Assembly (NCBI GenBank): GCA_973895155.1
Contig: OZ316891.1
Span: 24,861,899-24,925,898 of the forward strand
Source: Marsupella aquatica
Taxonomy: Eukaryota > Plantae > Marchantiophyta
Direction: 5' to 3'
Length of the DNA stretch: 64,000 nucleotides
The notes below the pieces were generated by a model that saw only the letters and a program-made list of their open reading frames with translations, ran no database searches and was not told where the DNA came from. Position 1 is the stretch's first letter; the number at the start of each line of letters is the position of its first letter. The translations under genes were made by a program, and so were the position numbers. Below, one piece after another: positions 1 through 64,000 of this stretch.

Positions 1-863
1 AGACTCGCCCAAACAGTTGTTGACCACATCTTTCATATCATCTTCGGTCAGGTTCTCAAATGTAGGGTAGGATTGTACCATATCCCTCACTTCCCAACAT
101 ATCTCATCTCCAGTGACATCCAAGATGGTATACTCAATCTTGGAACGCCAAATCTTACTTCCCCACTTATGGGAAAGTAAATCATAGATTGCAGTATTAC
201 TTTCACGGTCATCATTTATATTAACAAATGACCAAAGTGGATTGTTGACAGATATATATTGTCGGATGTCATAAGCCTTCCACAATTTTCTAAGGAATGG
301 CCAAAGTATCTCTGGTAGAAAAGTGTCACTCTCGGCAATGTGTGAGAAGGGAGTTGGGAACAAACCACTATACTGTGGATTTGCAAAAGCCTTCACTGGA
401 GAGTCATCAATAAGTAGAGTGTTTGTATCATCATACTTGTCTCCAAAACGACTCCACACCACACGCAAATCCTTCAACATAATATTTGCTTTCCCATCTG
501 CTACGTCCGGTCTTTTTAGGCCAGTATCAAAAGCATCTTCTTGTGTGAAAACAAATTTAAATTGCCTCCGCTCCTCTTCTTTGAAAATCAAATTCATCAT
601 TTCATTAGTTCTTGGCCTCCCCGCACAAGTCCACAATGCGACATCAAAACCTTTGAAAGCCACCTCCAAAAATTGGTGCAACCCTGGCCTTTCCACATAC
701 ATGAAATTGAATCCACCCCGTCTCCCCCAATGCACACCCCGCACAGTTGTTGTAGATCTTAACGGTCCCGAGCTTTTTGTTTTGACGCAATCCCAACAAA
801 TTTTGTTCAGGTCCAAAATCAAGAGTTTTCTTCTTATATCAGAGTGCAATTTAGGAGTGAAAT
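1..863 (-). CDS. FCP1/NIF-type HAD phosphatase domain exon (absent from the ORF track because it runs off the window edge)
   Basis: Manual translation from codon 861 to base 1 has no stop: RRKLLILDLNKIC...YVERPGLHQFLEVAFKGFDVALWT...MLKDLRVVW...NTLLIDDSPVKAFANP. These are NIF-family motifs. Splice acceptor tttgcAG at 864-870. Confidence 0.85.
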
Positions 864-1879
864 CTGCAAAGATCCAAATGAATCAAAATTATATCTAAAA
901 GATATAAAAGAAAAACTTAGGGTCGAACCTGGATCGACCCGACCTAATGGGAAAACAAACATAACATTTTTGAATGTCAAAGCATTTTGATATATCAATG
1001 TAGAAGTACCTTGCTCAAATGCTTTGTCTTGGACCAGGGTACTGCTTGCTGAAGGTAGACCAATAATATCCTTCGATGGAAGAGATGCTATGACAAAACT
1101 TTGGTCTGTCCATATATGATTTCCAAACATAATATTTTAGATTATTGTGAAAAATAGAAGAACAAAACCATAATATTAACCTCCACTACTAAATGACCCA
1201 TATTCATCTATCATTTTATCACCTAGATCACTTTGGATATCAGAATTGATGCCAACAGGAAGCTGCTCCACCAACGTTGGCGGCGCAAACACTGGACTCA
1301 ATCTCAATTTGTCTATTATGTAATCAGGTTTGACCATTAACTTAGGCGCATCCTCCAACGTTTCTTTCAATCCAACTTTAGGTCCATTTCTCCAAATGAA
1401 ATGAGTTGCATGACGGACTGTCTTCATATATCCTGTTCTACCTATCTCAGATCCAGACTTTTTAGACAAGCGTAATATTATGGGGCTTCCGCTTGACATC
1501 CTTGTGAAGACCAATTTATTCCCTAGCGAACAAAATTGAGGAGACTCGGAACAAGTTGAAGCACCTGCCTCTTCAGCTTCAACATTTGTTGTCTCTCCAA
1601 GTGGAAGGTTGTCTTCAATCGCTTCTGCAATACCAACTTGTAGGTCCGTGGTGGGTGTAGTGGCCCCAATATTTTGCCAACCTGCATCCAATGTGCACGA
1701 TACCTGCGGTCTCTCGGGATGCAATTTTGATACTTCAGGGTTGAGAGGATTTGATGGAGGGTCGCTCTCAGGGCGACCCGACATCACTATGTCGAGTTGA
1801 GGTAGCCCTTCAACACCGTAGGTAGTAATGCCAACCATTTCTGTTGCTCGAGCATCCCAATTTCCGCCAAAATCCTCCT

Positions 1880-3460
1880 CTACCATTGGACTTGAACCTC
1901 CATCATCATGCTGCAACTCACCATCCTCAAGGTCAACTCGCTGAGGGCCCGGTTGGGGTTGTCCATAGGCCCGCAAAGAACACTTAGATGAGCTCTACTA
2001 GGACCATGTACTCCCATCCGCTCTTTCATAAGGGAGGGAATCCTGTTGCACAAAACCCTTGCATATGCTTGGGTGAAATGGTGTTCTTGCAAAGTGTCTG
2101 AATAGACAAAACAATCTCGGTATGCCAACAAGGCCACCTTCAAAACCTGCCCTCCTGAAAAAAAATCGAGGACAGTCTCCCCCTCACCGGAAAAACATTC
2201 AATAATATTTTTGAGCATGTGTCGGGGCTTGGCATGCGGATTGACAAATCCTCCTCGACTTCCGACCATCTCAAACATTGGAGCTTGCCGCAATAAATCT
2301 GCCATATCAAATGCGGGAGACTGCTCCTCTGTCTCATTCTCTTTTCCCTTGCTTTTCTCTTGCTTGTCAGCCTTCACTTCAATATTGAAATCACAGTCAA
2401 CATCGGGGTGAAAACTAAATTTTGAATTGAACTCTGGCTTAAACAATTGATTCCAATCAAAATTGTCTTCACCTGTAATTCCAACAAAAATGACCTGCTC
2501 AATCGCTCCTGTAAAAATTAAGCCCTGCGGATTTGGGCGATCTTCCCGATCATAACTCCCGTATTCAACATGGATGGCCAAATGCTTTTCATGTCCTAAT
2601 TTCCTTAGGGCACTTAAGATGTTGGCTGGAAGTGGCCCTGGATGAGTAGTCATGACAACTACAATGGTTGTATTCCTTGGCAACTCCACAATATATTGGA
2701 GCAATACAAAAATTTCCGAATCTGTCCATTCATGTTGTCGTGCCCTACTAAAATCAACAATTGCAAGTGGACACATTGGCGTCGCCTCTTCCAATAACTC
2801 TGGCGTGGTTGTCTTCATTAGATTCTCACTGAAGAACATCAAGAAAGGCTCTGTTCGTGTGCGCCCAACTCCACCAAATTGTTTGCAGTACAACCCGTCT
2901 AATCTCACCATTAGACTTTGAGGGAAAGCCTCCTTCACAATGTTCTTCCTTAATAAACTGCTAAGGTAGACCTCCCCAGCTGCTCTTCGCAATTTTGTCA
3001 ACTCAAGTTGAGATCCCAAGGCCGGCATGATGTTGACCACCGAAGCCCACGATGTCCCCCCGGGAAACTTCTCCTTGTGCTTCTCAACAAAGTACTCAAC
3101 AATGACTTGCTTCAATTTAGTCATTACCTTGATGGTATGAGCCATATCTGGCATTGACACCAGATCCATCTTGTTGGAGGCATCTTTCTTGAGAAGTGCT
3201 TTCTTCTCATAAACCGCGGTCAATATATCAATGATATCCTTAGGACTGATCTCCCCTTCAAAATCTAAAAAGAGTTGGCGTGACCAACTTTAGTGGCCGC
3301 GGCCCACCATACTCTCCTGCCCCGCCAGGAGCTTCCCTGCCAACCAATCCCAACAAACAGTTTGCCATAAATGGAAAAGCTTATCCTCAGCCAAGAGCAA
3401 CCAAAAAATGGCTTTCAAGCTCGACTTTCCCATTGTTATCTTTGCGAGGGCAAACCAATC
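1880..3460 (-). CDS. beta-class amino-methyltransferase-like domain, catalytic motif degenerate
   Basis: C-terminal NPHAKPRHMLKNIIECFSGEGETVLDFFSGG matches the N6_N4_Mtase KP..L...I..FS..G..VLDxFxG signature. PLAIVDFS lies where DPPY/SPPY is expected. Confidence 0.65.
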
Positions 3461-3672
3461 CTGCATTTACATTCATCCACCAAAAAACATGTTAGATGTT
3501 TAAACTTAGAAACTTCAACTTCTCTGCCTCGCCCCTAGAGCGAGGCGAAGAAAATGACAAAGCCATATGAAAATGGTTGGGGCAATCATTGTATTCATCG
3601 TTCAATTTCATTTGGGTCGCTCCAAGAGCGAGGCAAAATTAAACTACAGTTCCAACTAATGAAAATGTTTAC

Positions 3673-5189
3673 CTGGTATTTCTGGTTGTCTGTACTTTGG
3701 TTTGTTCCAATTCCTGGATGCGGTGGTTTCCCACATTCATCAAATTGCCTTCTCGCATGAACAACTATCTCTAGAAAACAAGACTTAAACTGCATGGTCT
3801 GATTTACTGCATTTGAAAGGCTCAAGTGCTCGACCAAAATTGCCCTTGGAGTGAGGTCTGATAAGATCCTCGCTTTCCGATATTGGAGTTTGCTAGCAAG
3901 ATCAGTTAGCTTGGCATCCTTGTCTGCCCACCCTTGAATCCATTGTGCAGCCTTTGCGGAATGTTGCCCACTGACTGCAAGAAATTGTATCTCTTGCTTC
4001 TTAACACCAAACAAAAATTGCTTCCGATCGCGTGCGGTATTGTCAAAATGTAACAACTGCTTAGTGCGCTCTAGAAATGGAATCAAATCTGCAACATGTG
4101 GTTCCTGGCCAGGGTTTTTCATCATTGATTTTGCTATCTCTAAGGCATGAGCCTGGTTGAACATCCGATACACAAAAACTGCAGTAGGCGGAAGAATACT
4201 TTTAACCGGGATTTCAAAAACCTCCCTGATTCCAAAAGTGTAGTATTGCTCGATGTTCCGCAAAGCTTTCTGCCCCTCCAATACATCTCGTTCCTCTGGT
4301 GCATCTGTTGGGCATGTATCATCCTCCGGATCCAAGACCAACCTTGCTTTTGACGCTGACACGGGCTTTGATTTTCCAATCTTGGCCTTCTTCTTGGGCT
4401 TCTTGTCGGAGTCCTTATCTTTCTTCTTCAACGCCGCCTTTTTTCCTCTAGTACTTCCTTCACGCCTTGGCTCTCTTTGTTTTCTCTTCTTCTGTGTTTC
4501 AGCCGACGTCATTTCTTTGGCCTTCATCTTCATCTTCCCCTTACCTCGATGCTTTTCTTCCTTCTTCTTTTGAGTTGAAATCCACTTCATGCAAGCATCT
4601 TCGTCAAACTCATCAGAGAAAATAAAACTCTTATCAATTGCTTGCTCATATGAAAAGCGTGTTGTTTCAATCATCCTCTGGACAACCCATGTGTTAGGAA
4701 GATCTATAAGGTCCGGGTGATCATGCATGTACCGCTTCACAGAGAGGAATCCAAAGACAACATCAATCCCACTCAATTTGAATTTTCCATGCCTCTCAAG
4801 AACATCCTCTGCAGTGAACCCATCTGGAAGAAATCCCATTGAACAAATACTAGCCTCCGAGCGTGCTATCCACTCCACGTTGATAATTGCCGAGTACATC
4901 CTGATTGGCAAGTAAAGTCTCATCCACTGAGATCTTTCTCTGGATTCAATAATGATTGTAACATTGCGGTTATCACTACAATTTACAAGGACCACAGGGC
5001 CCAACGCAACTATCTTCTTGTTGTTCATTGTCTCAGCAGTGATTGCCTTGATACAAATCATCGACAAGTCATTCTCCATGATCCCTACTTCAAGTGCCCA
5101 CGAAAATCCTGCCTTATCTTGTCCAGGGAAAATAAAGTCCTTGACATCCTCGGCCATAATATTTAACTCTGGGGATCCAAGTTGTTCTC
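3673..5189 (-). CDS. Exon with Lys-rich linker and ParB/Srx-like domain
   Basis: EIPVKSILPP...YRMFNQAHALEIAKSMM...FLAVSGQHSAKA resembles the ParB N-domain IxGxHR motif. Confidence 0.6.
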
Positions 5190-5296
5190 CTGGCAAAACA
5201 AATTTAAACGACAAACATTAAAGCAAGAGATCTTCTATGTTGCCTCGCCCCTAGAGCGAGCTGGAGACAAGGTCTGCATCAACAAACATGTGGGTT

Positions 5297-5532
5297 GGGT
5301 TGCTCCTGGAGCGACCCTAGGAAAACTTAAATCAAGGTCCAATCAACAACAAATTTGGGTCGCTCCTAGAGCGACCCTAGGAAAACTTAAATGAAGGTCC
5401 AACCAACAACAAAGTTGGGTCGCTCCTGGAGCGACCCTAGGAAAACTTAAATCAAGGTCCAACCAACAACAAATTTGGGTCGCTCATGGAGCGACCCTAG
5501 GAAAACTTAAATCAACGTCCAACCAATAACAA
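5297..5532. repeat. 60-bp tandem repeat x4 (intronic), each unit with palindrome GGGTCGCTCCTGGAGCGACCC
   Basis: Units start at 5297, 5357, 5417 and 5477. Confidence 0.9.
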
Positions 5533-6069
5533 CGACAAATATTAGGCAAGATAGGGTCGCTCTAAGAGCGACCCTTCAAAGACTAACTTGCATCAATTGT
5601 TGAATCATACTTACGTGGAACTGTGATATGAAATCCCTTTGAGGCGGCCAAAGCGGATTCCACCGACATCTTTAGTAAAGTGTCTTGAGAATCATACTCA
5701 AAGATTTTACTAGAATCAAAGTTCAAGGACTGCCCAGAACTAGAAGTGCTAGTAGAATCATCAGAACTAGAGGAAGTGGCCATTGAAAAATGCCTCACAA
5801 ACGTTAAGATGACACATGGCAGGCTAGTATACAAGAACGCCTATAGCTAGACCACACCACGGAGCGAGGCTACAGAGCAAGGAAAAAAATCTACTATGAG
5901 CAAGGGAAAATCAACAGAGCGAGGCAAGAAAATCTACTATGAGCTAGGCAAGAGGGAGGAGGGAAACCAGGGCAGCCGGGCAAGAAGACAATGAAGGAGG
6001 AGATGGATGCAAGAAGACAATGAGGCAAATGAGGTAATGTCTTTGCCTTTTGCCTTCCTATTCCCTCAC

Positions 6070-6225
6070 TGCCACGGCCGATCCTACCTGCGACCCCAGC
6101 CACGGCCGATCCTACGTGCGACCCCAGCCACAGCCGATCCTACGTGCGACCCCCAGCCACGGCCGATTGTACCTTCAATGCCCAGCCATGGCCGATCGTA
6201 CGCAACCTTACGCAACCCAGCCACT
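6070..6225. repeat. ~28-bp tandem repeat (CCCAGCCACGGCCGATCCTACGTGCGAC) x~5
   Basis: Directly visible between the two divergent genes. Confidence 0.85.
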
Positions 6226-6906
6226 TGCTCCCTTCCACGCGCCTGTGAACTCGCAACCCTCATAATGACCTAGTTGTACGGGTATCCATAGATTTTGAAA
6301 AATGATGCACTGTCGTACGGGTGTCCACAGAATGCCGATCAGAGTAATCAGACTTTCAGCCGCTCGATGTTGTGAACCCCTGACAAACTTGGCTAAAGCC
6401 TGCTCACAAATGGTATAAAGCTCTACAGTTCCAATCATTTCTCTCTTTTGTATGGCGCGTGCGTTTCTGGTCATTGCTCACCCTTCGGCCCTTGTCTATC
6501 TTGCTTCTGTTTGGTGACTGATTCGACTGACTTGGACATTTATGGTTACAAGAGTTCGTGCAAGGAAAGTCCTGTTTCAAGTACATTGCATTAGTTTTGG
6601 TGTCCTTGGTTGGCGACACGTCTTCTATAGTCCTTAAGAGAGGTATTACTTCATCTACCATTCTCTTAATTTCTTCTCTATGATATCCACCAAATATTTG
6701 GCCCTAGCTTTATCTTAATATATGGACCTAACTAAGCCCTAGATAATGTAGGGTTCCTAACGACACACTCGTCTACCCACACGTCTACACACTTCGATGG
6801 TCTAATTCAGCTTAATCATTCCCCTGATTTATTCATTTCCATATTTTCTCTTTTCCTTCACAATTCTTGCTTCTCCAGGATTTGCTTGTCTTTTCTTGCT
6901 CTCCCC

Positions 6907-7310
6907 TTGCCTCGCTCCAAGAGCGTCATGCCCTTGCCTCGCTCCAAGAGCGTCATACACTTACCTTTCATCAGGAGCATCCTGCCCTTTCTTTTCTCCA
7001 AGGGCATCCGCTCTCCATTGCCTCGCCATCAGAGCGTCCCTCAACCGCCTCGCCCCTAGAGCGACCCTCCATCGCCTAGCCCCTAGAGCGACCCTCATTC
7101 ACCTTGCCCCTAGAGCGTCTCTCCATCGCCTCGCCCCTAGAGTGACCCTCATTCACCTCGCCCTAGAGCGTCCCTCCATCACCTTGCCTCTAGAGTGACC
7201 CTCCATCGCCTCATCCCTAGAGCGACCCTCCATCGCCTCGCCCCTAGAGCAACCCTCCATCGCCTCGCCCCTAGAGCGTCGCAACCTTGCCTCGCTCCAA
7301 GAGCGTCCCT
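6907..7310. repeat. ~27-bp tandem array of GCCTCGCCCCTAGAGCGACCCTCCATC units
   Basis: More than 10 degenerate copies with the same TCGC-N7-GCGA core as the intronic repeat. Confidence 0.9.
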
Positions 7311-7690
7311 GACCTTAGAATCCTGTTGTGTAAACCCAATACACATAAACTCCCAAATATTTTTTTCCTTTGAATAGAATTCAAATGTTTAGATCTAAAA
7401 TTGTAATATCTAGAGTAGTGCTTATCAGTATGCACATTAGCTGAACAATTTTTAAATGTTTTTGGATGCAGAGATCCTTTCGCTACCATGAGTAAATTTA
7501 TGCGAGGGGATGAAGTTTCATTGATAATTGATGGTTTTGAAGTGGCAATTGGGACCATCCAAAAGGTTGATCCCAAAGACACTATACACAATATTTGTCT
7601 TGGGAAAAATCGAATTGGGGTCCTTATCGAGAGGTGTCTTGAAACATCTTGTCCACTACCATTTCCATCCAAAACATCATCGCGCCTAGG

Positions 7691-10600
7691 TCGCCTAGCC
7701 AAGAATCACTCGACCAGTTAAGGGGGTAAAGCAGGAATACACCCTGGAAACACCTTAGTATAGGGACAAAACAAGAAGAATATAAACAATTAGGGGCGAC
7801 TATGGAACCCGGGCCGAGGCCGGAGGTAAGAACGTTGGGGGTGAAAACTCGATTAGGGTTAGGGCGTGCTAAGCGTCGGCGGCTAGGAAGGATCAACGGG
7901 AGGAAGGACCGGAGGAGGAGAGGGGTAAGGAGCGCTTGCAGGAGACGGTGGCTCATTTGCGAGCAGGAACTAGGCAGACGACTACGGGAGGCCAACTACT
8001 GTCAGCTGCTTGGGCAAGCACTCGGGGAGGGAGTAGATACCAACGATCAACCTAAGGAGGGTATGAGCAACGTCAATCAAGCGGCACATTTCTGGGGATG
8101 CCTGTTCGAACGGGCAACTGAGTACATCAAGACTTACGAGGACGAAGAATCAGAAAGAGTAGCTCGAGAATGACAGGAGCTCGCTAGATTGTGGGAGCTG
8201 CAAAAAACGGCTTTCTTAGGAGGCGAACTCATCAAGGCTGAGTTCTTGTGGACTCCTACTTCCAATCAGCTTGACGATCTTCTGTTTTGCAAGGACAGCA
8301 TCATCGGCATCCGAGAGGCCATCAAGAACTGCAACGACATACACTGGGAATTAAAGGGTAGCACAGAAAGGTGGACCCAGGCAACAGTGCTAGGAGAAAC
8401 CTCCACGGCAGCTGAGATGAAGAGGAAGGGAGTCGTCAACGATGAAGCCACCCCGGCAAAAAGAACGAGGTCGGCGGCACCAAAGAAACCAGCCGAACAG
8501 CAGAGCAGGAGGCAGAGCGAAGCCGAGGAGGAAAGCGACCCCATCAATGCCATTCCAACCAGGGATGACACCTGGAAGGGCTGGGCGGCAACTCTACCAA
8601 TGGAGGTGCAACTACATTTTGCACGGGAGGAGGATGCATGCTTTACGGCCATGCAGACCAAGAAGTACCAAGGCTTCATGGCCGGATCCGGCTTGGAAGC
8701 CTTTGTAAGATTACCATGGCTGAAGCCGGAGGTGCCGGATTCAGACCTATTAGAATTCGTGGGGTCATGGGAACCCGAGACCAATTGCACGAGGATATAT
8801 GGGAAGGATTTCTATCTTAATCCCAAGGTGATTGCCGAAGTGTTTGGCTTGCCGATAGGCAATAAGACCAAGGTTGATACCAGGAAGACCTTGCCTGACA
8901 AAGAGTTCCGGTCGTTCCCCGGACCATCAACGAAGAATGGCTTCTTCCGGAGCACCTGTACCAACCCGCACATTGGAGAGATGATCGACTTCTTGCGGGT
9001 AACCATGCATTGTAACTTGCCAAGGGCAGAGATCGGCAAGGCACAGGTCTATCTGGCAGAGAGACCAGACCCAAGCCGGGACTACAACGGGTACCTCCTC
9101 AACCAATTGAAGAAAATCTTGAAGGAGGAGCAGCAGGTAATCGGCATGGGGAGCGTATCGCGGCTTGGCTATCACATGCCGCTGTTGTGCCGGTATGCCA
9201 GAGGTCAGACCTTTGCCCCGGTACTTCCCCTACAGGCAAGGGCACTAGTTCCGGAACAGAGACAGGCAACGGAGAAACCCAAACCGCCCGACAGTCCTAC
9301 AATCGACCAGGTGTTTAGACCAAGAATGGAGGACTTGCCGATGCAGCAACCAGGCATGCAGAGTCTGCTGAAGCTGCTGGAGAAAGAAAAGAGATCGGCA
9401 TCGGCAACGACAATGGCAGCGGCAACAATGAACGACACTGTTCCAGAGGTAGGCCTAAACCGGCTTACAAAGGAGAACCCCTTTACTGGAGTCAGGAGAG
9501 ACGGAGGCCGGAACACAAGCCGGGAGTTCGGATGTATGTAGGAGCCTCTAGTCCCGAAGCCGAGGAGAAGCAGGCCGTAACTCCCGACCATAGTAAGGAG
9601 AGCAGGAGATCAACACGGAGACCGGAGGAGGAACCAAGACCGGCAGGAGGTGAAGCCGTGTTCACACCAAAACCAGGAGACGAGCGGGAGAAGCTGGTAG
9701 TCCAAGCCAAGGAGGAGGCGGTGGAGGACTACAGCAATGATAACTCCGGCTATGGGTCGGATCATCATGTTCCAGGAGTAAGGACCTGTGGTCGCTTCAT
9801 CCCCACGCTCCCAAGAGTAGTCCGAGGAGACCCGAGCCAGCAGAGCAGCCCCGAGTCTCCCCCACCAGATGTCGCTCCCCCAAGCTTTGACGGCATAAAA
9901 CAGACGGTGCAAGAATTTCAAGAGCGAATCAAGGAGGAAGAGGAGGCAGCCCTGGCTAGAGAAAAGGATTTACCAGGAGGGGAATGGCCAGAGAACATCA
10001 GGCGGCTAGCCAAAAAAGGAAGCAAACCTCTAGCCACGATTGAAGAGACCCGCAAGACTGCTTGGGAGCAGAGGCCGCGATGGGGGATGCCGATCACTTC
10101 TACCTACTCCACCTACGCTAAGAATAGAGCAATGGAGTATGGTGAGATGTGTGGGGAACTTGCGCTCGGCATCTTTGGGGAGGAATTGGAGGTAGGACCC
10201 TTTTTCCATAGGGAGCAGTTGGAGAAGCGCCAATTGGAAGAAGCGGTGGCCTTGGAAAGAAGCAAGAAGGACGAGGTCATCCGGCGGCTTAGGAGGATGG
10301 AAGCCGAGATTGAAGATCTAAGGACGGCCAAGAAAGCCCAAGATGAGCTGCGGATTAAACGGCATGAGCTAAATATCATGCAGGGGCAGTTGGACATAGC
10401 GCAGGCGGATAGTCAGATTATCAAGGATAAACTGACTCAGGCCCAAGGAGAATTGGCCGACGCAATCAAGGACCGGGAGAAATGGAAAAAGGAGCTGAGA
10501 GACGCAGAGGAGGCCCATATAGCAGTCAACAACCGGGTCATGGCGGAGACCCAAAGAAAGGAATGGGCGTTGAAAGGGGAGCTCGAGAAAAGCCGCGGAG

Positions 10601-12393
10601 CCCTTGAACAAAAGGAGGTCGAGTTAGGGAAATCCTATCAAGGGATTATTGCGCTGCAGCAGGAGCTTGCGTCCCTAACGGCCACCTTCAAAGCCAACCT
10701 AAGGGAGAAGGACGATATGCTCGATCAGACTTATGCCAAGATGAACCAGATGGAGTCTGTCATCATTGCAGAGCTCGACAAGGAGCTAAGAGCAACCCGG
10801 GAGGAGAGGGCTACCTTGAAGAAGGAATTGGAGGAAGCCCACAGGGAGCAGGAGGAGGCCAAAAACAAGCTAGAGGGGGCACGTAAGGACCTGGATGAGA
10901 CCCAAGAGGAGTTGGAGGAAATCACGAGGAAGATGGAGAACCTACAGCGGCGGGCCGACAACCAAACAGAGCGGCTGAAGAAACAAGCCGCAGTATTTAA
11001 ATGCTTAGCTGCAGCAGGTCCATCTCCCGTTGGGGCAAACCAGTTACCAGGGGTGGTAATTGCCGAAGGACAAGCCGCGCCACCTGCACCAGTGCCGGAA
11101 GTAAGTGGGAAGGGGAAGGGACCAGCTGCCGAGCCAGCAACAAAGAAGAAGCAGAAACCTTCAGGGTCAAGGAGTAATACGACTCCACGGGCCGAGGTGA
11201 CCAAGGAGGTAGACCCGGCAACGACCCCAGACAAGATCAAGGCAGAGGATCCAACTACCCTAGGGGAAGGGGAGGCCGAAGCCGTGAGTGAGGATGAGGC
11301 CGAAGCCGGGGGTGATGCCGAGGCCGGTGTCGGGGCCGAAGCCGAAGGTGGACCCAGTCAGGCCGATGGAGAGTTGACTCAGTCAAGGGCAGGTAATCTG
11401 TCAGTAGACGGGCCAGCGGCAGTGGCTGAGGAGGAAGCGTTGGGGGCGTCCATTGGGGATCCTCCACCGGTGTCGTGACGGTGCAAGGGGGCCGCTCCTT
11501 TCAAGGAGGGCGGACGTGGAGGTAGGAGGCGTGAGTGGGCCGGGCGGGCGCTGATCTCCAGGTTTAAGATTAGGATCAGGACCAGGAGCGGCCCTGACAC
11601 TTAGCTTAGTGGGATTGCGGTTCCACTGGTAAGAGCAGCACTTGTACTCTTGCCTCGCTGTACATAGGTAGATTCGGGCAGGTAGATTACTGTTAGGTAG
11701 ATTAGGCTTACGCTGCAAAGAATTAGGCGGATCCGCTACCAGGATAAGTACCTGGGCTGCGGGGAGCTCAGGGCCTCTTCTTTAACAAGTTTTTAGTTTG
11801 CACCAGCCGGGCTGGGATCAAATAGTAAGAGAAGCTCTCGGTTAGTTATACCGTGACCTTGTGTATATTCATGTTTCCTCATGCCTAAGAGCTGAATAGA
11901 GTTGGCCTCACGGCTTAGTTCGCAGAGCTTGTGTATGAGATGTACTGTTTGTATGGCAAGTGCATGGTATGACTCAGTCAGAAGGAGTCATTTTACTATT
12001 TGTGTGTCGCATTAACTTGTGTGAAGAGTGCCCACATCAACTAATAGGGAAAGGAAAGTAAGCAAGGGAGTGAGAGTTGGATGTGTCGAGCTGAGAGAGG
12101 TCTTAGCGGCTTAACCAAGCCTATTGGGGATCATTCCGGCGGCGGAATCCAAATATACCTAACCAGAAGGAGAGGAATACAAGGGAAGGCCTAGAGTAGG
12201 CCGGCTTCATATCTCATGACCCGATGAAGGATCTGTCCAGTATATGTGTGTAAAATGTTAATAGATGTAGAAGAGTTTAGCAACGTCCCATGCCTCTAAG
12301 CCGCGGAAACAGCCCCGCCAAGCGCGAAACCTGCGGGAATCGGCTTGTGCTGGGGGGGTTTCTTGGGTTTAGGGAGCCATGGGACGCACCACA
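7691..12393 (+). mobile_element. Solo LTR, family A (4.7 kb, coding)
   Basis: TSD CTAGG at 7686-7690 and 12394-12398. Ends ...GGACGCACCACA, 5' end slightly eroded. Colinear with the LTRs of the full-length element. Confidence 0.95.
7802..11478 (+). pseudogene. LTR-encoded ORF (PMD/Athila-ORF1-like domain + coiled coil), broken by a stop at 8171 and a frameshift near 9495
   Basis: ORFs 7802, 8189 and 9532. Motif LPW...LLEFVGSW...TRIYGKDFYL...IAEVFGLP, then a long E/K-rich heptad region. Confidence 0.8.
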
Positions 12394-15300
12394 CTAGGTG
12401 ATGCAGTTGACTCGTGTGTGATCTGGGATTCTTCCTTGGCATATTTGAGGTCTTCAACATTGCCGAAAAGAACCGCTGTGGATGGTGTTCCTACTCCAGT
12501 GGACGGGGATGAAGGATGTTCCGAAATGGACGTTGGTGGTAAAGGAGGCAACCTTGCTGAAGGAGAGGAGGTTGAGATGTTCATTTTAGATGAACTTGTA
12601 TCAAAAGGAGTTGTCTTCAATACCAATCCAATGGACACTTGTCATAGTGAACGACTCGGTGTTGGCCGTGTCAGTATACAAATATCAGAGGTTGTTTAGG
12701 GAAATAGAAAATTACCGTATCCGCATCCTAGAGCTGACACAGTGCAAGAGGCAATGCAGACTTGGGTAATGTGGGATGTTGCTGATGTTTCAAGAAAAGG
12801 CTCTATTCCAGGTTCTGGCATGTTTGTTGGTGCAAACCCGGGTGCAAACCTGTTTAAGGATCTTCCATTGAAAGATTTTACAATGCGTTCCAACTGGATG
12901 GCAGAGGAAGTTGACTTGTATGATGTTTCTCGTTGTCGTAAGGTTGCGACAGGGGTTATCACAGTTCCTTTTGAAGCAGGTGCTGTTGATGATGAACTTC
13001 TTGGTCCAGAGCATGTGGGTGTAGCTGTTGTGAATATCAACGATCCTGCATTATTTCCAAATATCCATGCTGGTACTCCAGGTTTGGTGAGGTGGGAAAT
13101 CAAATCTTTGTTGTTGATTTCATCTCAAATGTTTCTCGGGGATATCCTTGAGAAAGGTTCACATGTGTGGATAGAATCGGGTCGAAATGAGAGCGACCCG
13201 GATTTGGATGGTGATGGGAAACCTCCAAAAAGACCTTATAATTTCATTAGAAGGACCAAAGTGGATCTGGAGGAGAAAAAAAAACATTTGCAATCAAGGG
13301 CGCTTTTGAAAATCACCGAGGAGTGCATTGATTCCATCCAAAGAGAAGGTTGTTGCAGGTTAAAGTGTTGCTTGAACATGCCAAGAGAGGACTTGGAGGC
13401 AATGAGGAGGGAATTCCATGGAATGTCAAGTGACAACAAAACAAGTCATATCTTCAATCTTTTTGGGTGTAGAGAAGACCAAGTCAAGAGAAAAGGATTT
13501 TTTGTTCTAAAGGGACGTGTGGTTTGTAAGGATGCGTTCATAAAAATGCATGGGTTTAGTACGGCAAAGTATTATGATTACAAAAATCAGTACGAAGCTG
13601 GGTGCACAATTGGTTTCCATGGAAATCAAGGGCAACATAAGACATGATCAAGCACCTTGCATGCTCGTGCATTGTTGGAGTCCATTTTAATCCAAAATGG
13701 AGAACCAATGCCACATCTTCCCTATGGTGGGTCCAACGGCACTGATACTGTCGAATATCGACTCCCATCATGTTTCACTAAGAAGGAGATTTTTCAAGAG
13801 GTATTTGCAAAGATGGAATTGGACGGCTATGCTAAGGTTACTGAAGTTACCATGTACAACATCTGGAAAAATTCTTTTGATAATTTTGACTTTCACAAGG
13901 GCAGTGCATTTGCCAAGCGCACATTTTGCACTGAGTTCAAAGATCAATTGATGCGGGAGAAGAGAAAAAAAGAGCGTGCAGAGATTGAAGAGAAAAGAGC
14001 ACGACATCTTCGTGAACAAATGTCAAGGAGATATGTTTACTATGCTCATAGGGTTCTTGCAAAGAAGGATCCTCAAAACTATCTTTGCATTATTCATGAT
14101 AAGATGGACCAAGCCAAGACTTGGATCCCCAGATTGGTCCCCACTCCAAAATCTCTCTCTGGTAGTGGTCAACCTCTGCCCATTGCCCTTACTAGGATGT
14201 TAACCCATGGAAGGGATCCAGGAGTGTATGCACACTTTAGTTTGACTGGCCTTTGGCCTGGAGATGCAGACTTCACTGTGACATCTTTGGCCAAATGCCT
14301 TCAAGATTTGGAGGATTACACTGGAGACAAAATGGGAGACATGCTTGAAGCTTTCAATTGGAACGCAACTAGGCCAATATTTCAGTCTCTTTTGGACTTT
14401 GAAGCATTTCAAGCGGGTTACTTGGAACCCAAAAATGTTTCAATTCTCAAGTTTCAAGGCCTTGATGACGGTCAGGAGAGCCAAAAAACCAGCACAACAG
14501 ATGCTGGTTCTAGAGTTGATCCTGAGACTACAAGCTCTTTCAAGCCCTTACCAAGGCACCTAACACTGCAGATGGACAATTCAGGAAAAGATAATAAAAA
14601 TCAATATGTGATGGCATTTTGCAGCGAGCTTGTTAGCAGGGGGGTGTTTGAAACTGTGCAAATGTCATTCCTCATGGTTGGCCACACCCATGAGGATGTG
14701 GATGCACTATTTTCTCAAGTATCCAAACAGGTCAGGTACAAAGAGGTTGCTACCCTCCTTGCGTTGATGGCTGAGGTTTGGGAGTGTGAAAGCATCCATC
14801 CTGTACCACTATTGATTCAGGAGGTTGCATCTTACAAGCACTATTTGAAGGCTTTCCAAGTGAAAGAGATTGAAGGTCACTCGAAACCAGTGGCATTTCT
14901 ATTCTCCATGAGGGATAATGTGCCAGTGTATCAATATAAAGCACATGTCAAACAACCTTGGCTTCCAGCAACAGGGAGGTCAATTTGGAGAACTGATCTC
15001 ATCACAAACACGCTCATTTTACCGGAGGGCCAACCATTTGCAAAACCTATATCGGGGGAGGTACAAAAGAAAGCCGAGGAAATCATCCCATTCCTTAATC
15101 GTTACATTGATTTCTTGAGGAAAAGTTGCAAGGATGAGACCTCTGCAGCATACCGCGAGAGATTTCCTTTGGTGAAATATTGGGAGAGGCTTGTTATGGC
15201 ACTCTCTGAGGCACTTACAATAGAAGGGGAGGGGGAAAGACAATTGTCATTGACAACTGATTTCTGGCCAAAGACTAACCATGGCACAGGTTACAAGGTG

Positions 15301-16555
15301 ATTTTGGGGACCTCTCAACCTTCAAGTGAACCTACTCAAAATCCAGAGATGATGGACCTTCAAAATGAGTACATGGAAGAGATGGAAGGTCAAGCTGCAC
15401 CCTTCGTTGGTGCACGAGGAGAGCGAGAACTTGCACGTTGGATTCCCCTACAAGATATTCAAGAGGGTCACTTTGTGTTTTTACGTCCAGAGGATGAATG
15501 GGAGCAAAAAAATGGCAAAGGGCGTTTCTGGTTAGTTCGAGCTTTGGGTGGTGTGGATCCAAACCATGAGGTTTCTTCACTAGATTTGCAATTTAGTGAA
15601 GGGTCTTCTTCAAGGTTTTCTAAGAGCATTCACCTAAGTAGCATTCCTAAGCGGTATGCTCCTATGTTCCAAGTGCAATGGTGGAGGCCTAAACATGGTA
15701 AGCATGATGCAAAGGATGATGTTCGATACGAACGTTGCTTTCAGACCACTAAGACGTGGGAGCTAGATCCTGGGTTTAACACTATCACTCAAAGTTGGCA
15801 GTTTGCAAATTCTGCAATGTATGGGTTTAAGTCAGGTGCCAAAGAACAAAATATTATGGATAGAGGTTTGACAATTCCCAAGAATGTTTTGAAAACTCTC
15901 AAAACTTACATGGAAGGTATTGATGAGTAGAGTGATAGAGTGGTCACAAGTGTCCACTATGTAATGACTTGTAGGTAGGAGGGTCAAGTTAATTTCCATG
16001 CATTTGCCTAAAGTAAGTGAGAGAACAAGGCTTGCAATCAAATACTCATGATCTTTCTTAGTTATTGAATGGACTTTTTGATAATTATTGTTATTTTTGT
16101 CTTAGTACATATATTTCTAGAAAATGATGGCAGTTCTAAGTTACTTGGATGTCATCCTAGTTTGAATATAAGATATTTAACTTGTCTAGCATTTCATTGT
16201 TGCTTAGATAATGCTCCTATCCAAGCTAGATGTTTTGAGTATAGATGCTATCCAAGCTTATGTGTAATTACACTCGTTCTATCTATTTTCAACCAAATGA
16301 ACACTTTTTATCACCCAAATGTTTTTTAATATTATCCAAATTAATATTTTCTTTGCCCAAATGTCTATTTTTTGCCCCAAATTTATAATTCATGATGCTT
16401 AAATTTTCATTTTTCATCCTTCAAATTTACAATTCTTATGCCTAAAAGTGTGTTTTTAAATGCCCAAATTTCCAAATCTTCTTTATAATTCCACTTTTAA
16501 TGAATATAGTGATATTTCCTTTTCATTAATTTATGTTTACATGATGCTGAGAGCA

Positions 16556-16587
16556 TTTAGGGTTTAGGGTTTAGGGTTTAGGGTTTA
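16556..16587 (+). repeat. Interstitial plant telomeric repeat (TTTAGGG)4 + TTTA
   Basis: Exact repeats. Confidence 0.9.
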
Positions 16588-16788
16588 TGAAACTTCTCAC
16601 CGCTGTAGAGCGATCTTCAAAATACCTTATTAAAGTAATCAAACTTGATTACTATGTGTGGAAAACGTTTTTAGTTCTTTATTATTGTTTAAATCTATCA
16701 AACCAACCCCATCTTGTTCTTTACGGGAACGAATACCAAGTTTGAAGACCTTTAAGTGTGTTTTTGGTTCTTCATAGCAAACTACACC

Positions 16789-17224
16789 TTCCTCGTGCTT
16801 CCCTGCTCTGCTGGCTTCCTGGGTGCCGCCGACCTTGTTCTTTTTGCAGGGGTGGCCTCTTCGTTGTTGTTCCCTTTCCTCTTCATAGCGGTTGCCGTGG
16901 ATGTTTCTCCTAGCATGGTTGCCTTCGTCCACCCCTCCATGCTACCCTTCAACTCCCAATGTATGTCATTGCAGCGGTTGATGGCTTCCCGGATGCCGAT
17001 GTTTTTGTTCTTGCAAAACAGAAGGTCGTCTAGTTGTTGCTAGTCGGTGTCCACAGGAATTCAGCCTTGATGAGTTCTCCTCCCAAAAAGTTTACTACCC
17101 ATTTTCTGTTACGAGTAACTATTTGCTGTTTGTTGTTTGTTGTTTACTGTCACAGTGGTTATACCCAGTGCACTCTTGATTTTACTATTTAAACTGGCCT
17201 AGTGATTCCTGGCTAGGTATCACA
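16789..17224 (-). mobile_element. Truncated, internally deleted family A LTR (5' end at 17224), containing half of a MITE at 17091-17166
   Basis: Reverse complement starts TGTGATACCTAGCCAGGAATCAC. 16789-17088 matches the LTR ORF. Confidence 0.8.
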
Positions 17225-17397
17225 TGATCAAAGATAGTGACCACCTTGTTGATCTGTATTTGATGTATCCAGTTGAGGGAAAGTTTCCACCCCGCGCCTT
17301 GTCAGAGTGGGAGAGACTCCATTGCCCATGGTATTTAGACATTGACAAATGGGATCTGCCTTTCGACAAGGTCTCAAATCCCAGCAAGGTATGTATC
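17225..17397 (+). other. Fragment of the underlying sequence; continues at 45458-~45970 (possible decayed spliced gene)
   Basis: Joined across TSD GTATC/GTATT. GTAAGT at 45628 and tttcAG at 45761 suggest an intron. Confidence 0.35.
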
Positions 17398-19528
17398 TGT
17401 GATGCCTAGCCAGGAATCACTAGGCCAGTTAAGTGGGGAAACGGAGGTGTACCCTATAAACACATTAGTATAATAACAAAAACAAGGAAAATATAAACAA
17501 TAAAGGGTGACTATGGAACCCGGGCCTTGGCCGGAGGTAAGGACGTCGAGGGAGAGAACACGATTAGGGTTAGGGCGCGCTAAGCATCGACGGCTAGGGG
17601 TAACCAACAAGAGGAAAGACTAGAGGCAAAAGGGGTAAGGACCGCTCGCGAGGAATGGTGGCTCATTGGCAAGCACAAACTGGGCAAACGACTACGCAAG
17701 GCCAACTACTGTCAGCTGCTTAGGCAAGCACTCGGTGCAGGAGCAGATACCAACAATCGAGTCAAGGAGGGTATGAGCAACGTCAATCAAGCGGCACATT
17801 TTTGGGGATGCCTGTTTGAACGGGCAACTGAGTACATTAAGACTTACGAGGACAAAGAATCGGAGAGAGCAACTCAAGAATGGCAGGAGCTCGCTCGACT
17901 GTGGGAGATGTAGAAGTCTGCCTTCTTAGGAGGAGAACTCATCAAGGCCGAGTTCTTGTGGACTCCTACTGCCAATCAGCTCGATGACCTTCTATTTTGC
18001 GAAGACAGAATTGTCGGCATTTGGGAAGCCATCAACCGCTGCAACGACGCACACTGGGAGTTGAAGGGTAGCACGGAGGGGTACAAAGGCAGCTGTGCTA
18101 GGAGAAACATCCACGGCAGCCAAGATGAAGAGCAAAGGAAACAACAACGAAGAGGCCACCCCGGCAAAAAGAACGAGGTCGGCGGCACCAAGGAAGCCAG
18201 CAGAGCAGCAGAACAGGAGGCAGGGAGAAGCCGAAGAGGAGGAGGTCAATCCCATCAATGCCGTTCCAACAAAGGATGACACCTGGAAAGGCTGGGCGGC
18301 GACCCTACCAGAGGAAGTGCAATTACATTTTGCACGGGAGGAGGATGCATGCTTTACGGCCATGCAGACCAAGAAGTACCAGGGCTTCATGGCCAGATCC
18401 AGCTTGGAAACCTTCGTAAGATTACCATGGCTGAAGCCGGAGGTGCCAAACTCAGACTTATTAGAATTTGTGGGATCATGGGAACCTGAGACCAATTCCA
18501 CAAGGATGTATGGGAAGGATTTCTATCTCACTCCCCGGGTGATTGTGTCGCACCCCTACCCTGGGCCTTAAATCCGGGTTAGTGTCGTGGTGCGACCTCG
18601 ACCACCAGTAGGGGTGAGGGTTCGGGCAAGGAGGTGTGTAGTGACCTTCAATAGCCCTAAGTCGGGCTAAGCCGCTATACTTACTGGTATAACACTCGCA
18701 TAATTCGTACTTGTCATAGGTATATTTATTTTCCACCGCTGGAATTTTCCCTCAGTTAGTGACGCGGACTAACTCCCGACTTGGGGCTTTTCAAGCCATC
18801 GACGTGACAAGACCTTGTGACATGCAATGAGTGGCAATCCCTACCATTAGTCCGCACCTGGTACGTCCCTTAAAATGGCGCCTTTGCCCGGACAAAGCAT
18901 ACACACAACACCAGTTACTCTCAGAAACATTAAAGGGAAAAGACTACATTTACTCAGCGAAGCATCAGTTTACATGGTTGACTCGACTTCAAAGGGGGTC
19001 AGCAGGCCCAACGGCAGTCGATGCCCAGTCTCTACGAGGCCCTACCTCGCACTTGCCCAGCAAGCTCAACTCTGGCTCTCACTCCTTGGTACGCTCTGAC
19101 CCTACTCAGGCCGGGACTCCCCGTGCCTCGCCTTTCTTCTGCTGAGATAACTAAGCCTTCTCCCCCTTCCCATCGCGGAAGGGGAAGCCTAAATACTACC
19201 ATAGCGGAAGAGAACCGGAGGATACTACCTTCCGGGGTACTACCTACTGACTAACTAACTGCTGACTACCGGTCGCGCTGCACTGACCGGTTGACCGTCG
19301 ACTACGAGTGTGCCAACCGAAATGGCAGCGGCCAAGCCTACTGACAAACTCTAGTCCGTTGATGGACTCAATCCTACGTTGGCTGATCCTAACTGACCGG
19401 CCCTAATTCTTCCTACTGCCACTAATCGGCGCCTAATGACAGTCATTATGTCGTTACGCCTAACTAAAAGATGCCGCTGACTTAACCGCCTCGCGCGGCG
19501 CCTGCTTCTACCCTTCGCTAACTACCCC

Positions 19529-21394
19529 TTACGTGTGTGCAGTGGTTGGACCAGGGCTGGTCCCCTTGTCGGGGCGAGACCTCAAGCCGCCTTGATCAGA
19601 GGTGGGCCCAGGTTTTCCCCGCTGGAGGACGAGCAGGGTGACGCGGTCCTGCAAAGCCTTGTTGTCCCGTAATGCTTCCTCCGCCTCGTTTGCAGCTTCG
19701 TCGGCTTCAGTCTGGAGCCACGCCACCTCCAAGTTGAGCTGGTCGATGGCGTCGCGATGGACCTGGTCCTGCGCTAGCAATTTATCTCGTTCGGCGGAGA
19801 GACTAGCCACTTGCTGTGCTGCCTGCAGGAATTGTTTGTTGAGGTCGATCAGGCTGGTAACCCGAGCCGAAGATTCTGAGCGTAATTGAAGCACGGTGTC
19901 GTCCAGCTTCTTGAGTTCGGCCTGCGCTCCACTTAACTCCTGGGTTAGTCCGTCCCTCTGTTCGATAGTGCGGACTAAATCCTCGCGGCGGGTCGTTGCC
20001 TCCTCCTCGAGGTGCTCTACCAGCATCTGGAGACGCCCGATCTCATTTCCCTTCGCCATGAGTTCTTCTTCCAAGCGGCTGACGATCCGTGGTTGGTGCT
20101 CTAACATGAAGAAGGCTGGCTGAAAGTACGCCGAGACTTGTTGTCCGATGTATGTCGCCAACTCCCCAGACATAGTCTGGCTAAACTTCTGGACCAGGTC
20201 GTAGGCCATGGTCCCCGGGGCTACTTGGTAGTCCTCCATCCTCTCGGGTACCGGTGGTTCCTCGGCAGGGGCAATGAGCTCCTCCGTAGTCAGCGCTGGG
20301 GAGGGGAAGGTTTCTTCAGGTGGTGGAGGGATTGGGGGTGGTTGTACTGCAGGTAGCGGAGGCTCAACGGAAGGAGGCGGTGGAATTTCCACAGGGGGCG
20401 GTTGCAGAGTATTAGTCGGGGCTTCCGGCTTGGGGTTTGTCCGAGGGACAGTAGTCCGCGTAGTTGGGGTTGCCTCCTCTGGGGCGGGGGTGACATTACC
20501 CGGGGCTGAGGTGGCCGTATTCTTTCCTCTGGCCTCCTGCCGTGCCTTGTACCAGGCGAGGATAATGGCGATATGACTCCCCAAGTAAGTCTTCCCTCCA
20601 ATAGCCATACCACCCTGAGCCCGCTTCAGCTCCCCCGAGAATCTTCGGTAGAAGAATTGGGCCCAGTTTCGTCGTTTGTACTGTTCCACCTGCACTATCG
20701 TGCAGAGGGAAATCTCGGATCGTGGCTCAATCATGTGTAGGGTAGTCCGTATGAAGTTAAGCCGCTCCATACAGGTTAAGTTGGTGCACGCCCCCTGCTT
20801 GTATCCGTTGTCCGTCTTACCCTCGGGTTTGAAGTGCCGCGGCGTATACTCCTTATCCCAAATTCGGATTTCCACCGGCACCGGCCCGGTTGGTAGGCCG
20901 AAAATTTGCGTTAACCGATGCTCCGTGAGTGATAAGGTCTGCCCCGAAACCTTGGTGGTTGACGCATCAGTGTCAAAATTGGAGATGAACTCACAAATCT
21001 CCTTCGGCCCGGCGGCGCACGGCCTCCATAGTAAGTGGGCGAACCGCTCCAACTGATGCTCCTTGAGATAGTCTGCATGTTCGAGTTTCTTGATCGCGAT
21101 CCAGACTACCTCGGGGACGCGGATTACCTGTAATAAGTTGGACTTCGGGTTATCCGGGGGCCGTCGGGTCTGGTTGGTCGGGGGGTTTGCCGGGGCAGGT
21201 GCAGGCGCGGCGTCGGTCCGTGTTGATTCGGGGGCCGTCGTAGTCCTTGACCGCTTACGAGGATGCTGTTCGAGTTGCGGACTAGCTCGCTCGGAACCCG
21301 AAGAACACTCCGCGTTGATTACTGGACAGACTTGGACTGGTTCAGCGGTACTCCGGTGGTCATCGGTTGAGGCGCTGGGGTAGCCATATCCCAT
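19529..21394 (-). CDS. Family B LTR-encoded protein (621 aa): PMD/Athila-ORF1-like domain, Pro-rich linker, coiled coil
   Basis: EFISNF...TKVSGQTLSLT...IFGLPTG...DNGY...CTN...FIRTTLH...PRSEI aligns by eye with the family A ORF. The ORF is uninterrupted. Confidence 0.8.
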   Translation of the reverse strand: MGYGYPSASTDDHRSTAEPVQVCPVINAECSSGSERASPQLEQHPRKRSRTTTAPESTRTDAAPAPAPANPPTNQTRRPPDNPKSNLLQVIRVPEVVWIAIKKLEHADYLKEHQLERFAHLLWRPCAAGPKEICEFISNFDTDASTTKVSGQTLSLTEHRLTQIFGLPTGPVPVEIRIWDKEYTPRHFKPEGKTDNGYKQGACTNLTCMERLNFIRTTLHMIEPRSEISLCTIVQVEQYKRRNWAQFFYRRFSGELKRAQGGMAIGGKTYLGSHIAIILAWYKARQEARGKNTATSAPGNVTPAPEEATPTTRTTVPRTNPKPEAPTNTLQPPPVEIPPPPSVEPPLPAVQPPPIPPPPEETFPSPALTTEELIAPAEEPPVPERMEDYQVAPGTMAYDLVQKFSQTMSGELATYIGQQVSAYFQPAFFMLEHQPRIVSRLEEELMAKGNEIGRLQMLVEHLEEEATTRREDLVRTIEQRDGLTQELSGAQAELKKLDDTVLQLRSESSARVTSLIDLNKQFLQAAQQVASLSAERDKLLAQDQVHRDAIDQLNLEVAWLQTEADEAANEAEEALRDNKALQDRVTLLVLQRGKPGPTSDQGGLRSRPDKGTSPGPTTAHT

Positions 21395-21975
21395 TTGAAG
21401 GCGTTGGAGCTTTCCCCGAGGAACGTGAGATTACGCGCCGCTTCCCGTTGTCTACTGATGTCTTCTTGGCGCTTTTCGGCTACGATCTGCTGGTCTAGGT
21501 ACCCCGGAATCTTGTCAAACTCCGCTTGAGTAAGCCGCTGGTTGCCCTTCAGCTTAAAGAACTTAGCTGGAACCTCAAGAAACGCCTCTGCTACCGATCT
21601 AAGCCCTTCCTCGCTGAGATATAGTTCGGTGATGTAGTCTCGCAGCTCGTTATAGCTAGAATCCCTGGTGATGGCTGTCCTTTCGCAATTAACCAGTGCT
21701 ACCTTGGTTACCAGCTTCGCGTACCTTCGTTCGTAAGCGGCTTTCTCGGGGCAAGAGTACCAGTAAGTCTCGGAGAACTTAGCACCTACCTCGCCAAACA
21801 AGGTCCAAAATCCCAAGGCTATGAGGGTCATACTAACCTCGTAGTCCGGTTTGTTGTGTCCACGTTCCCACCTGGCTGGTCCTTTTTCGCGGAGGCCTCG
21901 CTCATCCTGACTAAATCTCGCCACATTCCGCTCTTCTCCCTCGATAATTTCCTCGTAAAGGTCGACTGGATTCAA
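21319..21975 (-). CDS. Upstream ORF of the family B LTR (unknown function; may be the frameshifted N-terminus)
   Basis: 218-aa ORF overlapping the 621-aa ORF in another frame. Confidence 0.55.
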   Translation of the reverse strand: MNPVDLYEEIIEGEERNVARFSQDERGLREKGPARWERGHNKPDYEVSMTLIALGFWTLFGEVGAKFSETYWYSCPEKAAYERRYAKLVTKVALVNCERTAITRDSSYNELRDYITELYLSEEGLRSVAEAFLEVPAKFFKLKGNQRLTQAEFDKIPGYLDQQIVAEKRQEDISRQREAARNLTFLGESSNAFKWDMATPAPQPMTTGVPLNQSKSVQ

Positions 21976-24559
21976 TCAAAAAGGCGAGCGGATGGCAGCG
22001 TCCATGAATTCCAAAAAGGTAAACGTGAGCGAATGGCCCGCAGTGCCATCGGCTCCTCTCTTATGGGGGTGCCCGGACGAGCCCGAGCGTGAGAAGGTCA
22101 GGCCGTTTGGTCATTGATAACGAGCTGAAGTAGGCGTCTCGGTCCAAGCGTGATTCTTCTAACTGATTTTTACTCCGCTGCCGCCACCGTACCTCGGTCG
22201 TGCGTAATAATCCCTTTCCTGAACTCGTAATTATTCGGTTATCTTAACCTACTCCTAATCTAATCATAATGGCAACTTGACGGCTATACGTGCTATTCTA
22301 CGCTATGGCTACGGTCCTAATGACCGTATAAGTCCTAATCTATGACCTGGGTTTGGTCAAGTGACACGTTACCCGTGTCACAGATTGCCGAGGTGTTTGG
22401 CTTGCCGATGGGTAATAAGACCAAGGTTGATACCAGGAAAACCTTACCTGACAAGGAGTTCCGGTCGTTCCCAAGACCATCAACAAAGAATGGCTTCTTC
22501 CGGAACACCTGCACCAACCCGAACATCGGAGAGATGATCGATTTCTTGTGGGTGACCATGCATTGTAACTTGCCGAGGGCAGAGATCGGCAAGGCTCAGG
22601 TCTACCTGGCAAAAAGGCCAGACCCAAGCCGGGATTACAACGGGTACCTCCTCAACCAACTAAAGAAGATCTTGAAGGAGGAACAGCAGGTGATTGGCAT
22701 GGGAAGCGTGTCCCGGCTTGGCTATCACATGCCGCTATTGTGCCGATATGCCCAAAGTCAAATCTTTGCCCCAGTACTTCCCCTATCGGAAAGGGCACCG
22801 GAGGAGGTTCCGGAGCAAAGGCCGGCAATAGAAGAGCCCAACCAGCCTGCCAGTCCTACGATCGAGCAGGTGTTTTGGCCAAGGAAAGAAGACTTGCCGA
22901 TGCAGCAACCAGGCATGCAAAATCTACTGAAATTGCTGGAGAAGGAGAGAACGACACCGGCAACGGCAACGGCATTGGTACAGGACACTGCCCCAGAGGC
23001 CGGCTTAAACCGACTTAGGAGGGGAAAACCCCTTTACCTGAGCCAACGAGAGAAGGAGGCCGGAACACAAGCTGGGAGTTTGAATGTATGTGGGAGCTTC
23101 AAGCCCCGAATTGGAGGCAGAGCAGCCTAAGGCTCCTTCCCGCAGAAAGCAGAGGGAGAGGATACCCTGGAAACCAGAGGAGGAACAAGAGCCCGTGATC
23201 TGTGAGGCCGTTTTCACGGCAGGACCAGTGGAACAGAGGGGGAAGCCGGGAGTCCAAGCAGTGGAGGAGGCGGTGGAGGACTACAACAATGATAACTCCG
23301 GCTATGGGTTGGATCATCATGTTCTAGGAGTAAGGACCTATGGCCAATTTATCCCCACGCTTCCAAGAGTAGTTTGAGGGGACCCCACCCAGTAGAGTAG
23401 CCCCAAATCTCCCCCACGAGAGGTTTCTTCCCCGAGCTTTGACGGCATGAAGCAGACGTCACAAGAATTTCAGGAGCGACTTAGGGAGGAAGAGAAAGCA
23501 GCCCTGGCTAGGGAGAAAGATTTACCAGGAGGAGATTGGCCGGAGGACATCAGGCGGCTTGCCAAAAAAAGAAGCAACCCTCTTGCCACCGTAGAAGAAA
23601 TCCGCAAGGCGGCTTGGGAACAGAGGCCGAGGTGGTTGATGCCGATGACTTCTACTTACTCCACCTATGCTAAAGATAGAGCCATGGAGTACGGGGAGAT
23701 GTGTGGGGACCTGGCGCTCAGCATCTTTGGGGAGGAGTTGGAGCAGGGACCTTTTTCCAAAGGGAGATGTTGGAGAAGCACCGATTAGAAGAAGCGATGG
23801 CTTTGGAGAGAAGCAAGAAGGACGAGGTCATCCGGCGACTTAGGGAGATGGAAGCTGAGGTGGAAGACCTGCAGGCGGCTAAGAAAGCCCAAGATGAGTT
23901 GCGGATTAAGCGGCATGAGCTAAACATCATGCAAGGACAACTGGATGCCGCTCAGTTTGGCAATCAGATTATCAAGGATAAACTGACTCGGACCCAAGGA
24001 GAGTTGGCCAGCGTGGTCAAGGACAGGGAAAAGTGGAAGCAAGAGCTGAGGGACTAGAGGAGGCCCACATAACCGCCAAGAACCGAGCCATGGCGGAGAC
24101 TCAGAGAAGGGAGAGGGCGTTGAAAGGAGAGCTCAAGGATATCCGCTGAGCCCTTGAGCAGAAGGAGGCCGAGTTAGAGAAATCCTATCAAGGGATTATT
24201 GCACTGTAGCAGGAGCTTCCGTGCTTGACGGCCAGCTTCAAGGCCAACCTACAAGAGAAGGATGACCAGCTCGACCAGATTTATGCCAAGATGAATAAGA
24301 TGGATTCTGAGGTCATAGCGGAGCTTGACAAGGAGCTAAGAGCAACCCAGGAGGAGAGGGCTACCTTAAAATTGGAATTGGAAGAAGCCAGAAAGGAGCT
24401 GCAGGAGGGACGAAAGGACCTGGAGGAAGCCCAGGAGGAGGTGGAGGAAACCACCAGGAAGATGGAGAACTTACAGCGGCGGGCCGACAACCAAACGGAG
24501 CGGGTGAAGAAACAGGCCGCAGTATTTAAGTGCTTAGCTTCATCTGGTCCAACTCCAAT

Positions 24560-27500
24560 TGTGGGAACTCCGTGTGGCATGTTTCCCAAGACCTCTAATC
24601 CCAAGAACTACCCTCAACCGATCATAAACCACTTGTTTATGTCCGTCCTCTTGCCTTATGGCAGCTATTCGGCTTGGAAATGCGATACTCTCCTTCGATC
24701 CACACTTATGGGACCGATTCTTTCACTGGGCTTGTGAATTGTACACAATTGAGACACCACAACTGAGTCTCCAATCAAGACAATGCGATTGTATTTTGCT
24801 CAACATTTCACCCTATCTGACTTAAATCGATCAAGCAACAGATATCATAACACTCAATTTCTTGGATGGCAAGAATCTGCAAACTATGCAACGAGGCCAA
24901 CTCAATTCAAACAATTGCTCAGAAATCCAAGGGAACTGCTGGTTTATTGATACCCTGCGGTCTAGATTTAGGCGAGAGCTTCCTGTGCTCACAACAATAC
25001 AGATTAACACTAAAGCCTTGACTAAGAAAAAGCCCCCAAAGCCACGCTGCCCAGGTTTTTATCCTTGCAGCGCGTCTAGGGAAAAACAACGGAAATCCTA
25101 ACCACCACACACGGCCTTCCACCGCGATAATTCTACCAAAAAACTATCACCTAAAAACTTGAATAGCCCGGAACCCTGTGTGAACCGAGCATCTACTACT
25201 ACCTAAGCCGACAGGGCGCTACTTGCCCTGTCCCATCCTACAACGCCCGCGCCCTTCTGGCCCAAGCCCTTCTCCTGCCGCCACGTCCTCCTTCCAACCG
25301 ATGACTGGCCCTCCTTAATTGTCAGATGACCGGGGGTAAGTCCGAATCTTCCGACTCTGCACCTTCTCCTGCCATCGGCCCCGGCCTGACCCCTTCGGCT
25401 TCCTCGACTTCAGGTTCTGGTTTGTCGGCCCCGGCCTCGGTCTCGGCATCCGCATCCGCATCCGCATCCTCCTGGGAAACGGCTAGGAGAGCCTTTGCCT
25501 TAACTTCCTCAATCCAAGCCTTTTCCCCGATGCGCTCGGTCTCGATAACCCACGGTTTCACGTTCTGTGCGTCCATAGAAGCAATACCATCATCTAAACC
25601 TGTTACCGCAGCTCTAAGTTGATCCGCAGTACTTACCTCTACCACCACTGCCTTCAAGGCCACAGTACCACAAATGTGAGCGGCCATACTCTCGACTTCC
25701 TCCGGAGTGGCTTTAAGGGCCTTAACTTTATTATCGCCTGGCCCCATGAACGTCTTTGCCAAGTCTGCCACCAATTGCATGGCTTTGCCCTCAGTCACGC
25801 TTGTCAACAAGGAGCTTGGCTTCGGCTTCGGCTTCACTATATTTCCGCCTACCATACTACTGACGGGAAGCCTTTCAGTTGGTGACCCATATCCCGCTTC
25901 AGCATACTTCTTTAATTTCTGTGTTTGATTGTCGGCACGCCTTTGCAACCCGATCATCTTATCCTTGGCCTCCTCCAATTCCTGAGATACGTATTCAACT
26001 TCATCGTTAAGCCGTAGTATCTCGGCCCTGGCCGTCTTCAACTCCTCATTTAACATCTGCACAATCTCCAACTCTTGCTTATCTATGGCTGCTTTCAAGG
26101 AGTCATTGATACCTTCCAGTTTTGTGACCTCATTCGTCCATGCCTGCTTTGTCCTGGTTAGCTCCTCCTGAAGCTCCTTGCTTATCTGTTGAACCCAGTT
26201 TAGGTGATCATTGGCCGCCGTGCACATGGCGTCATCATGCCTCTCACGCATGGCCTCCAACCGGTCGAGTAACTTATCATACTTCCTTTGGGCTTCTGCC
26301 AAGGCCTTCTCGCTCTGGGTGGCTTGCTCCTTAGCCGTCTTCCTGAGCCTCTCAACTTGGCGATTTAAACCCTATACTTCTGCTTTTGAATCGGCTAACT
26401 CCAACTCTATCTTCGTCAACTTTTCCTTGATCTGCTGGTTATCCAATTGGTAGTTTTCCAATTGGTTGTTTGCCACTTCCAATTCCTACTGCTTAGCCAA
26501 GAGATCCTACTGAGTTAGTTGACCAGACTTTGTCTTAGCAACTTTGGCCTCCATGGAGCGAAGCCGAGCAATCACTTCCTCCTTCTTCAGTCGCTCCAAT
26601 GTCATTGCCTCCTCCAGTCTCGTCTGATCAGCCATTTCCTTTCTAAGAAATGGCCCGGATTCCAACTCGTTGCCGAAGATTTCTAAGGCTAAGAGTCCAC
26701 ACATGTCTCCATACTCCTTAGCCTGATTTCTTGCATAGTTTGACCTCCCAGGTGATACTGGCATCTGCCATCGAGGTCGTCTCTCCCAAGCTTTTGCCCG
26801 TAATTGATCGAAGTCAGTGAGAGGTTCGGCTTGCCTCTCACTAAGCTATTTTATTCCTTTCGGCCACTCTCCTCCTGGTAGTTGGCATTCGTGTTCTGCA
26901 TTCCGGGCCCGCCACTCCTTAATCTTCTCATGTAGCCCGGCTTCAGCTTCCTTCATCTTGTTGAATTCCAATGGCATCACATCTGGTGGAGGAGATTCTG
27001 GCATTTTCTGGTCCTCCGGTTTGCCATAGAAGACCGCGGGAAGTCTTCTACAAAACCTTCCCATTGTTCTAACTCCTGGGACCGGCCTCTCCCCGTGATC
27101 AACATAGTCGTTGTTGTAATCATCCACATTGACCTGACTACCTAACATGCCGGCCTCTCCTCCAAAGCCCCCGATCTCCTCCTCTGAATATTGTTGGGCT
27201 GTTGCTGGTTGACCTTCCTCACGGGTCCGTTCACTTGGGGTCTTTTAGAAGCTCTTACTACCGGCCTCTCGTGGCCTCGGCTTACCTCCTCATCTGTCTC
27301 CGAATCCATTCGCTTGTCATATTTCTTTCTCTCTTTGGCAGTCATCTTCCTCTCGACCAACTGAATGCCTGCATATGGATTATTGCGAGTAGGCCGGCGT
27401 AACGGATTCCTCCCTACATCATATGTTATTACCTCTGGCTCCTTGATAGGGGAATGCTCCCGTTCTTGTGTTGCCTATGTTGCCGACCTCCTCCCGTGGC

Positions 27501-29047
27501 GTCGTATGTTTAGAGGCTCCTCGTCCTCCTCCACCTCCTCAAGTGGTGCAGTGATCTGCATCCGCTCCTGTATAGGCAACACTGGTGCAAAAGACTGGCT
27601 TCTTGCATATTGGCAAAGTAATTGCAGATGGTACCCTAGTCTGGATACCGCTCCCTCTCCAATGCTCTGCTTCTCTTCGTTTAATGCCTTCTTCAACTGC
27701 ATTAAGAGATAGCTGTTGTAGTCTCGGCTTGCATCGATATTCTCTACCAAAAATACCTGGGCTTTGCTGATTTCTGCTCTCGGCAAGGTACAATGCAATG
27801 TGACTCTCAGGAAATCAATCAGCTGCCCTATATGTGGGTTGGTACATTGATTCCTGAAAAACCTATTCTTAGTGGAAGGCCCTGGAAATGACCTGAACTG
27901 GTCATCCGGCAACATCTTCTTCTGTTCCACCTTTGTCTTCCTTCCTACTGGTAAAGCGAACACGGCTTCAATAAGCGCAGGTGTTAATTCAAACACCTTT
28001 CCATACAGCAGCGTTGTGTTGGAAGAAGCCTCCCAGCATCCCACGAAAACCAACAGATCCTCATCCGGTATGTCTACCATTCTCTAGGACAACCTGGCAA
28101 AGCCCTCCAACCCAGTGTCATTCATATATCCTGCATATTTATTATCTTGAACGGCACTGAAGACCTCATCCTCATCTCTTGCAAACTGTAATTGTAAATT
28201 GGCAGGTAACGTGTTCGTCCACCCTGTCATGTTTTTATCTTCTACAGCCCAATCTCTAATTGGCCCGGATTCCATCTTGATTGGTCTCTCCGACCTAGTT
28301 CGCTTTGCTAGAGTTGTAGATGCCAAAACTCCCTTGCGCTTCATCTCTTCAGCGCCTGAATACTCCCCAAGAAGGTTGCCTTCGTCCACTTCGCAGTGTG
28401 ACCCTTCAATTCCCAAAGTGGTTGCCCGGCGTTCTTGATTGCCTCCCTGATCCCCATGACCTTATTCTCCCAAATTAGCAATTCGTCAAGCTCCGCACTG
28501 GTGGGTGTCCACAAGAACTTTTCCAACACCTCCTCTGTACTTACGAATGCCAATTTGTGAATTCCCCACAATCGCGAAAGCTCTGCTCGTTCTCTGGCTG
28601 CACGCTCCGGCTCAACGTCTTCATACGTAGGTATCAGCTGCCTTGCTTCTTCAAGCAAACAGCCCCAAAACTTCCCTGCCTGATTCATTGTGTTCATTCC
28701 ACCAAATGCCAAGAACTTGCACAATTTCCCAAACCACCTCCCCTGATCAATCGGCAGCTGATTCCACCTCCCTAGGTTGATCGAACAAGCAATTGCACTA
28801 GTGTATAGAGTGTCGGTCCCCTCCCTACGAAGCCGCCTCCTGATGGCTTACCTGATCAAGCCCTGATTAGGTCATAACCCTAATCCTACTTAATCGCAAC
28901 CGTTGGATCAGATCCCATCACAATTTCCCCCGAACATATTGCAATCGGCTTCGATCCTTATACCTCCCTAATTATATCTACCTAATCTTTATTTAGCCAT
29001 TATTTTAGGCTTAATTAAGTACTTTGTGATCCTAGCACGGCATCACA
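24560..29047 (-). mobile_element. Solo LTR, family C (4.5 kb), carrying a decayed homolog of the family A LTR ORF (25322-28724)
   Basis: Reverse complement starts TGTGATGCCG and ends TTCCCACA. TSD CTCCA, offset by 2 nt on the left. Peptides NQAGKFWGCL, FRSFPGPSTKN, PGVRTMGRF, LQRRADNQT. Confidence 0.88.
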
Positions 29048-29657
29048 CTCCATTACCAGGAGGGGTACTGGCCAAAAGACAAGCCGAGACACATGCCCGG
29101 GTGCCGGAGGTAGGTAGCAAGGGGAAGGGACCAGCTACCAAAATAGGGAAGAAAAAGAAGCGGAAATCTTCTAGGTCTGGGAGTTATACGGCTTACCAAG
29201 CCATTGTGACCCAGGAGGTCAACCCGGCACCAACCTCTGGCATGATTACGGCAGTAGATCCACCTATTGAAGAAGGTGGGGATGGCAAGGCCGACACTTA
29301 GATTAGTGGGATGGCGGATCCACTGGTAGGAGCAACACTTGTGCTCCTGCCTTGCTGTACAGTTAGGTAGATTACAGGTAGGATAGATTAAGCTTATGCA
29401 ACAAAGTTCTGGACAGATCCGCTGCCAGGATAAATACCTGGGCAGCGGGGAGTCCAGGGCCTCTTCTTTAGCAAGTTTTTAGTTGCACCAGCAGAGCTAG
29501 GATCAAGTAGTAAGAGAAGCTCTCGGTTAGTTATACAGTGACCCTTGTGTATATTCATGTTTCCTCATGCCTAAGAACTGAATAGAGTTGGCCTCACGGC
29601 TTAGTTCGCAAAGCTTGTGTATGAGATGTACTGTTTGTATGGCAAGTGCATGGTATA

Positions 29658-32600
29658 TGTGATGCCTAGCCAGGAATCACTCGGCCAGTTAAGGGGGTAA
29701 AGCAGGAATACACCCTGGAAACACTTTAGTATAGGGACAAAACAAGAAGAATATAAATAATTAGGGGCGACTATGGAACCCGGGCCGAGGCCGGAGGTAA
29801 GAACGCTGGGGGTGAAAACTCGATTAGGGTTAGGGCGTACTAAGCGTCGGCGGCTGGGAAGGATCAACGGGAGGAAGGGCCGAAGGAGGAGAGGGGTAAG
29901 GAGCGCTTGCAGGAGACGGTGGCTCATTTGCGAGCAGGAACTAGGCAGACGACTACGGGAGGCCAACTACTGTCAGCTGCTTAGGCAAGCACTCGGGGAG
30001 GGAGTAGATACCAACGATCAACCTAAGGAGGGTATGAGCAACGTCAATCAAGCGGCACATTTCTGAGGATGCCTGTTTGAACGGGCAACTGAGTACATCA
30101 AGACTTACGAGGACGAAGAATCAGAAAGAGCAGCTCGAGAACGACAGGAGCTCGCTAGATTGTGGGAGCTGCAGAAAACGGCTTTCTTAGGAGGCAAACT
30201 CATCAAGGCCGAGTTCTTGTGGACTCCTACTTCCAATCAGCTTGACGATCTTCTGTTTTGCAAAGACAGCATCATCGGCATCCGAGAGGCCATCAAGAAC
30301 TGCAACGACATACACGAGGAATTAAAGGGTAGCACAGAAAGGTGGACCCAGGCAACAGTGCTAGGAGAAACCTCCACGGCAGCTGAGATGAAGAGGAAGG
30401 GAGTCATCAACAATGAAGCCACCCCGGCAAAAAGAACGAGGTCGGCGGCACCAAAGAAACCAGCCGAACAGCAGAGTAGGAGGCAGAGCAAAGCCGAGGA
30501 GGAGGAAAGCCACCCCATCAACGCCATTCCAACCAGGGATGACACTTGGAAGGGCTGGGCGGCAACTCTACCAATGGAGGTGCAACTACATTTTGCACGG
30601 GAGGAGGATGCATGCTTTACGGCCATGCAGACCAAGAAGTACCAAGGCTTCATGGCCGGATCCGGCTTGCAAGCCTTTGTACGATTACCATGGCTGAAGC
30701 CGGAGGTGCCGGATTCAGACCTATTAGAATTCGTGGGGTCATGGGAACCCGAGACCAATTGCACGAGGATATATGGGAAGGATTTCTATCTTACTCCCAA
30801 GGTGATTGCCGAAGTGTTTGGCTTGCCGATAGGCAATAAGACCAAGGTTGATACCAGGAAGACCTTGCCTGACAAAGAGTTCCGGTCGTTCCCCGGACCA
30901 TCAACGAAGAATGGCTTCTTCCGGAGCACCTGTACCAACCCGCACATTGGAGAGATGATCGACTTCTTGCGGGTAACCATGCATTGTAACTTGCCGAGGG
31001 CAGAGATCGGCAAGGCACAGGTCTATCTGGCAGAGAGACCAGACCCAAGCCGGGACTACAACGGGTACCTCCTCAACCAATTGAAGAAAATCTTGAAGGA
31101 GGAGCAGCAGGTAATCGGCATGGGGAGCGTGTCGCGGCTTGGCTATCACATGCCACTATTGTGCCGGTATGCCAGAGGTCAGACCTTTGCCCCGGTACTT
31201 CCCCTACAGGCAAGGGCACCAGTTCCGGAACAGAGACAGGCAATGGAGAAACCCAAACCGCCCTACAGTCCTACAATCGACCAGGTGTTTAGACCAAGAA
31301 CGGAGGACTTGCCGATGCAGCAACCAGGCATGCAGAGTCTGCTGAAGCTGCTGGAGAAAGAAAAGAGATCGGCATCGGCAACGACAACGGCAGTGGCAAC
31401 AATGCAGGACACTGCCCCAGAGGTCAACTTAAGCAGACTTAGAAGGGAAGACCCCTCTACCGGAGTCTCAAGCTCTGAATCTGAGGCAGAATTGCCGGAA
31501 GCTCCTACCAACGAAGAAGAGAGGGAGAAGCCGGAAGTAGAAGAAGTAGAGGAGGCAGTAGAGGACTGTGGCCATGATAACTCCGGCTATGGGTCGGACC
31601 ATCACATTCCAGGAGTAAGGACCTGTGGCCGGTTTATCCCCACACTTCCAAGGGTAGTACGAGGAGACCCCAACCAGCAGAGTAGCCCTGAGTCTCCTCC
31701 ACCAGATGTTGCTCCCCCGAGCTTTGACGGCATAAAATAGACGGCGCTGGAATTTCAGGAGCGAATCAGGCAGGAAGAGGAAGCAGCCCTGGCTAGGGAA
31801 AAGCATTTACCAGGAGGAGATTGGCCGGAGGACATTAGGCGGCTAGCCGAAAAAGGAAGCAAACCTCTAGCCACGATTGAAGAGACCCGCAAGACGGCTT
31901 GGGAGCAGAGGCCGCGATGGGCGATGCCGATCACTTCTACTTACTCCACCTACGCTAAGAATAGAGCCAGGGAGTATGGTGAGATGTGTGGGGAACTTGC
32001 GCTCGGCATCTTTGGGGAGGAATTGGAGGTAGGACCCTTTTTCCATAGGGAGCAGTTGGAGAAGCGCCAATTGGAAGAAGCGGTGGCCTTGGAAAGAAGC
32101 AAGAAGGATGAGGTCATCTGTCGGCTTAGGGAAAGGGAAGCCAAAATCAAGGACCTGAGGGCGGCCAAGAAAGCCCAAGATGAGCTGCGGATTAAACGGC
32201 ATGAGCTAAATATCATGTAGGGGCAGTTGGACGCAGCGCAGGCTGCTGGTCAGATTATCAAGGATAAACTGACTCAGACCCAGAGAGATTTGGCCGACGC
32301 AATCAAGGAGAGGGAGAAGTGGAAGCAAGAGCTGAGGAATGCAGAGGAGGCCCACATAACAGCTAACAACCGGGCCATGGCGGAGACCCAAAGAAAGGAA
32401 CAGGCGTTGAAAGGGGAGCTCGAGAAAAGCCGCGGAGCCCTTGAGCAGAAGGAGGCCGAGTTAGGGAAATCCTATCAAGGGATTATTGCACTGCAGTAGG
32501 AGCTTGCTTCCCTAACGGCCAGCTTCAAGGCCGACCTAAGGGAGAAGGACGTGATGCTCGATCAGACTTATGCCAAGATGAACCAGATGGAGTCTGTCAT

Positions 32601-34231
32601 CATTGCAGAGCTCGACAAGGAGCTAAGAGCAACCCGGGAGGAGAGGGCTACCTTGAAGAAGGAATTGGAGGAAGCCCACAGGGAGCAGGAGGAGGCCAAA
32701 AACGAGCTAGAGGGGGCACGTAAGGACCTGGATGAGACCCAAGAGGAGTTGGAGGAAATCACGAGGAAGATGGAGAACCTACAGCGGCGGGCCGACAACC
32801 AAACAGAGCGGCAGAAGAAACAAGCCGTAGTATTTAAATGCTTATCTGCAGCAGGTCCATCTCCCGTTGGGGCGAACCAGTTACCAGGGGTGGTAATTGC
32901 CGAAGGACAAGCTGCGCCACCTGCACCAGTGCTGGAAGTAAGTGGGAAGGGGAAGGGACCAGCTGCCGAGCCAGCGACGAAGAAGAAGCGGAAACCTTCA
33001 GGGTCAAGGAGTAATAGGACTCCACAGGCCGTGGTGATCAAGGAGGTAGACCCAGCACCGACCCCAGACAGGGTCACGGCTAAGGATCCAACTACCCTAC
33101 AAGAAGGGGAAGCCGAAGCCGTGGGAGTGGCTGAGGCCGAAGCCGTGGGTATTGCCGAGGCCGGTGTCGAGGCCGAAGCCGAAGGTGGACCCAGTCAGGC
33201 CGAGGGAGAGTTGACTCGGTCAAGGGCAGGTAATCTGTCAGTGGGCGGGCCAACGGCAGTGGCTGAGGAGGAAGTGTTGGGGGCGTCCATTGAGGATCCA
33301 CCACCGGTATCGTGACGGTGCAAGGGCGCCGTTCCTTTTAGAAAGGGCGGACGTGGAGGTAGGAGGCGTGAGTGGGCCGGGCGGGCGCTGATCTCCAAGT
33401 TTAGGATTAGGATCAGGACCAGGAGCGGCCCTGACACTTAGCTTAGTGGGATTGCGGTTCCACTGGTAGGAGCAACACTTGTGCTCCTGCCTTGCTGTAC
33501 ATAGGTAGATTCGGGCAAGTAGATTACTGTCAAGTAGATTAGGCTTACGCTGCAAAGAATTAGGCGGATCCACTACCAGGATAAGTACCTGGGCAGCGGG
33601 GAGCTCAAGGCCTCTTCTTTAGCAAGTTTTTAGTTTGCACCAGCCGGGTTGGGATCAAGTAGTAAGAGAAGCTCTCGGTTAGTTATACCGTGACCTTGTG
33701 TATATTCATGTTTCCTCATGCCTAAGAGCTGAATAGAGTTGGCCTCACGGCTTAGTTCGTAGAGCTTGTGTATGAGATGTACTGTTTGTATGGCAAGTGC
33801 ATGGTATGACTCAGTCAGAAGGAGTCATTTTACTATTTGTGTGTCACATTAACTTGTGTGAAGAGTGCCCACATCAACTAATAGGGAAAGGAAAGTAAGC
33901 AAGGGAGTGAGAGTTGGATGTGTCGAGCTGAGAGAGGTCTTAGCGACTTAACCAAGCCTATTGGGGATCATTCCGGCGGCGGAATCCAAACATACCTAAC
34001 AAGAAGGAGAGGTAGACAAGGGAAGGCCTAGAGTAGGCCGGCTTCATATCTCATGACCCGATGAAGGATCTGTCCAGTATATGTGTGTAAAATGTTAATA
34101 GATGTAGAAGAGGTTTAGCAGCGTCCCATGCCGCTAAGCCGCGGAAACGGCCCCGCCAAGCGCGAAACCTGCGGGAATCGGCTTGTGCAGGGGGGGTTTC
34201 TTGGGTTCAGGGAGCCATGGGACGCACCACA
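29658..34231 (+). repeat. 5' LTR (4,574 bp)
   Basis: TGTGATGCC...CACCACA, followed by the PBS. Confidence 0.96.
29773..33315 (+). pseudogene. LTR-encoded ORF in the 5' LTR: one 1,180-codon frame with 4 internal stops
   Basis: ORFs 29773, 30160, 31924, 32227 and 32551 share one frame. Stops at 30064, 31738, 32218 and 32497 are TGG/CAG in other copies. Confidence 0.85.
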
Positions 34232-34235
34232 TTTT

Positions 34236-34253
34236 TGGCGCTAGATGGAGGGG
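34236..34253 (+). promoter_or_regulatory. Primer binding site, tRNA-Asn type
   Basis: TGGCGCTAGATGGAGGG lies 4 nt after the LTR. It is complementary to the plant tRNA-Asn 3' end as recalled (...CCCTCCTTCTAGCGCCA), with one mismatch. Confidence 0.8.
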
Positions 34254-34300
34254 GCATTTCTTAAGCCGTGAGATATGAAGTTAGAAAGGAAGCATAGGTA

Positions 34301-37297
34301 ATGACTGAACCTACGCCAAGGGAGGAAAGAGCGATTCAACGGGAGAGAGCTTGACTGCAGCAGCTCACTGGGTGGCATGATACACAACGACTGAGAGGGG
34401 CAGAAAGAGCTGGTAGCTCCGAAGCTGGAAGTGGTGTCAAAGAAGAGATACCAGAAGAGGAGTCGGTAGGAAGACGCGAGTACCCAACCGACATGGGAGA
34501 ACCTGAGGCACGGCCAGACGAGAGGCCAGGGACCAGACTGAGCCAACGGTCGCGTATACATTACAAGGCATTTCATGGGAGAGGAGATGAGGATCCGGAC
34601 GAATGGTTGGATGATTTCGAAGGAACCGCTGCAGCAAATGGAGAATCGGCCATCAAGATGCAGATTCTTCCCGGCCTGTTCAAGGGTGAGGCTAGGCCTT
34701 GGTACAGAGCATTAGATGTGGAAGATCAAGCCATCTGGGATAGCTTCAGAACACTCTTTGTTAAGGAGTTTCGACCCATTGGAACTTCAGAACTAGCAGT
34801 GCTGAAGTTAGGACGACTTCGGTTTAAGGAGAACAAATCCTTCAGGAAGTTCTTGCAACGCTTTCAGAAACTGGTAAGACGTACAAAGACCAATGCATCT
34901 GAAGGTATGCAACTTCAATGGTTGGTGAATGCTTTGCCACAAAAGATGAGTTTTGCAATTAGGAAGGAGAACCCGGAGACTTTAGCCGATGCAATTAAGG
35001 ATATTCAATTATACATTAATGCTGATATCACAAGCCGGAAGAAACAGCTTAAGTCTGAGAGTTCCTCATCAGAGGAGGGATCACCCCATAAGAAAAAGGA
35101 TAAGAAAAAGAAACATTCTAAGAAGTCAAGAAGTGATAACTCAAGCTCGGATAGTGGAGGTAGCAAGAGTGAGTCATCTTCTAGTTCTGAAGAAGAAAAA
35201 ACTAGGAAGAGGAAGAGCAGAAGAAGAGGGAAGACGAAAGTCAAGCTGGAGGCTAAGCCACCAGATAACATTGTGGCCCTTACCGAACAACTTAAGGCTA
35301 TAATTGCAGAGGTAAAGCCGAAGAAGAAAGTAGTACAGGAGGATAGCTCTGTATGGTGTGCCTTATGTTATAAAACCGGACACCATAAAGATGCGTGTCC
35401 TAAGCTCAATACTAGTCATGTTCGGCATGTGGCCGAGATCAGACCGTGTCAGGGAGAAGTAGAGTACTTTTTAGGAGATGCCGCTGATAGTGTTTTTGGC
35501 ATCAGTGAGACTGGAGCACGGGACCTATCTAACCAACCTGCATCTCTCTAGTCAGGATTAAGGAACAATCTAGGAGAGATGTATCCTCGGATTATTCAGA
35601 ATCCGTCTGTACCTCCTAGGCCGAATGTGCAGAGATTTGCGGCATGCTATAACTGTGGTCAACCTGGCCATTTTGCTAGAGAATGCCCGAATGCACGTAA
35701 ACAAGGTGATGGACAACCAGCTCAGCTATGTATGGGATGCCGACAGGAGGGTCACATGCTAGGACAATGTCCTACTTGGTTGGCAGGATTGGCCGCAAAT
35801 CATAAACTTTTGCCGGTCAAGGTCTTGCCGCCAGGTACTACCCCAGGAGGAGTTCAAATCAACCACATCGAGCTCGGATGGCAAGTGGATGCCGAGGCAG
35901 AGTTTGGACCATCTGATGATGAGACCGAAGCCCTATCAACCTTCTCAGAAGAGGATTTAGATCATGATTGCTACCGGGTCTCTACTCGATCAACCAGAAG
36001 GAAGGAAAGGTGGGATGGGCTAGCCAAAAATAAAGGGAAGGATAAAGAAGAGAAGATTGACTCTTCGTCAACATCAACAGAAGGAGAAGGAAAGGCGCCG
36101 GCAACACAGGTAAGCCATGAGCTCACCAGCGACCCCAATCCTTCACAGGACAGCGATTTCAATCGAGATCACCCTAAGTTGTTCTACCCCTCTATTACGG
36201 CTAGTGTTAAGGAACAGCTGAGAGAATTAGAAACCCTGGAGAATACCGAAGCCATTGCCAAGGATGTGAAATGAGCAAAAGCATTGTTTGCTTTGGAGAA
36301 TCCAACAGCTGTGGAGATTAGCATGGCAAAACAAGCCGAATCCAAGGTGGAGACACCACCAGGGGAGAAGCCGATTGTTCCCTATGACCTGGCTAAAGAT
36401 GTACTAGAATCTAGAGTCTCGGCAACAGTAGGTCAACTACTGAAAAATAGCCCGTACTTCCGGAAGCAATTAAGGAAGGCTATTCTCGGCAAGCCAAGAT
36501 TACCCAAGGTAGCAACCAAATCCGACGTGCTGATGATAGAAGAAGATCAAGGAGCCCCCGCTTTACCATTAATGATTCAAGGAGAATTATTACTTCGGGT
36601 ACCCATTGATGGAGGATCAGGGGTGTGTATTATGATTGATTCAACAGCAAAAGGGTGGGGTCTAACACCAGAGATGACTGGAAGAGTGTTGAACATGGCC
36701 AATGGTTATCAGGTCATTCCTACGGGAGTGTTAACCGGCATCAAAACAGAGATAGGAGGCATCTTCTTTAGCATTAACTATGTAGTAATGAAGCCGGTAA
36801 ACCCTACATCATTTTGGCTATTGATTGGTAGGCCGTGGCTATACCTAGCCAAGGTTATAGAGGATTGGGGTAAGAAGGAGTTCACTTTTGGGACCCCCTC
36901 TATCACGGTATCCTGGGATACCAAGGATGACCGCAGAAGAAGCATCAGGGAGGTAGACGGGTACGACAGTGGACTGGAATCAGCCGATGAGGTACGATGG
37001 TTAGAATGCCTCGCTGACCAAACCGAAGAAAGTGTCTTTGGACCAGAGGTATCCCCCAGCGGACTATGGCAAGAACCTATGGAAGGTGACTTGGAGGATT
37101 GTGACGATGAAGCTAAGGACTGCTTTGCCATAGAGTCCACCTTTTTAGCTTCAATCCCAGAGGAAGCACAAGAGGTAAGTGGGTTGGATGAAATGGCTAA
37201 GTGGGGAGCAATACCAGAGGCCGCGGTGGATTTTCCTCAGGCGTTGTGGCAGAGCCGGCAGGATCCACAACGCCATCGATCATCGGCAAGGAGTTAG
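34301..37297 (+). pseudogene. gag: gag-protease frame (capsid, three CCHC knuckles, aspartic protease) with stops at 34352, 35549 and 36272
   Basis: FHGRGDEDPDEWL; CALCYKTGHHKDAC, CYNCGQPGHFAREC, CMGCRQEGHMLGQC; VPIDGGSGV...LIGRPWL. All in one frame. Confidence 0.9.
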
Positions 37298-40200
37298 AAA
37301 CCAAGGGATTGGCATACAAGCCGATTATGAGGGCAGAACAAATCGAGGCCCTATTAGAGGCCGGGAGAGCACAGCGGCCTGACCCTCAGGAAGAAGAGGC
37401 GGATGAGATGCACAGACACTATCCAGAGCCGAGGCAGGAAGGGAAGCCGACCACCAATTCAAAACCGGATAGACAAGCAAGGGGACAATCTGTGGGCACC
37501 AAGATGGCAACCGACTCGGCTAGTACTGCCGAGATTCCAGTCTATGGAGGTATGAGACTGGAGAGGTTGGAGGCCGGGCTGGACCCAAATTTAAAGAAGC
37601 AGATTAATATGATCCAAGCTCGACAATATCGGAAGCTTGACTTAGGAGAAGGAAGGGAACTGAACTTAGGGAGAGACCTAGCACCCGAACTTGAGAAAGA
37701 GATCAGTGACTTACTAATTGAATTCCAGGATGTGTTCGCATGGAGTCATCAAGATCTGAAAGGAGTAGACCCAAAACTGGGAGAACACCAAATTGATCTC
37801 ATGTTAGGAGCCAAATCAATTCGACAACCGATTCGAAGGATGAACCCTAAGTATTCCCTGATGGTCAAGACAGAAATCGACAAACTAGTGGAAGCCGGAT
37901 TTATCACTCCAGTCCTACATTCAGATTGGGTGTCTCCAATTGTGATAGTTCCCAAGAAAGCTGGACCCGATGGTAAACCCAAGATCCGGGTTTGTCAGGA
38001 TTACAGAAAGCTGAATGAAACAACGTTAAAAGACCATTTTCCCTTACCCTTTACTGATATGGTACTAGACATGGTAGCCAGTCATGAACTATATTCCTTC
38101 ATGGATGGGTACTCTGGTTATAACCAAATCAGGATTCGGCAGGAAGACCAAATCAAGACGGCCTTCATCACGGAATGGGGGATCTATGTCTTCAATCGTA
38201 TGCCGTTTGGACTCTGCAACGCACCAGCTATGTTCCAACAATTGATGGTGAACATTTTTCATGATTACTTGAGAAAGTTCATGGAAATCTTCATTGATGA
38301 CTTTGCAGTATTTGGGAGGGCATTGAAACATGCTAAATATCTCAGGAAAACCTTCATGAGATGCAGAGAGGTAGGTCTCAAGTTACACCCAGATAAATGT
38401 TTCTTTGCAGTAACCGAGGGGGTGCTCCTAGGTCACAAGGTATCAAAGAAGGGCATTGAGATTGACAAGGGTAAGCTAGCAGTATGGCTTGACATCATGC
38501 GACCTAAGAACATAAAGGATGTAAGATCCTTCTTAGGCTGCATTGGGTATTATCGTCGGTTTATTAAAGATTTTGCCAAGCTAGCTTTACCATTAACCAA
38601 CATGCTCAAGGCAGGGGCAGACTTCGAACCCACACCCGAACGAGTCACAGCGGTGGTAGAATTGAAGCAGATATTAGTTGAGGCCCCAGTCATGATAGCA
38701 CCGGACTGGAACAAAGATTTTCATGTTTTTGTAGATGTCTCGGGCTTCTGTATCGGCTCAGTACTAAGTCAGTTGGATGAGAAAGGAAGGGACCATCCCA
38801 TATACTTTGCAAGCCGTCAGCTTGCCGATGCCGAACGGAACTACTCCACCACAGAAAGAGAAGCATTAGGAGTCATTTATTCATGTAAAAAGTTTAGGCA
38901 TTATTTGCTAGGTTACAAGGTCATCTTTCATACCGATCATGAAAGTTTGAAGTACCTAGTCAATAAACCGGACCTTACAGGCAGAGTAGCAAGATGGATT
39001 TTGCTATTACAAGAGTTTGACTACGAGCTAAAGATCAAGCCGGGAAAGTTACATGCCAATGCCGACTTCTTCTCAAGGATCACAGGAGAACCAGCCACGG
39101 ATTGCATCGATGATCGATTTCCCGACGAGGAACTATTCGTTGTGGACTTAGCTGAAACATGGTACCCTGAGATTTTACAATTTCTCAGCACGTCCAGATT
39201 ACAGCTAGGGCTAACCCGAGAACAAGCCGCAGTCTTTTTACGGAAGGTCAGACAGTATCAGTGCATTAAAGGCATACTGCACAAGCATGGAATCAACGGC
39301 ACGATTCAAAGATGTTTGGAAAAGGGAGAGGTAAAACGAGTCTTACGGGCTATGCATGGAGAAGAGGCCGGAGGACATTTTGCCCCAGTAACCACGGCTA
39401 AAAAGATATTAAATGCCGGTTACTGGTGGCCTACCTTGCACAGGGATGTCTATCAGTTTATCAAACAATGCGATCCTTGTCAGCGAGCAGGAGGACCAAG
39501 GGCATCCACCAGACATCCACTGCACCCTATTCTACCTCTGGCACCATTCGAAAAGTGGGGTATTGATTACATCGGACCTCTGAAACCACTGACCCACCCT
39601 CGACGAAACAAGTACATCATCCTGGCTACGGATTATGCAACTAAGTGGGTGGAGGCCAGGCCGACCACGAAGGATGATGCAATTACGATGGCTAGATTCA
39701 TGTATGAGCAGATCTTCACCAGGTATGGAGCACCCCTACAATTAGTTAGTGATAGAGGAACCCATTTTTTGAATGATATAATTAGTCGTTTAAATGAACA
39801 GTATTTAGTTAGACATAGGCCTACTACTCCTTACCACCCAAAGGCAAATGGATTGACAGAACGAGCCAATGGAATTATAGGAAAGATATTGAACAAGACA
39901 GTAGCTCAGAACAAACTCGATTGGGATGATAAATTGTTTGCTGCTGTTTTTGCTTACAATTTAGCCTATAAATCCACTACCGGTCATACACCCTTCTTCT
40001 TAACCTTTGGACAAGAAGCCTTGGTACCCATGCAACTTGAGATACCGACATTTCAAGTTACAATTGAGGAAAGAGCCTCAGCGGAGGAGAGCCTAAAAGA
40101 GCGAGAATATAGGTTAGAAGCTTTAGAGGAGGCGAGAATGATTTCAGCCGAGAGAGTAGAATATAGGCAGAATATCATGAAGCAGCAGTATGATAAAAAA

Positions 40201-40470
40201 TTGAAAGTAGTTATTATTCACACCGGTGATCTTGTGTTACTTTATGACAGTAGGTATAGTAGGTTTCCAGGGAAGCTTTACACTCGCTGGTTAGGACCCT
40301 TTAGAGTAACCATGAGGTTCTCCAATGGCTCCATACAATTGGCCAACATTACGGGAGAAGTGTATCCAGTTCGTATTCACTACGACCGCCTCAAGAAATA
40401 CTATATGGACGAAGATGAAGTTGTTCACGAGGACGCTTCACAATTAAGTGGGGAGCTATGTGATGCCTAG
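37201..40470 (+). CDS. pol: RT-RNase H-integrase polyprotein (intact, -1 frame relative to gag-PR)
   Basis: WVSPIVIVPK, DYRKLN, DGYSGYNQI, MPFGLCNAP, FIDDF; RNase H FVDVSG...EREAL; integrase HHCC, WGIDY, SDRG, NGLTER, WLGPF. No chromodomain and no second RNase H. Confidence 0.96.
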   Translation: MGSNTRGRGGFSSGVVAEPAGSTTPSIIGKELETKGLAYKPIMRAEQIEALLEAGRAQRPDPQEEEADEMHRHYPEPRQEGKPTTNSKPDRQARGQSVGTKMATDSASTAEIPVYGGMRLERLEAGLDPNLKKQINMIQARQYRKLDLGEGRELNLGRDLAPELEKEISDLLIEFQDVFAWSHQDLKGVDPKLGEHQIDLMLGAKSIRQPIRRMNPKYSLMVKTEIDKLVEAGFITPVLHSDWVSPIVIVPKKAGPDGKPKIRVCQDYRKLNETTLKDHFPLPFTDMVLDMVASHELYSFMDGYSGYNQIRIRQEDQIKTAFITEWGIYVFNRMPFGLCNAPAMFQQLMVNIFHDYLRKFMEIFIDDFAVFGRALKHAKYLRKTFMRCREVGLKLHPDKCFFAVTEGVLLGHKVSKKGIEIDKGKLAVWLDIMRPKNIKDVRSFLGCIGYYRRFIKDFAKLALPLTNMLKAGADFEPTPERVTAVVELKQILVEAPVMIAPDWNKDFHVFVDVSGFCIGSVLSQLDEKGRDHPIYFASRQLADAERNYSTTEREALGVIYSCKKFRHYLLGYKVIFHTDHESLKYLVNKPDLTGRVARWILLLQEFDYELKIKPGKLHANADFFSRITGEPATDCIDDRFPDEELFVVDLAETWYPEILQFLSTSRLQLGLTREQAAVFLRKVRQYQCIKGILHKHGINGTIQRCLEKGEVKRVLRAMHGEEAGGHFAPVTTAKKILNAGYWWPTLHRDVYQFIKQCDPCQRAGGPRASTRHPLHPILPLAPFEKWGIDYIGPLKPLTHPRRNKYIILATDYATKWVEARPTTKDDAITMARFMYEQIFTRYGAPLQLVSDRGTHFLNDIISRLNEQYLVRHRPTTPYHPKANGLTERANGIIGKILNKTVAQNKLDWDDKLFAAVFAYNLAYKSTTGHTPFFLTFGQEALVPMQLEIPTFQVTIEERASAEESLKEREYRLEALEEARMISAERVEYRQNIMKQQYDKKLKVVIIHTGDLVLLYDSRYSRFPGKLYTRWLGPFRVTMRFSNGSIQLANITGEVYPVRIHYDRLKKYYMDEDEVVHEDASQLSGELCDA
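37228..37287 (+). promoter_or_regulatory. -1 programmed frameshift signal: G_GAT_TTT + stem/pseudoknot
   Basis: Heptamer is in the gag-PR frame, then a 5-nt spacer and a perfect 10-bp stem (37240-37249 with 37265-37274). Confidence 0.75.
40446..40458 (+). promoter_or_regulatory. Polypurine tract (inside the pol coding sequence)
   Basis: AAGTGGGGAGCTA directly precedes the TG of the 3' LTR. Confidence 0.8.
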
Positions 40471-43400
40471 CCAGGAATCACTCGGCCAGTTAAGGGGGTA
40501 AAGCAGGAATACACCCTGGAAACACTTTAGTATAGGGACAAAACAAGAAGAATATAAATAATTAGGGGCGACTATGGAACCCGGGCCGAGGCCGGAGGTA
40601 AGAACGCTGGGGGTGAAAACTCGATTAGGGTTAGGGCGTACTAAGCATCGGCGGCTGGGAAGGATCAACGGGAGGAAGGGCCGAAGGAGGAGAGGGGTAA
40701 GGAGCGCTTGCAGGAGACAGTGGCTCATTTGCGAGCAGGAACTAGGCAGACGACTACGGGAGGCCAACTACTGTTAGCTGCTTAGGCAAGCACTCGGGGA
40801 GGGAGTAGATACCAACGATCGACCTAAGGAGGGTATGAGCAACGTCAATCAAGCGGCACATTTCTGGGGATGCCTGTTCGAACGGGCAACTGAGTACATC
40901 AAGACTTACGAGGACGAAGAATCAGAAAGAGCAGCTCGAGAACGACAGGAGCTCGCTAGATTGTGGGAGCTGCAGAAAACGGCTTTCTTAGGAGGCGAAC
41001 TCATCAAGGCTGAGTTCTTGTGGACTCCTACTTCCAATCAGCTTGACGATCTTCTGTTTTGCAAAGACAGCATCATCGGCATCCGAGAGGCCATCAAGAA
41101 CTGCAATGACATACACTGGGAATTAAAGGGTAGCACAGAAAGGTGGACCCAGGCAACAGTGCTAGGAGAAACCTCCACGGCAGCTGAGATGAAGAGGAAG
41201 GGAGTCGTCAACGATGAAGCCACCCCGGCAAAAAGAACGAGGTTGGCGGCACCAAAGAAACCAGCCGAACAGCAGAGTAGGAGGCAGAGTGAAGCCGAGG
41301 AGGAGGAAAGCGACCCCATCAACGCCATTCCAACCAGGGATGACACTTGGAAGGGCTGGGCGGCAACTCTACCAATGGAGGTGCAACTACATTTTGCACG
41401 GGAGGAGGATGCATGCTTTACGGCCATGCAGACCAAGAAGTACCAAGGCTTCATGGCCGGATCCGGCTTGCAAGCCTTTGTACGATTACCATGGCTGAAG
41501 CCGGAGGTGCCGGATTCAGACCTATTAGAATTCGTGGGGTCATGGGAACCCGAGACCAATTGCACGAGGATATATGGGAAGGATTTCTATCTTACTCCCA
41601 AGGTGATTGCCGAAGTGTTTGGCTTGCCGATAGGCAATAAGACCAAGGTTGATACCAGGAAGACCTTGCCTGACAAAGAGTTCCGGTCGTTCCCCGGACC
41701 ATCAACGAAGAATGGCTTCTTTCGGAGCACCTGTACCAACCCGCACATTGGAGAGATGATCGACTTCTTGCGGGTAACCATGCATTGTAACTTGCCGAGG
41801 GCAGAGATCGGCAAGGCACAGGTCTATCTGGCAGAGAGACCAGACCCAAGCCGGGACTACAACGGGTACCTCCTCAACCAATTGAAGAAAATCTTGAAGG
41901 AGGAGCAGCAGGTAATCGGCATGGGGAGCGTGTCGCGGCTTGGCTATCACATGCCACTATTGTGCCGGTATGCCAGAGGTCAGACCTTTGCCCCGGTACT
42001 TCCCCTACAGGCAAGGGCACCAGTTCCGGAACAGAGACAGGCAACGGAGAAACCCAAACCGCCCTACAGTCCTACAATCGACCAGGTGTTTAGACCAAGA
42101 ACGGAGGACTTGCCGATGCAGCAACCAGGCATGCAGAGTCTGCTGAAGCTGCTGGAGAAAGAAAAGAGATCGGCATCGGCAATGACAACGGCAGTGGCAA
42201 CAATGCAGGACACTGCCCCAGAGGTCAACTTAAGCAGACTTAGAAGGGAAGACCCCTCTACCGGAGTCTCAAGCTCTGAATCTGAGGCAGAATTGCCGGA
42301 AGCTCCTACCAACGAAGAAGAGAGGGAGAAGCCGGAAGTAGAAGAAGTAGAGGAGGCAGTAGAGGACTGTGGCCATGATAACTCCGGCTATGGGTCGGAC
42401 CATCACATTCCAGGAGTAAGGACCTGTGGCCGGTTTATCCCCACACTTCCAAGGGTAGTACGAGGAGACCCCAACCAGCAGAGTAGCCCTGAGTCTCCTC
42501 CACCAGATGTTGCTCCCCCGAGCTTTGACGGCATAAAATAGACGGCGCTGGAATTTCAGGAGCGAATCAGGCAGGAAGAGGAAGCAGCCCTGGCTAGGGA
42601 AAAGCATTTACCAGGAGGAGATTGGCCGGAGGACATTAGGCGGCTAGCCGAAAAAGGAAGCAAACCTCTAGCCACGATTGAAGAGACCCGCAAGACGGCT
42701 TGGGAGCAAAGGCCGCGATGGGCGATGCCGATCACTTCTACTTACTCCACCTACGCTAAGAATAGAGCCAGGGAGTATGGTGAGATGTGTGGGGAACTTT
42801 GCGCTCGGCATCTTTGGGGAGGAATTGGAGGTAGGACCCTTTTTCCATAGGGAGCAGTTGGAGAAGCGCCAATTGGAAGAAGCGGTGGCCTTGGAAAGAA
42901 GCAAGAAGGACGAGGTCATCCGTCGGCTTAGGGAAAGGGAAGCCGAAATCAAGGACCTGAGGGCGGCCAAGAAAGCCCAAGATGAGCTGCGGATTAAACG
43001 GCATGAGCTAAATATCATGCAGGGGCAGTTGGACGCAGCGCAGGCTGCTGGTCAGATTATCAAGGATAAACTGACTCAGACCCAGAGAGATTTGGCCGAC
43101 GCAATCAAGGAGAGGGAGAAGTGGAAGCAAGAGCTGAGGAATGCAGAGGAGGCCCACATAACAGCTAACAACCGGGCCATGGCGGAGACCCAAAGAAAGG
43201 AACAGGCGTTGAAAGGGGAGCTCGAGAAAAGCCGCGGAGCCCTTGAGCAGAAGGAGGCCGAGTTAGGGAAATCCTATCAAGGGATTATTGCGCTGCAGCA
43301 GGAGCTTGCTTCCCTAACGGCCAGCTTCAAGGCCGACCTAAGGGAGAAGGACGTGATGCTCGATCAGACTTATGCCAAGATGAACCAGATGGAGTCTGTC

Positions 43401-45033
43401 ATCATTGCAGAGCTCGACAAGGAGCTAAGAGCAACCCGGGAGGAGAGGGCTACCTTGAAGAAGGAATTGGAGGAAGCCCACAGGGAGCAGGAGGAGGCCA
43501 AAAACGAGCTAGAGGGGGCACGTAAGGACCTGGATGAGACCCAAGAGGAGTTGGAGGAAATCACGAGGAAGATGGAGAACCTACAGCGGCGGGCCGACAA
43601 CCAAACAGAGCGGCAGAAGAAACAAGCCGCAGTATTTAAATGCTTAGCTGCAGCAGGTCCATCTCCCGTTGGGGCGAACCAGTTACCAGGGGTGGTAATT
43701 GCCAAAGGACAAGCCGCGCCACCTGCACCAGTGCTGGAAGTAAGTGGGAAGGGGAAGGGACCAGCTGCCGAGCCAGCGACGAAGAAGAAGCGGAAACCTT
43801 CAGGGTCAAGGAGTAATAGGACTCCACAGGCCGTGGTGATCAAGGAGGTAGACCCAGCACCGACCCCAGACAGGGTCACGGCTAAGGATCCAACTACCCT
43901 ACAAGAAGGGGAAGCCGAAGCCGTGGGAGTGGCTGAGGCCGAAGCCGTGGGTATTGCCGAGGCCGGTGTCGAGGCCGAAGCCGAAGGTGGACCCAGTCAG
44001 GCCGAGGGAGAGTTGACTCGGTCAAGGGCAGGTAATCTGTCAGTGGGCAGGCCAACGGCAGTGGCTGAGGAGGAAGTGTTGGGGGCGTCCATTGAGGATC
44101 CACCACCGGTATCGTGACGGTGCAAGGGCGCCGTTCCTTTTAGAAAGGGCGGACGTGGAGGTAGGAGGCGTGAGTGGGCCGGGCGGGCGCTGATCTCCAA
44201 GTTTAGGATTAGGATCAGGACCAGGAGCGGCCCTGACACTTAGCTTAGTGGGATTGCGGTTCCACTGGTAGGAGCAACACTTGTGCTCCTGCCTTGCTGT
44301 ACATAGGTAGATTCGGGCAAGTAGATTACTGTCAGGTAGATTAGGCTTACGCTGCAAAGAATTAGGCGGATCCACTACCAGGATAAGTACCTGGGCAGCG
44401 GGGAGCTCAAGGCCTCTTCTTTAGCAAGTTTTTAGTTTGCACCAGCCGGGTTGGGATCAAGTAGTAAGAGAAGCTCTCGGTTAGTTATACTGTGACCTTG
44501 TGTATATTCATGTTTCCTCATGCCTAAGAGCTGAATAGAGTTGGCCTCACGGCTTAGTTCGCAGAGCTTGTGTATGAGATGTACTGTTTGTATGGCAAGT
44601 GCATGGTATGACTCAGTCAGAAGGAGTCATTTTACTATTTGTGTGTCACATTAACTTGTGTGAAGAGTGCCCACATCAACTAATAGGGAAAGGAAAGTAA
44701 GCAAGGGAGTGAGAGTTGGATGTGTCGAGCTGAGAGAGGTCTTAGCGGCTTAACCAAGCCTATTGGGGATCATTCCGGCGGCGGAATCCAAACATACCTA
44801 ACAAGAAGGAGAGGTAGACAAGGGAAGGCCTAGAGTAGGCCGGCTTCATATCTCATGACCTGATGAAGGATCTGTCCAGTATATGTGTGTAAAATGTTAA
44901 TAGATGTAGAAGAGGTTTAGCAGCGTCCCATGCCGCTAAGCCGCGGAAACGGCCCCGCCAAGCGCGAAACCTGCGGGAATCGGCTTGTGCTGGGGGGGTT
45001 TCTTGGGTTCAGGGAGCCATGGGACGCACCACA
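40459..45033 (+). repeat. 3' LTR (4,575 bp), with the LTR ORF at 40574-44117
   Basis: Matches the 5' LTR apart from scattered substitutions and one extra T near 42800. Stops at 40775 and 42539. Confidence 0.96.
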
Positions 45034-46243
45034 GTATAACTCAGTCAGAAGGAGTCATTTTGCTATTTGTGTGTCGCATTAACTTGTGTGAAGAGTGCCC
45101 ACATCAATGAAGGGAAGTAGAAAGGGAGTGAGAGTTGGATGTGTCAAGCTGAGAGAGGTCTTAGCGGCTTAACCAAACCAATTGGGGATCATTCCGGCGG
45201 CGGAATCCAAACATACCTAATGGAAGACCAGGAGAGGAATACAAGGGAGGGCCTAGAATAGGCCGGCTAAGTATCTCATGACCCGATGAAGGATCTGTCC
45301 AGTATATGTGTGTAAAATGTTAATAGTAGTTGAAGGAGAGTTAGCAGCGTCCCATGCCGCTAAGCCGAGGAAACGGCCTCGTCAAGGACGAAACCTGCGG
45401 GAATCAGCTTAAGCAAGGGGGTTTTCTTGGGTTTGGGGAGCCATGGGACACACCACAGTATTGGAGATGAAGCAGGGTCTTGCAATTGAAGTGGACGCAT
45501 CGACAACGGAGCTACAAAAGAAATGCGAGACAGTTATCGTGCATGTTGATCGGAGCCGAAAGCCAAGAGTCAAGGCCAAGAATGAATCTACAGCTTCTAG
45601 TGAATCAACTTGCTCTCATAAAAAAAAGTAAGTATGCCCCATAGGATTTAGTAAGGGATTTTTGCTCTTCTTTAGATGAGGCAATTTGACCCCGATTGAT
45701 ACTAGCGGCGAGCGCTATTACTAGATCCAAATCTGTTTAGTAATGTATCTCTATCTTTCAGGGGGAAGGAAGTTGGATGCCACCGATGATGTAAAAGAGG
45801 ACGCTACTCCTCAAGCCTTTGAAGCTAATACTGCTGCGGAAAATACACCAGATCTGGGAACCCTTGGGGAGAGTGGACAAGCAGTGGTTCCTGTGGACGC
45901 CACAAGTATGAAGAAGAAGAAAAAGAGAGGAGCAGTTGATGATAGGCTCGAATCTTCTTCTCGAGATTAGGTTGCATCAACTATTGCAGAGAGATGTAGG
46001 GAATTTCAAACGGAAGTCTACTTGACATTGTTTTGTTGAGTCAAGTGTTATAGAATGTTTTGATTCGCTGTTTAACAAGGGAGAGAAGCCAAAATGGGTT
46101 TCTAATATTGAAGGTTGGGGGAATCAGCCTTATGGGCAAACCAATTATTACCTTATAAATTTTTTCAGACCTAAACTGGTCTAGGCATGCTGGAACGTAT
46201 ACTGAGGTCACGCAGACGTGACCATTTTTAAGGGGGGGGTGCA

Positions 46244-46564
46244 AGTCGCGGAACTCAACAGTTACCTTAACACTTAGCTCCGGCGTTGCTGACTCCGACG
46301 CCAAGCTCCCTTATGGTCCAGGCTCGGATAGGCCATCCGGGGAGGACTTAGCATGGGGCGACTTGTGGGCATATATTGGGAAGTGGCACTGGCAAAGGCA
46401 AGGCGCCAAGCCGGTGACACACACTAAGGACCTTGGCTAGCTGGGAGCTGGTCGGGTCAAGGGGGATATGGGCTGGGTTCAAGGTCGACCGTCCGGACCC
46501 CCGAACGGTGTCACGAGGACTTAAAGTTAAGAGGGGCTCCTCGGGTAAACTGCGCGTTTCTAGT
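46244..46564 (+). mobile_element. Start of an AGT-type LTR, preceded by a G-rich PPT and truncated by a gypsy LTR
   Basis: AAGGGGGGGGTGCA|AGTCGCGGAACTC. Homologous to the reverse complement of ~48850-49134. Confidence 0.65.
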
Positions 46565-47264
46565 TGTGATTGGGACAGGCGACAAACACTTTTCGGAGCA
46601 AACTCTCACTCCTTTATTTTTTTTACTTTTCTCACAATGGTTACAATGGGTGCCCTTGAGTAAGCTTGCTTGCAAGAGTTTGGTAGCTGACCCTTTGGCG
46701 GGCCGCTACCTCTAACTTGTCGAGCTGAACTCCTAGAGTGACTATCTACTCAAAATCTGACGGAAAAACTCTCCTCCTTAGCTCACAAAACCAAATCTGA
46801 CTAGCTACTCCACTAGTCTAAAACAGCTCACACAAAACTTGGGCCTGGACCAACGAGGCTCCAAACTCAAAAATTCCCCACCTGGATCCAACACTCGCAC
46901 AGAACTCCAAAACCGTCGCACAACAGTCAAGTTCCGTAGAACGGAGCAGAACTCACAAAACATAACTCAACAAATCTCAAAAGACAACTGCCAACCTTAA
47001 TGAGCCAAGGCTCAAGTCTTAAATAGCATCCGAAACCCAACCTTCCAGCCTGAGCTAGCTGCCATCAACAAGGCTCATCCAAACTCCAAGCCTGGTGACT
47101 CACCCGAACACCAAACCTAGTGACGACGAGTCACCCAAACATCAAACCTCAATCCATCCAACCAAGCAGCCCCTCCGAGTCAGCATGCACGCAACCCAAC
47201 CGGGAGGCCTCGCCCATCATCCCCTATAAAAGCCATTCCTGAGCCAAAATCTTTCGGCACGACA
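46565..47264 (-). repeat. 3' LTR (700 bp) of the minus-strand gypsy element
   Basis: Reverse complement TGTCGTG...ATCACA, preceded by GCGGGAGGA. TATA-like TATTTAAG and AATAAA inside. Lies just after the integrase C-terminus. Confidence 0.7.
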
Positions 47265-47678
47265 TCCTCCCGCAGTAAACCTGAGCAGCCTCTGGTCTGC
47301 TCCAATCCATCAGATTTCTTCTAAGTCTGAGTCTGAACTTGAGCCATGCGCCTGGACCACTTCCTCCTCAAGAAACTCAAACCCAAAGCCTTTAGGCTCG
47401 ACCTTAGGCACTCCACTTTCCAGAAACCCAAAGTCCAACTCATCTGAATCAGAACCAGTCAAGCCACTTTCAAAACTCAAGTCCATCGGATGCGCCTGGA
47501 CCAGCGCCTCATCTTCAAATTCACTAAAGTCGGAACTTGAGTCCATTCCCTTCTTGGTCCTTCTATTGCAGATCTTCACCCTTTTCCCTGCGTAAGGTAC
47601 TTGGTGAATCGTTCCATCCAACTCCTTAATAGTGTAGGTCGCATTTGCATGAACAACAACCACCACATACGGACCTTG

Positions 47679-49134
47679 AGTGGTGGACCTTGCCACCCAG
47701 CGCACCCTCACCAATCCCAGCACTTGCGCCTAAGTGCCCTTGGTGCCCGAACGCCTCCACGGAATACCCGAGCAAGCATCCAAGTGCCCCTAGCACCACC
47801 AGCGGCCACTCCCATACGAAGCCGCACTTGCTCACCTGCACGATCGCTACTCCACGGTCCTCACTGTCTGCACAAACAACCAAGCACCTCAGTAAGTAAC
47901 CCCTCCAAATCTAGAACTTGCCAAGTCTAGCATCCTAACTCAAGCTCAACAGACGTTGGTAAATAGGTCAACAATAGGTCCTCCCGATGCCATAAGCCGG
48001 AACCAGAACCCACGCCCATTGTCCGTCCAGGACAGCTCCTTCCTTGGGCGCGGCCTGGGTTCCCCCTCATACCTATCCATCACCAACTGACCGCCCTGAC
48101 CTCAGGACATACTCATGGCCCAAATAGCGTAGCTTGTCCTAAAGCTTGTCTCAACACGCCGGGACCAGAACGGCCCCGACTCTAACACCGACTCCCAGTT
48201 TGCCCCACTGATGGTCTAGGGACCGAGCATCCTTGGGACTCAGCCTCCATACCTACTTGGCCTTGCCTCCCCAACGCAAGCTCCCTTGGGAGGCTGAACG
48301 CGGCTTGGCTGCTATTCAGCAGGATTTGGCAAACGGGCGAGCTAACACCCGCAAACCACAAGAACCCATGGCACCCCCAGACCCAGCTGAGATTTCCAAC
48401 GCACCTAAGAAGTCCTCCAACGGACTTCCCATTGGGAAGATATCGTCATTTCTGTTTGGCGGTTTTCCTTAGTGTCGCGACCACCGCAACTTACAACTTT
48501 GGCTTGCCCTTAGCCCCCAGGGAGACACCACTCCCCTCATATATGCTTCTGGGGACCTGCCACCCCCAGACCAGCTTTGGTCCCTAAACATTTGGCCTCC
48601 AACCCGGATCCCATCGCGCATAATGGGCGCGCCACCAACTGACAACGCCCATAACTTTCTTGATAGGCATCCGCAAGCGGAGTGTCTTAGCCCGTTGTGA
48701 CCGGGCCAACCCAGTGCTCATGCCTAGGCCCTCAGGTCTGATTGCCGCTCGAGGCCCCTGACCGGCCCAACCCGGATCCGGCCACAACTTGCGCCCCAAG
48801 CGTCCGTTGCCAATGGCATCAACTCCATTGGCCTTGGGCCCAAGAGGAGCTCACTCCCAAGCCCTCAGAACTCAAAGCCCATCCGATGGTCCGGACGGCC
48901 ACCCTTGAGCCCGGCCCATTTCCCCTTGACCCAACCAGCCATAGGCTAGTTCAAGTCCTTAGTGTGTGTCCCCAGCTTGGCCCCTTGCCTTGCTAGTGTC
49001 ACGTCTCATTGCCCACAAGTCTTCCCATGCTAAGTCCTCCCCGGATGGCCCATCCAGGCCTGGACCATAAGGGAGCTCGGCGTCGAAGTCAGTGACACCG
49101 GAGCTAAGTGTTAAGGTAGTCGAGTTCCGCGACT
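47679..49134 (-). mobile_element. 1,456-bp solo-LTR-like insertion with AGT...ACT termini
   Basis: TSD CCTTG at 47674-47678 and 49135-49139. Removal restores integrase R-W-Q-G-P-Y. Confidence 0.8.
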
Positions 49135-49295
49135 CCTTGCCACCTTCAAGCAAACTTGTTTTGGCTCAAGTGTTGCTTGTCCAACTTATTCTCGTAAATC
49201 AGAACCCAATCCCCTTCCTTGACCAAGACAAGCCTCAACCAATTAGTCCTGTCAAACCTGCCCTTGTTCCTTAACCTCGCCATCTTCAATTGCTT

Positions 49296-51089
49296 CTAAG
49301 CCACCTCAATCTTTGCAGGTAACAAGTTGAAGTGTTCGATCCTTCGAACCAGCAACTCCTCTCTCGAAACTTCATCTTTCCAACCAATCAGTCGCCAGCT
49401 GCAAACATCTTCCTCGAGTGGCATCATCGGCAAGTGCCCAGTAAGTAGCTCAACCGGAACGTATCCGGTCACTGAGCTACAAGTCATCTGATCCGCTAAC
49501 AGAGCAAGTGGAAGAAGACTTGACCACCTGCCCAAGTCCCCATCACAAGCCTTAGCCAAAGTGCTCACAATCTGAATATGCCCCCTTTCAGATTTCCCAT
49601 TGCCTTCCGGATTGTAACTCAAAGTCAGCTTCAGTTTGATGCGGTATTGGTCAAAAAACTCTTGCGCTTCCTTGGAGCTGAGCTCCCCCCTATCAGCTCT
49701 AATCCTTGTAAAGCATCCATGCCTTGCAATAATGTCCTCAAGTATGAACTGGCAAACAGCAGCAGTAGTGTTCAAAACCAACGCTCTCCCTTCCACATAA
49801 GAAGACAAGTCTTCTCTCGCCAAAACCAAGTATCTTGCCCCATTGCTCTCCCTCGGCATGTACACCACATCAACAGCCCATTGAAAGTGTAGAGCCACGG
49901 GGTAAGTCGAAACCAATCCATCCCTATGTTGGATCCTTGAGTAAAACTGGCAAATCTTGCAAGTCTTGACATAGTCTCGAACGGCCAAGTATAAACCTCG
50001 CCACCAGTACAATTTTTGAACCCTCTTGTAAGTCGAATGCACCCCTTTGTGCCCAGCCATGTCAGCATCATGGCACTCTTTGAGAATTCGGTCTTTCTCA
50101 TCCTTGGTATCCACAACCCTCTGCAACAACTTACTTGGGTCCTTATGCCTTTGCCACAAGTAGCCCTCCCTCAATAGGAACTTGTAAGATCTCTTCCGAA
50201 TCTTGACAAACTCTTGGTAACTCCACTCTGGTTGCTTCTCCAAAGTGCTAATGTAACGCCCGATATCCAGCAACTCTCCCGAGTAGAGTCCTTCCTTGAA
50301 CTCTAGACTTCCAACACTTTTGGTTCCAATCACCTCGCCAACTCTCGTTGCTACCTCATTTTCGAATCTTGCCCTTGACAGTATGTCGGCAACCGGATTA
50401 TCCTTTCTTGCAATGTGACTTAGCTCAAGGTTGAACATCCAAATGAAAGCAATCCACCTGAGCATTGCTATGTCAGGCGTGTCACAATTTGCGATCATTT
50501 CCAGCAGCGATTGGCAATCAGTCTCAACCACCACCGGCGCCCCAATCAAATAGTTCCTCTCCTGATGGAGTGCCACTTTGGCACCCCACAGCTCCCTCTT
50601 AACTTGGGCATATCTCCTTTGCCTTTCCGTAAAAACTTTTGCCCCAAATCTGATAGCATACCTTTCCCCATTCTCGTCATCTTGCCCAACAGCCCACCTG
50701 GCTGCAAACGGACTCGCATCAACAGTCATGATCAGTGGTCGCCCACTCTCATAGTCCGCAGCTTGAAGAACTGGCGATCTCATGAGAGCGCTCTTAAGCT
50801 TGGCCATTGCTTCACTATGCTTGAGCAACCATCTCCACTTAACCTTTTTCCTCAACAGCTTGTAGAGCGGGTCCGCCAGGTGCAAGAAATGAGGGATCCA
50901 GATCTTGTAGAAGACACAAGCACCCAGAAACCTCCAAACTTTTGGCATCGATTCACAATCCTTCATCTCGCTAATAGCTCTCACCTTGTCCATGTTCAGC
51001 TTCCTTCCATATGATCCGCACATTTGCCCAACGACTTTCACCTCTTTCATCCCGAATTCAGACTTCTCCCCCAGAAGAGTGACTCCCAC
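49296..51089 (-). pseudogene. pol: pol fragment (RT C-terminus, RNase H, integrase core)
   Basis: 597-aa ORF with RNase H and integrase HHCC/DDE motifs, interrupted on both sides. Confidence 0.9.
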
Positions 51090-51134
51090 ATCGATCAGCT
51101 TCTCAAGAACCGCCTTGACATCAGTAATGTGATC

Positions 51135-51459
51135 ATCAATCTATTCATTAAAAGTGAATTATTATTCAATTTATGAACATATATTTGGGAAACATAAAGT
51201 GTACAATTAGGCAAGAAACAAAGTTGATGGCCATCAGATGTACCATCATGTTCATCCTTTGTAAATGAACTAGGATAAGACTCCTTCTAGTCAAGATCAT
51301 TTTTGTCACCTCAAGTTTACAGTTGATCATTTAGGTGTAGAGTATTATACCATAGTGTACCTTTTGGGTTTAAAAAGTGTACATTTAGAGACCAAAAAGT
51401 GAACATTTAGAGGCCTAAAAGTGAACAAAATAAAATACACTTTTAATGAATAGGGTGAT
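51135..51459. mobile_element. 325-bp MITE, TIR ATCA(A/C)(T/C)CTATTCATTAAAAGTG, 4-bp TSD GATC
   Basis: Removal restores RT FVWDHITDVK. Subterminal AAAAGTG(T/A)ACA repeats. Confidence 0.85.
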
Positions 51460-51650
51460 GATCCCACACAAACTGTCGGATCCCATCACTCCTCAAGGTC
51501 TCATCCTTCCCTTCAGCCAAACAACCCTTAATTGGGACATCATCAATGAACGGTCTCGCTTTTTCCGGAATGAACGGCTCCAAGATTTTACTCATCGCAT
51601 TTTGCATGTGTGCTACCGAGTTTGTCGCCCCTTGAGGAAGAGTGCACATC

Positions 51651-54600
51651 TGTCAAACACTTGTCAAGTAGCTTAAGCAGCTTTTCTCCCCAAAAGACTA
51701 CCTAATACCTCTCCATATCATACCAGGGTCACAAAGGATTGACAAAACTTCTGAAATGTGTCTACAATGACTAATCACTCCATACATAAGTAGTTTCAAC
51801 TCTCCACTTCTAGAGAGGTAGTCCCCTTGACTACTTTTTGTGGTGCGTCCCATGGCTCCCTAAACTCAAGAAACCCCCCAGCTCAAGCCGATTCCCGCAG
51901 GTTTCGCGCTTGGCGGGGCCGTTTCCGCGGCTTAGCGGCATGGGACGCTGCTAATCTCCTCTACATCTATTAACAATTTATACACATATACTGGATAGAT
52001 CCTTCATCGGGTCATGAGATATGAAGCCGGCCTACTCTAGGCCTTCCCTTGTCTTCCTCTCCTTCTGGTTAGGTATATTTGGATTCCGCCGCCGGAATGA
52101 TCCCCAATAGGCTTGGTTAAGCCGCTAAGACCTCTCTCAGCTCGACACATCCAACTCTCACTCCCTTGCTTACTTCCCTTCTCCTATTAGTTGATGTGGG
52201 CACTCTTCACACAAGTTAATGCGACACACAAATAGTAAAATGACTCCTTCTGACTGAGTCATACCATGCACTTGCCATACAAACAGTACATCTCATACAC
52301 AAGCTCTGCGAACTAAGCCGTGAGGCCAACTCTATTCAGCTCTTAGGCATGAGGAAACATGAATATACACAAGGTCACTGTATGACTAACCGAGAGCTTC
52401 TCTTACTACTTGATCCCAGCCCGGCTGGTGCAAACTAAAAACTTGCTAAAGAAGAGGCCCTGAGCTCCCCGCAGCCCAGGTATTTATCCTGGTAGCGGAT
52501 CCGCCTAATTCTTTGCAGCGTAAGCCTAATCTACCTAACATTAATCTACCTGCCCAGATCTACCTATGTACAGCAAGGCAGGGGCACAAGTGTTGCTCCT
52601 ACCAGTGGAACCGCAATCCCACTAAGCTAAGTGTCAGGGCCGCTCCTGGTCCTGATCCTAATCTTAAACTTGGAAATCAGCGCCCGCCCTGCCCACTCAC
52701 GCCTCCTACCTCCACGTCCGCCCTTCCTAAAAGGAACGGCGCCCTTGCACCGTAATGACACCGGTGGTGGATCCTCAATGGACGCCCCCAACGCTTCCTC
52801 CTCAGCCACTGCCGTTGGCCCGCCTACTGACAGATTACTTGCCCTTGACCGAGTCAACTCTCCATCAGCCTGACTGGGTCCACCTTCGGCTTTGGCCTCA
52901 ACACCGGCCTCGGAAACACCCACGGCTTCGGCCTCAGCCACTCCCACGGCTTCAGCCTCCCCTTCTTCTAGGGTAGTTGGATCCTTTGCCGTGACCCTGT
53001 CTGGGGTCGGTGCTGGGTCTACCTCCTTGGTCACCACGGCCTGTGGAGTCGTATTACTCCTTGACCCTGAAGGTTTTCGCTTCTTCTTTGTTTCCGGCTC
53101 GGCAGCTGGTCCCTTCCCCTTCCCACTTACTTTCAGCACTGGTGCAGGTGGCGCGGCTTGTTCTTCGGCCAGTACCACTCCTGGTAACTGGTTCGCCCCA
53201 ACGGGAGATGGACCTGCTGCAGCTAAGCATTTAAATACTGCGGCTTGTTTCTTCAGCCGCTCTGTTTGGTTGTCGGCCCACCGCTGTAGGTTCTCCATCT
53301 TCCTCGTGATTTCCTCCAACTCCTCTTGGGTCTCATCCAGGTCCTTACGTGCCCCCTCCAGCTCGTTTTTGGCCTCCTCTTGCTCCCTGTGGGCTTCCTC
53401 CAATTCCTTCTTCAAGGTAGCCCTCTCCTCCTGGGTTGCTCTTAGCTCTTTGTCGAGCTCTGTCACGATCTCAGACTCCATTTTATTCATCTTGGCATAA
53501 GTCTGATCGAGCATATCGTCCTTCTCCCTTAGGTCGGCCTTGAAGCTGGCCGTTAGGGACGCAAGCTCCTGCTGCAGCGCAATAATCTCTTGATAGGATT
53601 TCCCTAACTCGGCCTCCTTCTGCTCAAGGGCTCCGCGGCTTTTCTCGAGCTCCCCCTTCAACGCCCATTCCTTTCTTTGGGTCTCCGCCATGACCCGGTT
53701 GTTGACTGCTATATGGGCCTCCTCTGCGTCTCTCAGCTCCTTCTTCCATTTCTCCCTGTCCTTGATTGCGTCGGCCAATTCTCCCTGGGTCTGAGTCAGT
53801 TTATCCTTGATAATCTGACTATCAGCCTGCGCTGTGTCCAACTGCCCCTGCATGATGTTCAGCTCATGCCGCTTAATCCGCAGTTCATCTTGGGCTTTCT
53901 TGGCCGCCCTTAGATCTTCAATCTTGGCTTCCATCCTCCTAAGCCACCGGATGACCTCGTCCTTCTTGCTTCTCTCTAAAACCACCGCTTCATCTAATTG
54001 GTGCTTCTCCAACTGCTCCCTATGGAAAAAGGGTCCTACCTCCAACTCCTCAAAGATGTCGAGCGCAAGTTCCCCACACATCTCACCATACTCCATGGCT
54101 CTATTCTTAGCGTAGGTGGAGTAAGTAGAAGTGATCGGCATCGCCCATCGCGGCCTCTGCTCCCAAGCCGTCTTGCGGATCTCTTCAATCGTGGCTAGAG
54201 GTTTGCTTCCTTTTTTGGCTAGCCGCCTGATGTCCTCCGGCCAATCTCCTCCTAGTAAATCCTTTTCCCTAGCTAGGGCTGCCTCCTCTTCCTGCCTGAT
54301 TCGCTCTTGAAATTCTTGCACCGTCTATTTTATGCCGTCAAAGCTCGGGGGAGCAACATCTGGTGGGGGAGACTCAGGGCTACTCTGCTGGTTGGGGTCC
54401 CCTCATACTACCCTTGGAAGTGTGGGGATAAACCGGCCACAGGTCCTTACTCCTGGAACGTGATGGTCCGACCCATAGTCGGAGTTATCATGGCTGCAGT
54501 CCTCCACTGCCTCCTCTACTTCTTGGACTTCCGGCTTCTCCCTCTCTTCTTCGTCGGTAGGAGCTTCAGGCAATTCTGCCTCAGATTCAGAGCTTGAGAC

Positions 54601-57300
54601 TCCTACGTACATTCAAACACCCGGCTTGGATTCTGGCCTGATTCTCTCCTTATTTCCGGTAAAGGGGTTTTCCCTTCTAAGTCTGCTTAGGTTGACCTCT
54701 GGGGCAGTGTCCTGCATTGTTGCCGTTGCCGTTGTCGTTGCCGATCTCTTTTCTTTCTCCAGTAGTTTCAGCAGATTCTGCATGCCTGGTTGCTGCATCG
54801 GCAAGTCTTCCTTCCTTGGCCTAAACACCTGCTCAATCGTAGGGCTAACAGGTGGTTGAGGCTTTTCTGCTACCGGCCTCGGTGCTGGAGCTTCCTCGGG
54901 TGTCCTTACCTGCAGGGGAAGTACTGGGGCAAAGGTCTGACCTCTGGCATACCGGCACAACAGCGGCATGTGATAGCCAAGCCGCGACACGCTCCCCATG
55001 CCGATTACCTGCTGCTCCTCCTTTAAGATCTTCTTCAATTGGTTGAGGAGGTGCCCGTTGTAGTCCCGGCTTGGGTCTGGCCTCTCTGCCAGATAGACCT
55101 GTGCCTTGCCGATCTCTGCCCTTGGCAAGTTACAATGCATGGTCACCCGCAAGAAGTCGATCATCTCTCCCCTGTGCGGGTTGGTGCAGGTGTTCCGGAA
55201 GAAGCCATTCTTCGTTGATGGCCCGGGGAACGACCAGAACTCTTTGTCAGGCAAGGTCTTCCTGGTATCAACCTTGGTCTTATTGCCTATCGGCAAGCCA
55301 AACACTTCGGCAATTACCTTGGGAGTAAGATAGAAATCCTTCCCATATATCCTCGTGCAATTGGTCTCGGGTTCCCATGACCCCACGAATTCTAATAGGT
55401 CTGAATCTGGCACCTCCGGCTTCAGCCATGGTAATCTTACAAAGGCCTCTAAGTCGGATCCGGCCATGAAGCCTTGGTACTTCTTGGTCTGCATGGCCGT
55501 AAAGCATGCATCCTCCTCCCGTGCAAAATGTAGTTGCACCTCCACTGGTAGAGTTGCCGCCCAGCCCTTCCAGGTGTCATCCCTGGTTGGAATGGCATTA
55601 ATGGGATCGACCTCCTCCACTTCGGCTTCTCCCTGCCTCCTACTCTGCTGCTCGGCTGGCTTTGTTGGTGCCGCCGACCTCGTTCTTTTGGCCGGGGTGG
55701 CTTCATCGTTGACGGCTCCCTTCCTCTTCATCTCGGCTGCCGTGGAGGTTTCTCCTAGCACCGTTGCCTGGGTCCACCTTTCCGTGCTACCCTTCAATTC
55801 CCAGTGTATGTCGTTGCAGTTCTTGATGGCCTCTCGAATGCCGATGATTCTGTCTTCACAAAACAGAAGATCGTCGAGCTGATTGGAAGTAGGAGTCCAC
55901 AAGAACTCGGCCTTGATGAGTTCGCCTCCTACGAAAGCCGTTTTCTGCAGCTCCCACAATCGAGCGAGCTCTTGTCGTTCTCAAGCTGCCCTTTTTGATT
56001 CTTCGTCCTCGTAAGTCTTGATGTACTCAGTTGCCCGTTCGAACAGGCATCCCCAGAAATGTGCCGCTTGATTGACGTTGCTCATACCCTCCTTAGGTCG
56101 ATCATCGGTATCTACTCTCTCCCCGAGTGCTTGCCTAAGCAGCTGACAGTAGTTGGCCTCCCGTAGTCGTCTGCCTAGTTCGTGCTCGCAAATGAGCCAC
56201 CATCTCCTGCAAGCGCTCCTTACCCCTCTCCTCTTCCGGTCCTTCCTCCCGTTGATCCTTCCTAGCTGCCGACGCTTAGCGCGCCCTAACCCTAATTGAG
56301 TTTTCACCCCCAGCGTCCTTACCTCCGGCCTTGGCCCGGGTTCCATAGTCGCCCCTAATTGTTTATATTTTCCTTGTTTTGTCCCTATACTAAGGTGTTT
56401 CCAGGGTGCATTCCTGCTTTACCTACTTAACTGGCCGAGTGATTCCTGGCTAGGCATCACACTTTTGTACTCACACCCTTCCCCTCTCCTCTACTCCAAG
56501 GATTAGCAAGGGGGATCTCCGCTCCAAGCTGTCACCTTAGAGAAGAGTCTCACACAAACACCCAAGAACCAAAGTACTCTCCTCTTCAAGCTTAAGTCTC
56601 CTCAAGACCCTCAAAGTAGTGTTACCCCTCAACCTTGCCCCCCTGGCCTTGGTTTGGGTCCACACATCCCCTTTGAGCTCTAGAGAAGGCTCCTCTATCT
56701 AAGGACTCTTCCTCTTGTTCTTACTTCTTGTTAATACCACACACCAAGCAAAATACTTTCCACCCTCAAGCTATAATCCTCTCTAAGTCTCAAAGTAGTG
56801 CTCTACCTTAACCTTGCCTCTTGGCCTTGGTTTTGTACTAGCACATCCCCTTCAAGCTTAGACCAAGATTATATCATAGCATGGACTCTTCTCTTGCTCT
56901 CATATACTTCAAATGCACACACACTTAATGGTCACAATGAAGATTGGCAAGTCTCCTTTTATTGCATCACCTTTACAAAAAAAATTCACTACACATTCTC
57001 CACACTAAGCATGGACCACCTCTCCCTTCTCAAGCTTAGCCCTACCTTGGCAAGGTAGAGATTCCACTTAAGAGATGAGACTCCCGGTCCCTAACAAATA
57101 AAAACTTACTCCTTATATACTATTCTCCTTCCACACCACACCAAGCTTGACCTGGGGTCCAACTACTCCTCCCCCAAGTCCTCCTAACACACAAAGTCCA
57201 ACTCTATGGTTCGTAGCTCACCCTACAACCTATTGTTTGCACTCCTTCCAAGTCTTGTATTTGGTACTCAAGTATACAAGCATGGCCATAGACGAGTATT
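51651..57300. mobile_element. Unclassified insertion starting TGTCA in RT, with internal imperfect duplications (56570-56910); right end unresolved
   Basis: RT homology stops at 51650. Non-coding sequence flanks the solo LTR on both sides. Confidence 0.4.
51839..56461 (-). mobile_element. Solo LTR, family A (4,623 bp), with a decayed LTR ORF at ~52754-56346
   Basis: TG...CA ends, TSD CTTTT at 51834-51838 and 56462-56466. Confidence 0.95.
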
Positions 57301-58485
57301 GCCTTTCCAATTCTTCTTCTAGCTTGTCCCTTCCCAAGTTAGACTCCGCACATTCAAGTGGCTCATCCTCTCCATTATCCATCGTGTTTTTCCCCTTCAC
57401 AAGGAGCTAAGGAACAAGCACTCCGCCGATCCACTCTTTTCAGCGAAGTGCCATGTCATTTTCTGGACCTGGACTAGAGTCGGCACTCTCAGTCCTCAAC
57501 CCCTTTCTGTTCCTCTCGTTCCCAGGTAAAACAGCCGGAAACTGAACCACCTCTTTCCCATCTTTGCTCCGAACCTTCACCATGAAGGTAGTATCATCCG
57601 GAACCTTTGTCTCCATCCTCCATTCAGTAATGAACGGCATGCCCAGTATCACTGGAAATGACAAGTGCTCGTGAACAAAGATGTTACAAGCCTGCTTGAC
57701 ATTCCCAAACTTCACCATCACATTTGGACATCCGCCCCAAAGATAGTCCTTCCTCGAACACACCGAGTTCACACTCCAAAGCAGCTCATTATCCACCGGC
57801 CAATTCCCCTTTTGAAACACCTTTGGATCCATCAAGTTGATCTCCGAGCTAGTATCAATGAGCGCTCGCACTTTGCCTTCCATTCCCTCTAGTTGACACT
57901 TGCTCTCCGGACTTGCTCGAGCCCAGTATCCATCTCGGTAAGCATAACCGTTTCCTTTCATTGAGCCCATGACATGAATGGTCCTTGATTGCGCAGTAAT
58001 GCCTTCTCGTTGTTTCCCTTCAGTTGGGTCCCTGTTTGCCACAGACTCAGCTTCGCTTCCGGTTCCCATGAGCTCCTCTTCCGCATCAAAGAACTCATCG
58101 CCCAAGTCCATGAGCTCCTCATCCGCATCAAAGAACTCATCGTCCATAAGCTCCCCTCCAAGGGACTTGACCCTTTTTGGTTTTCCCAAGTCTGACTCTT
58201 TGGGGCCAGCAAACTTGCTTCCTGAACCCATGGACGCCCCAACAATGTAAGTTTGGAAACTTCCCATTTTCGTCTCGCCAGCCTCCCCCATCAAGGTGTG
58301 AGGGCCCTCTTTGTAAATCCGTTTCCTCTTGGATCTCTCCAAGATCGCTTCCTGGATCTCTCGCCTCATACTGCCAAAGAACTCAACATTGGTAAAACCT
58401 TGAGCCTGTTGGCTCTAGAACTTCTCAGCTACAACCTCCTGGTACATAGCCTGGTCAACATCCCTGCCAAGCACCTAGCCCGGAT

Positions 58486-61400
58486 TGTCACGTCGCCAGC
58501 CTAGGCCTTAACCCGGGCTTTGGCTTAGACAGGCACATCCTTTGTCAAAATGAGGGTTCGGGCAGGGAGGGAGGCACGGAATGCACCTAACTCACGTAAA
58601 CTAGCGCTAAGTGCGCCTATTGTCATATACGGACACCTCCTAGGTATGGTTTGTGTTCCACCGTCGGAATGTACCTCAGTCAATAGCAGGATCGACCCCG
58701 GCTTACGGGCTTCTAAGCCTTTGTGTTGTCCGCCTTCGATCCGGATTTGATGATATGGGTACTCAACCCGGGCTCGCAACCACTTCCCCGCAAGCTGCAC
58801 CCCGTGCACGACTTGGGTAGTGCGTTTGGCCAAGCGTTGGCACCTATACACGAGATTCACACAATCATATACATACGCACAAGCATACAATCTCGATTTA
58901 CACAAAGGAAATCATGGGAAAGGATTTTACTACATAGGAGACATATGCGTACACTTAGTTGACCCGAAAGCTCTGGAATGAACAGGTCCAAGGCCGAGGG
59001 TGTACACTACAACGGAGCCCGGCTCCGCACTCCCCCAACGAGCTTAGTCCTACACCCTCCCCTTGGTACTCTTTCACTCCCAGAGGTTGGGACTCCCCGC
59101 ACATACCGCGGATGTCCAACACTGAGACTAAAAAACCCCCCTTGCCTCTACGGGTATGGCACCCATGACAGAAAATAGGAAACAGGTTTCCTGGTACCAG
59201 TAAAAATTTTCCTGTTACCAGCAAAAAGTTACTGTCACCAGGAAAAATGACAATCAAAAAATATTTTCAAAACAGTCATATTTTCCAAAAAAAAATTTAA
59301 AAAAACATTTTTTGGCTAGCTTTGGGCGCTGGCTAAAATAAATAAATATTCAGAAAACAAAAACTTTTTTTTTCAAAAAATAAAAATTCAAGAAATTTTT
59401 TTGAAAAAATTTCAAAAAAAATTACCACTCCTTTTCCTGGTAACAGCTTCTATTTCCTGTTACCAGTTTATGTTTGCTGTTACCGTTTGCTGTTTGTTGT
59501 CATTTGTAAATACCTCTGCCTCTACCAAGGGGTGCACTAAATACTAACTAAGGGTCGAGGAACAGAGTGCCCTCGCGCCCAAAGATTCGCTAACTAAGGT
59601 CCTAACTAAGCTGGCTGTCAGGCCGGAAAATGGCTTGTCTTATTAGAAGATCATAATCTACGTAGGCTGGACAGCATGGCAGTGTTGCTTTAACTAGGGC
59701 AGGTGCTTGTCCCTATAGCCTGATTTAGCTATTCTTAACTCTATTTTAATCCTACTCTGCCGCTAATGCTTGGCACGCTTGCCAGGGCCGCCTGAGTGGG
59801 AGCGGCTATCCCGCTACCTTCTGAGTCTGTCGGCGTCTTGCTTGAGTAGCTGGACCTGGTCCAGTAGAGATTCGTTCTCCCGCTTTGCCGCGTCCGCCTC
59901 TTCCGCGACCTCCTGGCATGCCTCCTCTAGTTGCTGGGTGTCGCTTGTCAGCTTATCCACCAACTGGGCCTGTTTCGTGGCTTCTCCTTGACGCCGCACC
60001 ACCTTTGCCTTTAGGGTGTCAATCTTGGCTGTGTCTCGCTGAGACCTAGAGTCAGCTTCCTCCAGATCCTTTTGCCAACTGACGGCTTGTCCCTTCAAAT
60101 CGTCAATCTTGGTCCGGAGCCGTGCGATCTCGGTGTCCTTCCCAAGCCCGGCCTGTTCTGCTAAAGCTGCTCGGGCCCTAGCCTTGGCAACCTGGTCCTC
60201 CGTGGCCGTTACCTAAGGCCGCAGTTGCTGGAGTTCAGCCTCCAGGGTTGACACTTTGTCCTTCAGGTTGGCAGACTCAACCCGATATCGCTCTATTCTC
60301 TGCATTGTCTCTGCCTGCGCATGTCCTGCCCTTACAGCCGCAACCAACTCCTGGTTGAAGAAGTAGGCCACCCTCTAGGCCATGTATTCCCCGGTGTCCT
60401 GAGAGATTTGTTGAGAGAATCTCCCAACAACCCGTTCAGAAATGTGCCCGGCGCAAAGAGTTCCGGATGGTCTAGACTGTGTCTATCTGGATTCGAGCAC
60501 GGGCAGACTCCAACCCGTGCGAGAGTGGGAGTGGACACATCCAGCCCTTGAGGTAAGTTGGTTGAAGGGGCTGGTTCCACTGGAGGTTGGCGGTTCTCCT
60601 ACACAACCGCAGGGGGTGGCGGAATCTCCTTGGCTACCGTGGCATCTGCTTCAGGTATGGCACAAGGTACAAAGTCTTTCTTCTCCGCTCCATCTCCTCG
60701 TGGAACTTCTTGACGAAGAAGGACGCCCACTTCCTGGGCCGATAGTTCTCCACCTGGATGACCTGGATGGCCGATATTTTGCCTCTGGGTTCCATCATGT
60801 GGAGGGCATACCGCTAGAACTCCAAGCTTTCTGCTACCTCCGGGATGAGGCACGTCCTCATTAAGAACCCATTGTCCACTACCCCCTCGGTTGGGAAGCT
60901 AGAGGACTGGTATTTAGCTCCCTTGCCCCCAGGAGCCCGCGACTCTACTCGGTTTATCCCCTCGGGTAAGCCAAAAATCATCTTTAGACGTGCCTCATTG
61001 AGACACATCACTCTCCCATGCGCTCAGGTTTGTTGACGGGCCTCGTCTAAGTTTTGAATGAACTCCGTCATATCCTGCCCGTCTCTTCCGTTCCAAGGGA
61101 GAGAGGCGAGGTGCTCAAACCCTTGGGTCTTCAGATAGCATGCACGCTTGGGGTGGAGGATGTTCTTGTGAACATTGTCCCCCATTTGATGCATGGTCAG
61201 CTTGGCTACCGCAACCGTGGCCAAAGGCAACCCGGATACGGCTGCGGGTTCCTTCCTCTTCCTACCCCGAGATTGATTCCTAGGGTGACTAGAAGAAGGG
61301 GACATCTCTCCTTCCTCTCGGTCAGGTGGTGGTAGCGCAACTGCCGTGAGTATTGGTGTCGGGGCTGCTAGAGTTACCGTGTTATCCCCTTGGGCTTGCT

Positions 61401-62525
61401 GGAGTGGTGCTGGGTTGTTCGGCGCTTGTTGAGTCGCACCCCGCAGCCGTCAATTCAGAGGAGGGTGAGCCTCCTCGTCTTCGGAGCTAATATTTACCGC
61501 ATTCACCAAGGATCGTACTCGGAGAGGTGGTGGAACCGGCGACGGGGACCGGCTCGGCTGAGGCCAAGGAGGTGTAGGTGAAGGTACGGGCACGGGTTGG
61601 CCGGCACTGGTCATTGATGGTAGAGTTGCCATGAAGTTCTGCAGGTGCAGGTGGAGGTTTTCCAAAGCAAGTGCAGACGGCCCTATCAACCGGGTAGTGT
61701 TGAACTCGCTGTTGATGATAGCCTGGACCCGAGCGGGGATGTGGTTGAAGTGGTGTTGCTGCAAGTCAATCGTGCCCGAGAGAGTGAAGACCGCGTCCGG
61801 GAGCCGATATATTTGCCTTCGTCAAAGAAGTACCCTGATACCTCTTTGGGTTGGTAAAGCTTGCTCTGGGACGGGTACTCAAAGTTAAGGAGATAGTGGT
61901 GGCGGCCTGCTAGGCAGATGAATTTCTTGTATTTGCGTTCGATCTTGTATCGGCGCGGGTTGGCGTGTTTCAATGAGTCGGCCAAGTGCCCTTCGATAGA
62001 TAGGGACTGAGTCCAGAATCGTATGGCTGAATTGGAAAGGATCGTGTGCGACATTCAGAGGAGATAGCAGGTGACTAAGGATAAGCGAGAGAGCTGGGGT
62101 TGAAGCTGGCGCGTGGACTAAAGAACTGGTGCACTGCAAAGGATCGGCCCCCTTTTATACCCTGAGAGCTTGTCGATCACCCGACGCCTCCTTGTCGCTT
62201 ATAGGCCGAGCCTTTCACGCTTGTAGTGTACCGGCCACTTTGTCGGTCCGGGTCAGCTCGTATTAGTGGTCGCCTCCCGGAGTTTGTTATACGGACCCGA
62301 GGGAGGGGGAAAGGGGACTCATTACACGCTCGCAACCCAAGCATGCGAATGGCGACCGCCGCCAGCCCAAACATGAATTCCCCTTATTGACTAATGATTT
62401 CCTACTCATAATGGCTACCTAAATACTTTCATTATGCTAATAATAACGGCCTAAGATACCCTAACGTGCATGCTAGGCGCGGTTAGACCGAATCACTCAT
62501 TACCTGTTGTACCGATGGCATCACA
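58486..62525 (-). mobile_element. Solo LTR, family D (4.0 kb), with a decayed LTR ORF (59814-62054) most like family B
   Basis: TSD CGGAT at 58481-58485 and 62526-62530. Reverse complement starts TGTGATGCC. Peptides LASLPW...EFIQN, IFGLPEG, DNGF...C, and coiled coil. Confidence 0.88.
59152..59516. mobile_element. 365-bp Mutator-like foldback MITE
   Basis: 9-bp TSD TGCCTCTAC at 59143-59151 and 59517-59525. G-starting imperfect long TIRs and an AT-rich core. Confidence 0.75.
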
Positions 62526-63035
62526 CGGATCCTTCCTAGTCAGTTTCCCTTTCTCCGGCTCTTTCTCGCTCATTTTGTCTTCTTCAAACCTAACCCTTCT
62601 TTCCTTGTCTCGAGTGTCCCGCCTCTCTCGTTCCCCTGATTGAGATGGAGTGTCATCCTTGTCGGTCTTCTTCCTTTTTGACTTGACCGAGGCATCCCAG
62701 CTAGCCCCAACCTCAATTGTTATTGCATTGATCAGCACTGGATCACTCCATCCGGATCTCTCTTGCACCAGATCTGCGGGGTCGTGTACTTCATCAGTTA
62801 TCAGTGAGTTTCATCAGTGACTGATATCAGTCCAACACCGAAACTCAGCGAATCAGCTGAGATGAATTCTTCTGGGCCACAACCCAATCCACAACCCAAT
62901 CGTAGTCTGCGCCATTGTTGGCGCCTCTTTGAGGTTGGATCGGGTACTTTACTTCGACCATTTCTTATGTCGGCTGCCTCTCTGACATTAAAGGAGAATA
63001 TAAAGTTTCAATCTTGGCAGCCTCTCTGAGATTTC

Positions 63036-63090
63036 CTCGAAGTTCAGTTGAATCTCAGCGAGCCCCGCCGAGATTCAACTGAAATTCGAG
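63036..63090. other. 25-bp stem hairpin (23/25 complementary, 5-nt loop) followed by A10
   Basis: CTCGAAGTTCAGTTGAATCTCAGCG / CGCCGAGATTCAACTGAAATTCGAG. Confidence 0.85.
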
Positions 63091-63394
63091 AAAAAAAAAA
63101 CTTCTCACATAGGGTCTTTGATATATCATGGGGTGTCGCTACTAAATCTCAAAAAGGATCCATACAACACATCGTACAACAGAGTCCATACAACACGTCC
63201 CTTTCAAAGACTCATCTCAAAGACCCTCGCCGACTTATCCAGGAGAGCTCGGCATGACATTGAAGAACAACACGGGGTCCAGCGTAGAAAGTAACCTTTG
63301 GAGGAAATTTTTATTTTACTTCGTATACAACATGTTGCTCTGTTGTGAAATATTCACAAATTGAATTCACAAAGGCAATCCATCGATCCTCTAT

Positions 63395-64000
63395 CTACAA
63401 ACTGATCGTCTGGCAGATTAGGTCTACAATAATCTTTTGTCGTATAAGCAGTACATGTTTAGGGTCAACCGCCAATACAGAGCCTCTAGAAAGATGCTCC
63501 ATGTTCATTATGACATATACTCCACAATTGTAACTATCGGGTTGGGCTGGAATATTGTCGCGGACGATGCATTGCCATTGTAATGGCGATAAGTGGGGAC
63601 AACTGCGCAAGCGGGACAGGTCATGGAGAAACCGACCGACATTCACCAAATCGTCGCATTCCGATGCTTCGCCTCCAATAGGATCGAGCAAATGTAGTTG
63701 CTGCAAAGTAAAATCGACCACAGCTAGTACCCAATGTTTTGGCCTGTGGATGGGGATTAGAATGAGGTCGAATGAAAAGACGTCAATGCCCTTCACAAAT
63801 GCCAACGCTGCGTTGAAGCTGTACGCAGGATGCGTCAAGACATTGTAAAAATGTGTGGGCAAAAGCATGCATTTGGGTTTTGCAATGACCTCTGCTCTAC
63901 GCTCCAATAGAGGAATGTAAGCATTGATGATGTCACAAGTGAGCCATTTTTTTGCCCTCAAGCATTTGAAATCTTTTCTCTTCAATTTTAAGTCGCCGAG
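63395..64000 (-). CDS. Ulp1-like SUMO protease (peptidase C48) domain; 5' part lies outside the window
   Basis: WLTCDIINAY, IPIHRPKHWVLAVVD, LLDP, QPDSYNCGVYV: His-Asp-Cys triad and oxyanion Gln are present. Confidence 0.9.
   Translation of the reverse strand, partial: LGDLKLKRKDFKCLRAKKWLTCDIINAYIPLLERRAEVIAKPKCMLLPTHFYNVLTHPAYSFNAALAFVKGIDVFSFDLILIPIHRPKHWVLAVVDFTLQQLHLLDPIGGEASECDDLVNVGRFLHDLSRLRSCPHLSPLQWQCIVRDNIPAQPDSYNCGVYVIMNMEHLSRGSVLAVDPKHVLLIRQKIIVDLICQTISL

Follow-up and report, generated by a model that had tools for sequence, protein, structure and literature searches.

A protein gene under purifying selection lies inside each long terminal repeat of a Ty3/gypsy retrotransposon in the liverwort Marsupella aquatica

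Genes carried in long terminal repeats (LTRs) are known from retroviruses, in the form of MMTV sag, the HIV nef overlap and foamy virus bet. Both LTRs and solo LTRs count as non-coding when genomes are annotated, when extra ORFs are surveyed and when genome shrinkage is modelled. Among plant Ty3/gypsy groups, Athila lacks an additional RNase H (aRH), makes 5-bp target-site duplications (TSDs) and uses several types of primer-binding site (PBS), Asn included (12%), according to the available portion of one survey (PMC6317226), the same portion assigning to Phygy a 4-bp NCGN TSD, a tRNA-Trp PBS and no extra ORF. Tat clusters Z1 and Z2, devoid of aRH, are reported in Marchantia by the accessible part of another study (PMC10508981), which in that part mentions no LTR gene in them; the accessory protein GENE23 of Grande is nuclear, and its gene has a promoter of its own (PMC7264820). 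The literature we covered yielded no plant precedent for a gene inside an LTR.

The stretch analysed here, termed the window, is 64,000 nt of Marsupella aquatica DNA (assembly GCA_973895155.1, contig OZ316891.1, positions 24,861,899-24,925,898, forward strand); coordinates are counted from its first letter, and offsets from the start of an LTR. Positions 29658-45033 are a young, non-chromovirus Ty3/gypsy retrotransposon of 15,376 bp. Its plus-strand LTRs, copy A at the 5' end (29658-34231; 4,574 bp) and copy B at the 3' end (40459-45033; 4,575 bp), form a direct repeat of 99.1% identity over 4,577 columns (K2P distance 0.0084), both with TG..CA ends. The TSD GTATA stands on either side (29653-29657 and 45034-45038), a PBS beginning TGG lies 4 nt past the 5' LTR (34236-34253, +), and a polypurine tract (PPT) just ahead of the 3' LTR (40446-40455, +). 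The first-pass annotation of this DNA had set the LTR limits by these same signals, and had allowed that the repeats might be independent insertions without them; all are present at the borders. A Pfam scan found gag, protease (PR), RT, RNase H (RH), then integrase (INT), in that order, between the LTRs with PBS and PPT: a gag-protease frame (Retrotrans_gag, zf-CCHC; 34355-37297, +) with two internal stops, and, in the -1 frame relative to it, an open RT-RH-INT frame (37201-40470, +) that crosses the PPT and stops no more than 12 nt into the 3' LTR. No Pfam match to Chromo was seen in the element, whose pol ends inside the 3' LTR, nor to aRH (RVT_3) in pol, where about 100 aa separate RH from the integrase zinc finger; the native RH motifs are undegraded. 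The PBS, which we take to be tRNA-Asn-like, opens with a 9-mer (from 34236) unique within the window, and differs from the Asp type of two of the loci used for comparison, L001 and L002. No tRNA gene was found in the window.

Each LTR holds a sense-strand protein gene under purifying selection, giving the two copies per element originally proposed, one in each true LTR; the selected gene takes up about 72% of the LTR. Gene-bearing LTRs total 35,203 of the 64,000 window bases, six of them (C, D, E, G, H and J) standing alone. Three belong to the same family: C (51839-56461, -; 94%; TSD CTTTT), D (7688-12393, +; 94.5%; 5' end damaged, CTAGG at both flanks) and the older E (17398-45457, +; about 85%; TSD GTATC/GTATT), whose four pieces are separated by insertions of G, H and the full element. 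Solo LTR H (24573-29047, -; 4,475 bp; TSD CTCCG/CTCCA) represents a sister family, and G (18546-22382, -; 3,837 bp; TSD GATTG) and J (58486-62525, -; 4,040 bp; TSD CGGAT) divergent families; all three have TG..CA ends, 5-bp TSDs and a homologous gene, the protein identity in the core being 56%, 26% and 22% respectively. Since these solo LTRs carry the same gene, the layout, found in four divergent LTR families and overlooked in the first-pass annotation, is old and lineage-wide. TSDs were of 5 bp at all six insertions checked in the window.

The frame first recognized in the 5' LTR, 29773-33315, has four internal stops, against 52 and 50 in the other two plus frames. A single sense frame in each LTR was thus correct for copy A; that of copy B holds only if two stops and, near 42798, a 1-bp frameshift are allowed for. 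The length assigned to the gene, about 1,180 codons, had to be revised: codons 1-87 show no codon-position bias, and the alignable part of the diverged copy H begins at codon 87. ATG 29773 was rejected as start codon because codons 1-87 are unselected, and the likely start is accordingly ATG 30034, codon 88 of the original frame, giving a gene of about 1,093 codons at 30034-33315 (+) in copy A, which retains the four stops, and at 40835-44117 (+) in copy B, with a stop at codon 656 and the 1-bp insertion. Copies A, B and D lack any ATG between offsets 116 and 377, and the ATG at offset 377 is preserved with its context in all five family copies (A-E). The TATAAA noticed near 29752 (29752-29757, +; offset 95) is the only one in the 5' LTR, the tail of copy A having no canonical TATAAA; it is kept in copies A-E and is likely to be the promoter of the LTR gene. 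In copy H, words resembling TATA occur at offsets 72 and 86. Internal stops occupy 13 positions over the five family copies, each of them, as claimed, read as sense by one or more of the other copies (13/13). Not all are private, since the codon-656 stop is common to three of the five (A, B and C). No intact gene copy was found among the eight in the window.

Comparison of dN/dS among copies, the check proposed at the outset, revealed purifying selection: 0.24-0.35 in nine of ten copy pairs, the pairs being mutually dependent, and 0.10-0.20 in a conserved core domain (30553-31212, +; codons 261-480 of the original frame). Other frames gave 0.80-1.59, except the antisense frame that shares third positions. 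Codons 88-1025, with dN/dS of 0.23-0.29 vs neutral-simulation means of 0.48-0.74, are under selection and not evolving neutrally as had been envisaged as the alternative; under one of the 12 simulation settings a neutral run went lower than the observed 0.29, the minimum of its 60 runs being 0.27. Differences between A and E at the three codon positions number 17/19/17 in codons 1-87 (p=0.93) and 123/76/214 in codons 88-1025 (p=2e-16); in codons 1026-1180 position bias is confined to one of six pairs. Copy H, being out of frame, was left out of one alignment.

Besides its core the predicted protein has a proline-free charged block (32053-32832, +; codons about 761-1020), a predicted coiled coil in which heptad-like windows are concentrated at residues about 946-1015, and a basic KKKRK motif and an acidic linker are predicted beside the globular core and coiled coil. 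No transmembrane segment is indicated, since no 19-residue window exceeds a Kyte-Doolittle value of 0.98; the long coiled coil and the lack of an obvious transmembrane segment thus agree with the initial description. The PMD/Athila ORF1-type domain also described was not confirmed: Pfam returned no match to PMD, ATHILA or Transposase_32 for the protein and its 21 homologs (HMMER scan; two Calypogeia fissa proteins are among homologs of the core), and as a control the same library detected Transposase_32 and PMD in six of ten extra ORFs of compared loci. The hhalign probabilities were 0.9% for a Transposase_32 set, 0.5% for a PMD ORF and 8.7% for an L002-type set. Neighbours in Atlas, a language model, were DUF1985, Transposase_32, ATHILA and PMD, all at 0.82 and to be taken as a lead only; kinship to PMD, Athila ORF1 or Transposase_32 proteins is a weak lead. 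Word-indexed protein searches, the second covering 1,303-3,720 residues only, found no homolog, and a PDB sequence search gave no match. Structure models reached pLDDT 55-58; Foldseek comparison with PDB and viral models gave no match at E<=0.001, uninformative for a query model of pLDDT 55.

In the RT tree (FastTree, midpoint root, no labelled reference rows; a 75% coverage threshold left 100 of 120 proteins and 71 of 79 loci) the element's RT groups with Calypogeia (SH 100) inside a 40-row Riccia/metagenome clade (100), and a 66-row angiosperm clade lies apart. A metagenome scan with the window's own RT as query produced no match in the first scan. The one compared locus in the element's clade, L001, carries a homolog of the LTR gene between pol and PPT, followed by an LTR of about 1 kb, similar in length to the tails of 0.75-1.28 kb found 3' of the gene in the LTRs here. 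The LTR-protein profile matched one of the 79 loci, and the L001 homolog was recovered by a profile built without L001 (E 3.8e-6); profile matches to L003, L008, L010 and L013 arose via L002 and vanished once L002 was removed. Because L001 keeps its homolog internally, the comparison suggests that the gene was captured into the LTR from a position between pol and PPT, a polarity resting on this one close relative, and as the absorption of an accessory gene postulated earlier would predict. The Athila-type locus L002 also has an extra gene, of 1,267 codons, ahead of its PPT. Its 6.2-kb repeat, considered as a second gene-bearing LTR, was discarded as assembly redundancy, the gene preceding the PPT. 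As the route of capture, a simple switch to an upstream PPT fits poorly, since the working PPT-LTR junction of the element resembles the terminal junction of L001 and not the upstream tract of L001. A vestigial PPT after the gene is likewise unsupported: it was the best whole-LTR match for two of four queries in A, a result that did not recur in H, G and J; of 16 comparisons it came first in two, each of them made in the copy that had drawn the eye to it, and its scores in A were equalled or beaten by 12 and 22 of 200 shuffles.

The reading we favour, with reasonable though not strong confidence, is that the LTR gene of about 1,090 codons moved from between pol and PPT and now occupies U3, where it has a promoter of its own. 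From the TATA at offset 95 an mRNA would start just past ATG 29773, so that ATG 30034 would be its first start codon, and a poly(A) site belonging to the LTR itself, within about the last 900 bp, would end it; a second promoter, also in the last 900 bp or so, would start genomic RNA, and reverse transcription would copy the gene into both LTRs. The predicted product is a soluble nuclear protein, made up of a globular core, an acidic linker, a coiled coil and a KKKRK motif, that might act in trans on chromatin or transcription of the element; Pfam, PDB-sequence and fold comparisons gave no match supporting a nuclear role. Intact copies would complement broken ones, and solo LTRs would stay complete transcription units. 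In favour of action in trans, a stop-bearing LTR has likely been copied, since A, B and C share the codon-656 stop on a locally similar haplotype. That a solo LTR is a promoter-gene-terminator cassette for a trans-acting chromatin or anti-silencing factor of about 1,090 residues, a design kept for very long by several families, is a tentative extension that we hold possible and somewhat doubtful.

Placement of the gene in U5 or a long R is unlikely. The offset-95 TATA would then be the main promoter, genomic RNA would begin with the extra gene, gag-pol would be reached by splicing or re-initiation, and minus-strand strong-stop DNA would exceed 4 kb; a single promoter would be enough, and the sole TATAAA of LTR A is indeed this upstream one, kept in A-E. 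Nevertheless the L001 homolog is 3' of pol, the LTR tail is an ordinary LTR in length, and T/TG-rich, poly(A)-type sequence, a weak signal, peaks in density 300-600 bp before the 3' end of A, H, G and J. A structural or movement role (particle, env-like or cell-to-cell), which would leave the LTR location unchanged, is rather improbable: in its sense orientation and its 3' position the L001 homolog corresponds to the 'env-like' slot of Athila (PMC7264820), and a long coiled coil would suit such a role, yet the protein has no transmembrane or signal-like stretch (maximum hydropathy 0.98) and its low-confidence model matched nothing in the viral fold library.

The damage seen in all eight window copies, and a stop common to three of five family copies, might suggest a passenger frame, a former internal gene decaying since its capture by the LTR. 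This we consider highly improbable: copies A and C, about 6% apart and both already with the LTR layout, give dN/dS of 0.25-0.27, all four of their indels within the frame being multiples of 3 and both of those in the tail 1 bp; the frame persists across families at 22-56% identity; and at A's first stop nearly all contig depth in four public runs is a sense codon, these contig sets (two studies, one possibly the source of the window) covering 30 of 30 bins and being silent on ends and copy number. Nor is it credible that the 4.6-kb units are independent small elements, short LTR-gene-short LTR, on both sides of gag-pol. Such units do stand alone six times in the window, but at 29658-45033 this reading is ruled out by a common TSD flanking the element as a whole, a PBS and PPT exactly at its borders and a pol stop inside the 3' unit, and no PBS or terminal repeat was found inside units A, H, G and J.

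With the gene inside the LTR, lone repeats would likely keep the helper gene. Solo LTRs, if expressed, would add up to a hidden gene family, and a large one; if the cassette reading is true, removal of the element multiplies its helper gene instead of eliminating it; the cassette would also offer a direct test, in tractable relatives such as Marchantia, of what plant retrotransposon accessory proteins do.

Among known systems the element resembles Athila in lacking aRH and a chromodomain, in its 5-bp TSD and in an extra gene of similar build (L002); in Athila, however, the extra ORF lies between pol and PPT, whereas here pol adjoins the PPT and the LTR houses the gene, and in the RT tree the element is not within the clade formed by the angiosperm rows. 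With Tat Z1/Z2, as the available part of the report describes them (PMC10508981), it shares a bryophyte host range, absence of aRH and undegraded native RH motifs; TatI-III, Ogre and Retand carry the additional RNase H that it lacks. Ogre ORF1 (PMD) and the Retand/Grande ORFs (Transposase_28, SMC-like) are, like its gene, accessory genes conserved family-wide and encoding a globular domain and a coiled coil, though no Pfam match links the proteins; the extra genes of Ogre, Retand and Grande are described as internal, and those of Retand and Grande are antisense, unlike this sense gene in an LTR. The 4-bp TSD of Phygy does not recur in the window, where the six insertions checked have 5-bp TSDs, and Selgy, with a 4-bp TSD and 4.4-6.7 kb, contrasts with this element of 15,376 bp and 5-bp TSD. 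Non-chromovirus LTRs reach about 5 kb, a size that includes the 4.6-kb LTRs here, and an LTR gene offers an explanation for very long LTRs. Retroviral LTR genes differ in that their products are unrelated and several times shorter and that they belong to infectious viruses of animals; they too are accessory genes placed in the LTR and duplicated at each replication, and the gene described here is their plant parallel.

Self-comparison of the window showed a 99.1% direct repeat (29658-34231 and 40459-45033), whose copies A and B both have TG..CA ends; GTATA flanks the Ty3/gypsy element on both sides, its PBS starts 4 nt past the end of A, a purine tract ends 3 nt upstream of B, the PBS word occurs only once in the window, and no repeat of the first 500 bases of A, or of the solo LTRs H, G and J, was found elsewhere within each unit. 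A and B are thus true LTRs, with limits as the first-pass annotation had drawn them from TG/CA ends, TSD, PBS and PPT. The pol frame continues across the purine tract to a stop 12 nt inside B. The A-B K2P distance, 0.0084, indicates a young insertion.

That these LTRs enclose a selected gene we regard as close to certain. In A, a single plus-strand frame is interrupted by just 4 stops, whereas each of the other plus frames contains about 50. The five family copies (A, B and solo LTRs C, D and E; 85-99% alike) contain 13 stop positions, and every one is a sense codon in some other copy, as had been claimed; 12 of them read CAG, CGA or TGG in other copies, fitting methylation-linked decay as a putative cause. 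A, B and C, whose sequences resemble each other locally at that point, share the codon-656 stop; A's first stop is a sense codon in nearly all the depth of four public contig sets; no window copy has the gene intact. The check that the annotation had proposed, dN/dS among copies, gave a non-neutral result: values were 0.24-0.35 in the nine pairs excluding A-B, and 0.10-0.20 over codons 261-480. Neutral simulations including transition and methylation bias had means of 0.48-0.74 against an observed 0.23-0.29, the lowest neutral run falling below the observed value in one of 12 settings. The A-B value of 0.64, from few changes, reflects post-insertion decay.

The gene is probably shorter than the ~1,180 codons first counted from the ATG at 29773. 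Only 21 nt separate that ATG from the beginning of the TATA, so that it precedes the usual transcription start; position bias in codons 1-87 was found in none of 6 testable pairs; copy H, from a sister family, is alignable only from codon 87 onward; and A, B and D have no further ATG before the one at 30034, which is preserved in all five family copies. A gene of ~1,093 codons is therefore likely, its final 155 weakly constrained.

The core profile also matches three further window units, G (18546-22382; 26% protein identity), H (24573-29047; 56%) and J (58486-62525; 22%), each with TG..CA ends, a 5-bp TSD, and a tail of 0.75-1.28 kb behind the gene. The window contains none of their internal regions, and they are classed as LTRs by their ends and TSDs. 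G, H and the full element, three related insertions, all lie within the older solo LTR E (17398-45457), hinting at targeting or clustering. The gene region of G (19529-21975, minus strand) is split over two overlapping frames of 218 and 633 codons, the upstream one weakly similar to J: either a frameshift mutation or a two-ORF variant. J contains a small AT-rich insertion with inverted ends (about 59150-59530).

The protein comprises a conserved N-terminal part, core domain, acidic/proline-rich linker, proline-free charged block and KKKRK motif. The charged block is predicted as a coiled coil and no transmembrane segment was found, both as anticipated. The proposed PMD/Athila ORF1-type domain fared less well: no Pfam family fits, a single helix-hairpin motif aligned in profile comparisons, with a probability of 0.5-8.7%, and fold searches with a low-confidence model gave no match. 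Two such models concur that this motif is their best-modelled part. Atlas neighbours at 0.82-0.86, a lead only, are plant clusters together with DUF1985, Transposase_32, ATHILA and PMD clusters, and kinship with PMD-like accessory domains is plausible. A full HMMER scan gave 21 homologs; two of the 10 looked up carry a name, both Calypogeia fissa. Arabidopsis PMD proteins function in silencing and gypsy elements encode such proteins, according to PMC5418596.

We favour, with somewhat better than even confidence as a whole, a reading in which the gene would be transcribed from its own TATA, its mRNA terminated at the LTR poly(A) site, and genomic RNA started within the LTR tail, with a product that would be soluble, nuclear and trans-acting. 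Its parts differ in strength: location of the gene in U3 is probable, a nuclear role for the protein tentative. The main rival, with one promoter only and the gene within U5/R, seems to us unlikely.

How the gene came to occupy the LTR can be approached through L001, the only one of 79 fetched loci matched by the core profile (E 3.8e-6) and the only one in the element's clade. It has an Asp-type PBS and reads gag-pol, purine tract, 745-codon sense homolog, second purine tract, ~1-kb LTR. The tracts (3722-3780 and 6534-6583 of that locus) flank the internal gene, and AATAAA lies 3' of its stop, suggesting a transcript that may be ended separately. Because the homolog is internal there, and L002 and other Athila-type loci have long extra genes upstream of the PPT, an internal position is the likelier ancestral state. 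Absorption into the LTR, as first proposed, gains from this. As to the route, a PPT remnant 3' of the LTR gene could not be replicated, and the element's working PPT-LTR junction resembles L001's terminal junction, so that recombination or junction duplication on the one hand and a simple PPT switch on the other seem equally likely.

Other frames surround the element. One at 1880-3289 (minus strand) has a weak N6_N4_Mtase match (E 1.5e-5, just under cut-off), which would put a DNA methyltransferase fold of prokaryote type in a plant, possibly on a transposon; an unassigned long frame adjoins it (3595-5217, minus). A 1,076-codon frame with one stop (12700-15930, plus), transposase-like by eye, contains DUF7869 (E 3.5e-42). 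At about 46200-58480 (minus) lies a decayed, distantly related gypsy element (24% pol identity), within which are found an inverted-repeat insertion (46244-46499 / 48888-49134) and solo LTR C. At 63395-64000 (minus) an open frame is, by eye, a candidate Ulp1-type protease; such proteases are frequently transposon-borne.

Internally, the gag-protease frame has two stops and overlaps, in a different frame, an open RT-RH-INT frame. Within this overlap, which has a -1 offset, G GAT TTT stands in correct phase at 37228-37234, a type of slippery site known from plant viruses. For a stretch of 103 nt the downstream fold (-35.5 kcal) is lower than in every one of 100 mononucleotide shuffles; for 73 nt, 23 of 100 shuffles were as low. 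The corresponding junction of L001 is interrupted by an in-frame stop. A second exact PPT 10-mer at the PR/RT junction (37199-37208) is possibly an internal plus-strand primer, or chance.

Plant extra ORFs are internal, or the point is unaddressed, in PMC7264820 and in the available portions of PMC11963269, PMC12786077, PMC1142308 and PMC12885004. Full-text searches, covering mainly papers outside subscription and, for most hits, their listings, brought up no LTR-borne gene in any plant element. We consider the observation real. The top named pol relatives are from Calypogeia, Riccia and Marchantia. A FastTree of 172 RT-RH rows, which retained 71 of 79 loci and 100 of 120 proteins, joins the element to two Calypogeia rows (SH 100), nested in a 40-row Riccia/metagenome clade (100) apart from angiosperm rows. 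Its host is probably a liverwort. A Pfam scan of its internal region found neither aRH nor chromodomain. Placement relative to Phygy, Selgy, Athila and Tat, which the annotation had left to be made, could be made in part. PMC10508981 describes aRH-less Tat clusters Z1/Z2; by the clade features tabulated in PMC6317226, the element falls outside Phygy, Selgy and aRH-bearing Tat and is like Athila in its features.
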